64,000 nt of DNA from a virus (Duplodnaviria > Caudoviricetes), in the IMG/VR virus record IMGVR_UViG_3300028635_000004, positions 26,328-90,327 of that record; one strand, 5' to 3'. The translations under genes and the position numbers were made by a program. Shown piece by piece: positions 1 through 64,000 of the stretch. Numbering within the stretch: the stretch's first letter is position 1; every line of letters starts with the position of its first letter. Under the pieces are notes generated by a model. The model had not been told where the DNA came from. It saw only the letters and a program-made list of their open reading frames with translations, and made no database searches.

Positions 1-2
1 CA

Positions 3-1400
3 AGATCGATTGCTAAAGAAATACATCCTAATTGGGACGCTTTAATTAGCAAGGGTGAATATGCTGCAAATTTAATGGCACGTAACACTAACCAAATATT
101 TGGTGCTGAACTTAATTTACCGGTTGATTTTGTTATATTCTGGGCTGAAGAAAGCAGTAACCCGTTGAGACCAGAGGGTGGTACTGGCCAAGCTGTAGAA
201 ATGGCTAGGCGTAAAGGTATACCTACAATCAATATGATAGATGATAATTGGCGTGAACAGTTAGACAATCTATTAGCAGAATTAAAGCAACGTAAAGCTG
301 ATCTTAAGACACGTAAAGAAACTGAACCTAAGGTGTCTACTTCTACTATAGAAGTTACTAAACTTGGTGCGACGCCTATTAAAGCAGCAACCGATAAGTA
401 TACTAGGGAATCTGTTATGAAAGATACAGACTCATTATATATATTTACAGATAATACTGATAGGACATCTGGCACTAAAGCTAATGTCAGTGGTTGGTAT
501 GCAGAAAAGTATGGGGAAGGATTATCATATGGTACAGATCGTAACCCAACTACTGCTGTAATTAGGGGCTTAGATAATGCATATCCTATAAGTACTATGA
601 AATGGTTCTATAGGAAACATAACGTTAGTGTTGAAGAAGCCAGATGGACAGATGAAGAATTTGATGAGTTTAAAGAAACTATAGATGACGAGATAGATCA
701 AATAAAGAAAGCAATTAATAGTGGCAAATTTAAACAAATTATAATTCCCATGGGTGATGGTTTCTTTAATACTAGGATTTCTAATATTACTGAAGAAAGA
801 ACTCCCAATATATATAAATATCTAAAAAATAAGTTAGCAGAGTTAAAATCAATTGGAACTATAGACGAACCTATAAAAATTGCTAGTAAAAAAATTAAAA
901 ATCATTCGATGGTTTATTCAATGCCAGGTAAGGACAATATTACTGGCGTAGATACTTCTACTATTGAGATGTGTGAGATTGGTCTACGAACTGCTACAAC
1001 CAGATCATATCCACTTGGTGAAGTTGGGGATATAATAACATTTGCTGATAGGCCTCAAAAATATATAATTACTGATATTGAACAACTTACAGAAGAAAAG
1101 GTTACTGATCCAAAGTGGGTAGAAAAGTGGTCTGATAAGGAAGGATGGACTACAAAATATTTCTATTCTCATCTTAATAAAAAAGGATCTGCTGTAAAGA
1201 CTGGTAATTATCAGACATCGTTTAAAAAGATTAGTGATGCTGAAATTGCAGAAACTATTCGCACAAGTGAAATTACACCAGAACTTGTAGCAAGAATTAA
1301 TGATAAATTCAAAAATAAAGAAGGCTTTATTCCTTATAGTGCAGAGGATTTAATGAATATGCCAGCTAGAGAATTTAATAATATTATAAAGTGCTTATAA
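3..1400 (+). CDS. C-terminal part of a multidomain giant virion-associated protein (SLOG/DprA-like, DUF7831-like and ASCH-like domains); 5'-truncated by the window
   Basis: Frame is open from base 3 (..IAKEIHPNWDAL..LMARN..PVDFVIFW..GGTGQAVEMA..IPTIN, SLOG-like). YIFTDN motif is DUF7831-like. GLRTATTR..GDIITF is ASCH-like. The ORF track starts at the internal ATG at 75. Confidence 0.65.
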   Translation, partial: RSIAKEIHPNWDALISKGEYAANLMARNTNQIFGAELNLPVDFVIFWAEESSNPLRPEGGTGQAVEMARRKGIPTINMIDDNWREQLDNLLAELKQRKADLKTRKETEPKVSTSTIEVTKLGATPIKAATDKYTRESVMKDTDSLYIFTDNTDRTSGTKANVSGWYAEKYGEGLSYGTDRNPTTAVIRGLDNAYPISTMKWFYRKHNVSVEEARWTDEEFDEFKETIDDEIDQIKKAINSGKFKQIIIPMGDGFFNTRISNITEERTPNIYKYLKNKLAELKSIGTIDEPIKIASKKIKNHSMVYSMPGKDNITGVDTSTIEMCEIGLRTATTRSYPLGEVGDIITFADRPQKYIITDIEQLTEEKVTDPKWVEKWSDKEGWTTKYFYSHLNKKGSAVKTGNYQTSFKKISDAEIAETIRTSEITPELVARINDKFKNKEGFIPYSAEDLMNMPAREFNNIIKCL

Positions 1401-1401
1401 C

Positions 1402-4400
1402 ATGATTAAGTGTGTTAACATTAATCACCCTGATTTTGATCGGCTGCTAAAGGATTCAGGAATGGATCCTATAGCTTTGTCAGCTGAAATGGGGGTTTGG
1501 ATGGAAGAGAATAATACAGACGAGTGGCCTACTTTAGAACAATTGGGTATAATCAAGAAGAAGTCTTCTTTTATTTCAGATAGATTTAAAGATTTATTAA
1601 GTTCAAAAGACGATATTGCTATTAAAGATATTGAACAGTTTATCAAAGGTTTAGCCAATACATTCTCTAGTAAGAAATATGGTGGTCACTATACTGTACG
1701 CAGGGATGATATAATGCAAGTTGGTTTTAATCAAGCGCAACGAGCGAGGGATATTGTAGCAGAGATTAATAGGATTGTACCAGATTTATTATATTTACAA
1801 GATAACCCCATATATTATAGGAATCAACAAACAGGACAATACTTAATAAATAAAGATACTGGTGAACGTGTTGCTCGTGGTGATGTATGGACAAAAGTAA
1901 TTATAAGTGAAACAGCATTAAAACGTTACCTTGCATCAAGGTCTCAGTTATCATTTGACTTTGATCAACCCAAAGGACTTAGCGAGGATGATGTAAAGAG
2001 TATTGAGGATACAATGCCTGAATTTAAAGGACTTATTGGTGACACATTACCAATGGAGTTTGACCAATTTGAAAATCCCGAAGCTGATCCTAAGTTAGTC
2101 AACCTTATATATGCAGAGGCTAAGAAAGTGGGTGAATTACTTGATGGGCAAGGTGATACTGCTAGACCAATGGCTTTATTAGATGCTATAGAAGATAAGG
2201 TTGGTTTATCAGAAGTTAATGCTGAACATAAGAAACTTATTCAAGATTCACTTGGTGATTTGGCTGATATAGAGTTTAAGATTATAAAGAGGATTGATTT
2301 ACATAGCTTAGCTGGTGGTGCATTTAGGAAACATATACATGATTATGGTTTCACTCACATTAGTGCTAAGGATAATACACGTACTATATATTTAATTAAA
2401 GACAACCTTGATGTACCTGGCCATGGTACATTTGACCTGTTAGCTTCTACAATATTACACGAGTTATATCATGGTATATTATTTAATGCTATAGACAATC
2501 CTACAAGTGAAGCTGAACGTGAATTATCCAATGAGGTTAATAAGTTATTTAAAGCAGCAAAATCACAGACTACGTTTACTACACATGCTGCATATAAGAA
2601 TGTACAAGAGTTTGTATCATATGGTTTAACAGATCATAAGATTGTATCAGAACTTAAGGATATGAAGTATAACTGGTGGCAACGTTTTATACGTGCTATA
2701 GTTAATTTCTTTACTAGGTTTACTGATGCTGGTGAAGGTGGTAAATCACTTACATATTATGACTCTTTATATAATGCCGTATTTGGTTATATTAGTAAGC
2801 AACGTACTATTAAACCTGTATTAAATGGTGAAGTAACATTGGCAGCCGGTGAGCCTATAAAATGGTTAAGTGGTATAACTGGCTTAAGAACTACATATGA
2901 GAACGCTAAGTTAATTGCTAATAATTTTAATAGAACTTTAAAATCATATCATAATTTCCTTGCTAATGTATCACCAAACGAAGCTGAATTTATAACTACG
3001 GAGCATGGTCAAAACATAATGGGTTTCTCTGGTGTACCATCAGATTTAATTGCCAAACAAAAAGACCTATCAAAATTCAAATATAATAATGTTTATGCTA
3101 CTATTAGGGAAGCTGTAATGAATTATGAAGGCAGAGCTAAGATTGTAGATAAAGAAGCATTAATAAGTATGTTAGAGAATAGATTTGGTAAGAATGCTGC
3201 TGTAGTTACTAATGTATTTGTACACAATATAGATAGGAGAATGTATGATGTCATAGACTTTGTTGTTGTACATAGCGATGATGCTAGCAAAGGTTCTATT
3301 GTATATAGCTTTGTAGACTTCTATGAATCAAATGGTGAAATGGCTACATTTGAAGATGTTGTTAAACTTGATAAGAAGAAGGGATTATATAAACCTATGG
3401 CTTGGAGTGATAGGTTGGATATGAGACTTAGCTGGGCAAATATAATGTTTAAGCATAAGTTTTATGTTGAAAGACAAGGTCCTGATATCTTATTTGACGC
3501 CCACAGTTTAAATGTAATACCAATAGCAGAAGATAATGAAGGCAATGCTAGATTAGATGGTGATATAACAGAAGTAAAGATGTCTGGTATGGGTCACTTC
3601 TTCTGGCGTGATAGTTTTGATAAAGCGCGTGCTCAAGCATTTGAAGAATATCAATCGGATATAGACATTGAATTATCAGATGAAGTAGAAGATTATACTA
3701 AGGAGTACTTCAATAGGATAGAGTTAGAGATGCATACGTTAAAAGAGGATCAAAAGCTAGTATACGATGCTATAAAGATGTTACATAGACGTGGTCTTGT
3801 TAGTAGGGCGTTTGGTCGTAGGTTAGCTACTGTTGAAATTAGTGGCTTACTTAAGACTTTAATAACTGAGCACGAGGAATCACAGAGAGCTATAACGTCA
3901 TTGGTAGAATACATCTATAAAGAGTTAACTAAGGCTTTTGCTATGCTGCAGGAAACAGATATGCAAAATAAGAAAATCAATAAGAATACATTAACCGCCT
4001 TCTATAACATGACTAAGTCGTTTGAGATAATAAACGATATTGCGTCATACTTTATGATTATAGAGAAGGATACTCCTGAGCTAAAAAACTTAGATTTAAA
4101 GATAAAGGAGAGTATAAGCTGCTTGGCGTATATTAAAACCGCTTACAAAAATAGGGCTATAAACTTGTTAGTAGATTTCCTTGCGCCTTACTATAGTAGG
4201 ATAAAGAATGAACAATTAGAAAAGTATGCTAATGACTATAGGAGGTTTAAGTATTGGCTAAGTCGCATTGAAAAGGGTGATGAACGATATACAAAATATG
4301 ATTATCATCGTAGAGTACCTAGCAACTTTAACCCAGACTTTACCGAGGAAGAATATGTAGCATCGCAGTATAAAAAGAATGAAAAGAGCATCAATGATAG

Positions 4401-7071
4401 CACACGTCTTATTATAGCAGAGGAATTAGTCAAGGGTCAAAAGGATATTGCTTACTTAACAATGTTAGTAGATAACATACTTGATACAGATGATGCTGTT
4501 GTAGGCGCATTTGTTAAAGCACTTAGTACTATAGATGATGAGATACGCTTAGATATTGAAGAGAAGCGTTCAAATTACTTCCTTATACTTCAAGATTATG
4601 AACGTTATATGACCAATAGTCGTAAGGCATTTACCAATTACATGGAAATGTATGACTTTATGCTAAGTCGTGACCCAAAGACTGGTAAATATAATGGTTA
4701 TATTATAACACAGTTTAGTCCAGAGTTATTGAAGAAACGTGACTCTATATTTGCAATGACTGAATTGTACGATGAAGAGGAAAAGAAATTCTTCCGTAGC
4801 ACATGGCTTAACTACAATATGCCAGTTAACTATGATAAATATTTAGATGCTCTACTAAATCATATAAAGTCATTAGCTGAGTCAGGTAAAATAACTGAAG
4901 CCGAACTCAAACATATGTACAATCACTTAGCAACGGATAGGAAATATTTTGATGTTAAGTTTTTACTTGAGAAAGGTTATATCAACGAGGATATAGCTAA
5001 CGATTTATATGAGTGGATAGGTGTTAATAGGGATTTATATAGGGAACCTGCTGAAGAATGGATTACAGACGAATGGCGAGCACTTAGTAAAATACTTGAA
5101 GATAAAGATGATCCACGTAGTCAAGTATATAATGCTATCATAGAAATGCGTGATTTAGCAGATTCTATGGTACCTGCTAGCAGGGGTATAAAGAATAGGT
5201 TGCCCGGTGTTATAAAACAAAAGGAAGAACGTGTGGGTGCTGGTCAACCTGTAGGTAGGTTAATAGCAGACTCTTTAAGAAAGACGTTTACTTTCCAAGT
5301 CGATGATACTCATAGGCATAATGAGATTATTACAGAAGGCAAAGAAGCATTATATTTCTTACCAGTACATTACAATAAACCTGTTGTAAAAGTTATAGAA
5401 GAAGATGGTAAACAAGTAATACGATTTGATGAGGAGAATCAATCATTTGACTTATTTAGTATATATTTCTCATACTTAACATCTGCTATATCATATAGTA
5501 AGAAGCGAACTGTGCTTGCTGAAATTGATATGATGAAGAATCTATTGAAAGTAAGGGAGTTACCTAAAAAAGCTTCGTTAACCAGTGTATTAAAACGAGT
5601 TAAGGATGATCCATCGGATATATTAAAGATGGGTTATAAAGAACAAGCTGTTAAGGTTGGCGGCAATATATATGAAATGTTTAATACATGGGTTAATGCT
5701 ATATGGTTTGGTCAATATTCTGCGGATGTAGGTAAGATATTTGGCCTTGATGCTGGTAAGATAGCGGAGTTTATTAAAAAGTATACGGCAGTAAAGTTAC
5801 TTGGTCTTAACGTAATCCAAGGTGTAGCTAACGTTACACTAGGTGAATTCCAACAGTGGAATGAAAGTATAACTGGTGAATTCTTTAAGGCTCCTGCTTA
5901 TGGCAAAGCACACTTAGACTATTTAGCTAACTTACCAGGTATAGTTGCTGACTTAGGTTCACGTAAGCCGAGGAATATATTAAGTTTATTGGGTCAGCAC
6001 TTTGACCTTATGGATATGCCAGAAGCAAGGCGTTTAGGTAAACGTTCAAGGATAGGTTGGTTATCATTAACAGACTTTGCGCAATCAACTAACACTGCTG
6101 GTGAAAATTTTATGAAGTTTAAGTTTATGTCAGCTATGTTATATCAAAAACGTGCATATGATAAGGATGGCAATGATATAGGTTCTATTAGGGATTTTTA
6201 TACTACAAAATCATATAACAAGAAAGGTGAAGAAGTTGATCCGCATGATAATCCACATGAGGTAAGGCTTACTAAACTTGTATTTGATCCTGAAGGTAAA
6301 GTAGACTTAGTTAAATCTGAATGGACGCCGGCCCATAGAAATGATTTTAAACAACGATTAGAAGGGTTATTAGGTAGGATACATGGTGACTGGTCTAATT
6401 TAGCTAGGGCAACTATACAACATCATCCTTGGGTATCTATGTTATACATGTTTAGGCGATTTATACCACCTGGTTTCCGTAGACACTGGGGTAAACATCG
6501 TTATGAAACACGTAATTTACAGAGTGTAGAAGGAATGTATATTAGTACATTTAACTTCCTCTTTAAACCATTTATAGACGCATTTAGGGCTAAGCGCAAC
6601 CTTGATGCTGAAATAAACGATATAATCCCTTTAACGTGGGGTGAACGTTGGGCAATGCTATCGGATCATCAGCGTGCTAATATTGGTCGTACGGCCTTAG
6701 AAATAGTCGATGTAGCCATGATTATGCTACTCTATAGATTACTTGCTGGTGATGATGACGATGAACTATCTTATGCAGATGAATTCCTCATATATCAGTT
6801 ACTTAGGTTAAAGTCTGAAATATTATTCTTTATATCACCGGGGGAAGCTATGAAAATATTACGTTCACCTATGGCTTCAATGTCTGTTTTTGAAGACTTA
6901 GCTAAGTTTGCTCAACAAGCAATGAACCCATTTGAAGTATATGAGAGTGGCCCTTGGGATGGTCAATTAAAGATATATAGGCGTTTGGTTAGTATGATAC
7001 CTATCTACAGGCAAGCATACAGGCTACGTGATGTTGGTGATCAAATACCATACTTCCAACGCCCACAATAG
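1402..7071 (+). CDS. Giant (1889 aa) crAss-like virion cargo/ejected protein with a zincin-like metallopeptidase motif
   Basis: Long ORF; STILHELYHG (HExxH) followed by EFVSYGLTD; N-terminal MIKCVNINHPDF; located at the end of the + strand block. Confidence 0.6.
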   Translation: MIKCVNINHPDFDRLLKDSGMDPIALSAEMGVWMEENNTDEWPTLEQLGIIKKKSSFISDRFKDLLSSKDDIAIKDIEQFIKGLANTFSSKKYGGHYTVRRDDIMQVGFNQAQRARDIVAEINRIVPDLLYLQDNPIYYRNQQTGQYLINKDTGERVARGDVWTKVIISETALKRYLASRSQLSFDFDQPKGLSEDDVKSIEDTMPEFKGLIGDTLPMEFDQFENPEADPKLVNLIYAEAKKVGELLDGQGDTARPMALLDAIEDKVGLSEVNAEHKKLIQDSLGDLADIEFKIIKRIDLHSLAGGAFRKHIHDYGFTHISAKDNTRTIYLIKDNLDVPGHGTFDLLASTILHELYHGILFNAIDNPTSEAERELSNEVNKLFKAAKSQTTFTTHAAYKNVQEFVSYGLTDHKIVSELKDMKYNWWQRFIRAIVNFFTRFTDAGEGGKSLTYYDSLYNAVFGYISKQRTIKPVLNGEVTLAAGEPIKWLSGITGLRTTYENAKLIANNFNRTLKSYHNFLANVSPNEAEFITTEHGQNIMGFSGVPSDLIAKQKDLSKFKYNNVYATIREAVMNYEGRAKIVDKEALISMLENRFGKNAAVVTNVFVHNIDRRMYDVIDFVVVHSDDASKGSIVYSFVDFYESNGEMATFEDVVKLDKKKGLYKPMAWSDRLDMRLSWANIMFKHKFYVERQGPDILFDAHSLNVIPIAEDNEGNARLDGDITEVKMSGMGHFFWRDSFDKARAQAFEEYQSDIDIELSDEVEDYTKEYFNRIELEMHTLKEDQKLVYDAIKMLHRRGLVSRAFGRRLATVEISGLLKTLITEHEESQRAITSLVEYIYKELTKAFAMLQETDMQNKKINKNTLTAFYNMTKSFEIINDIASYFMIIEKDTPELKNLDLKIKESISCLAYIKTAYKNRAINLLVDFLAPYYSRIKNEQLEKYANDYRRFKYWLSRIEKGDERYTKYDYHRRVPSNFNPDFTEEEYVASQYKKNEKSINDSTRLIIAEELVKGQKDIAYLTMLVDNILDTDDAVVGAFVKALSTIDDEIRLDIEEKRSNYFLILQDYERYMTNSRKAFTNYMEMYDFMLSRDPKTGKYNGYIITQFSPELLKKRDSIFAMTELYDEEEKKFFRSTWLNYNMPVNYDKYLDALLNHIKSLAESGKITEAELKHMYNHLATDRKYFDVKFLLEKGYINEDIANDLYEWIGVNRDLYREPAEEWITDEWRALSKILEDKDDPRSQVYNAIIEMRDLADSMVPASRGIKNRLPGVIKQKEERVGAGQPVGRLIADSLRKTFTFQVDDTHRHNEIITEGKEALYFLPVHYNKPVVKVIEEDGKQVIRFDEENQSFDLFSIYFSYLTSAISYSKKRTVLAEIDMMKNLLKVRELPKKASLTSVLKRVKDDPSDILKMGYKEQAVKVGGNIYEMFNTWVNAIWFGQYSADVGKIFGLDAGKIAEFIKKYTAVKLLGLNVIQGVANVTLGEFQQWNESITGEFFKAPAYGKAHLDYLANLPGIVADLGSRKPRNILSLLGQHFDLMDMPEARRLGKRSRIGWLSLTDFAQSTNTAGENFMKFKFMSAMLYQKRAYDKDGNDIGSIRDFYTTKSYNKKGEEVDPHDNPHEVRLTKLVFDPEGKVDLVKSEWTPAHRNDFKQRLEGLLGRIHGDWSNLARATIQHHPWVSMLYMFRRFIPPGFRRHWGKHRYETRNLQSVEGMYISTFNFLFKPFIDAFRAKRNLDAEINDIIPLTWGERWAMLSDHQRANIGRTALEIVDVAMIMLLYRLLAGDDDDELSYADEFLIYQLLRLKSEILFFISPGEAMKILRSPMASMSVFEDLAKFAQQAMNPFEVYESGPWDGQLKIYRRLVSMIPIYRQAYRLRDVGDQIPYFQRPQ

Positions 7072-7110
7072 TGTGACTTAAGTTTCATTAAAATTTAATT
7101 ATGGGTATGT

Positions 7111-7141
7111 AAAAAAAAGGGGGTCTCTTGACCCCTTTTTT
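7111..7141. terminator. Bidirectional intrinsic terminator at the convergence of the two arms
   Basis: AAAAAAAAGGGGGTC-TCTT-GACCCCTTTTTT between convergent genes. Confidence 0.85.
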
Positions 7142-7961
7142 ATTTCCCCTTAGATTTTAAGTAAATATATTTGCTAAGGTGATCACGCATAATAAGTACT
7201 ATCTTATCTATAGTCTTATTGTTACTGCTCAGTATACTCTTATGTATATTGTCTATTAGCACAGGATCTCTGTATTCTTTAGGTAGCATAGACTCTACAA
7301 TAGTCCTAAGTATCACAGGATCTGTTACTTTAAACTCTACAATACTTTCAAATCTACCGGGTCTTTTCATTATAAATCCTGGTAACCTTGAAGTATCATT
7401 TACTGTTGCAATAAATATTATATTCTCAGGACTATCTACACCATCTAATAATGATAATAAAGGAGCATCATTATTACTTACAGATTTCTCAAATTCATCA
7501 AATACCCATACTATGGGTTTATCTGTGAATGTTCTAAGGTGTTGAATGATCTTCCTTGTCATTTCACCATCTACTTCTGTTGTAACGATGCATATACCAC
7601 CTTTTTTATCAACAATCCTTTGCCCAATTAAACCAGCTGTATATGTTTTACCAGTTCCTGGTTCTCCACAAAACATCAGTCCTATTTTGTTTTTTAATTT
7701 GAGTATTCTTTTTGCTTCAGCCATAGCATCGCTAAGGTGAATATTAATCAAGTTATCAATTCGTTTGTATATTCCTGCTTTTACAAACTCTTTATTTACA
7801 AATGTATTAACTTTATTTAGGTATAATACTTCTCTTGTACCAAAGAATGTTTCAATCTTTTGTACTTTCAGTGAATATACACCTGGTTCTAATGTAGTTT
7901 CAATATTATCTATGGTTTCAAATGAAATCCTTAAAGAACCATCTTCTTCTCTTATGAACAT
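7140..7961 (-). CDS. AAA+ ATPase
   Basis: Walker A GEPGTGKT, Walker B VFDEFEK, LLSLLDG, ATVN, RPGRF arginine finger. Confidence 0.85.
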   Translation of the reverse strand: MFIREEDGSLRISFETIDNIETTLEPGVYSLKVQKIETFFGTREVLYLNKVNTFVNKEFVKAGIYKRIDNLINIHLSDAMAEAKRILKLKNKIGLMFCGEPGTGKTYTAGLIGQRIVDKKGGICIVTTEVDGEMTRKIIQHLRTFTDKPIVWVFDEFEKSVSNNDAPLLSLLDGVDSPENIIFIATVNDTSRLPGFIMKRPGRFESIVEFKVTDPVILRTIVESMLPKEYRDPVLIDNIHKSILSSNNKTIDKIVLIMRDHLSKYIYLKSKGK

Positions 7962-7985
7962 TCTGTTATCTTTTTGTTAGTTAAT

Positions 7986-8013
7986 AAAAAAGGGGGTATT
8001 ATAACCCCCTTTT
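7986..8013 (-). terminator. Intrinsic terminator
   Basis: GGGGGT-N6-ACCCCC hairpin with a T-run on the - strand after ORF 8029-8841. Confidence 0.7.
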
Positions 8014-8028
8014 ATTTGTTTGTATTAT

Positions 8029-8841
8029 TTAAAAACCATAAGAGAACTTTACATTACTGCTTTCTAAAGTTTTTAAATAATCTCTAGCCTTACCAATAGC
8101 ACTGGTGGTATTTATACGCTTAAATTCTTTACGTCCAACAAATTGTTTATAAAGCTCTTCTGCGGCCCTAAGTATTTGTTTACGGAATAACTTAGTGAAT
8201 AAACCGCGCGGCCATACAATCCTTTCACCATCTTTAATAGTTTCGAGATATGCTATTTGCTCATTGAGTTTATTAATTTCAGCAAGTCTTTCAGCTTCAA
8301 CAATATTAGCGGCTTTGTCGAGTTTAAGATTCTCATAATCTTCTTTGACATCTTTTAATTCTTTATGAAGTTCTTTAATTTGATCTTCATAATCATCTAC
8401 AATGTCATTGTGATATTTCCTATTTTTCTTCTCTAATGCCGTAATCTTGTCTTTTAAATTATCAATCTCTTCTTTCTGAGATTTAACAATTTTCGCCTGC
8501 TCTTTATTAATAGAGTTTTCTATGATCTTTACTAACTCAGGTGAGTCTTTTGAAAGCCTTACAAAATTGTTGTAGAGAATACCGCTTGGGTTTTCAGCAT
8601 TTGTTAAATACACATAAGTGTTAGCTTCTGATACATCGTTTTCTAACTTACTTATTTCTGTATTAAGGTGTGCAATTTCACAATTGCGTTGTGTAACAAT
8701 GTCTCGCTGATTCTCAAGTTCTCTTTTAAGGTCATTCACCTCATCAATCATAGATTTATACTCATTAAGAGTAATCGTCATAGTATTAATTGCATTTTCC
8801 ATATTATTGTTATTGTTTGTTAATAATGTTTTCAAATTCAA
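8029..8841 (-). CDS. Coiled-coil hypothetical protein
   Basis: ORF with heptad-rich E/K composition; the true start may be MENAI. Confidence 0.6.
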   Translation of the reverse strand: MNLKTLLTNNNNNMENAINTMTITLNEYKSMIDEVNDLKRELENQRDIVTQRNCEIAHLNTEISKLENDVSEANTYVYLTNAENPSGILYNNFVRLSKDSPELVKIIENSINKEQAKIVKSQKEEIDNLKDKITALEKKNRKYHNDIVDDYEDQIKELHKELKDVKEDYENLKLDKAANIVEAERLAEINKLNEQIAYLETIKDGERIVWPRGLFTKLFRKQILRAAEELYKQFVGRKEFKRINTTSAIGKARDYLKTLESSNVKFSYGF

Positions 8842-9196
8842 GTTTTTCGTCTACTATTTTGATTATCTCTTCAAAACTTAATGAGTCTGGTAAAGTTGAT
8901 AATATTGCTTTTAATTTTCTTTCTATAGCAACACTGATGGGATATCTATCATATATGCGACCGAATATTCCCACATTAAATATACGATTAGATATGCTGC
9001 AAGCTTTATCTTTAGCAAATTCGTTATCCAATCCCTTGTCTATAAGGAAAGATTCAATTTCAGCAATTGTTTGTTTGTATTTATCAGATTCCAATATTTC
9101 TTTGATTCTAACAGATTCTAAATCTTGGATCTTTTTTTGATACTCAGCATATAAATACATAAAAAGATTATTTATTTGTGAGTCGTTTAAAGTCAT
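8810..9196 (-). CDS. Hypothetical protein
   Basis: ORF in operon orientation. Confidence 0.55.
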   Translation of the reverse strand: MTLNDSQINNLFMYLYAEYQKKIQDLESVRIKEILESDKYKQTIAEIESFLIDKGLDNEFAKDKACSISNRIFNVGIFGRIYDRYPISVAIERKLKAILSTLPDSLSFEEIIKIVDEKLEFENIINKQ

Positions 9197-9235
9197 CTGA
9201 TAATTGTTTTTGTTAATAAACGAGAAGTGCTGAGC

Positions 9236-9739
9236 CTAAAGACCCAGCACCTCTACTACTAAATTTGGCTTATACCAATATTCATCATTCTTTAAGTCCT
9301 TTACTGGGTCAATCTCAGTATATTTCTTATAGAATGCCTTAACATGTTTGTTAGGTTTATGGTATAAGATTCCATATATAAAAGAATCGTCAGTTTCTTC
9401 CCAGAAACTTAGTATTCTGTTCTTAGCATCTTCGGACAATTTAGACCAATATCCTCTCAAAATATTGACATAATCGTCTTGGTATACTTCGGGTAATTCA
9501 TAGACAAATACACGACGACCAGCATCTCTATATTCGTCTACTTTGTTTTGAACTGGCAATTCAGTTCTTTCAGAATAAACAAGTATGATTTTATCATCAT
9601 ATTGTTTTTTGTTAAAGTCCGCTACATAAGCGTTAACAAAACTATTAGTAATGATTTGCGAACTTTTTGTATCCTTTGAGAATAATAGTGGGACTAGAAA
9701 ATAAGTTGTTTGTGTATATTTAAGTTTTAATAAGTCCAT
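9236..9739 (-). CDS. Hypothetical protein (replication module)
   Basis: ORF tightly coupled to the upstream nuclease gene. Confidence 0.6.
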   Translation of the reverse strand: MDLLKLKYTQTTYFLVPLLFSKDTKSSQIITNSFVNAYVADFNKKQYDDKIILVYSERTELPVQNKVDEYRDAGRRVFVYELPEVYQDDYVNILRGYWSKLSEDAKNRILSFWEETDDSFIYGILYHKPNKHVKAFYKKYTEIDPVKDLKNDEYWYKPNLVVEVLGL

Positions 9740-9740
9740 A

Positions 9741-10724
9741 TTATTCCAATATATCTAAACCATTTCCTTCATAATATTCTCTGGTGTACTCCCATAAATT
9801 GGTTTCAAAATGCCACGATAATCTGTTCATTAGGATTGCTATTTCATCAAATCCCTTATTCAACATATCATCTGTTATTTGATATACTCTTACATCATGA
9901 GGTTGCGTACTTTTTATAGCTACTATATAGACTTCAAATTTATAATCTTCTACGTCCATTTTAAGTACGTTTTTAATATACCAGTATATTGCTAATGAAT
10001 AGAAAGCCATCTGTCTATGGTAATTGAATGTATAGACTGAATCCTTGAATGTCTTTAATGATATTGTAGTTTTTATGTCTACTAATTTTATAACTTTGTT
10101 GTTAGTGTCTATAATTAATCTGTCAATCATAGATTTACAAGGAACATGTTTATGCAAAGGATGTTCCCATTCTAACTCTAATTCATTGTAGCTTAATATA
10201 CCAGCTTGTATTTCCTTATCAAATAAGAGTTCGTTTGCTAATTTATGGTTATACGTATTTTCAAAACACGTATCAATTCTTTGTTTCTTAGCAAATGTTA
10301 ATACTTCTTTATATTTTTTAGCTTTGGTTAAATATGTAAGGTAATCTTTTAACTTATCATACATATCCTTAGCTTCTTGAAGTATCTTATCGTCTGATTT
10401 ACCTTTGGTTGAGTACGCAGTACTGTAAGCTAATATAAGCCTGTCTTCTTTCTTCATATGTGGCCTTTCCACATATACAGTGCAAAATAGTTTTTGTTGC
10501 TCTGACTTTGGTAATTCATAACTAAGAACTGTATATGATTCTTTAAACCTCTGTGGTTCTAATATCCTCATATGCACTTGCCTACCAAAGTCTAAGTATC
10601 TTTTATCAACCTCTTCTATTTCTTCATCTAAAAACTTTTTAAAAGTTAATGGCGATTCCTCGAAATAACTTAAAGAGTGTGAAGATACTGCTTTAATCTT
10701 GAAGTAATCCTTCTGTTCCGGCAT
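9741..10724 (-). CDS. PD-(D/E)XK exonuclease (RecE/DUF3799-like)
   Basis: VSSHSL..FGRQVH..CKSMIDRL..LVDIKTT..YHRQMAFY motifs. Confidence 0.8.
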   Translation of the reverse strand: MPEQKDYFKIKAVSSHSLSYFEESPLTFKKFLDEEIEEVDKRYLDFGRQVHMRILEPQRFKESYTVLSYELPKSEQQKLFCTVYVERPHMKKEDRLILAYSTAYSTKGKSDDKILQEAKDMYDKLKDYLTYLTKAKKYKEVLTFAKKQRIDTCFENTYNHKLANELLFDKEIQAGILSYNELELEWEHPLHKHVPCKSMIDRLIIDTNNKVIKLVDIKTTISLKTFKDSVYTFNYHRQMAFYSLAIYWYIKNVLKMDVEDYKFEVYIVAIKSTQPHDVRVYQITDDMLNKGFDEIAILMNRLSWHFETNLWEYTREYYEGNGLDILE

Positions 10725-21428: not shown

Positions 21429-22429
21429 TAACCCTTAAAGTATTTATCATCACCTATGTAGAAAGATTTGTCAAAGAAAGTAATATACTCTACTTTAACA
21501 CGATTAATAGTACCGTCTTTAGCTAACCTAGCTTCAACTATACCACCACCAAGCATTGCTTGTATCTTCTTCTTCCGCATAAATAATGTTTGATCACAAG
21601 TAGTAGCAGTTTGCACACAATGGACTTCTCTTGGGAATGAGTAGTCAATTTTATGATAGTGCCCTGCTAATATAATTGTAGGTTTTTCACCACCTTGGTA
21701 TGATTCTACAAGTTTTTGCATTGTATAAGATGTAGCATAAGCTGTACCACCACCTGGGTGAACAACGCGTAACCAAGATTTATGTTTTTGGTCTGGTTCA
21801 CTTAATAAAATGTCTGCTTCTGCATAACCAAGGTATTGAAAATCGTCCATACCTAATTCACGTCTGTGATTTACAAGATATGAACCTATATTAATTCCTT
21901 CTCTTTGTACGTACCATCCTTCATGATCGTCACCTGCTATGAGTTTGGTAATGATACCTTCACGATATGGATAGTGTGTAGCACAATATTTTAATTGATT
22001 TGTGCAACCCCTAACAAATATTTCATTTTGATTCCACTTAAACTCACCATCAATCCAGTTGCCGCTATTATATACTACTCTTATACCTTCATCTTGGAAA
22101 ATATCATAGAGTGTATTCAATACATCTTCACGACTGTTGTAGTTGCATAAGTGATTGTCTGAACAGAAACCAAACTTAAGCTTGTCACCTTGCCACATTT
22201 TGTAGTCATAGGGATGTTTTACTACACCCATATCAATATTAGTTAATAATGATATTATGGGTGATTCTTCATCAACAACATTATAATGCTCTTGTTTAAG
22301 TTTGGCTAAATATTCTCTTATTAGTAAAGGGGATACATTAAAATGTTCTGATATCTCTAATAGAGACTTTGACCCCTTTTTTAAGAAATTTGTTAAGGTT
22401 TGTTTTGTCAGTTTTTTTGATGTTGACAT
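21428..22429 (-). CDS. Calcineurin-like metallophosphoesterase with N-terminal HTH
   Basis: SDNH, GNWIDG, GDDHE, GHYH motifs. Confidence 0.8.
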   Translation of the reverse strand: MSTSKKLTKQTLTNFLKKGSKSLLEISEHFNVSPLLIREYLAKLKQEHYNVVDEESPIISLLTNIDMGVVKHPYDYKMWQGDKLKFGFCSDNHLCNYNSREDVLNTLYDIFQDEGIRVVYNSGNWIDGEFKWNQNEIFVRGCTNQLKYCATHYPYREGIITKLIAGDDHEGWYVQREGINIGSYLVNHRRELGMDDFQYLGYAEADILLSEPDQKHKSWLRVVHPGGGTAYATSYTMQKLVESYQGGEKPTIILAGHYHKIDYSFPREVHCVQTATTCDQTLFMRKKKIQAMLGGGIVEARLAKDGTINRVKVEYITFFDKSFYIGDDKYFKG

Positions 22430-22447
22430 AATGTTTGATTTACTTAT

Positions 22448-23086
22448 TTATATAGCATTAATTGATAAGTCCGCAAAAAGAGTAGGACTTATATCTGCTA
22501 ATTCTGTTAATAATGGAACCATAAGTTCACGCATTTGAGGATGTGCGCTCGGAGCAGTCCTTAATTCAAGTATATGACGCCATTCTCTGATATTGGCTTT
22601 TACTACAATTTCAGTTTTAATAGAATTTGGTAATATTGACCTTGCTTTTTCTGGAGTCCAACCCATTTTAATGAGTCTGTTATACATTAACTCTACAGTT
22701 TGCATTAATGATTTCCATTCCAAATATGCAGAATCATCTTCTTTCTTTACCCAGCAAGGTATAATAAATGTTAATTCGTTACTAAATTTATCTTTAGTAT
22801 AATTGCAGTAACGTGTAGATTCTTGTGCAAATGAACATAACCTATGCCGTACAAGTTCATGAGATATTCCCCTGTCACATATAAAACCTACTGTTATAGA
22901 AGGTCCAAATTCAAGCATAGCATCGTGTTTTGCATGCATTAAGCGTTCGATGAGTTTACATGCAGATTCTTTTGTAATCCATTCGTGTGACTTATAACAA
23001 GTCCTTGCTGCGTGTTCGATCTGAATTTCTGCAAGTTTAATATCCTCCTTATTGAGGATTGTATATGATGGTTTGATTATCTTCAT
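22448..23086 (-). CDS. thyX: Flavin-dependent thymidylate synthase
   Basis: ELVRHRLCSFAQESTRY ThyX signature. Confidence 0.95.
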   Translation of the reverse strand: MKIIKPSYTILNKEDIKLAEIQIEHAARTCYKSHEWITKESACKLIERLMHAKHDAMLEFGPSITVGFICDRGISHELVRHRLCSFAQESTRYCNYTKDKFSNELTFIIPCWVKKEDDSAYLEWKSLMQTVELMYNRLIKMGWTPEKARSILPNSIKTEIVVKANIREWRHILELRTAPSAHPQMRELMVPLLTELADISPTLFADLSINAI

Positions 23087-23094
23087 ATATTTTG

Positions 23095-25080
23095 TTATTT
23101 AATGGTACATACATCATTAGTACAGTACAATTCAGGTTCAGCTTTGTCTGTTATTTTATCAAATTTAAGCAACTCCGGTTTAATTGTACTTATCATTTCT
23201 AAATATTCCTTTTCTGATATCTTTTCATATGGCATTTGTGGATAAACTTTGGTATCCGCTTTTGGTAAGAAACTGATAAGTTTAAGTTGGTATTGATAAT
23301 AATCTAAAGCTGTTTTAATTTGGTCTTTCTCCCAAGGTTTAAATGTTACTGTAGAGGATACTTGGTTATCAGCCCAATATTTTTGTAGAAATGCTGTAAC
23401 GGCCAATTGCTCCCATATATTAGTATCGTCTATAGTTTTACAATTTTTAACTTCAACTGGTATTTCTACTACCATAGTATTGTCAGGATCATTTACATCC
23501 TTAACTACATTGTAGTTAGCAACTTTAATATCTTTTAATAGTGAAGAATTAACTGAAAACCTAATACGTCTAATGTAATATGTACTTTCTGGAAAGTGTA
23601 CACCAGGTGTCACACCTGCTAATAAACTAACAGTACCAGATGGTTTAATAGATGTTACCCTAATAGATCTTGGTACACATAACCAATCTGAATAGATTTG
23701 GTCATACTTTTTAATAACATCATAGCCAGTAGTAAGCCACTTACGTAGTTCTTCAAGTCCGCGTATGCCTATAAATTGTGCTACCCCGCTTATAGATGTA
23801 CCTATACGCCTATTCCTCATCTGTACCCTATTAGTTTCAGCCCAATGACTTTTACCTAATGTTACAGTTTTAGCAAATAAATAGGCATATTTTAATGTTT
23901 TTAAGAAGTCGTCTAAATTGTCATGCCTAGTAGGAAATGTTTCTACTAAACAACACATTTCATATGACTCTAATGGTTGCTCACCACATGGATTAGTACC
24001 TTCAGCTCTATTGTCTGTAGTATCAATGATACCATTCATACGTGCATAATTATGAGTATTGTGAATCCAAAAGAAGCCTGGTTCACCATTAACAGCTACT
24101 TGTTCTGCTAATTCTGCATAATCATCACCAATTTCTGTAAACACAGTATTATTTGAAGTCCAACCCCATTCTGAACGTTTAGCGTTTGAACCATAATATC
24201 TGTAGTCTATAGAATCCCAATAATAGTCTTTTAACTTAAGGAATTCTTCAGTAGGTTCGCCTAATGCTATTTGAGCAGACCTACGCACATTACCTGCTAC
24301 TACACAACAACCAATTTGATTCATTATATCAGTTATATCGGTTGCTGTAATCCTTTCACCTATACGTTTACTAAGCGTTTCATTAATTTGTTCATGTAAC
24401 CTTTTTAATGGTTCAGGTCCTGATGATTTACCACCAAATGTTTTAATTGGTTCACCTTTTGCCCTTAATAAACTATAGTCAAATATTGGTTTTGAAGAAC
24501 CTATAAAATAAGCTTCTAATAGAAACTTAACTGATTCTACCCAACCTTCCCTTGTATCAGGTATAATATGTTTAAATTCACCTTTGGGTTTACGTATTGT
24601 TAATTGACCAGCACCTTTAACATCAAAGCCTACACCACAACCTAACATTGACATGTCCATCATATATTCAAACGGTTTAGTAAGCTCTTTACCTAAATCT
24701 TTTGTAGATACAAATGAACATGCATTAAGTGCAGCATATAAGCCTTTTTTGTATATGGCGTCTGTACCCATAACCCAAAGTGACCTACCACTTGGTAGGA
24801 ATTTCATATTGAAGATTCTATCATACATCTCTTGTGCTTGAAGTTGAGCTTTCTCTTCGTCCCAGCCAAGATTGTATTCAGTAATATGAGCTTTTTGCAT
24901 AGAGAATGAACCTTCTACTACCCTACGCACTACTTCATACCACTGTTCATTAATACCATCGTCTTTTTGACGGGAGTATGTCCTATAAAATGTAATTTTG
25001 CCTAAGCCATTAAACCCAAAGTCTGGATCTAATGATTTATATCGTTTAATAAAATTATCAGATAATTCAAAGTTTTTCAT
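23095..25080 (-). CDS. nrdJ: Class II (adenosylcobalamin-dependent) ribonucleotide reductase, monomeric RTPR type
   Basis: TFYRTYSR, GNVRRSA, TNPCGEQPL, KPSGT, C-terminal CTNDVC; no small-subunit gene adjacent. Confidence 0.9.
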   Translation of the reverse strand: MKNFELSDNFIKRYKSLDPDFGFNGLGKITFYRTYSRQKDDGINEQWYEVVRRVVEGSFSMQKAHITEYNLGWDEEKAQLQAQEMYDRIFNMKFLPSGRSLWVMGTDAIYKKGLYAALNACSFVSTKDLGKELTKPFEYMMDMSMLGCGVGFDVKGAGQLTIRKPKGEFKHIIPDTREGWVESVKFLLEAYFIGSSKPIFDYSLLRAKGEPIKTFGGKSSGPEPLKRLHEQINETLSKRIGERITATDITDIMNQIGCCVVAGNVRRSAQIALGEPTEEFLKLKDYYWDSIDYRYYGSNAKRSEWGWTSNNTVFTEIGDDYAELAEQVAVNGEPGFFWIHNTHNYARMNGIIDTTDNRAEGTNPCGEQPLESYEMCCLVETFPTRHDNLDDFLKTLKYAYLFAKTVTLGKSHWAETNRVQMRNRRIGTSISGVAQFIGIRGLEELRKWLTTGYDVIKKYDQIYSDWLCVPRSIRVTSIKPSGTVSLLAGVTPGVHFPESTYYIRRIRFSVNSSLLKDIKVANYNVVKDVNDPDNTMVVEIPVEVKNCKTIDDTNIWEQLAVTAFLQKYWADNQVSSTVTFKPWEKDQIKTALDYYQYQLKLISFLPKADTKVYPQMPYEKISEKEYLEMISTIKPELLKFDKITDKAEPELYCTNDVCTIK

Positions 25081-25197
25081 AAATGTAAATAAAAATAGCA
25101 GGCTACTTAATATTATTATGAGCTTAATAACAACCTCGATACAATCAGGGGCTCAAAGTCCTTTATCTCGGTTACATTAAATAGCCTGCTTATACAA

Positions 25198-25764
25198 TTA
25201 TTTAAGATTTTTCAAGTCTTCGAAACCTTCGAGTACTTTTACCTTAACTTCGACATGATTATTAAAATCTGATAACTTCGTTTTAATGTCAGCTATGAGT
25301 TTTTCTGTCTCAGTAATTTCTGCTTTAATTTCTGTTAGACGTTTTTCAATATTTCGCTTACTAGTAAGTTTCTTATTGAGTTTATGACCAGGATTACTGC
25401 GTTTAGTGTCCTTTTCACCGACTTTCTCTTCGAGGTCGATGTAATTCTCACCTTTACGCTCTAAGTCCCTTAAAGAGGCTAATTTCCTGTTTAAAGCAGA
25501 TAATTTGTATATGTAGTAATTGTTTGTATTTCCGTCCGAATGAGTATTGTTTGTGTTAGCTTGCTGAATAGCAAGTTTAACCTCAACAAGTTGCTCATCA
25601 ATTGTGGTTATAGTGTCGTCTATATCCTTAATTTTTCGAACATCATAATCCTTAGTAAATAATAAATTATACTTTTTCTGGATGTTCATACGAATTAGGA
25701 TTTCCAGATCGACCTTTGCTTCAATTAGTTTTTCAAGTTTTATTGTCTTTTCTGCAAATTTCAT
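25198..25764 (-). CDS. Coiled-coil hypothetical protein
   Basis: ORF with helical K/E-rich composition. Confidence 0.6.
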   Translation of the reverse strand: MKFAEKTIKLEKLIEAKVDLEILIRMNIQKKYNLLFTKDYDVRKIKDIDDTITTIDEQLVEVKLAIQQANTNNTHSDGNTNNYYIYKLSALNRKLASLRDLERKGENYIDLEEKVGEKDTKRSNPGHKLNKKLTSKRNIEKRLTEIKAEITETEKLIADIKTKLSDFNNHVEVKVKVLEGFEDLKNLK

Positions 25765-25804
25765 AATAGTTGATTTATGTTGATAGAGTGCCTGTATTCC
25801 CTAA

Positions 25805-26449
25805 TTAACTTACTCCAAATAAGTAATCATTTACCTCTTTTAATTGATACATTTTATGTGCAAATTCATTACCTGTATTAGCACCTATGAATTTAAGCGG
25901 ATTAATTGCAGAATTATTACGCCTTAATTCAAAGTGGAGATGACAAGATTTGCCCCAAACGAGGCCAGTTTGACCACCAAGGCCAATAACATCCCCAAAA
26001 TGTACATAATCTCCTTCTTTGACTTTTATGTCATTTAAATGTGCGTATAGCGTACTATACTCATCATTGTGTTTAATGATTATGTTGTTACCATAACCAA
26101 TTTTGGAGTACTCAACTCTTATTACTTGACCAGAACCAGAAGCCATAATTGGCTCATTTTTTTCTACAATTACATCTATACCTTTATGTAATAATACTAC
26201 ACGTAATATAGGATGTAATCTGTAGCCATATTTACTTGATAATTTGAAATCAACTGTTGTGTCAATTTCAATAAAAGGATATAATGGAATGTTTGATATA
26301 CCAATATGATTGATGTCTAGTTCTTTACTAATGCTTACCACTTTTTCTAACTTTATAGTATTTTCTATTCTTTCTTTGTCCAAAATTGGAGCAAAACTAG
26401 TTAATGTTGAGAATAAGAACATACTTAAAGTTATAAGAAGTTTCTTCAT
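25805..26449 (-). CDS. M23 family peptidase with signal peptide
   Basis: HKGID, YAHL, HLHFE zinc motifs; hydrophobic N-terminus. Confidence 0.9.
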   Translation of the reverse strand: MKKLLITLSMFLFSTLTSFAPILDKERIENTIKLEKVVSISKELDINHIGISNIPLYPFIEIDTTVDFKLSSKYGYRLHPILRVVLLHKGIDVIVEKNEPIMASGSGQVIRVEYSKIGYGNNIIIKHNDEYSTLYAHLNDIKVKEGDYVHFGDVIGLGGQTGLVWGKSCHLHFELRRNNSAINPLKFIGANTGNEFAHKMYQLKEVNDYLFGVS

Positions 26450-26645
26450 AACTAAAGATTTCGTTCATATTTGCATATCTCTTAAGCCGATATGCTAACC
26501 TCGCTAACACTTGATTGAGTCGGCTTATATTGTACGCTATAATTAAGATAAGGTTACTATGTTATTAGTAAAATATCGAAATTATGGTACTCAAAAATAA
26601 GGTAAATGGTAGCCATAAAAGACTACCACTTACCTATTTTGTGTG

Positions 26646-27212
26646 CTATGCTGCACTGAGTAACCCTAGTGCAACCCTATTCGGGGGAGACCTTAAAAAT
26701 GAAATCTCCCTGAGTATAGCGTTTTTAATAATAACTTCAACTCTGTCTGTTGAATCAACAACTAAATTCTTGGCAGAATCAAGTACTTCTATAATACTAA
26801 GTACTAAAGAAGCGTGTTTATCCCTTACATAACCATAAATTTTGTTGATATAGTATTCAACATATAAGGGTTCTTTAATAGCACCCTTACGTAATAACTC
26901 CCTTAATGAAATATTATTAGCTTTAACAGAGGATAAGTTATATCGTTTCGCTACAGTATCCGCATATAAGTAATCTATTCTGTCTTTGATAGAATTACTT
27001 TCAACACTCGATGTGTCCATAATTGACAATGCAATGTCAATATCAATTTTCATTGGTTTAAATATATATTGTAACAAGTTTGTACCAAGCATTAGTTTAC
27101 CTGATTTATTCACTCCCACATATTTAAACTTAAAGAAAACTGCTGAACATTTTACGATTTCTTTGAGCTTCTTTTTATAAAGCTTGGATAAAGCGAAAGC
27201 GTCCCTTATCAT
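26646..27212 (-). CDS. Hypothetical protein
   Basis: ORF in operon orientation. Confidence 0.55.
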   Translation of the reverse strand: MIRDAFALSKLYKKKLKEIVKCSAVFFKFKYVGVNKSGKLMLGTNLLQYIFKPMKIDIDIALSIMDTSSVESNSIKDRIDYLYADTVAKRYNLSSVKANNISLRELLRKGAIKEPLYVEYYINKIYGYVRDKHASLVLSIIEVLDSAKNLVVDSTDRVEVIIKNAILREISFLRSPPNRVALGLLSAA

Positions 27213-27221
27213 GATAGATTA

Positions 27222-27788
27222 TCATAAAAGTTTTTGCAATTGATGTAAGACGGCTGCATCAGAGTTGAATAAACCCTGTAAGCCCACAAATAATACAAAT
27301 GATGTAGCCAGTGCTAATATTAAACCAATAATTATAAATAATGTAGCATGTGTTGCGTCTATATGTCTTATCCGCAGTACTTTTGCCCATAAATAGAATA
27401 ATAATAGCAAAGGAATCACTATTGCTACAGCTTTATTTGTATTACTTCGTCGCACAGCAGTACTTATATCGTCCTTTGTCATACCAAAATTTGATGTAAT
27501 ATAAGATATCTTCGCATCACTCTCCTTATAGACTACATTATCTATTTTATTGTCCAATAAGGCAATGCGAGACATTATACCATCATATTCTGTTTTACTT
27601 GAGGTTTTTAGTTCATTTATTTGAGTGTAAATAGAACTAACATCCTGAATAGGTAATTTGACATCTGTGGCTTTAACTTCAATGTTAAGCCTTAAAGTGT
27701 CATCTGGCGCTCGTTTTACTGTCTCTTGTGCAGTTAGTGTAAAGAGTGGTAATACGAGTAATGTTAAAAGAACTAATAATTTCTTCAT
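27222..27788 (-). CDS. Membrane protein with signal peptide and two C-terminal TM helices
   Basis: MKKLLVLLTLLVLPLFTLTA; two hydrophobic segments near the C-terminus. Confidence 0.65.
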   Translation of the reverse strand: MKKLLVLLTLLVLPLFTLTAQETVKRAPDDTLRLNIEVKATDVKLPIQDVSSIYTQINELKTSSKTEYDGIMSRIALLDNKIDNVVYKESDAKISYITSNFGMTKDDISTAVRRSNTNKAVAIVIPLLLLFYLWAKVLRIRHIDATHATLFIIIGLILALATSFVLFVGLQGLFNSDAAVLHQLQKLL

Positions 27789-28225
27789 TAGTATAACTCT
27801 TCTTTAAGTTGACCCCTGAGGAATTCAACAAGATTAGTATATGAATGAAGAATTTTCTCAGCATTAGCAACCTTATCTTCCATAAAGCTACGCCAGTCAA
27901 TGTGAGCCTTTTCTTTGTCAACATATACCTTTTCAAAGATACTTACTTCTCCTTCAGGTACACTAAGGTCAATGTCATGTTCGCCATTGATGCGAAGAGT
28001 TTTACCATCTGCAAGTACATTCATATCAGTTATAAACACTGATACTATTACTGCAAAACCAGTAACATCAATATTGTTGATAACTCTTCCTTCAGCAACG
28101 CCTTCTTCAGCGTCTTCGAGTTTAATCATATAAGCATCTGTGAACATGTTCGGAATACGCTCACGAACATTCATTGCTGAGAAATCAATTTCTAAGCCTT
28201 TTGCAGTTGATTTTGATTTAGCCAT
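27788..28225 (-). CDS. Hypothetical protein
   Basis: ORF coupled to the next gene by a stop/start overlap. Confidence 0.6.
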   Translation of the reverse strand: MAKSKSTAKGLEIDFSAMNVRERIPNMFTDAYMIKLEDAEEGVAEGRVINNIDVTGFAVIVSVFITDMNVLADGKTLRINGEHDIDLSVPEGEVSIFEKVYVDKEKAHIDWRSFMEDKVANAEKILHSYTNLVEFLRGQLKEELY

Positions 28226-28229
28226 TTTT

Positions 28230-28730
28230 TTAGTGTTTTTGATTCATACTAAAAGATTTATTTGTTTGCAAGTTTTTCTTTAGTAATTTGGACTCAAATG
28301 GAATATAACAAACCTTGATTGTCTCAGACCTGGTCGTGTCTTTGTATATTAATACACTTGTTTTCCCAGTAGGACTGTCAAATTTGTCATAATCTTTTAT
28401 AAGTAATAGCCACATGTTTACTAAGATGGGATGCTTGCCCCAATAGATTTTAGGTAACCTGTCTATTTTCTTTGGCCATAGGCTTTTATATGGTCGTAGA
28501 AATGTACAAGTACCTATGTAGATTTTCAATAAGGTTATGTTCCACTTATTAAATAGGGTTATATAAGATATTTTATATACCTTATATGAATTTTTTATTC
28601 CACCAACGTTTGAATCTTTAATTAATTTACCACCTTTTATTATCGGTACACAACTTCGTGTTAACTCAAAATAATAATATGTTTTCATTTTAGTGTGGTT
28701 ATTAATTAAAAAAAGTAGAGACATAAACAA
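28230..28730 (-). CDS. Hypothetical protein (likely start MKTYY at 28688)
   Basis: ORF in operon orientation. Confidence 0.5.
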   Translation of the reverse strand: MFMSLLFLINNHTKMKTYYYFELTRSCVPIIKGGKLIKDSNVGGIKNSYKVYKISYITLFNKWNITLLKIYIGTCTFLRPYKSLWPKKIDRLPKIYWGKHPILVNMWLLLIKDYDKFDSPTGKTSVLIYKDTTRSETIKVCYIPFESKLLKKNLQTNKSFSMNQKH

Positions 28731-28734
28731 TCGG

Positions 28735-30040
28735 AGAATGCAAACTCATCTTCAGACAAGTAAATCACACTTACTTCTCCTCTGTTGCTTTTAAGCAATA
28801 ATTAAATTGCTCATTATGGTCTTGCTTATGCACTCTACACTATTAATTGGTAGTTAAAGCACTTATTATGCTAGCCTACCATAGCGTAGAATGTGTCCTT
28901 TTAATGAACATACAATAACTGTTGTAGATTGACATATTCCTATGCCATTCGATGCTCGGCCTCCATACTATTATATACATTTATAAATATAGAATAACTT
29001 TAACGTCGTTATCACTAACACCCGTGTTCCAATTTTCACATTGGCAGCTACTACTAGACGGATCAATATTCACTTGTTAACCCTACTTTGCTCATGTCAA
29101 CTGTAGACATGAGCCTAACAGTTTTCACACTAGCTTATTAGGTAAGTGATGGTTCACCTAATAGATTTCGCACTCCTATATAATAAAGAAATAATAATAC
29201 TTCAACGGTTGCGTGTCTGAGTACGCACCAACTCAGTCTGGCTTGTTTAATATATTCACCGTCACTTGCTGTAATATACCGCTATTTTACGTCAGTGTAT
29301 TATCTGTGCAGTCTAACATAATTAAGCTACAATATTAAACCCAATAAACCGCTATATACTATGGTTCAACATTAATTAATACCTATAATCCACGCCATTT
29401 GCAACTGTCGCTTTATAGGCATCGGGCCCCTTTGCACTCCCTTGGATACAATCTGTTGATTGGTAGGATTCAAACCTACGTAGCTCCCGCAGAGCACCCG
29501 ATTTACTATTAATTCGTTGTAGTATATAACTTATCGACATATCGCTAATTAATTCCTTTCGTCAGAAAGGGGTTAGGATCTTAGCTTTTTATCAACCCAA
29601 ATTTGTCTACTGGTAGTCGTCCCAACTTATATTAACGTATAGTTGGCAAATACGGTACCTTTAGGTTTTGATAACCCGTGCTCTCATTACTAGTACAATA
29701 CTCATAAGAGATTCGTCAGTAGCTTTAGAGACTTAAATTTTTCACTGGGAATCCCACCCTGTCGCTACGTGTTTGGTTGTTAATAAAGTGAATGTGGGCA
29801 AGGCTATTGCGTTTAGTCAACATCATATTGACATCAGCACAGCATGGGCACATCGTCTGAGATAGTTGCGGCTATCTACGCCTATAAAATTATGAGTAGT
29901 ATAGACTATTTGATGTGTTTGTTCAGTGCGTCACACAATTGTAACACGCTAATATTTCTCAGCAGATCCTCAGTCACATTTGACCTCCCTTGCCATCGCA
30001 ATGCGCAGTTGCTAATATTAAGCGCCACTTTATCGTCTCC
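28735..30040. ncRNA. Candidate large structured non-coding RNA region
   Basis: 1.3 kb with no credible ORF; many hairpins, e.g. 29090-29114 (9 bp perfect), 29136-29163, a 29421-29502 multibranch junction and 29555-29570. Confidence 0.4.
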
Positions 30041-30041
30041 A

Positions 30042-31556
30042 CTATTGGTTCAAAAATTCTACTTTGTATAGAAAGTTTTTGTCCAAAAGACCCCAACGGT
30101 TATATTTGAGTGCCGTTGCTGGGATTTGACCAACAGATGTTATTTGAACTTCTTCGGGTAACATTTCTTGGTTCACCCTTTTAATTTGTCCCTTCATGAT
30201 TTTATCAAAGAAGAGATAATTAATTCTATTTGCATCAAGGATGGCTTCGTCTACGTCTAATGCCAAGAAGTACTTACCTTGCCACCATATTAATGCACAA
30301 TCCTTAATAAAAGGAAATGAATTAAATATTGATTCAATGTATGCTGGACATACACCATTGGAGAAAGCATAACCTACATACTTTGCATAATTACCGTGTG
30401 GGGTAAATAATACATGAGTATGTATAGACCTTATAGAATCATCATCTCTATACATCAACATAAGTTCAGATGTTTCATCAGAAGCTGTGATTTTATTATC
30501 AGATAGTAGAAGATGTTTTCTCTTACTTTGTGTCATGGACACTGACAATGTATGCAAATCGGGCAGCATAGAAATGTAGCCTGGTTTCTTGCACAGACCA
30601 AAAAACATTAGAAACTGTTGTTCCCTATGCACATTGTAAATAGTTGAGTGTCTTAATTTTTCTGATATCTCTGCCAAGAGAGAGTCTGTTATTAGACCCA
30701 ACACAATTATGTGCTTAAATGATTTAAAATATCTTTCAAACTTCCTAATAATTAATCGTATAATAATCCTACCTAAATACTTATGGAAAAACCATTTAAA
30801 TAATAGTTTATTCTGAAGTGTATCTGATAGAATCTCTCTCCATACAGCACGATATTCTTCATATGGGATATATAATACCCTATCGTTTTCAAGCTTAAAT
30901 TTCTCCCCATGCATAATTTCGTATCTTTTATTTATGTTATAAGGGGTTATGCCATGACGTAGTAATACTAAATAATATATGAAGTATTCATCTGTAAGAT
31001 TGTAGAAACAATGAACTTTGTTTAGTAACTTCTCCCTGCCAAGAGATGATTCAAGATGTCTAAACGCAATAGCAAAATTAAGTTGATTAGTAGCAACTTT
31101 TCGCATTATATCTGAGTATAAAATCATCATGAACGATGGTGAAATATCAAATATATCTGCATTAGCATTTGGTTCAATTTCAAGAATAGTGTTAAATTCT
31201 GTAATTTTTGCAAAAATGCTGTCACTCTTAATACTAATTTTACTATCTGTTATGATATAAGGTTTGTGAATTTCAGTAAGATGCGATATTATCTCTATCT
31301 TTGTCATATTTGTAGGTATAACGTAAAATGTTTTACCCCTTATCATGAGAGCCAGTCTCATAAGGATATTATATCTCACGTCTTCTATAAATATGATTGG
31401 AGAATATGGATATGCAACATCTCTGTCTAAAGTGTTTATAAATTTTAAACACTTAATTAACTGAATTTTATACCACGATGGTAAAGATTTTATCAGCTCG
31501 CGTATCAAAGTAAAATAAACTCCCATATTATTTGATTTTTGCAAGCATCTTACCAC
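30042..31556 (-). CDS. Degenerate long-chain acyl-CoA ligase (ANL superfamily)-like protein; likely start at 31526
   Basis: C-terminal NGVCPAYIESIFNSFPFIKDC..VNQEMLP..QI resembles the FadD C-terminal domain; the YTSGTTG loop is replaced by ILYSDIM. Confidence 0.55.
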   Translation of the reverse strand: MVRCLQKSNNMGVYFTLIRELIKSLPSWYKIQLIKCLKFINTLDRDVAYPYSPIIFIEDVRYNILMRLALMIRGKTFYVIPTNMTKIEIISHLTEIHKPYIITDSKISIKSDSIFAKITEFNTILEIEPNANADIFDISPSFMMILYSDIMRKVATNQLNFAIAFRHLESSLGREKLLNKVHCFYNLTDEYFIYYLVLLRHGITPYNINKRYEIMHGEKFKLENDRVLYIPYEEYRAVWREILSDTLQNKLLFKWFFHKYLGRIIIRLIIRKFERYFKSFKHIIVLGLITDSLLAEISEKLRHSTIYNVHREQQFLMFFGLCKKPGYISMLPDLHTLSVSMTQSKRKHLLLSDNKITASDETSELMLMYRDDDSIRSIHTHVLFTPHGNYAKYVGYAFSNGVCPAYIESIFNSFPFIKDCALIWWQGKYFLALDVDEAILDANRINYLFFDKIMKGQIKRVNQEMLPEEVQITSVGQIPATALKYNRWGLLDKNFLYKVEFLNQ

Positions 31557-31890
31557 CTAAACTTAATTGTTTGACTGAAAAGTCTAACCAATTTTGGTGT
31601 ATTGTAATAGCATAATACCTTGTTTTGTCACTTTTTTCTGTAACAGTACTACAAACAAGTTTGAGATTTTCTTCAATTTCATCTCCTAAGAAAATGTAGA
31701 AGAATGCATCTTTCTTTGAGAAATCGTCAATGTAGTCAATGAGTTTAAAAGCAGTATCGGTAATTTTCTTTGCCACAGAATATGTACCTACTACTGTTTC
31801 TGCATACTCAAGACTCATTGCTTTAAGTTTGAACAAATACTTAATTAAGTCTTTGTCAACTTCTGGTAAACCAGCGTTCAATATTGCCAT
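31528..31890 (-). CDS. Hypothetical protein
   Basis: ORF tightly packed in the operon. Confidence 0.55.
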   Translation of the reverse strand: MAILNAGLPEVDKDLIKYLFKLKAMSLEYAETVVGTYSVAKKITDTAFKLIDYIDDFSKKDAFFYIFLGDEIEENLKLVCSTVTEKSDKTRYYAITIHQNWLDFSVKQLSLGGKMLAKIK

Positions 31891-31891
31891 T

Positions 31892-32377
31892 TTAGTCTTT
31901 TTGATTCATGATAATGTCAAATAAAGTACGTATTTCAGGATCACGTTTTATAGGTTTAATCTCTTCTAATACCCTTGCTAATTGATTGTTATCATTGAGC
32001 ATTAAAGAGCCTTCGTTTATAAACATTGGACCTGTTTCAAATGTTTTAAAGAATAGTATATATTCTTTACCATCGGCATCATATAACTCTATATAACCAC
32101 GATAAATATCTCTTGTAGATAAATATTCAACGTTAATGTCAAAATTAACACCTTTTAGTAAAGGTAACATTAATTTTTTAATATCATTTTTATATTCAAC
32201 TATAAGTCTATCGCTTTCAGCTATTATAGAGTCTATAAACATAACAGATGGTGGTGAAGAATAAAGTCTGCTATAAATAAACTTCATTCGTTTTTGACGA
32301 CGATTCATTTTCTTGAGCAGGGCAATTTGCTCTGATAAGAAAATAATACGTTTACAAACTGATTGTTTCTTGCTCAT
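31892..32377 (-). CDS. Hypothetical protein
   Basis: ORF tightly packed in the operon. Confidence 0.55.
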   Translation of the reverse strand: MSKKQSVCKRIIFLSEQIALLKKMNRRQKRMKFIYSRLYSSPPSVMFIDSIIAESDRLIVEYKNDIKKLMLPLLKGVNFDINVEYLSTRDIYRGYIELYDADGKEYILFFKTFETGPMFINEGSLMLNDNNQLARVLEEIKPIKRDPEIRTLFDIIMNQKD

Positions 32378-32533
32378 GATAGTAATTATTTAAAAGAGGT
32401 GTGACGTCTACCCTATGGGTATTAGCCCACATTAATTGTAAATATATCGCCTACAAATAGAAAAGGATGAACTATTTGTATTTAATATAGATACATTAAA
32501 TATAGATTTTTTAAACGTCACACCTAAATATTA

Positions 32534-34609
32534 TTAACTCTTAGGTTCATTTACAAAACCTTTAATGTCTGCTGCAAAAGCAATCTTATTAATGGCATTG
32601 TAAAGTTCACCTACTTGAGCACGTTTATAGCTAGACCTTGCAAAGGACTTTTTATCACGACGTGCTGAATATTGTATTAAATTCGCACATTCGTTACGAA
32701 TAGTCTTTATCTCTTTACCTTTTTCTATCGAGTCTTTAATAAAGTCGACTACAGCATTAATAAATTTCTCTTTATTACTTGCTGCACAGAATACTTTCTG
32801 CCACTCCGCATTTGAATCTACTGCTTCCTCAGTGGTTTCTACAGGATGTAGTTCAGTTTCTGCATCTACTTTGTCATTTTCATCAAGTTTAGGCTCAGTG
32901 TTTAACCAAGCTTGCACTTGTTCGATAGTCCACCGAAGAGGTTCCTTAGAATTTGCAGTTTCATATACTTTATTATCTGCAAACGCGTTAGCAATTAATT
33001 GAAGAACATAAGCATTTTGCTCTTCATTGCCAATATATTTCCTACTTAAGAAATATATATCTTCTAAGTATTTAGCATTTTCAACTTCAGTTTTAATTTC
33101 AGGAAATTTGTCGTCAACAGGAACGTTAGGACCAACGATAACCACAGATTCTTTATTAGATTCGCTTGTGGTTTGTTTGGTAGTTCCTGATTCACCTTGA
33201 AAGGGTTCACCAGCAGCAATATCCAATGTTTTGGTTCTTGGTAATTTAATCTTTGCTTCTTTAATTAAATTATCAAATATTGCTTTTGCTGATTGTAATG
33301 TGATACTGTTAAAGCCTTTTTCGTTTAAAACTTTTTTAAGTTCTACGACTACTGAGCCAGGTTTTACACTTCCTTTAGAAAGTTCTTCACTTTTCTTAAG
33401 AATATTATCCTTATAGAAATCAGAAATTAAAGTATTCTTTAATTCCTTGTTGTCAGCTTCAAACTTTGCTTGTGCTTCAGATTTGTTTTTAACCCTTAAA
33501 TGATAGTCTACAGTATTGGCGAAATATTTATCCCATGCTTTGTCAATATTAGATTCTTTGATATAATCATCAAGTCTTTCTATTGTTTTCTCAGTATTGT
33601 CACTCATAAATTTAATGAAAGCGTCTTTAACTGATTCAACAGTAGCATTGTCCTTCTTAACCTCGCTTTCTACAAACAAGTAGACGTCTCTGTAAGTTAT
33701 ATCATACCAGGGAACTTCTTTAGCATCTTCAATTACACCAGTATCAGAAGACATGCCTTCAACTATTTGGTTGATGTATGTTTCTATTGCTTCATTAGTC
33801 CATTCAATGTCTTCCTTGTCAGCATCTTTATATGCTTTCTTTGAAAGAATGAATGTAGCAAACTCTAAAGCATCGTGTGGTTTATTGTCAATGATAAGAG
33901 ACCTGATGACATCACCTACTTCAGCTAACGTATACCTGTTAATATCAGTTTTGTATTTGTCTTCAAGAGTTTGAATTTCTTCAACAGCTGTTTGAACAGT
34001 TTCTTGGCGTTTGTTCTTGTTACGCCTTAAGTTATTAACTTCTTTTAAGAAGCCATTAATCTTTTTAGCTTCCCATTTTTTAGGATTTTTAGCTTTATAT
34101 AACCCTTGTGAAAGGATATAATGAGCAATTGAACTGGCTTCTTCTTCAGTAAGTTCCATTAAAACTGATTTTAAAGCATTGACGTCAAATTTATTGATAT
34201 ATTCATCAAATGTTTTTTCTTCGTCTTTAACAACTCTCAAATTAGTTTTTGAAGGGTCTTCCTTAGGAATTATAGCCAATGCGTCTTCCTTTTTAGGAGG
34301 TTGATGGACCATTGTTGTTGATTCATCTTTTTCTGTAGTGACCCCTGTAGTTACATCAGAATTAGTAATGTTATAAACACTAATTGTAGTGTCAATTGCC
34401 TTTTCTAATATATTGTAGAGGTTCTCAATATTTTTCCTGCACCTTTCTTGCTCTTTGGGATGGGCAAGTTGTTTTCTCTTTTCCCATATATCAATAGCAA
34501 GATTGATTTTGGTTGGATCAGTAAGTAATATTTCCTTTAAAACATTAACTTCCTGGTCAACCATGTCTTTTACGACTTCAAGATGAATTAAGTTTTTCGC
34601 TGTATTCAT
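32534..34609 (-). CDS. Large acidic hypothetical protein (691 aa)
   Basis: Long E/K-rich ORF with no recognised motif. Confidence 0.7.
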   Translation of the reverse strand: MNTAKNLIHLEVVKDMVDQEVNVLKEILLTDPTKINLAIDIWEKRKQLAHPKEQERCRKNIENLYNILEKAIDTTISVYNITNSDVTTGVTTEKDESTTMVHQPPKKEDALAIIPKEDPSKTNLRVVKDEEKTFDEYINKFDVNALKSVLMELTEEEASSIAHYILSQGLYKAKNPKKWEAKKINGFLKEVNNLRRNKNKRQETVQTAVEEIQTLEDKYKTDINRYTLAEVGDVIRSLIIDNKPHDALEFATFILSKKAYKDADKEDIEWTNEAIETYINQIVEGMSSDTGVIEDAKEVPWYDITYRDVYLFVESEVKKDNATVESVKDAFIKFMSDNTEKTIERLDDYIKESNIDKAWDKYFANTVDYHLRVKNKSEAQAKFEADNKELKNTLISDFYKDNILKKSEELSKGSVKPGSVVVELKKVLNEKGFNSITLQSAKAIFDNLIKEAKIKLPRTKTLDIAAGEPFQGESGTTKQTTSESNKESVVIVGPNVPVDDKFPEIKTEVENAKYLEDIYFLSRKYIGNEEQNAYVLQLIANAFADNKVYETANSKEPLRWTIEQVQAWLNTEPKLDENDKVDAETELHPVETTEEAVDSNAEWQKVFCAASNKEKFINAVVDFIKDSIEKGKEIKTIRNECANLIQYSARRDKKSFARSSYKRAQVGELYNAINKIAFAADIKGFVNEPKS

Positions 34610-34633
34610 ATTTGATTGTGTTTTTAATTGAAT

Positions 34634-35212
34634 TTACCAAAGCAAACCTTTGTCTTCAAGTGCTTTTACATAGTTATATGCACCTTTTAGACTAGCAATA
34701 CGAGCTCTTTCAAGTTTCTCTTGTTGCTTTTTGGTTAGCATTGCAGTGTTTCTGATGTTACGGTAAAATTGTATATCTTTACCAATACTCAGAATTAAAT
34801 GATCATAGAACATTGGTGATACGCGTAATTCTTCACCGTTTTCGTCAACAACTATAAGTTTCATAACATCCTTAGGATGATAGTTGACTCTGGTATTTCG
34901 TTTGTTGCCAGTTTTCCTGTGACGAACCTGCACAAGTTGCCTACCACGTTCACCTTTCGACCAAATAACATCTTCAACAATACCAACACCACGTCTGGTA
35001 AAAACTACTTCACCTTTACGGTAACGAAATGTCTTAGTTTTTTCGTCCCATATTGATACAGCTTTAATCCTGCCAGTCTGAGTTGGTTTGTTGTTTTCTT
35101 CTATTTTGTCGAGTAAGTCTCTTAAAACGTTTGCGATACGTTTTTTTGTTGTCACTACTAACATTTTTTGTCTTTGATTTACGTTTAATCTTGATTTTCG
35201 GAGGAGTGTCAT
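34634..35212 (-). CDS. Basic hypothetical protein
   Basis: ORF; start uncertain because it overlaps 35064-35255. Confidence 0.55.
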   Translation of the reverse strand: MTLLRKSRLNVNQRQKMLVVTTKKRIANVLRDLLDKIEENNKPTQTGRIKAVSIWDEKTKTFRYRKGEVVFTRRGVGIVEDVIWSKGERGRQLVQVRHRKTGNKRNTRVNYHPKDVMKLIVVDENGEELRVSPMFYDHLILSIGKDIQFYRNIRNTAMLTKKQQEKLERARIASLKGAYNYVKALEDKGLLW

Positions 35213-35255
35213 CTCCCAATGACATTAAATCCTCATTAGCTAAATTTTTACTCAT
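35064..35255 (-). CDS. Small K/R-rich protein
   Basis: ORF directly downstream of the tRNA cluster; overlaps the next ORF by ~150 nt. Confidence 0.35.
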   Translation of the reverse strand: MSKNLANEDLMSLGDDTPPKIKIKRKSKTKNVSSDNKKTYRKRFKRLTRQNRRKQQTNSDWQD

Positions 35256-35283
35256 TATATTTCACTTTAGGGTTAGTGATTTG

Positions 35284-35356
35284 TGACTCAATTAGGATTT
35301 GAACCTAAGACCCCATCATTAAAAGTGATGTGCTCTACCAACTGAGCTATTGAGTC
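35284..35356 (-). tRNA. trnK: tRNA-Lys(UUU)
   Basis: GACTCAA acceptor; AGCTCAGTTGGTAGAGC D-arm; CATCA-CTTTTAA-TGATG anticodon arm; TTCAAAT T-loop; CCA not encoded. Confidence 0.92.
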
Positions 35357-35360
35357 AAAG

Positions 35361-35433
35361 TTGACCCGCCTGGACTCGAACCAGGACTCTGCGGAACCAA
35401 AATCCGTTGTGTTACCAGTTACACTACAGGTCA
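35361..35433 (-). tRNA. trnQ: tRNA-Gln(UUG)
   Basis: TGACCTG/CGGGTCA acceptor; TTTTGGT anticodon loop; CCTGG-TTCGAGT-CCAGG T-arm. Confidence 0.9.
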
Positions 35434-35443
35434 AATAGGATTG

Positions 35444-35527
35444 TACCTAGGGCGGGACTTGAACCCGCACGACCTTTGGGCCAATACATTTTAAGTGTAT
35501 CATGTCTACCTATTCCATCACCTAGGC
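35444..35527 (-). tRNA. trnL: tRNA-Leu(UAA)
   Basis: GCCTAGG acceptor; ATACA-CTTAAAA-TGTAT anticodon arm; long variable arm; GCGGG-TTCAAGT-CCCGC T-arm. Confidence 0.92.
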
Positions 35528-35637
35528 AACATAACTATATATAATTACTTACTAATATTAATAGTAGTAAAAGTATAGTCATTGGGGCACATACTACAAA
35601 TAGTGTAAATAAACCGTCTTGTGGGTCTTTATTTTGG

Positions 35638-36180
35638 TTATAGTACCTGTTCATGTTGTCGCATTATTTTTTTAGCTTTTTTGCGACCATGCTTCTTACA
35701 TAAGTTTTTTACATATTTTGAAGTATGAGTACGCCTTGAAGGTGAAGAATAGATACACATAGATGTACCTTTACTTTTTAAGCACTTAAGTAGTTCATAC
35801 TCAGTGATGGGTTTTTTCTTTGCTTTGTCAATGTAGTCTAAAGCTAACTTTGCTGTATTAATAATTTCACTTTTTGTGAAATCATCAATATTGGTAAGTT
35901 TGCTTATTTCAGACTTTGTGTCTTTCAACATATTGAGCTGAGCAAGACTCATAAGTGTAGTATGAACCATTGACCTGTTATGGGATTCTTGTAGTGGTAA
36001 CCGCCTGGCAAGCCCAAACGGCCATTGTGTTTTTTTGTTATTACCCATGCCATCAAGGTGCTCAATTTTATGAATACCCTGCATAGCATTAATTTTAGCA
36101 ATTGCCCTATTATAAAGTTTCATTGCTTTTGGGTTACCTTGTATAGCAGCCAAGGTTGCTGGTAGTTTTTCCTTTTTCAT
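35638..36180 (-). CDS. Basic hypothetical protein
   Basis: ORF directly downstream of the sigma factor gene. Confidence 0.55.
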   Translation of the reverse strand: MKKEKLPATLAAIQGNPKAMKLYNRAIAKINAMQGIHKIEHLDGMGNNKKTQWPFGLARRLPLQESHNRSMVHTTLMSLAQLNMLKDTKSEISKLTNIDDFTKSEIINTAKLALDYIDKAKKKPITEYELLKCLKSKGTSMCIYSSPSRRTHTSKYVKNLCKKHGRKKAKKIMRQHEQVL

Positions 36181-36192
36181 TCCTTTTTTTGA

Positions 36193-36789
36193 TTATTTTA
36201 GGTTTTTATTATCCTTCATTAAATTGTATAATGTACGTCTTGCCCTAAATAAACCAGTTTTAATTGTACCAATTGGTTTATTGAGTTGCTCAGCTATTTC
36301 TTCATATGATAAATCTTGAAAATACTTCATATGAATAAGTGTTTTATGAAATGGCTTAAGCGTTTCAATCTCATTACCCACAATATGCCTTATGTCTGAA
36401 GAAATCATTTTATCTTCAGCTGTTAAGTCTGTACATATTATAGGTGTGGTAAAATCGTCTTCAACTGATACTAAATTATTAGCAGATGTTGGTTGTTTAT
36501 TACGCGCACGTACAAAATCAATTGCCTTGTTTTGACCTATTGTATGCAACCATGTACTAAAAGCGTACTTTGGTGAGTAGCTTGATAAAGACTCATATGC
36601 TTTTATGAATACTTCTGCAGCTATATCTTCAGCATCTACAGCATTACCTACTACCCGATACACAACCCAATATAGTGAATCTTTGTACCTGTTAACCAAT
36701 GTAGTAAATGAAGAGTTAACCCCGTTTAATGTTTCAGTTATGAGGTCCATATCTGTTTTCTCACTATTTGGTTTAGTCATATTTTTCAA
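36193..36789 (-). CDS. ECF-family RNA polymerase sigma factor (RpoE/SigW-like)
   Basis: Region 2: DAEDIAAEVFIKAY..FSTWLHTIGQNKAIDFVR. Region 4: YFQDLSYEEIAEQLNKPIGTIKTGLFRARRTL. 198 aa. Confidence 0.92.
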   Translation of the reverse strand: MKNMTKPNSEKTDMDLITETLNGVNSSFTTLVNRYKDSLYWVVYRVVGNAVDAEDIAAEVFIKAYESLSSYSPKYAFSTWLHTIGQNKAIDFVRARNKQPTSANNLVSVEDDFTTPIICTDLTAEDKMISSDIRHIVGNEIETLKPFHKTLIHMKYFQDLSYEEIAEQLNKPIGTIKTGLFRARRTLYNLMKDNKNLK

Positions 36790-37021
36790 ATGTTACTTTG
36801 TAAATTCTGTAATTAACATAATCAATTGTATATATACCGTAACCTTGATTATGCAAAGTATTTAAAATAGCTGTGGGTGTAGTAGTTGGCACATATATTT
36901 CAGTTTTACCAATTAAACTGGCTTCTGCTATTTTTTGCAGTATAATATCATATTCTCGTTTGTAATATGATAATGCCCTACTCCTTGCATTTAACGGTGT
37001 AATTTCAAATGGCCTAATCAT
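36773..37021 (-). CDS. Hypothetical protein
   Basis: Small ORF overlapping the sigma gene start. Confidence 0.5.
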   Translation of the reverse strand: MIRPFEITPLNARSRALSYYKREYDIILQKIAEASLIGKTEIYVPTTTPTAILNTLHNQGYGIYTIDYVNYRIYKVTFEKYD

Positions 37022-37040
37022 AGTTTTAGTGTATTAAATA

Positions 37041-37295
37041 TTACCTTTCGAGGTCACGTATAAATGTAACAATTTCATACATAATATCACTGAGTTTATC
37101 AGCATGATGCTCAGATAATTTAGGCTCCATTCTACCGCTTTTCATATCTTCTATGGTACGGTCAATGTTTTTGTATACATGATGGTGCAGACTACTTATT
37201 TCTCGTGTGTTAAAGTTGTCGTAGTCTTTAATGAAGTTTAACTCAACACGTATAACTTCAAGTACTTCCTTTTGTAATTTTGTTAGCTTAAGCAT
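37041..37295 (-). CDS. Hypothetical protein
   Basis: Small ORF in operon orientation. Confidence 0.5.
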   Translation of the reverse strand: MLKLTKLQKEVLEVIRVELNFIKDYDNFNTREISSLHHHVYKNIDRTIEDMKSGRMEPKLSEHHADKLSDIMYEIVTFIRDLER

Positions 37296-37766
37296 TTTGA
37301 TGTGTTTTAAGTATTAGTTGCCTTAATTGGTTGCGAGCCAATATATACTAATGCTAATATTAGTTCTAGACGTTATGGCATTTCTAATATAACGGGTAGT
37401 TACCCCCGCCAAAAGACGCTTTCGAACCACAAACTAATAAAGCAATACATGTTTTTACTATTAAACTATAAGGCAAGTCCTTTAATATACTGCTGTTGAG
37501 GGTACAGTATAATAACAAACGACACATAAGTGCCTTTGCGCATTAATATATTTTGAGCCCAACGTTAGAATCATAAGTATATTAATGTTTGTTTATTTTT
37601 TTAAAGTTGTCAACGTTATCATATAAATTATATTATAACTAGTATTTTGAAAATATAATTTATATTAATAATCAAATTGTTGGCACTGAGTCACCCCAAC
37701 CTGAGTTTATAGTTTTAACTTTCCCCAACAAAAGCAAAACCCCATTGATGGATAATTTTGGGTTTC

Positions 37767-38735
37767 CTACTTAAAGAAGCTTGCAAAATTATCAACACCA
37801 ATAGCTAACTGGCCAATTTTGTCAATGTAATTTAAAAACCTTTTTGTTAATCTGTTGCAGTCGATTATGTACTGTATAATTTCAGTGTAATCAAATGTAC
37901 AATTACCTAACCTGTATTCAAGTGTAAAGTCGTTATTGTTAAGATGTCGAAAATTAACCCAATTGAATTTACCACAATTAGGTACGATACCGTGTTGTCT
38001 ACGTTGTAACTTAGCGGAATCAAGAGTAAGTGTTTTAAAATATTTTAATTCTGCTAATTTATAAACATTCAATGGGGGTAAACTTTCAAAACCTATATTG
38101 CGAACATTACCAATTACATAACCACCATATATAAAACGTCTGTCTACTACATGCTTACTTATACCCCTTTTAAAATCGAAGTTATGTGTAGTTGGTACCC
38201 AATTGAATATCTTACCAGCTTCTGTTAGGAAGTTGTCAACAGTTTTACAGATTTGTGAGTTACCACTATTAGCAATTATCATTATACCAAGACACCTATA
38301 TAACTTATTACTATAAGCTTTCTTCATCCAATTTGTAATGTTAATATGGATATGAAGTGAGCCATTTGTAGCTGTACCTGATATTGACTTTAATGTTTTA
38401 AGTGCTTTATATAACACTATTAAGTCATTTATTTTAGGAGCAATAGATATTTTAGTTTCTATTACACCGTTATTGTCTAAAAAGTCACAATCATAATCAA
38501 TAATTTGTGGTTTTTTTTCAGAAGAATGATTGTGTCGTATAGACAATATTGCGTTATGGTACTTTGGTGTAGACACAGGCATGTGCTCAATTTCAATTGA
38601 AGACCTGTATGGTATTAAACGCGTGATGATTCGCCCAATTAATGCATTATTAGCATTTGATTGAGACTTCAACTTAGGTAAAAGGTAAGGGACAGTTAAT
38701 ACTGCCCCCTTAATCCTTTGTGTGTAACCAGGCAT
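37767..38735 (-). CDS. Putative amidoligase-like (COOH-NH2 ligase) protein
   Basis: IEIE..IETK..NGSLHIHI..WVNF..TLEYR motif order. Confidence 0.55.
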   Translation of the reverse strand: MPGYTQRIKGAVLTVPYLLPKLKSQSNANNALIGRIITRLIPYRSSIEIEHMPVSTPKYHNAILSIRHNHSSEKKPQIIDYDCDFLDNNGVIETKISIAPKINDLIVLYKALKTLKSISGTATNGSLHIHINITNWMKKAYSNKLYRCLGIMIIANSGNSQICKTVDNFLTEAGKIFNWVPTTHNFDFKRGISKHVVDRRFIYGGYVIGNVRNIGFESLPPLNVYKLAELKYFKTLTLDSAKLQRRQHGIVPNCGKFNWVNFRHLNNNDFTLEYRLGNCTFDYTEIIQYIIDCNRLTKRFLNYIDKIGQLAIGVDNFASFFK

Positions 38736-38740
38736 ACCTA

Positions 38741-38941
38741 CTATTTTAAAGTAGGTTCTGTTCTTGATGGTGATTTAGCAGCACGCTCAGCTTTCTTTGC
38801 AAGCTTTTTGGCAGCTAATATTGCCTCAATCATGTCTGCTTTTAACATTCTTGCAGGTAATGCAAGGCCATACTCATTGCGCGCATAAGTAACCAGGTCA
38901 GCCTTGGTCATTTTTTCAAGTGTTTTTGCTGTCTTTGTCAT
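38741..38941 (-). CDS. Small Rho-N/HeH-like nucleic-acid-binding protein
   Basis: LEKMTKADL..A..GL..KADMIEAIL pattern. Confidence 0.5.
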   Translation of the reverse strand: MTKTAKTLEKMTKADLVTYARNEYGLALPARMLKADMIEAILAAKKLAKKAERAAKSPSRTEPTLK

Positions 38942-39166
38942 TTGATTAAGTGTTTAGTTAGACATATGTTAATTGAAAGTAAATGCAAAAGAAAAAGGGG
39001 ACACATTGAACATTATGTCACAATAAAGACAGTGTAACACCCAATCACTGACTTAAGGTGTCCCCTAATTACAAATAAAAAAATAAGGTGATTGAGCCAG
39101 GAGTGCATTTATAAAAACTCAAGAACTCACTGCTATGGATATAGCACTCCTGACTCAATGTATTAG

Positions 39167-39238
39167 TTGCGGTGGTGGGATTTGAACCCACGACCTTCAG
39201 GTTATGAGCCTGACGAGCTGCCGCTGCTCCACACCGCG
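39167..39238 (-). tRNA. trnM: tRNA-Met(CAU), initiator-like
   Basis: CGCGGTG/CACCGCA acceptor with C1xA72 mismatch; A11-U24; TCAGG-CTCATAA-CCTGA anticodon arm; TTCAAAT T-loop. Confidence 0.9.
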
Positions 39239-39414
39239 AATGATGTATAGATGACTTTTGTGGGACTAAGCTGGTTTGAACTTATAATGTATAAGACATT
39301 ATAAGGCACCCCTTTCCATTGCCAGCATCCACCACTGTGGCTAGGCCTGACCTACTTGATTATTTAGTCCCTAAGGGGAGTAAGGGGACTATGCCCCTTA
39401 CCCTATTTCTTACA

Positions 39415-40158
39415 CTAGATATCTGTATCATCGGCTACAGTATCATCGGTTGTTTCAATAACTTCCTGTTCTGGCTCAGGATGTTCGTCAATAGATGTGT
39501 TTTGTACAGCGTTGCCTGGGTCTTCGGTAGTAGTTTTTATTTCTACTTTTTCTGAAGCTTTCAGCACAGCTTCAATAGCACGTGCTATATAAACATCGGG
39601 ATTTTCACATTCTCTGCCAAATAAAAATACTTGGCCAGTAGTGGTAGTAACGGGTAATTCTACAATAGAACCGTCCTTAGCATACTGCCTTGCTTTGAAC
39701 TTGACAAGTTTATGACTTTTTGGGTCACGATTCATCCTGTATACTGCATAAGGCAGTTTAAAGTCAACGATGTTACCCGGAATTGCCATATTTATGAGGG
39801 TGATGGACATACTTGTCTTATCACCTTCGTCTTTAATATAGGTGGGATTAGCTTCTTTGTGAGCTTTAATTTCACGTAGAATTGCCCCAAAAAGTTCAGG
39901 ATGTTGGCGTTCAAAACAGTTGAATGTGAATGGCTTCATTTGTGGATTAGGCACATTTACTGTCCTACCATCTTTCAATCTGACAGTTCTGTTTGCGTCT
40001 TCTGTTAGCCTTAAGTGAAAGAATGAACGACGCTTGTCAGCATCACCGCCAAATATGAAACCAGCTGGTATGTTGGCATCACGCATAAATTTTGGTTTGT
40101 CAGGGTCGTCTTTACGAGGAGCACCGACAACTGTTACGATATAATTTTTTTGTTCCAT
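39415..40158 (-). CDS. Hypothetical protein with acidic tail (possible ssDNA-binding protein)
   Basis: beta-rich sequence; C-terminus DDTVADDTDI. Confidence 0.55.
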   Translation of the reverse strand: MEQKNYIVTVVGAPRKDDPDKPKFMRDANIPAGFIFGGDADKRRSFFHLRLTEDANRTVRLKDGRTVNVPNPQMKPFTFNCFERQHPELFGAILREIKAHKEANPTYIKDEGDKTSMSITLINMAIPGNIVDFKLPYAVYRMNRDPKSHKLVKFKARQYAKDGSIVELPVTTTTGQVFLFGRECENPDVYIARAIEAVLKASEKVEIKTTTEDPGNAVQNTSIDEHPEPEQEVIETTDDTVADDTDI

Positions 40159-40219
40159 GAGATAAAATGATTATTTGTTTATTCTGTGTTGTTTGAATTG
40201 CAATAATATGACCTTGTGG

Positions 40220-40390
40220 TCACTTTTTCGTTATTGGATGCTTGTTAATGTCAGCCAATGTTAGTTCGTTGCTTGTAAGCCAATCAGGAGCTGGTGGCTT
40301 GAGTGGCTTTGATGATATAGGCCTTTGTGGATTGCCAATAAATATTTTAAACTTGGCAAGACCTGTTGAATGTTCACCGTACCTGCTCAT
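40220..40390 (-). CDS. Small protein (56 aa, MSRYGEHSTG..PITKK), not in the ORF track
   Basis: ATGA overlap with the stop codon of 40387-40830; open frame to TGA at 40220. Confidence 0.45.
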   Translation of the reverse strand: MSRYGEHSTGLAKFKIFIGNPQRPISSKPLKPPAPDWLTSNELTLADINKHPITKK

Positions 40391-40830
40391 ATAAAATTTG
40401 TTACTGTATGTTTTTGAGCTGGTGTATTTGGTTCGTCAATGTCATATACGTATTTGGTATAGTCAATAAATATTGGTGTATAACCAGCGTCTTTAAGACA
40501 TTGAGCATATGCTTTGGCTATTTTATATGTGCGGAAATATTCTACACGCCAATAACCGTTGAATATAAATGATACAGCAGCTGTGTAAATTTCACATAGC
40601 ATTGGTGTAGGTCTTTGTTCAACCTTTGCGGGTTTATATTGACCTGACATGGCAATTGCAAATATCAGTGTGAATGAAAAACTTAATATTAACCATGCTG
40701 ATAATGCAACAAGTGTGAGAGTCGCGGCATTTGGTATTGCTATGAAAAAGCATATCAGTGATGCCAGTAAGTTAAGCATTGCAATACTTAATGCAATACG
40801 ATTCCTTTTGTAAAATTCTGATGGTGTCAT
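40387..40830 (-). CDS. Membrane protein (two N-terminal TM helices)
   Basis: Two long hydrophobic segments. Confidence 0.6.
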   Translation of the reverse strand: MTPSEFYKRNRIALSIAMLNLLASLICFFIAIPNAATLTLVALSAWLILSFSFTLIFAIAMSGQYKPAKVEQRPTPMLCEIYTAAVSFIFNGYWRVEYFRTYKIAKAYAQCLKDAGYTPIFIDYTKYVYDIDEPNTPAQKHTVTNFI

Positions 40831-41179
40831 CCTTTTTGAATGTTTTTGGGTGTTAAAAATAAAGGGTGAGTTGTGATATAATATTAAATTCCAATAAGAA
40901 GTAATAAAAAAGCATAGTTAATTGAAATTATTCACATATATTGTTTTAGTAAATATTTCATTATATAATTAACTATGCTGTTTGCTTGTTTGTGAAAGAA
41001 CGGTTCATCTGCGTCAGGAAACTGTGCCGAGGTCTGAGGATGATACATTACGCAGATGATCTGGAATTCCTGGAGATACGAAAACTCACCCTTTATGTGA
41101 AAAAATACGGGGTAGTCACACGTGTTTAACCAATAACCAAGAGCACTATGAAGAGAATTGGGCCACCCCGTATTATGTT

Positions 41180-41554
41180 TTATTCATATGGTAAACTTTG
41201 AAAACCAAGTATAACAGTATCACCTACATGCCAAATATTTGGGTTGTATAGTGTAAGTGTTGTATTTTGGTGTTCAATCCTTTTAACCCTGTATTTATAA
41301 CCTTCAGTATATTCCAGCATATAATAAACAGGGTAAGATGAGTCCATAACAACACATTTTTCATATTTATGTATTGTTTTAACGGACTGTGATGTGCATG
41401 AATTCATGAGTAAGGCAATTATGAAGGCAAGTGCTAATATGAGTAGTACTTTGCCTGTGCCATACCAGAATAACGGGTCTTTTGATTCAACCTTTTTCAT
41501 ATCCTTTTTGTTATTAGTTTTGGTGTAGTAGTTGCCGTCATAAACATGTGGCAT
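41180..41554 (-). CDS. Putative membrane/lipoprotein
   Basis: Hydrophobic stretch ending LLMNSC; the start is probably MKKVES. Confidence 0.55.
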   Translation of the reverse strand: MPHVYDGNYYTKTNNKKDMKKVESKDPLFWYGTGKVLLILALAFIIALLMNSCTSQSVKTIHKYEKCVVMDSSYPVYYMLEYTEGYKYRVKRIEHQNTTLTLYNPNIWHVGDTVILGFQSLPYE

Positions 41555-41729
41555 TATATTCTTCTTCAGAATCGTACACTTCTAGAACTGCTATTAAATC
41601 ACTAGTTTCATCGACGTTGAAATAATATACTAGTTCAGTTAAGATACTTAGTTTTTCATCTTTTGGTAACGTTTTAAAATAAGCTTTAATGGCAGCTAGA
41701 ATTACGGGTTTAAATGTATTTGTTTCCAT
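41538..41729 (-). CDS. Small hypothetical protein
   Basis: ORF in operon orientation. Confidence 0.5.
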   Translation of the reverse strand: METNTFKPVILAAIKAYFKTLPKDEKLSILTELVYYFNVDETSDLIAVLEVYDSEEEYNATCL

Positions 41730-41797
41730 TTTGATTTGATTTAGGTGTTAATTTAGTAAAGCTATAAGAGTATAGCCCTTCGGAAGAAAAAAGGTGG

Positions 41798-41986
41798 CTA
41801 TTGCGCCACCTGCCATACGTCGTAAACAACCTTATTTTTATACTTCGAGGTCGTCACAACGAACGGTCCTTGCATGTGTCCCTGCTCGAGAGTGGTCTTA
41901 CCATTCGAGAGCATAAACTTCGTCCAATGCTTACCTTCTTTGCAGGTAAAACACTTTGAACCAACGACAGAAATCTTCTTTTCCAT
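41798..41986 (-). CDS. Small hypothetical protein (first gene of the - arm)
   Basis: ORF in operon orientation. Confidence 0.5.
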   Translation of the reverse strand: MEKKISVVGSKCFTCKEGKHWTKFMLSNGKTTLEQGHMQGPFVVTTSKYKNKVVYDVWQVAQ

Positions 41987-42226
41987 AGCACAAAATTTAG
42001 TGAGTTAGACATGTGAGTAGCCGGGGTGCTTCCCCTGCCGAACGAGAATAGGGGGGATGTTCTTAGGTCCTATCAACGCTCATGAATAAATACAAAAATT
42101 TATTAGCGCTTAAGGATATACATAAAAATTATATCAGCTCTTGGGGGGGGGATATATATAATAAGGTATAAAGACCAGGGTATGTGGAATAAACAACTAT
42201 ATTATATAAGTTTGACTACCTACAAC

Positions 42227-42254
42227 TGTAACATTATGTTATGTGATGCGTATA
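42227..42254 (+). promoter_or_regulatory. Putative ECF-sigma promoter P1 (TGTAAC-N16-CGTATA)
   Basis: Exact bipartite motif; ATG at 42275 lies 20 nt downstream. Confidence 0.7.
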
Positions 42255-42274
42255 ACCCTAAAACACTTTTTAAT

Positions 42275-42469
42275 ATGAATAATGACGACATGATGAAAAC
42301 ATTACTTCGGTTGCGTGAGGAAATTAAAGAGTTAAGTGAAGCCATTGAAAAAGACAATGAAGATGGCTATTTACTCAGACCATATGTTAGGCGTAGGTAT
42401 GAGGATTTACTAGAGATAGCAAGAGCTGAAGAAAGAGAGCTCTTAGGTGGTATATATATTGATAATTAA
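42275..42469 (+). CDS. Small helical hypothetical protein (start re-called at MNNDD)
   Basis: In frame with track ORF 42182-42469, whose 5' extension overlaps promoter P1. Confidence 0.55.
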   Translation: MNNDDMMKTLLRLREEIKELSEAIEKDNEDGYLLRPYVRRRYEDLLEIARAEERELLGGIYIDN

Positions 42470-42475
42470 TAAGGT

Positions 42476-42826
42476 ATGAAAGAGTATTTTAAGTTTAGGG
42501 AGGTTAATTTTACCCCTAGTACAAATAGGGTTATACTTAAATGTAATAAGTTTGCAACATATAAGCAACCCCAAAGATTTACAGACTTATCTGAGAATGA
42601 AGGTAAAGACCCGCAGAAGGATGAAATGGTTACTGAAATACGTAAAGTTGATGTAAAATATTATTATCAGATTATGGATGTGGTGGCACTCCCAGCAGAC
42701 GATAAGTCGGGTTATAAGGTTGGGGATAAAGTGTTAGTTGACTTTAGGGGTGTCAAGAAATTTGACTTATATAAAGACCTGTACTGGGCATGGCTCATGG
42801 ATATTGCAGGGAAAATTAATGAATAA
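42476..42826 (+). CDS. GroES-like (Cpn10 fold) protein
   Basis: P..NRVIL..VVALP..YKVGDKVLV pattern. Confidence 0.5.
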   Translation: MKEYFKFREVNFTPSTNRVILKCNKFATYKQPQRFTDLSENEGKDPQKDEMVTEIRKVDVKYYYQIMDVVALPADDKSGYKVGDKVLVDFRGVKKFDLYKDLYWAWLMDIAGKINE

Positions 42827-42883
42827 TTATGGCAGAAAAGCTATTAGCGCAATCAAAAAAGTTTTACATTTTAATCAATTTAA

Positions 42884-42911
42884 TGTAACCTTTTAAACAC
42901 CCACACGTATA
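42884..42911 (+). promoter_or_regulatory. Putative ECF-sigma promoter P2 (TGTAAC-N16-CGTATA)
   Basis: Exact bipartite motif in intergenic DNA. Confidence 0.7.
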
Positions 42912-43219
42912 ACCTATAAAAGCACAATCAAACCGCTACCTCAAGGGCTCACGCTGAAGAGCAAGAACCTCCAAGACCACGTTGACTTGCGTACAGGATT
43001 GGGGAGAACTGGGGGGAGATATTACAAGACATAGTAAGAAGGTCCTCCACAAGCCCGAAAGGTAGTTACAATGAAAAGCCTGGGCGTTACTTATCAATGC
43101 AAAAGTAGGGTAGGCAGGAACATCAGAAATGGGCGCCTGTCAGCACTGGCCAGGGCATTTAACTACTAAAACAGGCAAATGGCATAAATCTTGCCATTAA
43201 AGGGAAAGTTATATCTTTT

Positions 43220-43301
43220 AAGTTAATAAAGTTAATTAAGTTAAAAAAGTTAACATAAGTAACATAAGTAATATAAAGTATATAAGTAATATAAGTTCAC
43301 C
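43220..43301 (+). repeat. Nine degenerate ~9-bp tandem repeats (AAGT[T/A]A[A/C/T]..)
   Basis: AAGTTAATA AAGTTAATT AAGTTAAAA AAGTTAACAT AAGTAACAT AAGTAATAT AAAGTATAT AAGTAATAT AAGTTCACC. Confidence 0.85.
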
Positions 43302-43418
43302 TAAGGCAAGTGCTATTACCCAAAAAGTTTAAGTTAATTGATTGGTCAAGGGTTGGGTTATTAGTGTTAATTATACTTATGTTATATGTCTTAATATATT
43401 GTTTTAGCATCATTATAC

Positions 43419-43442
43419 AGCGCTGTTAAAGGCGCTTTTTTT
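43419..43442 (+). terminator. Intrinsic terminator
   Basis: AGCGC-TGTTAAAG-GCGCT followed by a T run. Confidence 0.65.
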
Positions 43443-43453
43443 ATGCCCTTTTG

Positions 43454-43481
43454 TGTAACTTTACCTCACATATAACGTATA
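43454..43481 (+). promoter_or_regulatory. Putative ECF-sigma promoter P3 (TGTAAC-N16-CGTATA)
   Basis: Exact bipartite motif immediately after the terminator and 23 nt before ATG 43505. Confidence 0.7.
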
Positions 43482-43504
43482 TTAGGTGTTAATTATTGTT
43501 TATT

Positions 43505-43771
43505 ATGGCAAAACAAGTTACTGATATACACAAAACAGTTGGGCGCCTAACAAAGTCTGTTAAGGCTTTGTGTGGCGAGTTTAGCGCCTTACACGACTCA
43601 GCTTTACTTATGTACAGCAATGAGATGAACATATACATTACTAAGGTGTTGGTTAGGCGTTGGCACAGGTACCTTAGGTGGCTTAAGGTTAAACGTTTCT
43701 TTGGCATTAAGTCAGCTAATATGTTAACTAAACCCATTAAGGTTAAATTATACACTCATGGCGAGCAATAG
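43505..43771 (+). CDS. Hypothetical protein
   Basis: ATG start MAKQ, in frame with the track ORF. Confidence 0.55.
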   Translation: MAKQVTDIHKTVGRLTKSVKALCGEFSALHDSALLMYSNEMNIYITKVLVRRWHRYLRWLKVKRFFGIKSANMLTKPIKVKLYTHGEQ

Positions 43772-44042
43772 GGTTATGCGTATCGGCGGCATGGCTATGT
43801 TAAATGACGCCAATGCTTCAAAGGGTATTGACGATGCTATATCGTTATGTACTCATGGTCCATGTTTGCGTAAGTCCAGTTGTGGCTTACGTGCTCACTT
43901 GTTAGACCTTTGTGCTGACTTTGGGGTGTTTATGCCCATAACAGGTTGTCGTAGTTATTTAACACAAGGTGACTATGACTTACCTATAGGTTTTGGTGAG
44001 TATAATGATGACGCGGGCGAGTATGTTAATGACGTAGAATAA
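43758..44042 (+). CDS. Cys-rich small protein
   Basis: CxxxxC..C..C..C pattern; overlaps the previous gene. Confidence 0.55.
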   Translation: MASNRVMRIGGMAMLNDANASKGIDDAISLCTHGPCLRKSSCGLRAHLLDLCADFGVFMPITGCRSYLTQGDYDLPIGFGEYNDDAGEYVNDVE

Positions 44043-44060
44043 TGTTATATTAATTAAATT

Positions 44061-44372
44061 GTGAATAATATGTTATATTTTATTAATAACGGTCACGAGC
44101 TTATAAAGGTGGCCAAGGCAGACAATAAAGTTACTAATCTGCATACTAAAGAGTCAAATCAAGTTGCGTATAGGCCCATGTACCTTATACGTGAAGACGG
44201 TACTATACTATATCATGATAATGTAACTCATGAAGGTCAGCGGCTTAAAGTTAAGGCTGGTGATGTAGTAGTTATACTTAATGACGGGGTACCGTTTATT
44301 ATTAAGGACAAGGCTTTTGGCTTAGCACTTGAAATGTTTTTTATTGAAGTAAATAAGCAACAAACAAAGTAG
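44061..44372 (+). CDS. Hypothetical beta-rich protein (ATG at 44070)
   Basis: ORF; resembles the next gene (E.GT...V..G.VV). Confidence 0.6.
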   Translation: MNNMLYFINNGHELIKVAKADNKVTNLHTKESNQVAYRPMYLIREDGTILYHDNVTHEGQRLKVKAGDVVVILNDGVPFIIKDKAFGLALEMFFIEVNKQQTK

Positions 44373-44374
44373 TT

Positions 44375-44749
44375 ATGGCAACAACAAACATTATATACAA
44401 ACAATGGGCTGGCATTGACCTTTTATGCATAAACACTAAGGACTTTACAGTTGCTACATTATCAGACCATGACGATGGTATACATATGTATGGTCGTTTA
44501 ACTGTTATTGAAGAGCCAGGTACATTAATATCAGCTGATGGTACGAAATATGACGTTGTACCGGGTAATGTTGTGTTTACTGCTCATGACGCATGTGTTG
44601 CTATTAAGGATCCTATATTAAGTACGGTTATTCGTAACACTATTACTGCGCGTCGTTCTGCAGCATCACGTGCGAATAAGCCACTCCTTAAGGCTGGGGC
44701 TATAGAGGAAGCTATGAACCGTGATAGGTCAGCAGGGTTAATTGACTAA
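44375..44749 (+). CDS. Hypothetical beta-rich protein
   Basis: ORF; possible paralog of 44061-44372. Confidence 0.6.
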   Translation: MATTNIIYKQWAGIDLLCINTKDFTVATLSDHDDGIHMYGRLTVIEEPGTLISADGTKYDVVPGNVVFTAHDACVAIKDPILSTVIRNTITARRSAASRANKPLLKAGAIEEAMNRDRSAGLID

Positions 44750-44771
44750 TATTAGATTAATAAATTAAGTT

Positions 44772-45104
44772 ATGGTTAAAGCCGAATTAAAAAACAATGG
44801 TGACTTTACTTTAAGTAAAGACAAGTTAATAATTAAGACCTTGGTTGATGGTGTAATGGGTCTTGAAAAAGGTTCTTGGCTCTACTACTTACCTCAAGAT
44901 GATATATATGAGTTTTCATATGCAAAGGAGGACAATCAGTCTGACATAGGTAGGTATTATTCATACAAGTCAGTTAGGGCTAGTATAGCTCGTGCAACTG
45001 TTGAATCATACATAGGTGAGTTATTTGCATATGTTACAGCCAACCTTGTTACTACAATTAGCGGTGACAATGAGGTTACTGATAATACTTGCAAAGATGG
45101 GTGA
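44772..45104 (+). CDS. Hypothetical protein
   Basis: ORF in operon orientation. Confidence 0.6.
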   Translation: MVKAELKNNGDFTLSKDKLIIKTLVDGVMGLEKGSWLYYLPQDDIYEFSYAKEDNQSDIGRYYSYKSVRASIARATVESYIGELFAYVTANLVTTISGDNEVTDNTCKDG

Positions 45105-45315
45105 TTATCAATTAATATTAAGGTGCTCATGTGGGTTTGTGGAGGTTCTTACAGAAATGGCCGAGAATGCTCTGCAGATCCACATAGGCTCTTCAGACAT
45201 TACTGAGGAGCATAATGAGTTAGTTTTAGACTGCAAGCAATGTGGTACTAAAATTGCTCTTGCATTAGTTAAAAAACCAAGTGATGTATCTACGGAAGTT
45301 TGTAACGCGGAATAA
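45097..45315 (+). CDS. Zinc-ribbon protein
   Basis: CSCG..CKQCG; start re-called at MGDYQ. Confidence 0.6.
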   Translation: MGDYQLILRCSCGFVEVLTEMAENALQIHIGSSDITEEHNELVLDCKQCGTKIALALVKKPSDVSTEVCNAE

Positions 45316-45667
45316 TTTTACAAGGGTATATATTACTGTCCTAAATGGTCTCCTACAACTTACGCCACGTGAGATCGACGTCTTTAGTGTATTAATGCAG
45401 ATTGAGTTAGCGTGGCAGCCTAAATTACCAGGCGACCTTAAGAATATTATGTCTACAGACAATAGGCGGTTAATAATGAAGGAGGCTAATATTAGTAAGG
45501 CTAATTTAACTAGGGCTGTAAAGAAGTTTATATCTATAGGTATAGTTGAAATATTGCCTGACGGTAGGTATATTATACCCGAGCTTATGAAGCCTATTAT
45601 AACTAGTGATAATAAAATTAATATTCATTTTGTGTTGGACCTTAATAAGCCTGTTAACAACGAGTAA
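45281..45667 (+). CDS. Winged-HTH (MarR-like) DNA-binding protein
   Basis: LTPREIDVF..IMKEANISKANLTRAVKKFISIGIV. Confidence 0.65.
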   Translation: MMYLRKFVTRNNFTRVYITVLNGLLQLTPREIDVFSVLMQIELAWQPKLPGDLKNIMSTDNRRLIMKEANISKANLTRAVKKFISIGIVEILPDGRYIIPELMKPIITSDNKINIHFVLDLNKPVNNE

Positions 45668-45669
45668 TA

Positions 45670-45728
45670 ATGTTATTAGTTAAACAAAAATGGCAAGGGT
45701 ATGCTATTAGTTAAACAAAAATGGCAAG
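45670..45728 (+). repeat. Tandem duplication of a gene start (28 nt x2, 1 mismatch)
   Basis: ATGTTATTAGTTAAACAAAAATGGCAAG-GGT-ATGCTATTAGTTAAACAAAAATGGCAAG. Confidence 0.9.
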
Positions 45729-46102
45729 ATGAGCTAATTCATACAATAGGCTTACTTACTATGAAAGAGGACAGGGTGGTAAAGAAAATAGTTTATCACC
45801 CTTTAGAATTTGCTAAGGCAGTAATGTCAAGTGATGATGACGAGCGCCCCATAAGGATACGTTACTTTGGGGTGTTTGCACTTAAACCTAATAGGTCTAA
45901 GGAGCGTACACGTAAATTTCAACATATATATAGGCACTATGACACATTTAAGGACATAGTTGCCTCATATGGTTATAATGTTGACACACTACCTGACTAT
46001 CAATCAGTGTTGAAGAAACACTTCTCAGGTAAGGGGATACGTTATATAGACGAAATATACGAGAAAGGCCTAGTTTTAAAACAATATCCAAAGGGGGTGT
46101 AA
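45701..46102 (+). CDS. IHF/HU-like protein
   Basis: PIRIRYFGVF beta-arm-like motif; position upstream of the terminase, as in crAss-like phages. Confidence 0.5.
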   Translation: MLLVKQKWQDELIHTIGLLTMKEDRVVKKIVYHPLEFAKAVMSSDDDERPIRIRYFGVFALKPNRSKERTRKFQHIYRHYDTFKDIVASYGYNVDTLPDYQSVLKKHFSGKGIRYIDEIYEKGLVLKQYPKGV

Positions 46103-46120
46103 ACATCCCCTTATTTTTTT
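46091..46120 (+). terminator. Intrinsic terminator
   Basis: AAGGGGGTG-TAAA-CATCCCCTT followed by ATTTTTTT. Confidence 0.75.
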
Positions 46121-46133
46121 ATGTATATCAGGC

Positions 46134-46673
46134 ATGAAGTTATTCGATATTCAACAAGGCAAGGTAGTAATGAACCCTACTATGCTTTGGGTGCCAGAGT
46201 TTAGGGCTCTGTGGGACCGTGACAAGACCAAGTCTAAGGAGCAAGCTGTAAATGAAATATCCTATGTGGTATTCCTACATGATTTTAGGTCTCCTTATAT
46301 GGCGTATGCCTCTATAGACCGTGAGTCTCGTGTACGTCAAGACTGTTTTAAGTCTAAAAAATGGCAACCTGACGCTGCTATAAAGGCTGCAATAGCCAAG
46401 TATAAGGAGCTTCAGAGCACACCAATATCCAGGCTCCTACAATCTGCAATGGACACTTGTGACAAAATGACAGACTATTTTAATAATGTAGACTTTAATA
46501 AGGTTGACCATAATGGTAAACCTATATTTACATTAAAGGAGGTTTCTAGTGTTATGAAAGACATTGGGGACATTGTCTCCTCATTGGAGTCTTTAAAGGA
46601 CAAGGTTGAACGTGAGCAACTTGAGAAAGGTTCTATACGCGGTGGTGGTTCTATAGGTATGTTTGAAAGGTAG
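46134..46673 (+). CDS. Conserved crAss-like protein upstream of TerL (candidate small terminase)
   Basis: Synteny with terL; helical sequence; function inferred. Confidence 0.55.
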   Translation: MKLFDIQQGKVVMNPTMLWVPEFRALWDRDKTKSKEQAVNEISYVVFLHDFRSPYMAYASIDRESRVRQDCFKSKKWQPDAAIKAAIAKYKELQSTPISRLLQSAMDTCDKMTDYFNNVDFNKVDHNGKPIFTLKEVSSVMKDIGDIVSSLESLKDKVEREQLEKGSIRGGGSIGMFER

Positions 46674-46674
46674 T

Positions 46675-46721
46675 ATGTTTGAGTTACCATTAAAGGTGTT
46701 ATGTTTGAGTTACCATTAAAG
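46675..46721 (+). repeat. Tandem duplication of the terL start (21 nt x2, exact)
   Basis: ATGTTTGAGTTACCATTAAAG-GTGTT-ATGTTTGAGTTACCATTAAAG. Confidence 0.9.
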
Positions 46722-49700
46722 AAAACAGTTAATTCTGACAAGTTTAGGCAGCCCGCTATATTTTTTGAAAAGCATGGTGTATACACATTTGCACCACCTG
46801 GTACAAGCGAGTATATAAAGTATTGGACTGACGAAATGACCAAATGTCAGTATGGGTATACTGCACCCGATGGTGATTGGGTGTCAGGTTACTTCTACTT
46901 TTATTTAAACTATACTAGGATTATTGTTGTAAAGGACGTTACGGTAGACATTGGTAATGGTCGTAAGCGCAAGCGTCGTGAACGTGTTGAGTCATTCCCA
47001 TATTTTTGGGACTATGACCGCGCTTATTATGATGCTATAGAGCTTGCTGAAACTCATGGTAAACATTTGGCTGTTATTAAAGCTAGGGGTAAGGGCTATT
47101 CTTTTAAGGGCGCATCAATGCTAGTACGTAACTATTATATGTTTAGGGAGTCTGTATCATATGCTATTGCTGCAGAAAGTGAATTCTTAACAAAAGACGG
47201 CTTATTAACTAAGGCCTGGGATATGATGGACTTTATAGACAATAATACAGGTTGGTATAAGCGTAGGCAAGTTAAGAATAGTTCTATACATAAGCGTGCT
47301 TCATTTATAGAAAATATAAATGGTGTACCAGTTGAGCAAGGTTATAAATCTGAAATCATAGGTATATCATTAAAGAATGATCCGCAGAAAGCTAGGGGTA
47401 AACGTGGTAAACTTATATTGTTCGAGGAAGCGGGCAAGTTCCCAAATCTTAAAACAGCGTGGCAAATCGCTCGTCCTTCAGTGGAGCATGACGGCGAAGC
47501 ATTCGGGGTTATGATTGCTTTTGGTTGTGTGTGCGAAGGAACAAAAGTAATAATCAATGATGGGCTTCCTATTAATATAGAAGATATAAAACCCAATGAT
47601 GGTGTATTGGGTTATAATACATATTCTGTTGAAAAACAGGACATTGAGCATTTTAGGGAGCCTTATATTACTAGGTGTTTAAGGTTAACTACAAATACTG
47701 GTAGGAGTTTAGAAGCTAGCTACGATCACCCCATAGTGTACAGTCATAAAACTCTTACTAGGCGAGTTCCTGGGAGGCGATTTTACAATGAACATATGAA
47801 AACCTGGAAGTGGAAACAATTACAGGATTTTAAGGTAGGCGATCAAGTTGGTGTAATAGAAGAAGTTCCTATATTTGGGGAAAAAGAAATGTGGAATCCT
47901 AGGTTTATAGGTTGGTTGATAGGAGATGGTACTTATGGTTTTGATAAAACTCCCAGGTTAAGTAATTGCGAACCAGAAATAAATGAATATATAGACAAGC
48001 ATTTTCAGACAAAAATAGAAAAACATTATATTACAAAAGATAATAAACTTTATCGAGAGACTAGGGTTAAAGGAATTTGTTGGATATTAAGGGAGTTGGG
48101 TATATATGGTCAAGTAAAAAATAATAAGCGGCTCCCAGATTTGGCATTTTATTGTACAAAAGAAGATATTTGTGAATTATTGGGTGGTTTATATGATACA
48201 GATGGTTATATATCAAAACCCAATGGTAGTACAAATGCAAAAATCATATTAACATCTTCTTGTTTTGCTCTATTAGAACAAGTTTTATTTCTATTAAATA
48301 AGTTGGGTATTCATGGTTCAATTAGGACTATAAAACCAAGTAGGAAAAATAAAAAAGATAAAAACGATTACTATAGACTGGAAGTAGGGGATATAAAAAG
48401 TATGTTAATTTTTGCAGAAAACATAACTCTTCTCCCTAAGCATAAAAAAGAAAGATTAGAGGAATATAAAAGAATTTTATCTGATAGAAAACCATTATTA
48501 TCTTCTTATATACATGGTATAAGATTTGAAAGAGTTGTAAAAGTAGAGGAGATTGGGGATAAAAAGGTTTATAATTTAGTAGCTTCTGGCACGCATACTT
48601 ATATCGCAAATGGAATTATAACACATAATACGGGGGGTACTGAAGAAGCCGATTATACAGGCTTAAAAGACCTATTTTATGAGCCCGAAGCATATAACTG
48701 TTTACCATTAAGGAACATATGGGACGAAGGCGAACAAGACACAGCATGTGGTTTCTTTGTACCACAATCATCTAATATAGAGAAGTTTATGGACTCTGAT
48801 GGTAATACTGATTATGACCAAGCTACTCATTTTATATTAGCAGAGCGTGAAAAGGTTGTCGCTCATGCATCAGACCGTGCTGCCATAGACCGTCATATAT
48901 GTGAGCAACCATTAACTCCTGCAGAGGCTACACTTAATATTAGTACTAATATGTTTCCTAAGAAGGACCTTATTAGGCATTTAGCTACTATTAGGAACTC
49001 TGAATCTATAAGGGGTTTAAAACAAGTTGGTTCGTTATATTTTGACTCAAATGGTAAAGTTAAATTTGAACAGAATCCAAAATTAAAAGACTTAACAAGG
49101 TATAGGCTACAAGCTAATGAAAGTAAGGCAGGCGCAGTTGTTATATGGGAGCATCCTATAGAGGATCCACCATGGGGTTTATATATAGGGGGGTGCGATC
49201 CATATGATCACGACACTTCTAGTACAGACTCACTCGGTTCTGTTTTTATATATAAACGTGTACAAACATTTGAATCTTGGTATGATGTACCTGTTGCAGA
49301 ATATACAGGTCGCCCTGACAGGGCAGAAACATTCTATGAAACGGTTAGGATGTTAGCTATGTATTACGGTGCAACATTGTTATATGAAAATGAGAAAAAG
49401 GGTTTGTTTACATATTTTACAAATAAACATTGTGAATATCTTTTAGCAGACCAGCCTTCAAAATTAAAAGACGTCATCAAAGATTTAACTGTTGTAAGGG
49501 GTAAGGGTACTCACATGAACAAACCAATTAAACAATGGATGGAGACACTCATTAGGGATTGGTTGTTAGACGAATATGAACCTGGTAGGAAGAACCTTAC
49601 AAAATTATTATCCGAACCATTATTAGAAGAATTAATAGCATATGATCCTGTAAAAGGTAACTTTGACAGAGTTATATCATTTGGGTTGGCTTTAATATAT

Positions 49701-49820
49701 AATGTGGAGTTGGACCATGTTAAAATTAAAAAGGTGTCTGAGGAAGAAAAGATTGACTTATACCTTTTTAAAAAACCATTATTTTTAAATAAAATTCCTA
49801 ATTATCATGTCGCAAACTAG
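46701..49820 (+). CDS. terL: Terminase large subunit containing an intein
   Basis: KARGKGYS Walker A; LILFEEAG Walker B; GCDPYD and DRVISF nuclease motifs. Confidence 0.93.
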   Translation: MFELPLKKTVNSDKFRQPAIFFEKHGVYTFAPPGTSEYIKYWTDEMTKCQYGYTAPDGDWVSGYFYFYLNYTRIIVVKDVTVDIGNGRKRKRRERVESFPYFWDYDRAYYDAIELAETHGKHLAVIKARGKGYSFKGASMLVRNYYMFRESVSYAIAAESEFLTKDGLLTKAWDMMDFIDNNTGWYKRRQVKNSSIHKRASFIENINGVPVEQGYKSEIIGISLKNDPQKARGKRGKLILFEEAGKFPNLKTAWQIARPSVEHDGEAFGVMIAFGCVCEGTKVIINDGLPINIEDIKPNDGVLGYNTYSVEKQDIEHFREPYITRCLRLTTNTGRSLEASYDHPIVYSHKTLTRRVPGRRFYNEHMKTWKWKQLQDFKVGDQVGVIEEVPIFGEKEMWNPRFIGWLIGDGTYGFDKTPRLSNCEPEINEYIDKHFQTKIEKHYITKDNKLYRETRVKGICWILRELGIYGQVKNNKRLPDLAFYCTKEDICELLGGLYDTDGYISKPNGSTNAKIILTSSCFALLEQVLFLLNKLGIHGSIRTIKPSRKNKKDKNDYYRLEVGDIKSMLIFAENITLLPKHKKERLEEYKRILSDRKPLLSSYIHGIRFERVVKVEEIGDKKVYNLVASGTHTYIANGIITHNTGGTEEADYTGLKDLFYEPEAYNCLPLRNIWDEGEQDTACGFFVPQSSNIEKFMDSDGNTDYDQATHFILAEREKVVAHASDRAAIDRHICEQPLTPAEATLNISTNMFPKKDLIRHLATIRNSESIRGLKQVGSLYFDSNGKVKFEQNPKLKDLTRYRLQANESKAGAVVIWEHPIEDPPWGLYIGGCDPYDHDTSSTDSLGSVFIYKRVQTFESWYDVPVAEYTGRPDRAETFYETVRMLAMYYGATLLYENEKKGLFTYFTNKHCEYLLADQPSKLKDVIKDLTVVRGKGTHMNKPIKQWMETLIRDWLLDEYEPGRKNLTKLLSEPLLEELIAYDPVKGNFDRVISFGLALIYNVELDHVKIKKVSEEEKIDLYLFKKPLFLNKIPNYHVAN
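47526..48629 (+). mobile_element. Intein (368 aa) with LAGLIDADG homing endonuclease
   Basis: AFG|CVCEGT...GIITHN|TGG; FIGWLIGDG and LLGGLYDTDG motifs; removal restores AFGTGG. Confidence 0.93.
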
Positions 49821-52182
49821 TGCAAAAGGTTTACCAAACCAAAAGATACCATTCTCTCAAAAGAATGAATCCTGGAAGCAGGATACTATAGATTATTATA
49901 TTGGGCGAGTTGGTGTTGGTGGTGAAGATAGTATGCATAATAGGTATAAACGAATGGACATTTCGTATGGCCTATATGATTCTGAGTTTGATAGGAACGA
50001 CTTTAAATATGTCACAGATCCGTATGATGTAGGCGATACATTTCCTGCAAATATACAGGACTATAATATTATTAGGCCAAAGATAGACTTGCTTGTGGGC
50101 GAAGAGTCAAAACGACCTGATGACTTTCATGTTGTACAAACTAATTATGATGTTATTTCTACTGTACAAGAGGAGTATAAAGCCAGGTTAATGCAGGTAT
50201 TAAATGCTATGATACGTGGCGAAGAGTTTCCTATTACACTACAAGATGTTCAAAAATATATGAAATATAATTATAAGACTACTGCTGAAGAGGCTGCTTA
50301 TAATTTACTTAAATATTTAAAAGAGCGTCTAAATACAAAAAATGAATTTATAAAAGGTTGGTATGACGCTTTATGTGCAAGGATGGAGATTTATTATACA
50401 GGTACTATAAATGGTGAACCTGTAGTTGAAAGAGTTGATCCAAGGGACTGTGATTTTGATATAGACGCTACTACAGATTTTATAGACCAAAAGAACTGGT
50501 TTCGTAGGTCTTTCTATATGTCCCCATATGCTTTATATGATAGGTTACGGGACTTATTAGACGAAAAAGACCTTGACGATTTATTAGCTGAAATTAGCCA
50601 AGGTGGTTCTGCTAGCTCTTCAAGTAGGTTGGGCAGTGTTGGTGAAGCTGGTATTCGTTGGTCTGAGAACTTAGCTAATAGGTTTATGGGTCCTGGTAAT
50701 AAACCAGCTGCTAACGAAGAGTTATATTGTCATCATGTTACCTGGCGTTCCTACACAAAGATTGGCTTTTTAGACATTGACCTTGAAGATGGTACTACAG
50801 AGACAGTAGTTGTAGACGAAACATATATGGCTATGCCAGACGATAAAATCGAATGGGTGTGGGTAGACGAAATATGGGAAGGCTACAAGATTGGTGAGAA
50901 TATGTATAAAGCCAGGCCTATACCATATCAACATAGGTCGCTTGAAACCATGTATGATTCAAGGTTACCTTATACAGGGGTTGTGTACAATGCTACAAAT
51001 GCATATGGTAAATCACTTGTAGAAGTGATGAAGCCTCTACAATATATGTATATGGTAATATGGTATAGGATTGAGTTGGCTATTGCTAAAGATAAAGGTG
51101 CTATACTTAATATGGACATCACACAAATACCTAAAAAGTATGGCATTGATATAGACAAATGGCTACACTATCTTAGTGCATTAGGTGTTAATTTTATTAA
51201 CCCATACGAAGAAGGTTGGGATGTTCCAGGTAGGGAAGGTGGTAGGATGGCTCCTTTCAACCAGATCTCAGCCCAAAATTTATCTACTATACAAACCATA
51301 GAGAGTTACATTCAATTGTTAGAAAAAATTGAAGTAATGATTGGTGAGGTCGTAGGTATTACAAAACAACGTGAAGGTTCTATTCATAATAGGGAGTTAG
51401 TTGGTAATGTTGAACGTGCTGTCCAACAATCATCTCATATAACAGAACCTTTATTTCATTTACATAATCAAGCGAAACGCAGGGTGTATAATATGTTAAT
51501 TAATGTTGCACAGCATCAGTTTAGTAATACTGACAAAGAGAAAATACAATTTGTTTTATCAGACGGTGCTCGCACATTTATTGACATATCAGACGATTTT
51601 ATATATGCAGACCTCGATATATTTGTTACAGATTCGACAAAGGATTCCATGAATATCGATGCATTGAAGACTCTCCTACAACCTGCAATGCAAAATGGTG
51701 CTACAATACTTGATGCTGCAGAAATACTTACTGCTGATAATATGAGTATGATCAAAATGAAGTTACAGGATATTGAAGAGCGCAGGATGCAAATGATTCA
51801 AGCACAACAGGAGCAAGAGGCTATGATGGCTGAACAAGAGCTTGCAATAGCACAGCAGAAACAAGATGACGATTATAATCTTAGACTTGAAGACCTTAGG
51901 GTTAAGGAAGAAGATAGTATTCGTAAGGCTGAGACTGCTCTACAAGTTGCTGCTATGAAAGCTGAAGAAACTATAGAACCTGAAGATAATTCGTTTCAGG
52001 AGTCTTTAGAACGTCAGCGTTTAAAATTAGAAGAAGAAAAAGTTCGTAGAGATGCTATGCTTAAAGAGCGTGCTCAACGTGAAACTGAGCGTAAAAACAA
52101 GGTAGCTGAACAACAGAAAGAGAAGGAGCTTAGTATTCGTAAAATACAAGCTCGTAAAAAACCAACAAGTAATAAAAAATAA
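49807..52182 (+). CDS. Portal protein
   Basis: crAss-type portal features (LPNQKIPFSQKNESW, YNIIRPKIDLLVGEE); synteny after terL. Confidence 0.85.
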   Translation: MSQTSAKGLPNQKIPFSQKNESWKQDTIDYYIGRVGVGGEDSMHNRYKRMDISYGLYDSEFDRNDFKYVTDPYDVGDTFPANIQDYNIIRPKIDLLVGEESKRPDDFHVVQTNYDVISTVQEEYKARLMQVLNAMIRGEEFPITLQDVQKYMKYNYKTTAEEAAYNLLKYLKERLNTKNEFIKGWYDALCARMEIYYTGTINGEPVVERVDPRDCDFDIDATTDFIDQKNWFRRSFYMSPYALYDRLRDLLDEKDLDDLLAEISQGGSASSSSRLGSVGEAGIRWSENLANRFMGPGNKPAANEELYCHHVTWRSYTKIGFLDIDLEDGTTETVVVDETYMAMPDDKIEWVWVDEIWEGYKIGENMYKARPIPYQHRSLETMYDSRLPYTGVVYNATNAYGKSLVEVMKPLQYMYMVIWYRIELAIAKDKGAILNMDITQIPKKYGIDIDKWLHYLSALGVNFINPYEEGWDVPGREGGRMAPFNQISAQNLSTIQTIESYIQLLEKIEVMIGEVVGITKQREGSIHNRELVGNVERAVQQSSHITEPLFHLHNQAKRRVYNMLINVAQHQFSNTDKEKIQFVLSDGARTFIDISDDFIYADLDIFVTDSTKDSMNIDALKTLLQPAMQNGATILDAAEILTADNMSMIKMKLQDIEERRMQMIQAQQEQEAMMAEQELAIAQQKQDDDYNLRLEDLRVKEEDSIRKAETALQVAAMKAEETIEPEDNSFQESLERQRLKLEEEKVRRDAMLKERAQRETERKNKVAEQQKEKELSIRKIQARKKPTSNKK

Positions 52183-52187
52183 TTATT

Positions 52188-53306
52188 ATGGCTGAAGATA
52201 AGGTAGATAAGAAAGACTTATTTCAAGGATTTGATGCGCTCTCGTCATTGATATATCGTGACGATGGTAGCGGTGAACCCATTGCTAAACCAAGGGACGA
52301 TGATGATACTCCAGAACCTGATTTTACAGGTGACAATGACGATGATGAAAGTGATATACAGGAGCCCGATAGTGACAGCGATGATGGCGATGATGATTCA
52401 AAATCTGGTAAAACCGGCGATGATGACGATGACCTCGATGATGATGGTGAGGATTTGAGTCAGTATGAAGGAGACGTTAGTGCTTATTTTGCATCAGACT
52501 TAGCGGACAAATTAGGCATAGAGATACCAGAGGATATGGAGATCAAAACATTAGATGGTGTTGTTGATTTACTTATACAGGTAGTAAGGGAGAATTCTAT
52601 TCCTACTTTTGCAAATGAAGAGTTAGAAAAATTAAATAAGTACGTCACTGAAGGCGGTGATCTTAAAACATACTTCTCAGAGATCTATAGTAATACTTTA
52701 GATTTAGACAATATTGACATTGCTGTTGATAGGGATCAGAAGGCTGTTCTTAGGGAACATATGCTTAATCAGGGTTATAAAGAAGAGAAGATTACACGTG
52801 CTATAGAGCGTTATGAAGACGCTGGTGTTCTTCAAGATGAAGCCGAAGAAGCCCTAGAATTGGTAAAAGAATTCAGGGAAAAAAAGGCAAAAAAGCTATT
52901 AGCGGAACAAGAAAAATTAGCCCTTGATGAAGAAAAAGCGAAACATGATTTCGTGGAAACTGTATATAATACAGTAGGGCAGTTGAAAGACGTTCGTGGT
53001 ATTCCTTTAACGGAGTCAGACAGACGTGAACTTTTGGACTATATGTTTAAAACAGATAGGACTGGTTTGACTGCAATGCAAAAAGATTATCAAGATCCTA
53101 AAAAAAGAATTGGTAATTTAATTGAGACAGCATATTTTATGAAGTATGCTGATAAGATAATTTCAGAAAATAAAAAGCAAGGCGAAAAAAAGGCAATAGA
53201 AGATATTCGCAAAAAGTTTAAAGCAGGTAAAAACAAGCGTAGTGCTGGGGGCAATACGAGTTTTGATGGAACTTCAGAACCTCTTCTTAAGCTCTCCTTG
53301 CGATAG
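52188..53306 (+). CDS. Acidic scaffold-like protein (between portal and MCP)
   Basis: D-rich N-terminus and helical C-terminus; crAss synteny. Confidence 0.65.
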   Translation: MAEDKVDKKDLFQGFDALSSLIYRDDGSGEPIAKPRDDDDTPEPDFTGDNDDDESDIQEPDSDSDDGDDDSKSGKTGDDDDDLDDDGEDLSQYEGDVSAYFASDLADKLGIEIPEDMEIKTLDGVVDLLIQVVRENSIPTFANEELEKLNKYVTEGGDLKTYFSEIYSNTLDLDNIDIAVDRDQKAVLREHMLNQGYKEEKITRAIERYEDAGVLQDEAEEALELVKEFREKKAKKLLAEQEKLALDEEKAKHDFVETVYNTVGQLKDVRGIPLTESDRRELLDYMFKTDRTGLTAMQKDYQDPKKRIGNLIETAYFMKYADKIISENKKQGEKKAIEDIRKKFKAGKNKRSAGGNTSFDGTSEPLLKLSLR

Positions 53307-53332
53307 AGTTAATAACTAAATTTTAATAAACA

Positions 53333-54808
53333 ATGATTGACAACCTTCTTAATAATTTGCAGATCTACAAAACCAAGTGGACTTCAGATTTAAATGATGA
53401 GGCTGAATTGTCAAGGTTGCTGTTAACTGCTCCTCATAAGATGCCGGGTATTATATCTACAATATTCGGTCGTTTCGATCAGGGTAGTGTTCTCGACTAT
53501 ATTACTGGCGGCATGGGCCGTACTACAGTGATAGAGAATTCTATCTTTGAATGGGACGTTATGATTGAGTATGATAAGGCGATTGTTATTAAGCGTGCTG
53601 TATACAATGGTACAGAAATCACAGCTAACACTCTGGGTGTATATCCTGGTCTTGCAGGTTCTACTTTCCAGATTTGGGTTGCTGAAAAATGGTTTGGTCC
53701 AGGTGCTATAGTACAGTTTGACGACAATAAATTCCAAGCTCGTGTTATTGGTGAGCCTTATATGGACGGTAACGACTATGTTTACACACTTACATGTGTA
53801 GACGGCAAAGATGATTCTTTCATTATGCCTTCTCTTTTACTTCCTGGTTCGAAGGTTAGCCGCTTGGCATCTGCTTATGAAGAGTGGAGCGACGAGGCTG
53901 ACATCTTCAATGCTCAGACTCCGTTTAAACTCCGCAACCAGCTCACGACTACTCGTGCTTCATACGATATTAGCGGCGATGCTTTCTCCACTGTTATGGT
54001 AATCTCCATGAGGGATCCCAAAACAAAGAAAGAGACAAAGTATTGGTCTGTGTATCAAGAGTGGACTGCATGGCGTCAGTGGTATGAGCGTATTGATAGA
54101 CTTATGGTCTATATGAAATACAATGCTAACCCTGATGGTACTGTTAATATTAAGGGTACTAATGGCCGTCCGGTTCGTATTGGTGCTGGTCTGTTTGAGC
54201 AAATTGCTCCATCCAACAGGCGAGCATACACTACTCTTACATTAGAACTCCTTGATAGTTTCTTATCAGATCTTTCCTACAATATTAAAGGTTTTGGTGA
54301 GCGCAATTTTATTGGTCTGTCAGGTGAAATGGGTCTCCGTGAATTTGACCGTGTACTGCGTGAAAAGGCTTCCGGTTATACATTAGTCGATAGCAAGTTC
54401 ATTAGCGGTTCAGGTCAAGAGCTGACTCTTGGTGGGCAGTTTACTACCTATAAGGGACTTAATGGTATTACAATTACCCTTAAGCATCTGCCTATCCTCG
54501 ACGATGTTGTTCACAACCGTAAATATCACCCGATAAGTGGTAAGCCTCTTGAGTCATACCGCATCCTTATTATAGATGCTAGTATGCGCGATGGTGAATC
54601 CAACTTACGTAAGATAGTCCGTAAAGATCGTGAACTCGTTGTATGGCATACCGCTGGTTCAGTTGCTCCTGGCTCAGGACACGCTAAATCAATCAGCACG
54701 CTTCGTTCTAACGCTAAGGACGGGTACTCAGTACACTTCCTTTCAGAGTTTGGTGTAATGCTTGCTGATCCTACAACTTCTGGTGAACTGTATTGCGACG
54801 CTGAATAA
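53333..54808 (+). CDS. Major capsid protein (crAss-type)
   Basis: 491 aa; position after portal/scaffold; biased codon usage consistent with high expression; followed by a hairpin. Confidence 0.85.
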   Translation: MIDNLLNNLQIYKTKWTSDLNDEAELSRLLLTAPHKMPGIISTIFGRFDQGSVLDYITGGMGRTTVIENSIFEWDVMIEYDKAIVIKRAVYNGTEITANTLGVYPGLAGSTFQIWVAEKWFGPGAIVQFDDNKFQARVIGEPYMDGNDYVYTLTCVDGKDDSFIMPSLLLPGSKVSRLASAYEEWSDEADIFNAQTPFKLRNQLTTTRASYDISGDAFSTVMVISMRDPKTKKETKYWSVYQEWTAWRQWYERIDRLMVYMKYNANPDGTVNIKGTNGRPVRIGAGLFEQIAPSNRRAYTTLTLELLDSFLSDLSYNIKGFGERNFIGLSGEMGLREFDRVLREKASGYTLVDSKFISGSGQELTLGGQFTTYKGLNGITITLKHLPILDDVVHNRKYHPISGKPLESYRILIIDASMRDGESNLRKIVRKDRELVVWHTAGSVAPGSGHAKSISTLRSNAKDGYSVHFLSEFGVMLADPTTSGELYCDAE

Positions 54809-54818
54809 TACTGAATGT

Positions 54819-54851
54819 AATGTGGGGTGATAATTAATCACCCCTAACATT
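54819..54851 (+). terminator. Hairpin/terminator after MCP
   Basis: GGGGTGA-TAATTAA-TCACCCC with flanking AATGT/ACATT. Confidence 0.55.
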
Positions 54852-54882
54852 CTTCTTATGTTTAATTTAAATATCTATAACT

Positions 54883-55746
54883 ATGCAAGTTATATTGCGC
54901 CCTATAGGCTGGAATAAATGGTCAGGTATACTCAGGTATAAAAATTGCTTTGACGACCTAGGACCATATTTAACTAGGTCTGGTTCTATGTACACCGGAC
55001 TTACTTTAGAAGACGAAGAGCGTCTTGGTGCTCAGTTGGGGATAGACTTATCCCGTTCTTCTACAAATCCATTTTGGATTAATTTTAGGATTCGTACATC
55101 TGTCAATGATATAATACTTGATACTTCAGACCCCTTTGATGAATTAAAATATTTATTTTGTAAGGGTCACAAGCGTGTTAAAAACTCGTTATTAGAGCAA
55201 AAAGCAACTGCTGACTTTGTATTAATAAATAGGGACGAAGAGGCTAAGGTCGAGAATGTATTCAATAGGACTAAACGAGACGCTATTATGGAATTTAGCA
55301 AACTTACTCCTACAGAAATACGCAAGTGTTTACGGTTGTTTGGTTATAATGCAGAAAGCATGTCGTCTGAAGTCGCTGAGAATAAACTTTATACATTTGT
55401 AGAAGCTAATCCTAAGAAATTTTTAGACAGGTGGGTTAATAATAAATCTCGTGAGATAGAAACTTTAATTGAAGTTGCTGTAGCTAAAAACATAATTCGT
55501 AAGAATAAAAATATTTATACTTATGGTTCTGATGTTATAGGTAGCAGCTTGGACGATACTATAGCTTTCTTAAATTCTCCAAACAATCAAGATATTCGTT
55601 TGGCAATCATGAATGCTTGTGATACAAAAGACTATTATGTTGTTGGGGAAGCTTCAGAGGAAGATATAGCAGAGTCACTTCAACAGGCAGAGGCTCCGAA
55701 ACCAAAAACCAAGGCAAAACCAAAAAAAGAAGAAGTAGATGAATAA
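54883..55746 (+). CDS. Conserved crAss-like structural-block protein
   Basis: Synteny after MCP. Confidence 0.6.
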   Translation: MQVILRPIGWNKWSGILRYKNCFDDLGPYLTRSGSMYTGLTLEDEERLGAQLGIDLSRSSTNPFWINFRIRTSVNDIILDTSDPFDELKYLFCKGHKRVKNSLLEQKATADFVLINRDEEAKVENVFNRTKRDAIMEFSKLTPTEIRKCLRLFGYNAESMSSEVAENKLYTFVEANPKKFLDRWVNNKSREIETLIEVAVAKNIIRKNKNIYTYGSDVIGSSLDDTIAFLNSPNNQDIRLAIMNACDTKDYYVVGEASEEDIAESLQQAEAPKPKTKAKPKKEEVDE

Positions 55747-56461
55747 ATCAGAAATGCATATAGCATTTAAGATTGAACTAGACAAGGTTGAATCACTACA
55801 ATATCCTGCTTTTATACCAGCTGAGATTGATTATTTCTTTGATAGAGCTCAAGAACAATTTGTTAAAAGTAGGTATGGTGGTAACAACCCTGCTGGTACT
55901 TCTTTTGAACAAAATCAAAAGAGACTGGATGATTTAAGGTATTTAGTAGTTGAAGGTACATTACCAGCAACAAGCGATGATGTCCTTAATGTATCTGAGA
56001 AACCCAATTGTTATATAGTTGATTTAACAGATCTTGATACAGATGATCCATATATGTTTTTAGTAGGTGAAGAATGTACTATAACTTATATAGATCGTTT
56101 AACACATCAATCTGTTAATAAAATACAACCAATAACAGAATGTTCAGCAAATACATATATTGCTCAAGTACACGATCCCCTGTCTCCACATAGGTTGCAT
56201 TATAATACTGCTAGCCCATTAAGGCTAATTAAGTCTAATTATGTTGAATTAATAACAGACGGCACATATAGTATATTTAATTATATAATTAGGTATATTA
56301 AGGAGCCTGAGTCATTTACAACATTAGCGGCTACAGATTCACCTGATTTTCCAAATCATGTGCATCCTGAATTAGTTAAGCTCGCAGTAAATATTGCACT
56401 TGAGAATATTGAATCTCCACGTATTCAGTCATACCCGACTAAGGTGGCTGAAATGGAGTAA
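55739..56461 (+). CDS. Putative head-tail adaptor/ring protein
   Basis: MH..F...LDK..EIDYF..AQ..FV..HPELV..AV pattern; synteny. Confidence 0.6.
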   Translation: MNKSEMHIAFKIELDKVESLQYPAFIPAEIDYFFDRAQEQFVKSRYGGNNPAGTSFEQNQKRLDDLRYLVVEGTLPATSDDVLNVSEKPNCYIVDLTDLDTDDPYMFLVGEECTITYIDRLTHQSVNKIQPITECSANTYIAQVHDPLSPHRLHYNTASPLRLIKSNYVELITDGTYSIFNYIIRYIKEPESFTTLAATDSPDFPNHVHPELVKLAVNIALENIESPRIQSYPTKVAEME

Positions 56462-56485
56462 TATTAATTTAATAAATAATAAATA

Positions 56486-57538
56486 ATGATTACAAAACCC
56501 TTTAAGCTGTTTATAGCAAAATCTGTTGCTCAGAACGCTAATATTACTGGTGGTGAGACTTTAACATCTCTTATGACTACTGGTGGTACTGACGCTCTTG
56601 GTGATGGGGAACTTACTGTTCTTAATAAGAACTTTAATGTTTTAACAGCTAACGATACTGTGGCTGATAGCGATACTATCTATATTGGTATTGGTACTAC
56701 TAAGACCTATCCACTTGTTCCGGAAAGCGGTTCTGCTATTACGGCTCGTAAGATTAGGCTTTCAGATCCTATTATAGGCAACTATGTTACGAAATATAGT
56801 GGTAGGGCTTATGCTGCAATGGCTCAGCAAGTTAGCAATTCTGTTTTAACTGCTCCGACTGCAGGTAGGGAATACATTGTACGTTGTGTCTATAAGGATC
56901 TCGAAGAACATCCAGGTATGTTTAAGCAGGAGTGGCGTTATACTGCTACTGCAGCCGATGCTGCCGCTGTGGATACCTTTGGCGCTAATCTTGTAGCAGC
57001 TGTTAATAATAATGGTGATCGTCGTGTTACTGCTAGCTATGCTACTGCTAGTGATACCTTTACTCTTACGGGTAGGGCTATTCCTGGTTGTACTACTAGT
57101 TTAAACGATATCGATGAAGTGAGAGTTGTTTCATTTGATGCATATATCAACTACATTGATACAGATGGTTATGAGCAGAAAGCTTATACAGTTACTGTGG
57201 GCACTCGTGCAACTACAGGATCTGGTACATGGCAACTTATGAGGGATCTTGAAAAGGAATCTTGGGGTTATGAAGGTGTATATAATAGGCGTGAATTCCC
57301 TGTTATTCTTCCCGAATTTTCCACCAACCCGTCTCTTACTTATCATATTATAACTATTGAGCACGAAGTTCCTTATAAGACTCCAAATAACTTATACTTA
57401 GAAACTACACAGGTAAAAACCATTATTGCTATTCCTGATGGTACTAATGGCGATGGTCAGCAGACATATATTAGGGGTCTGTTGAATCCCTGGATGGCTT
57501 CAACGCCAAAAGCTTTTGCTAATATAAGTTCTCTTTAA
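56486..57538 (+). CDS. Putative auxiliary capsid/stabilisation protein
   Basis: T/A/G-rich structural composition; biased codon usage; followed by a terminator. Confidence 0.55.
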   Translation: MITKPFKLFIAKSVAQNANITGGETLTSLMTTGGTDALGDGELTVLNKNFNVLTANDTVADSDTIYIGIGTTKTYPLVPESGSAITARKIRLSDPIIGNYVTKYSGRAYAAMAQQVSNSVLTAPTAGREYIVRCVYKDLEEHPGMFKQEWRYTATAADAAAVDTFGANLVAAVNNNGDRRVTASYATASDTFTLTGRAIPGCTTSLNDIDEVRVVSFDAYINYIDTDGYEQKAYTVTVGTRATTGSGTWQLMRDLEKESWGYEGVYNRREFPVILPEFSTNPSLTYHIITIEHEVPYKTPNNLYLETTQVKTIIAIPDGTNGDGQQTYIRGLLNPWMASTPKAFANISSL

Positions 57539-57549
57539 TTAGTATAACA

Positions 57550-57583
57550 TGGGGGTCAGACCAACCCTGGCCCCCTATTTTTC
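57550..57583 (+). terminator. Intrinsic terminator
   Basis: GGGGGTCAG-ACCAACC-CTGGCCCCC followed by TATTTTTC. Confidence 0.75.
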
Positions 57584-57590
57584 TTAATAT

Positions 57591-58181
57591 ATGGCATTAA
57601 CAACAAGTTTATCCTTAGGGGTAAGGAACGATAACAAAGTATTGGTTATAGTAGACAATACAAATGATTATGGTAGTGACAATGGTAATATTGCAGTAAG
57701 TGATATTACCAGTTTAACATTAGGCGTAAGTTATATGAACTCGTCTAAAAAGTCTGTTACATATGACACTATAGATTTATATGCATTATTTGGTCCATTT
57801 GTTATTCAAAGTGATTTAACCTTTGAATTAAATCCCAGTCATTTTATGATTAATTCTGTACCAATAGGTACTGCAGAAGATGAATTTATGGACGGTGTTT
57901 ATCACTTTATTTATACAATCAATGTAACAGAATCTATTAAGGAGTATGATATATTATTTGACGGTAGAGTTGTTAACGCTGCATATGAAATATTAAGGCG
58001 GATTCCAGAATCATACATATGCGGTTTATGTAATACTAAAGAAGTACTAGATGCCATATTTACAATGGGTATGATAGATGCAATGGAATCTGCTGCTTAC
58101 ATCGGTCATGATGAAAGCATTTTAGAACAATTGGCTGTAATAGAAAGATTAGTAACAAATGGCTCTAATTATACTTGGTGA
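57591..58181 (+). CDS. Putative structural protein
   Basis: ORF in the structural block. Confidence 0.55.
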   Translation: MALTTSLSLGVRNDNKVLVIVDNTNDYGSDNGNIAVSDITSLTLGVSYMNSSKKSVTYDTIDLYALFGPFVIQSDLTFELNPSHFMINSVPIGTAEDEFMDGVYHFIYTINVTESIKEYDILFDGRVVNAAYEILRRIPESYICGLCNTKEVLDAIFTMGMIDAMESAAYIGHDESILEQLAVIERLVTNGSNYTW

Positions 58182-60885
58182 TGCTTCTAGCATAGGCTCC
58201 CTACATAATATAATAGTACCCTATAAAGATCAATATAGGATTGGCTGGGGACACGGTGGTGTTGTAATAGGCAATACTATAGACAACCGGCTTTTTAGTA
58301 CAGGTACTGTTGTATTGGCAGGTACTAATGTAACCATTGGTACGTCTGCTTTAGGTGCTCGCCAATATTTAAACTTATCAGTGGCAGATCCTTCTGCTGC
58401 TGCAAACTATGTTTCGGCTGGGGATTATATATCATTATCTACGGCGGGAGCTGGTACCACAATATCTGTAACAGGTCTACAACCAGCAGGTCCATATGTA
58501 ACAACTGCTGCAGATCCTTATCATGATCATGGTGGTATTGCTCATGCTATAGGTAATATTGGTGGTACAATAGGTACGTATACTACAAACTCAGCACCGG
58601 GTACATTTTGTGGGTGGTCACTAAGTATACCTAATTTTTTAACTACCGCTGCTTTATCGAATCACGGGCATACAAATTATGCGGGTTTAGGGGCAACTAC
58701 TGGTACTACTGCTGGTACAGATATTAAGGCTACACTTGATGGTGGTGGTTTAAGTTTAAGGACGCCCAGGTTTATAACTACAGCAGCTCCTGTAAATCAT
58801 ATACATGGTTTTATAACAACCATGAGCACTACAGGTTCTGTAATGTCTTATACTTCAAATAGTGGTGGACTTACATTGGGTGTACCTCAATGGTTAACAA
58901 CACTCCCAGGTGGCGGTGGTGGTAATAATTTAACACTTGCTGGTAACACATCTGGTACATTAACGCCTTTTAGCGCAGGTACTGTTACTATAGCAGGTGG
59001 CGATAATATAACATTAAGTCAAGATGGTAACGCGTTTACTATTATAGGTGCAGCTAGTGGTACTAATGCTGGTATTGCAGCATCAATGGGTACTGCTAAT
59101 ACTACTGGTACTAAAGCGTTAATTAGTACTGGTACATTGTATATTGAAGGTGGCGATAATATTACTATTTCTCAACAGAATAATACATTGCGTATTATAG
59201 GTGGTAGTGTAGCACCCGGTACAGCTTCAAATGCTGTGCATGCTGGTAATAATATAAGTTTATCTACACAAGGCGTTAATACGACTATATCAGTTGTTGG
59301 TTTACAGCCTGCAACAAACATGTCATTATATCAGCAGACATCCAATATGTCATTGTACCAATTGACTGCACAAAATACTGCATCTTTAGGTACTGCATAT
59401 ACATCGCATACGCATAGTAATTTATATGCTCCTTTAAATTATACATCTCATACACATAGCAATTTATATATTCCATTAGCTAATACTAGTAGGTATGCTG
59501 GTACAAATGGTGCTATAACAGGTGGTTCGTTAACTCTTAATACTAGTGGCGCATCAATTAATATACAGGAACGCTCATTAAGGTTTATTGATTCTCATGG
59601 TGTTTCATGGGGTAGTGCTGTTAATGGTTATACTACTAGCGTTACAGCATCTGTAGAAGCTGGTATTAATAGTAGTTTATTAGGCAGTATATATTTTAAT
59701 GATGCCAATGGTGTTACTTGGGGTAGTGCTACAAGCGGTAATTCTACAACTATAACTGCTTCTGTTAATACAGCAGGCGGTGGTGGCGGTGGGGCTGCAT
59801 TGCAAGGCTCTGGTACATATACTCAAAATACTGGGACAATACAATTTGCTAATTCAAACGGCATATCTTTTGGTCTGGCTAGCAATAGGATGACAGCATC
59901 AGTTGCTAATAACGCTGGTAATTTATATTTCTCAGACGGTCAAGGTATATCATTTGGGGTTAGCACATCTGGTTCTAGTACTACAGTTACTGGTTCTGTT
60001 ATAGGTGGTACGATGAGTGGTGAATATGCCGGCACAGTATTTTCTACAAGTAGTGTTACAGGTTCTAATATTCGTGGTTCTGCAAATACAGCAGGTATTA
60101 GTCTAAGTGTACCCAATTATGTTACTAGGACAGGTAGTTTACTTTTTGCTAATAATAGTGGTAATATAACTTGGTCTTCGAGTGTTAATAATAATAGTAC
60201 ATACGTATATGGTAGTGCTCCAGTAGGCGGTGGTAGTGGTACATATGACGTATCTCATACACATGGTAATGTATCTGGTATCAATATATCAGCTACGTCT
60301 GCTAGCAATGGTTTAACATTAAGTGTTCCCAATTACCTCACTACAGCAGCGTTATCAAATCATAGCCATGGTAATGTTTCATTGGCACTCACAAATCTTA
60401 GTGCTACTGCGTCGAGTCGTAGCAATGGTTTAACTTTATCTCTCTCATCTCCTCCTCCAGCATCAGGTGGTGGTATAGCAGTACAAGGGTCTGGTACTTA
60501 CATTCATACTAGCGGTACAGTTAGGTTTGTAAATTCCAATGGTCTAACCTTTGGTTTAGCTACAAATGGGTCATTAACTGGCTCAGTTGCCAACAATGTT
60601 GGTAGTATGTACTTTTCTGATGCCAATGGTGTTAGCTTTGGTGTTAGTAGTAATACTAATAATCAAAGTACTATAACTGCTTCCTTTAATGCTGGCGCAA
60701 CTCATACTCATCCATACATGGGTACTGGCGTTAGTAGTTCTGGTAATATAACTGTTATGGGTAATACTGCAGGTTTATCAATAACTGCTCCAGTATTAGG
60801 TTTCTTATATTTTAGTAATGCAAATGGGCATAGTTGGTCAAGTTCAACCAGTGGTGTTTCAACCTCAATATATATTTGTACATAA
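58159..60885 (+). CDS. G/S/T/N-rich repetitive fibre protein with multiple HxH motifs
   Basis: Repeats such as F.D.NG(V/I)S(W/F)G, QGSGTY..T..F.NSNG..FGLA and LSVPNY; about eight HxH motifs. Confidence 0.7.
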   Translation: MALIILGDASSIGSLHNIIVPYKDQYRIGWGHGGVVIGNTIDNRLFSTGTVVLAGTNVTIGTSALGARQYLNLSVADPSAAANYVSAGDYISLSTAGAGTTISVTGLQPAGPYVTTAADPYHDHGGIAHAIGNIGGTIGTYTTNSAPGTFCGWSLSIPNFLTTAALSNHGHTNYAGLGATTGTTAGTDIKATLDGGGLSLRTPRFITTAAPVNHIHGFITTMSTTGSVMSYTSNSGGLTLGVPQWLTTLPGGGGGNNLTLAGNTSGTLTPFSAGTVTIAGGDNITLSQDGNAFTIIGAASGTNAGIAASMGTANTTGTKALISTGTLYIEGGDNITISQQNNTLRIIGGSVAPGTASNAVHAGNNISLSTQGVNTTISVVGLQPATNMSLYQQTSNMSLYQLTAQNTASLGTAYTSHTHSNLYAPLNYTSHTHSNLYIPLANTSRYAGTNGAITGGSLTLNTSGASINIQERSLRFIDSHGVSWGSAVNGYTTSVTASVEAGINSSLLGSIYFNDANGVTWGSATSGNSTTITASVNTAGGGGGGAALQGSGTYTQNTGTIQFANSNGISFGLASNRMTASVANNAGNLYFSDGQGISFGVSTSGSSTTVTGSVIGGTMSGEYAGTVFSTSSVTGSNIRGSANTAGISLSVPNYVTRTGSLLFANNSGNITWSSSVNNNSTYVYGSAPVGGGSGTYDVSHTHGNVSGINISATSASNGLTLSVPNYLTTAALSNHSHGNVSLALTNLSATASSRSNGLTLSLSSPPPASGGGIAVQGSGTYIHTSGTVRFVNSNGLTFGLATNGSLTGSVANNVGSMYFSDANGVSFGVSSNTNNQSTITASFNAGATHTHPYMGTGVSSSGNITVMGNTAGLSITAPVLGFLYFSNANGHSWSSSTSGVSTSIYICT

Positions 60886-60897
60886 AATAAATAAGTT

Positions 60898-61620
60898 ATG
60901 GCGTATCCTGTAATTGAAGGTTATTCCCAAGGAGGTAATACTAATAGTAGCCAAACTAGTATTCCAATTACATTGCCAAGTAATATTCAAATGAATGAAT
61001 TTATATTGGGATTTATAGCTAGTGGTCGAGGTGCTCCTACATCTGGTAAAAATTCTTCTGCCAATTTTCATATGACTCCTAATATACAAGATCGATTGGG
61101 TTATCAAAACTTAACTTGTTTTTATGCAAAAGCATATGGAAATAATAATGATTATATAACTATATTTCTCGGTAATGGTTCTATAACAAATTGGATAGTA
61201 TATAGGATATCTGGTCATGGTATGTATTCTGCTGCAGATTTTAATATGTCTTACCTTAGTGATATATATCGAGGAAATTTTCCTCTTGCCGGATATCAAG
61301 AGTTTCCGTTGAATAATGATGAAAGATTATATATTTCTGCAGTAAGTTATGTATATCGTACTGAAAATCTAGCCCCTCCTTCAACATGGACTGGTTTTAT
61401 TCATGAACCATTCAATGGGAATGATCGTTATGGAGCTGGTGTAGCTACAACTCATAGGTTATTAAATATGCCGGCAGTTGAACAGGATTGGTGGACTAAT
61501 ACTGACCAAAGTAGTAATGGTATTTCATCTGTAACTGTTCGTATAAAACCAGGTGGTTTACCAGGGGCCTTGGATACAGGCGTTGGTATTGTCACTTTGC
61601 CTCATATAATAGTAAATTAA
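60898..61620 (+). CDS. Putative virion accessory/fibre-associated protein
   Basis: beta-rich; N-terminus parallels the next gene (P.I......N......I..PS.IQ....I..FIA). Confidence 0.55.
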   Translation: MAYPVIEGYSQGGNTNSSQTSIPITLPSNIQMNEFILGFIASGRGAPTSGKNSSANFHMTPNIQDRLGYQNLTCFYAKAYGNNNDYITIFLGNGSITNWIVYRISGHGMYSAADFNMSYLSDIYRGNFPLAGYQEFPLNNDERLYISAVSYVYRTENLAPPSTWTGFIHEPFNGNDRYGAGVATTHRLLNMPAVEQDWWTNTDQSSNGISSVTVRIKPGGLPGALDTGVGIVTLPHIIVN

Positions 61621-61621
61621 T

Positions 61622-62302
61622 ATGTCATTTCCAATTATACAAAACGCAACTGCTGGTAGTAATTCTACAAATACTACAGATCATTCGATTATAATGCCAT
61701 CTGGTATTCAAATTGGTAATTTAATAATAGTATTTATAGCTGTTGATGGTAATGTAAAATTGTTTATAGATACTGCTATTAGTGGGGACGATTGGACCGA
61801 AGCAGTTAAGACATCTACGGCTAATTTAACAATAGGTTTATATTGGAAGATAGCAGCTGGCGACAGTACAGATGCTTTGCAAATAACAACTGATTATAGT
61901 CAAATGTCATCGTATATATCACTTACAATTAATAATTATCTAATGGGCAATCCAATTAGGGTAAGTTCATCTGCTTCAGGTTCTTCTACTAATATGAATC
62001 CGCCATCACTTGCTCCAACATATGGTGCTAATGATTATTTATGGTTTGTATTTGGTGGTATAGACAATGATTTGGTTGCTACAGCTGCTCCAACAGGTTT
62101 CAGTGATTTAAGGACTTCAATTTGTAATAGTACCGAAGGTGTTGGTTGTTCAATTGCATCTAGGCAATATAATACTGGATCTTCTTATGATCCACCTGTA
62201 TTTACAAGTCCAAATGGTCCTTGGGTTACATGTACTGTATTAATAAATCCGTTGGAGGCAAGTGGTATTAGCATACCCATGTTTGCTTATTATAATTTTT
62301 AA
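61622..62302 (+). CDS. Putative virion accessory protein, paralog of 60898-61620
   Basis: Similar N-terminal pattern. Confidence 0.55.
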   Translation: MSFPIIQNATAGSNSTNTTDHSIIMPSGIQIGNLIIVFIAVDGNVKLFIDTAISGDDWTEAVKTSTANLTIGLYWKIAAGDSTDALQITTDYSQMSSYISLTINNYLMGNPIRVSSSASGSSTNMNPPSLAPTYGANDYLWFVFGGIDNDLVATAAPTGFSDLRTSICNSTEGVGCSIASRQYNTGSSYDPPVFTSPNGPWVTCTVLINPLEASGISIPMFAYYNF

Positions 62303-62304
62303 TT

Positions 62305-62517
62305 ATGTCTATAGTAATTAGCGCACCATTATTTAAGGGATCTGTATCAGTAGTGGTTATACATACAGATCAACAGTATATGTATTATAGTGATGGCATT
62401 GCTATATGGCGTAAGGGTGTTCGTGGTTATTCTTATGTAATTGATAAAGCGTTAACCCCAACGGGTTTCGGTGGTACTGAAAATACTGATTGGGAGAATG
62501 TATATAATATAATATAA
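62305..62517 (+). CDS. Small hypothetical protein
   Basis: Tightly packed ORF. Confidence 0.55.
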   Translation: MSIVISAPLFKGSVSVVVIHTDQQYMYYSDGIAIWRKGVRGYSYVIDKALTPTGFGGTENTDWENVYNII

Positions 62518-62521
62518 TAAT

Positions 62522-63253
62522 ATGAGTGGCACAGTAGAGTTTCGTAGGCAAACTACGATTGAAAAAATTGAACCTTTGTATGGAATACCTGAATTACACG
62601 ATGGTTATACATATGGTAGGTACGAAGCCAAAGCCGCTAATATAACTATGGACACAGAAGAACCAACAAGAGTTCTTACTTTGGCTGATTTAAGTGGTAG
62701 TAATCATCATATGACTGGAATGTATGGTTCTATTCAATGGTCTGTAGGTCCGGAATGGGATGCTGTAAATGAGGAATTGGAGTTTGGTGCTTCTACCAGT
62801 TCTTATATATTATCCACACCATCATTTACATCGACATCTCAAATAACAATATATACAGTTGTGAGAATAAATAATTGGGAATCAGATAAAGCAATACATC
62901 ATGATATAGATCCAAGAGGTTTTTATGCTGCTCTTACAACCACAGTAAATGATATAGTATCATATAATGGAACATGGGCTTTTGGGTGTGATAACGCATC
63001 TGTTGGTCAATATGGTGTTCTTACTGCAAGATTTACTGGGGGGGATAATTCTGTTTTACAATGGAATAAAAGAACGAGGGGTATTGGAAATAATGGTAAT
63101 TTAGCACATACTTTATTTTCATACGGAGGATTGAATGGTTCTTCAGCGAATATGTCAATAAAAGAGATAATCATACGAATGACGAGTGATAGTGATAGTA
63201 ATATGGATGCCATCCAGTCTTATTTAATGAGTAAATACAACATATCCAATTAA
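62522..63253 (+). CDS. ConA/LamG-like domain protein
   Basis: LADLSGSNHH..TIYTVVR..IKEIII..IQSYLMSKYNI pattern. Confidence 0.55.
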   Translation: MSGTVEFRRQTTIEKIEPLYGIPELHDGYTYGRYEAKAANITMDTEEPTRVLTLADLSGSNHHMTGMYGSIQWSVGPEWDAVNEELEFGASTSSYILSTPSFTSTSQITIYTVVRINNWESDKAIHHDIDPRGFYAALTTTVNDIVSYNGTWAFGCDNASVGQYGVLTARFTGGDNSVLQWNKRTRGIGNNGNLAHTLFSYGGLNGSSANMSIKEIIIRMTSDSDSNMDAIQSYLMSKYNISN

Positions 63254-63254
63254 T

Positions 63255-64000
63255 ATGAAGCGTTTTGCGTTATCCATATTAGCAACTTTTATTGCTATAT
63301 CTTCATACGCAACAACTTTTTATGTTGCCACGAATGGCAATGATAACAATAACGGTACTTCTTTAAACACACCCTTTGCTACTTGGCAAAAAGGTATAAA
63401 TGAAGCATATCCTGGAGATACAATATTTGTTCGCGGGGGTGTTTATTATTTATATGGTAATGATCCTTGGGTTGAAGTTAATCCCACAAGATGGCCTGTT
63501 GGTCGAGGACGTAGTGGAACAAGAGAAAACCCAATTTGCTTCTGGGCTTATCCACCGGATTATGAAGCTGGCAATCATCCCATTTTAGATTGTCATAATG
63601 CATATGAAACTGCTGGGACTAATTTTTCATGTTTCAGTCTTTATGGTGTTGAGTATTGGCATATAAAAGGAATAACAGTTAGAAATGCATATCAACGAGG
63701 CCTGGCAAATAGAAGACCACAAGGAATTGGTGGTGTTTTATCTGCTAATTTAAAATTTGAGAATTGTACCGCATATAATATATCAGCAAGGGGTTTTTAT
63801 TATTCGTCTGGTGCTTGGAATACATGGGACGCAGAATATGCGAATCCTGAAAATCCTCAATATGCGATGTGGGATTCAGATACTACATATTTCATTAATT
63901 GTGACGCTTATGACATCCGTGATTCAATAAATTGTTCTTCTGGAGATGGTTGGAAATGTCATAGTTATTTTGGTAAAGCTTTAATTTTTGAGGGCTGTCG
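63255..64000 (+). CDS. Signal-peptide-bearing right-handed beta-helix protein (PL9/pectate-lyase-like); 3'-truncated, not in the ORF track
   Basis: MKRFALSILATFIAISSYA-TTFYVATNGNDNNNGT..PFATWQKG..AYPGDTIFVRGGVY; frame runs to the window end. Confidence 0.7.
   Translation, partial: MKRFALSILATFIAISSYATTFYVATNGNDNNNGTSLNTPFATWQKGINEAYPGDTIFVRGGVYYLYGNDPWVEVNPTRWPVGRGRSGTRENPICFWAYPPDYEAGNHPILDCHNAYETAGTNFSCFSLYGVEYWHIKGITVRNAYQRGLANRRPQGIGGVLSANLKFENCTAYNISARGFYYSSGAWNTWDAEYANPENPQYAMWDSDTTYFINCDAYDIRDSINCSSGDGWKCHSYFGKALIFEGC

Follow-up and report, generated by a model that had tools for sequence, protein, structure and literature searches.

A phage-encoded ECF sigma factor and a conserved family of ECF-type promoters at the head of the late arm in a Suoliviridae-like crAss-like phage

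Introduction

The crAss-like phages rank with the most abundant viruses of Bacteroidota, both in the gut and in the environment. To our knowledge, late-gene switching in this group is known for one model only, phi14:2, which has promoters of the primary-sigma type. ECF sigma factors typically come with a cognate, co-transcribed anti-sigma factor and an autoregulatory promoter, neither of which is obligatory. In Bacillus subtilis, sigma-W promoters read TGAAAC-N16-CGTA and sigma-X promoters TGTAAC-N17-CGAC.

In phi14:2 the virion RNA polymerase (RNAP) transcribes the early arm, and the rifampicin-sensitive host RNAP transcribes the middle and late genes (10.1101/2020.03.07.982082). The early transcripts share no upstream motif, the middle promoters look like the -35/-10 elements of a primary sigma and serve the E. 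coli sigma-70 holoenzyme, long non-coding regions are abundantly transcribed, and a phage sigma was not reported (10.1101/2020.03.07.982082). Among the Bacteroidota hosts, the mapped SM6 promoters of Flavobacterium psychrophilum read GTAAC-N16-CGTATAAC and ACAAC-N16-CGTTTATA, with transcription starting ~7 nt past the -10 block; they were assigned to ECF sigma factor(s) because of their CGT box, the individual host sigma not being settled there (PMC9723704). In coliphage phiEco32, a phage sigma, gp36, steers the core RNAP of the host toward promoters of the phage itself, with a partner, gp79, acting alongside (PMC12276001).

We analyzed a 64,000-nt stretch (the window) of the 90,327-bp IMG/VR virus record IMGVR_UViG_3300028635_000004. 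A preliminary description had proposed a self-contained late switch here, in which a phage ECF sigma redirects host core RNAP to three exact TGTAAC-N16-CGTATA promoters.

Results

By the proteins that it encodes, the phage is a member of Crassvirales and is closest to Suoliviridae. Its major capsid protein (MCP) was 55-58% identical to those of RefSeq Suoliviridae genomes, portal, MCP and TerL all had PHROG matches, the genome has two divergent arms, and a giant protein of 1889 aa (1402-7071) matched the virion RNAP family weakly. MCP, portal and TerL thus supported the crAss-like assignment made earlier. The sigma gene and its neighbor are as follows.

36193-36789, minus strand: gene for an ECF (group IV) sigma factor, early arm; start probably at ATG 36780, giving 195 aa as in relatives
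35638-36180, minus strand: 180-aa basic protein directly downstream of the sigma gene; adjacency kept in G001-G003 and L227-L232

Profile searches identified the product of 36193-36789 as a bona fide ECF sigma. It matched Pfam Sigma70_r2 (7.8e-18) and Sigma70_r4_2 (6.2e-11) as well as phrog_1740, scored 101 bits against TIGR02937 (sigma70-ECF; cut-off 42.9), and consists of regions 2 and 4 only in 195-198 aa, within the ~170-220 aa of an ECF sigma. These scores bore out the identity first given to the gene, and its placement on the early arm was likewise supported, as it lies on the minus arm 5-6 kb from the divergent junction. The best NCBIfam match was SigW; since both scores fell below the curated equivalog cut-offs (135.3 against 209 bits and 127.3 against 243 bits; NF007223 / TIGR02948), we rejected a SigW equivalog and regard the protein as SigW-like only. 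Sigmas of the phage clade were 57-98% identical to each other, and the next closest was a conserved cellular family of Bacteroidota (about 40-46%), which the phage sigma matches almost exactly over the -10 loop (YSPKYAFSTWL) and over the sigma-4 helix. This orphan family, present in single copy in 71 of the 121 Bacteroidota genomes sampled, lies between a GT2 gene and rsmG with no adjacent anti-sigma, and the phage lineage grouped as its sister, apart from other Suoliviridae sigmas.

Inspection of domains and sequence around the phage sigma gene revealed no anti-sigma domain or transmembrane segment and, as the preliminary description had noted, no HxxxCxxC motif. The 180-aa neighbor had no Pfam match, and without a transmembrane segment or HxxxCxxC it is not recognizable as an anti-sigma. 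Upstream of 36789 on the minus strand we found no AAC-N16-CGT site, and hence no sign that the sigma regulates its own gene.

A motif scan of the window found TGTAAC-N16-CGTATA exactly three times, each on the plus strand and at the coordinates first reported (P1 to P3 below). Shuffled controls averaged 0.01 matches, and three matches were not reached in any of 100 shuffles. The earlier statement that there was no other exact copy holds across the full 90,327-bp record, to which we add a weaker fourth site, P4. All three exact copies fall within the first 1.3 kb of the structural arm, as had been described, because the divergent junction lies between 41798-41986 (minus) and ATG 42275 (plus). 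The sites and the units around them are listed below.

25805-26449, minus strand: M23 peptidase, probable lysin (Pfam Peptidase_M23, 1.5e-28)
26533-26557, minus strand: P4, weaker, AGTAAC-N16-CGTACA; early arm, with the M23 peptidase gene 84 nt downstream
42227-42254, plus strand: P1, TGTAAC-N16-CGTATA; ATG 42275 is 20 nt downstream
42275-42826, plus strand: a pair of small genes, for proteins of 64 aa and 116 aa, put under P1
42884-42911, plus strand: P2, TGTAAC-N16-CGTATA; heads a non-coding unit
42918-43443, plus strand: predicted non-coding transcript unit of ~525 nt, with a terminator at its end (hairpin 43419-43436 and T7)
43454-43481, plus strand: P3, TGTAAC-N16-CGTATA; ATG 43505 is 23 nt downstream; heads the uninterrupted packaging/structural arm
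43505-54808, plus strand: start of the late arm, with small genes and then TerL, portal and MCP (PHROG matches)
46701-49820, plus strand: TerL, with an intein
49807-52182, plus strand: portal
53333-54808, plus strand: MCP

Each of P1 to P3 has a -35 element ending in AAC, a CGT -10 box and a spacer of 16 nt, and stands on the coding strand upstream of a unit. A weight matrix made solely from the relatives' sites gave P3 the highest score (27.2) and P4 a score of 14.9. P1 falls within the mechanical ORF 42182-42469, whose probable start is ATG 42275. Pfam and PHROG searches of the 64-aa and 116-aa proteins gave no match. The ~525-nt unit contained no credible ORF and matched no Rfam family; its sequence is kept in G001 and L229, with compensatory changes in stems. 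P4 has a counterpart in the corresponding position of G002 (16317) and of G003 (16592), and the M23 gene, as a probable lysin, appears to be a late-function gene set inside the early arm.

We compared this phage (G000) with related and other phage genomes and loci (G001-G005, G008, G172, G173, G175 and L227-L232). From 27 intergenic sites in relatives the consensus was TGnAACyTT-N13-CGTATAA, and the wider family reads TGnAACyTT-N13-CGT(A/T)TAA. The sites lay 12-38 nt before start codons, and in G004 the motif was the top intergenic dyad. Orthologues of P1 precede a 62-64 aa gene in G001 (GCAAC), G002 (TGGAAC) and G003 (TGAAAC); P2 is kept in G001, G003 and L229; and P3 is nearly identical in G001, G002, G003 and L229. 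The layout of three units, with a small gene at P1, a non-coding RNA with its terminator at P2 and the late arm at P3, is common to G000, G001 and G003, while G002 retains the three promoters and its P2 equivalent heads two small ORFs and no non-coding RNA. Lysis genes of the early arm are also preceded by the motif (M23 in G000, G002 and G003; in G004 and G008, an SLT-like protein that has a signal peptide). Taken together, conservation and placement support P1 to P3 as a putative ECF-type promoter family sited where late promoters are expected.

The preliminary description had proposed that motif and sigma should occur together across relatives, and had named the motif without the sigma as counting against its switch. 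One direction of this expectation stood: every relative examined with this type of sigma had the motif, at most 10 kb from the sigma gene in the sigma clade, and the complete genome G172 (MCP 63% identical) has the same architecture, its three sites standing on the arm that does not carry the sigma. The other direction failed, as the motif persists without a sigma in G004 (8 intergenic sites in a 101-kb genome, 100% complete and with terminal repeats), G005 (complete, terminal repeats; 2 sites) and the near-complete G173 and G175 (2-3 sites each). In G004 and G005 no sigma was found with PF04542, PF08281, TIGR02937 or an unfiltered custom ECF profile, and their candidate small ORFs were not sigma-like. 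Beyond these phages, unrelated jumbo phages carry the motif in up to 52 copies. ECF sigmas are encoded by 10 of the 12 IMG/VR contigs that have 6-52 sites; the remaining two are 14-19% fragments.

Sigma genes were present in all four RefSeq Suoliviridae genomes tested, were 28-37% identical to the phage sigma and formed separate clades; the exact TGTAAC/CGTATA motif was not enriched in RefSeq Suoliviridae. In these phages (cr10_1, cr115_1, cr118_1, cr50_1 and others) an ECF sigma and the structural genes likewise occupy opposite arms, and the cr118_1 junction has AGTAAC-N16-CGTTTATA followed by ~300 nt of structured non-coding DNA. The novelty claimed for crAss-like phages was overstated, since an 'RNA polymerase sigma(-W) factor' is already annotated in RefSeq Suoliviridae genomes; what stands of it is that our literature search found no paper characterizing the promoters of this sigma.

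In 20 Bacteroidota genomes holding the cellular sigma family, neither the exact motif (13 against 20 in the control) nor GTAACYTT-N13-CGTA (20 against 56) was enriched. The motif was also absent upstream of the cellular sigma operon and of gldN in five genomes.

Discussion

We favor, with moderate confidence, the reading that P1 to P3, and probably P4, are ECF-type late promoters (-35 TGnAAC, 16-nt spacer, -10 CGTATA) read by host RNAP core with a group IV sigma, most likely the product of 36193-36789, and readable also by host ECF sigma(s). Transcription would start ~7 nt past CGTATA, by analogy with the mapped SM6 sites. The sigma would be made from the early arm, the part of a crAss-like genome that the injected virion RNAP transcribes, and would then activate the head of the late arm, that is, two small-gene units and the ~525-nt non-coding RNA, with read-through into the packaging and structural genes. 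It would also activate the lysin gene that sits within the early arm. The gene map has the arrangement of such a late switch, with the sigma gene in the early arm and sites at the head of the plus arm and before the lysin gene, and from it we infer the timing.

Since the promoter class equals SM6 of Bacteroidota, host ECF sigma(s) probably read it as well, which would account for the late promoters of sigma-less relatives. A further possibility is that in all these phages a host ECF sigma of the SM6 class is the main reader and the phage sigma has an auxiliary or different role, in which it might boost transcription, bypass host anti-sigma control or reprogram host genes. We consider this less than probable, yet several observations fit it. 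Complete sigma-less relatives bear the motif, SM6 promoters with mapped start sites share its sequence, and the closest cellular relatives of the phage sigma are a single-copy Bacteroidota family without an adjacent anti-sigma. The invariant 12-nt motif is also explained more easily by a conserved host reader, because the phage sigmas beside it diverge (24-47% identity among jumbo phages; 37-41% between G172 and the G000 type). However, phages with many sites almost always bring their own sigma, most Suoliviridae retain the gene, the host genomes were neither enriched for the motif nor carried it at the cellular sigma operon and gldN, and a constitutively available host sigma would give no delay from early to late. 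We keep the phage sigma as the probable reader. The claim that a phage sigma redirects host core to late genes thus survives in part: conserved ECF-type promoters and the sigma are both present, but the sigma is not an exclusive reader if host sigma(s) also act. A switch that is strictly self-contained was not borne out, because relatives without a sigma gene keep the motif and the same sequence is a mapped host promoter class; the case is a genuine instance of a strategy already known, and the switch is neither closed nor private to the phage.

Recognition by a phage RNAP (virion or other) or a DNA-binding regulator, with the likeness to ECF promoters being coincidental, appears very improbable to us. 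crAss-like phages do encode an RNAP, to whose virion family the 1889-aa protein is a weak match, and relatives without a sigma keep the motif. On the other hand, an AAC/CGT bipartite layout around a 16-nt spacer, fixed in length but not conserved, is the hallmark of group IV sigmas and equals mapped host sigma-ECF promoters; the early transcripts made by the phi14:2 virion RNAP have no common motif, and the motif here stands on late, not early, units. The idea that the sites arose as repeats by chance, or serve some purpose other than that of a promoter (in recombination or packaging, for example), is effectively refuted. The genome has only three copies, but 0.01 were expected, orthologous sites are kept though their spacers diverge, and other phages hold hundreds of coding-strand copies against a single match of the reversed pattern in 20 records.

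Tentatively, TGnAAC-N16-CGT(A/T)TA might be a common 'late promoter currency' of Bacteroidota phages because a conserved host ECF sigma targets it. Loss, replacement or re-capture of the matching sigma may have happened repeatedly among crAss-like lineages, here making a host-dependent late program autonomous.

The analysis gives a predicted regulon for a Suoliviridae-like phage, comprising one sigma gene, 3-4 promoters, a late non-coding RNA and a lysin gene, with start sites that can be predicted. A promoter class common to hosts and sigma-less relatives matters for how far these phages depend on the host, for their host range and for their annotation, and late units of many uncultured Bacteroidota phages can be annotated directly by means of the motif.

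Compared with phi14:2, which relies on primary-sigma-type promoters, the phage described here has ECF-type late promoters and its own ECF sigma. Its sites agree with SM6 (Guerin et al. 2021, PMC9723704) in bipartite sequence and spacing, whereas SM6 comprises chromosomal stress and T9SS-related bacterial promoters and the phage sites head late units and are nearer the consensus. B. subtilis sigma-W promoters are alike in AAC at -35, CGT at -10 and the 16-nt spacer, but SigW is not an orthologue of the phage sigma, which scores below the equivalog cut-off, lacks an RsiW-type anti-sigma and comes from another phylum. The gp36 protein of phiEco32 is likewise a phage-encoded sigma retargeting host core, as is proposed here; it belongs to another host phylum and phage family and serves phage-specific promoters, whereas the class found here is common to the host and to sigma-less relatives.

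Three exact copies of a probable promoter motif head the late arm

The window held three matches to the pattern TGTAAC-N16-CGTATA and no more, each on the + strand: 42227 (P1), 42884 (P2) and 43454 (P3). These were also the pattern's only copies in the whole 90,327-bp IMG/VR virus record, which the window covers from base 26328 to base 90327 and whose completeness is estimated at 86%. By chance, a mean of 0.01 matches was expected, and none of 100 dinucleotide-preserving shuffles reached three. The preliminary description of the sites, the sigma gene and the arms was correct; as a refinement, the gene after P1 probably begins with the ATG at 42275 and not at 42182. The features discussed are listed below.

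Features of the window
35283-35527 and 39166-39238, - strand: four phage tRNA genes (Lys-TTT, Gln-TTG, Leu-TAA, Met-CAT), early arm, adjoining the sigma block
35638-36180, - strand: 180-aa lysine-rich protein; in relatives, invariably next after the sigma gene, often with a 4-nt overlap
36193-36789, - strand: phage ECF sigma gene
42227-42254, + strand: P1
42884-42911, + strand: P2
42918-43443, + strand: promoter-to-terminator non-coding unit of ~525 nt, no credible ORF
43454-43481, + strand: P3
46701-49820, + strand: large terminase (TerL), 1039 aa, with an inserted intein carrying a LAGLIDADG homing endonuclease

The assignment of the sigma gene held, since its ORF has Sigma70_r2 and Sigma70_r4_2 domains and scored above the sigma70-ECF superfamily cut-off; the best named model was SigW, with a score well under the equivalog cut-off. 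The + arm starts at 42275 and leads on to the genes for TerL, portal and major capsid protein, and the - arm encodes DNA polymerase, primase, helicase and ribonucleotide reductase. The major capsid protein was 55-58% identical to those of RefSeq Crassvirales of the family Suoliviridae. The region had no megablast match among named phages. TerL is 1039 aa long because of its intein, found at about residues 288-643 (Intein_splicing, 1.1e-09; LAGLIDADG_3, 1.3e-12).

The divergent junction upstream of P1 (41987-42226) contains a run of eight G and GC-rich palindromic segments. Start signals of the early arm may lie in this junction, within which no motif common to the relatives was found.

The motif and the late-unit layout are conserved in relatives

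Relatives were gathered via the capsid protein, and nine full or large records were read. The motif in these genomes was intergenic, on the coding strand and 12-38 nt ahead of start codons. The relatives alone provided 27 intergenic sites with the consensus TGnAACyTT-N13-CGTATAA, whose informative positions all lay in the two blocks or in the T-run following AAC. A constant spacing of 16 nt between AAC and CGT blocks is the hallmark of group IV (ECF) sigma factors, and P1-P3 are very probably promoters of this type. A de novo dyad search of two further relatives (G006 and G007) returned only 2-3 AAC-N16-CGTTTA sites, too few to reveal any sigma-promoter covariation, and a relaxed motif was not enriched in gut Suoliviridae.

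The three promoters at the late-arm head were common to the phage under study (G000) and its sigma-bearing relatives G001-G003. P1 preceded a 62-64 aa gene in all four, the third base of its -35 block being T, G, A or C. P2 lay ahead of a ~450-520 nt non-coding stretch ending in a hairpin and T-run in G000, G001, G003 and the related locus L229, whereas its equivalent in G002 lay ahead of two small ORFs (141 and 96 aa). P3 was located a few bases past the terminator, ahead of an 85-95 aa gene and then the remainder of the arm. On the opposite arm, a weaker copy of the motif preceded an M23 peptidase gene by 84-86 nt in G000, G002 and G003, and a good copy occupied the equivalent place ahead of a secreted SLT-like enzyme in the relatives G004 and G008. 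A motif placed ahead of lysis enzymes among early genes is the behaviour expected of a late promoter.

G002-like relatives carry a reverse-oriented 134-aa gene among the early genes (L227, 8282-8729; L229, 8873-9328; L231, 4883-5340). It lies on the strand opposite to the sigma gene, ~1.3 kb upstream of the latter, and is preceded by a well-conserved promoter of its own, TGTAAC-N16-CCGTATATA. In the window, no homologue of this gene was seen.

Over its first ~330 nt, the P2 unit was conserved in G001 and L229, and stems had changed in a compensatory way (ATGGCA/TGCCAT versus ATAGTGG/CCACTAT is one example). The unit matched no Rfam family. A comparable structured non-coding stretch follows the junction promoter of the gut phage cr118_1, and the P2 unit looks like a late phage ncRNA.

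The motif is kept in relatives with no detected sigma gene

The sigma gene and the three promoters had been proposed to form a self-contained late switch, an idea to be abandoned if the motif were kept in relatives lacking the sigma. This was what we found. G004 (101 kb; capsid protein 67% identical to that of G000) had 8 intergenic sites, and the motif was its top-ranked intergenic spaced dyad; G005 (92.6 kb; capsid protein 62% identical to that of G000) had 2. Both have direct terminal repeats and an estimated completeness of 100%. Two further near-complete sigma-less phages, G173 and G175, had 2-3 sites. No sigma was detected in G004 or G005 by six-frame searches with PF04542, PF08281 and TIGR02937, nor by a custom ECF profile run unfiltered on all stop-to-stop frames of at least 40 aa, and Pfam searches of 19 small ORFs gave nothing sigma-like. 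The gene block that carries the sigma in G000-G003 was wholly absent from both genomes. ARAGORN found no standard tRNA genes in them (one atypical call in G004), and their TerL proteins are 665-688 aa without an intein.

Several candidates for a substitute were rejected. The best weak sigma candidate in G004 and G005 had an hhalign probability of 0.3%. A motif-driven 172-aa protein of G004 and G008 with a weak r4_2 match (E 0.03) is a signal-peptide SLT-like lysin. Large proteins of 857-977 aa in the sigma-less G005 and G008, considered as an alternative RNA polymerase, had no Pfam match at all that could mark them as one.

Which sigma factor reads the promoters

[quoted passage not shown] By analogy with that phage, an injected virion RNA polymerase would transcribe the early arm, and the phage sigma so made would bring host core RNAP to P1-P3 and the lysin promoter. 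Transcripts would be expected to start at ~42261, ~42918 and ~43488, and the P2 unit to end near 43443.

On balance, we favour the phage's own sigma as the principal reader of P1-P3 here. It is the sole sigma of the genome, and in all phages carrying a sigma of the G000 clade (57-98% identity) the motif occurs no more than 10 kb away from the sigma gene, the sites including the conserved one before the 134-aa gene. The complete relative G172 (MCP 63% identical) has the same layout, its three sites lying on the arm that does not carry the sigma. ECF sigmas were present in 4/4 RefSeq Suoliviridae tested. We also searched IMG/VR for a 16-base form of the motif, using the reversed pattern as control; the control matched once across 20 records. 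Unrelated phages, represented by jumbo-genome fragments, had 52, 43, 32, 27, 22 and 21 sites, nearly all on one strand, and ECF sigmas, one to three each, were found in 10/12 contigs with at least 6 sites.

Four of these jumbo contigs (G161, loci L283 and L313; G163, L264; G164, L254; G166, L242) carry 22-52 identical TGTAAC-N16-CGTATA copies. The records are fragments of genomes estimated at ~330 kb when complete. Along parts of each record their sites follow one another at intervals of 300-600 bp, with one to three divergent ECF sigma genes among them, and in most contigs are all or nearly all on one strand (33 and 10 in G166).

A host sigma as the principal reader is the less likely alternative, though an appreciable one. 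In sigma-less relatives, host ECF sigma(s) would have to suffice unless an unrecognisable factor exists, and little likelihood is left for other factors as the main reader of P1-P3. The SM6 promoter class was defined from mapped start sites in Flavobacterium psychrophilum and ascribed to ECF sigma(s) because of its CGT box at -10 (Guerin et al. 2021, PMC9723704). Its supplementary table includes GTAAC-N16-CGTATAAC, from ahead of a gene for a Band 7 protein, and ACAAC-N16-CGTTTATA, from ahead of yceA; if the 61-nt table strings span -50 to +10, SM6 transcripts start ~7 nt past the -10 block. The GTAAC and ACAAC forms are the two variants found in phages, and Bacteroidota cells therefore have sigma(s) using this promoter type. 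Since hosts use this class too, their ECF sigma(s) are probably able to contribute at these promoters.

The nearest cellular relatives of the phage sigma (37-46% identity) form a single-copy family in 71/121 sampled Bacteroidota genomes, in each case flanked by rsmG and the gene for a GT2 glycosyltransferase, lacking an anti-sigma and located behind a primary-sigma TAnnTTTG promoter. The -10-binding loop and the sigma-4 recognition helix are almost identical between phage and cellular proteins, and G000-type sigmas grouped with this family (support 94/98), away from other Suoliviridae sigmas, in an unrooted tree. We could not show that the family reads the motif. There was no enrichment in 20 Bacteroidota genomes holding it (13 versus 20 in the control, 20 versus 56), the motif was absent ahead of its own operon, no autoregulatory promoter of the homologues was found, the sigma being the second gene of the unit, and an SM6-type site ahead of gldN was absent in five genomes. 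At the cellular loci (L134-L213), the GT2 gene overlaps the orphan ECF sigma gene by ~9 nt and rsmG follows; these sigmas are ~65% identical across orders.

The 180-aa neighbour of the phage sigma has no recognisable anti-sigma features. It is a conceivable sigma partner, as gp79 is for phiEco32 gp36, an idea that no test supports.

Comparison with known systems

In our literature search, no publication dealt with a Crassvirales sigma factor or linked one to its promoters. Redirection of host RNAP by a phage-encoded sigma is a known strategy, as described for phiEco32 (PMC12276001). The promoter class is already described for a host (PMC9723704), and RefSeq Suoliviridae records already carry an annotation of the sigma gene. 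To these, our analysis adds a small regulon delineated in a Suoliviridae-like phage, a conserved non-coding RNA probably driven by P2, and evidence for a sigma gene that comes and goes while its promoter persists.
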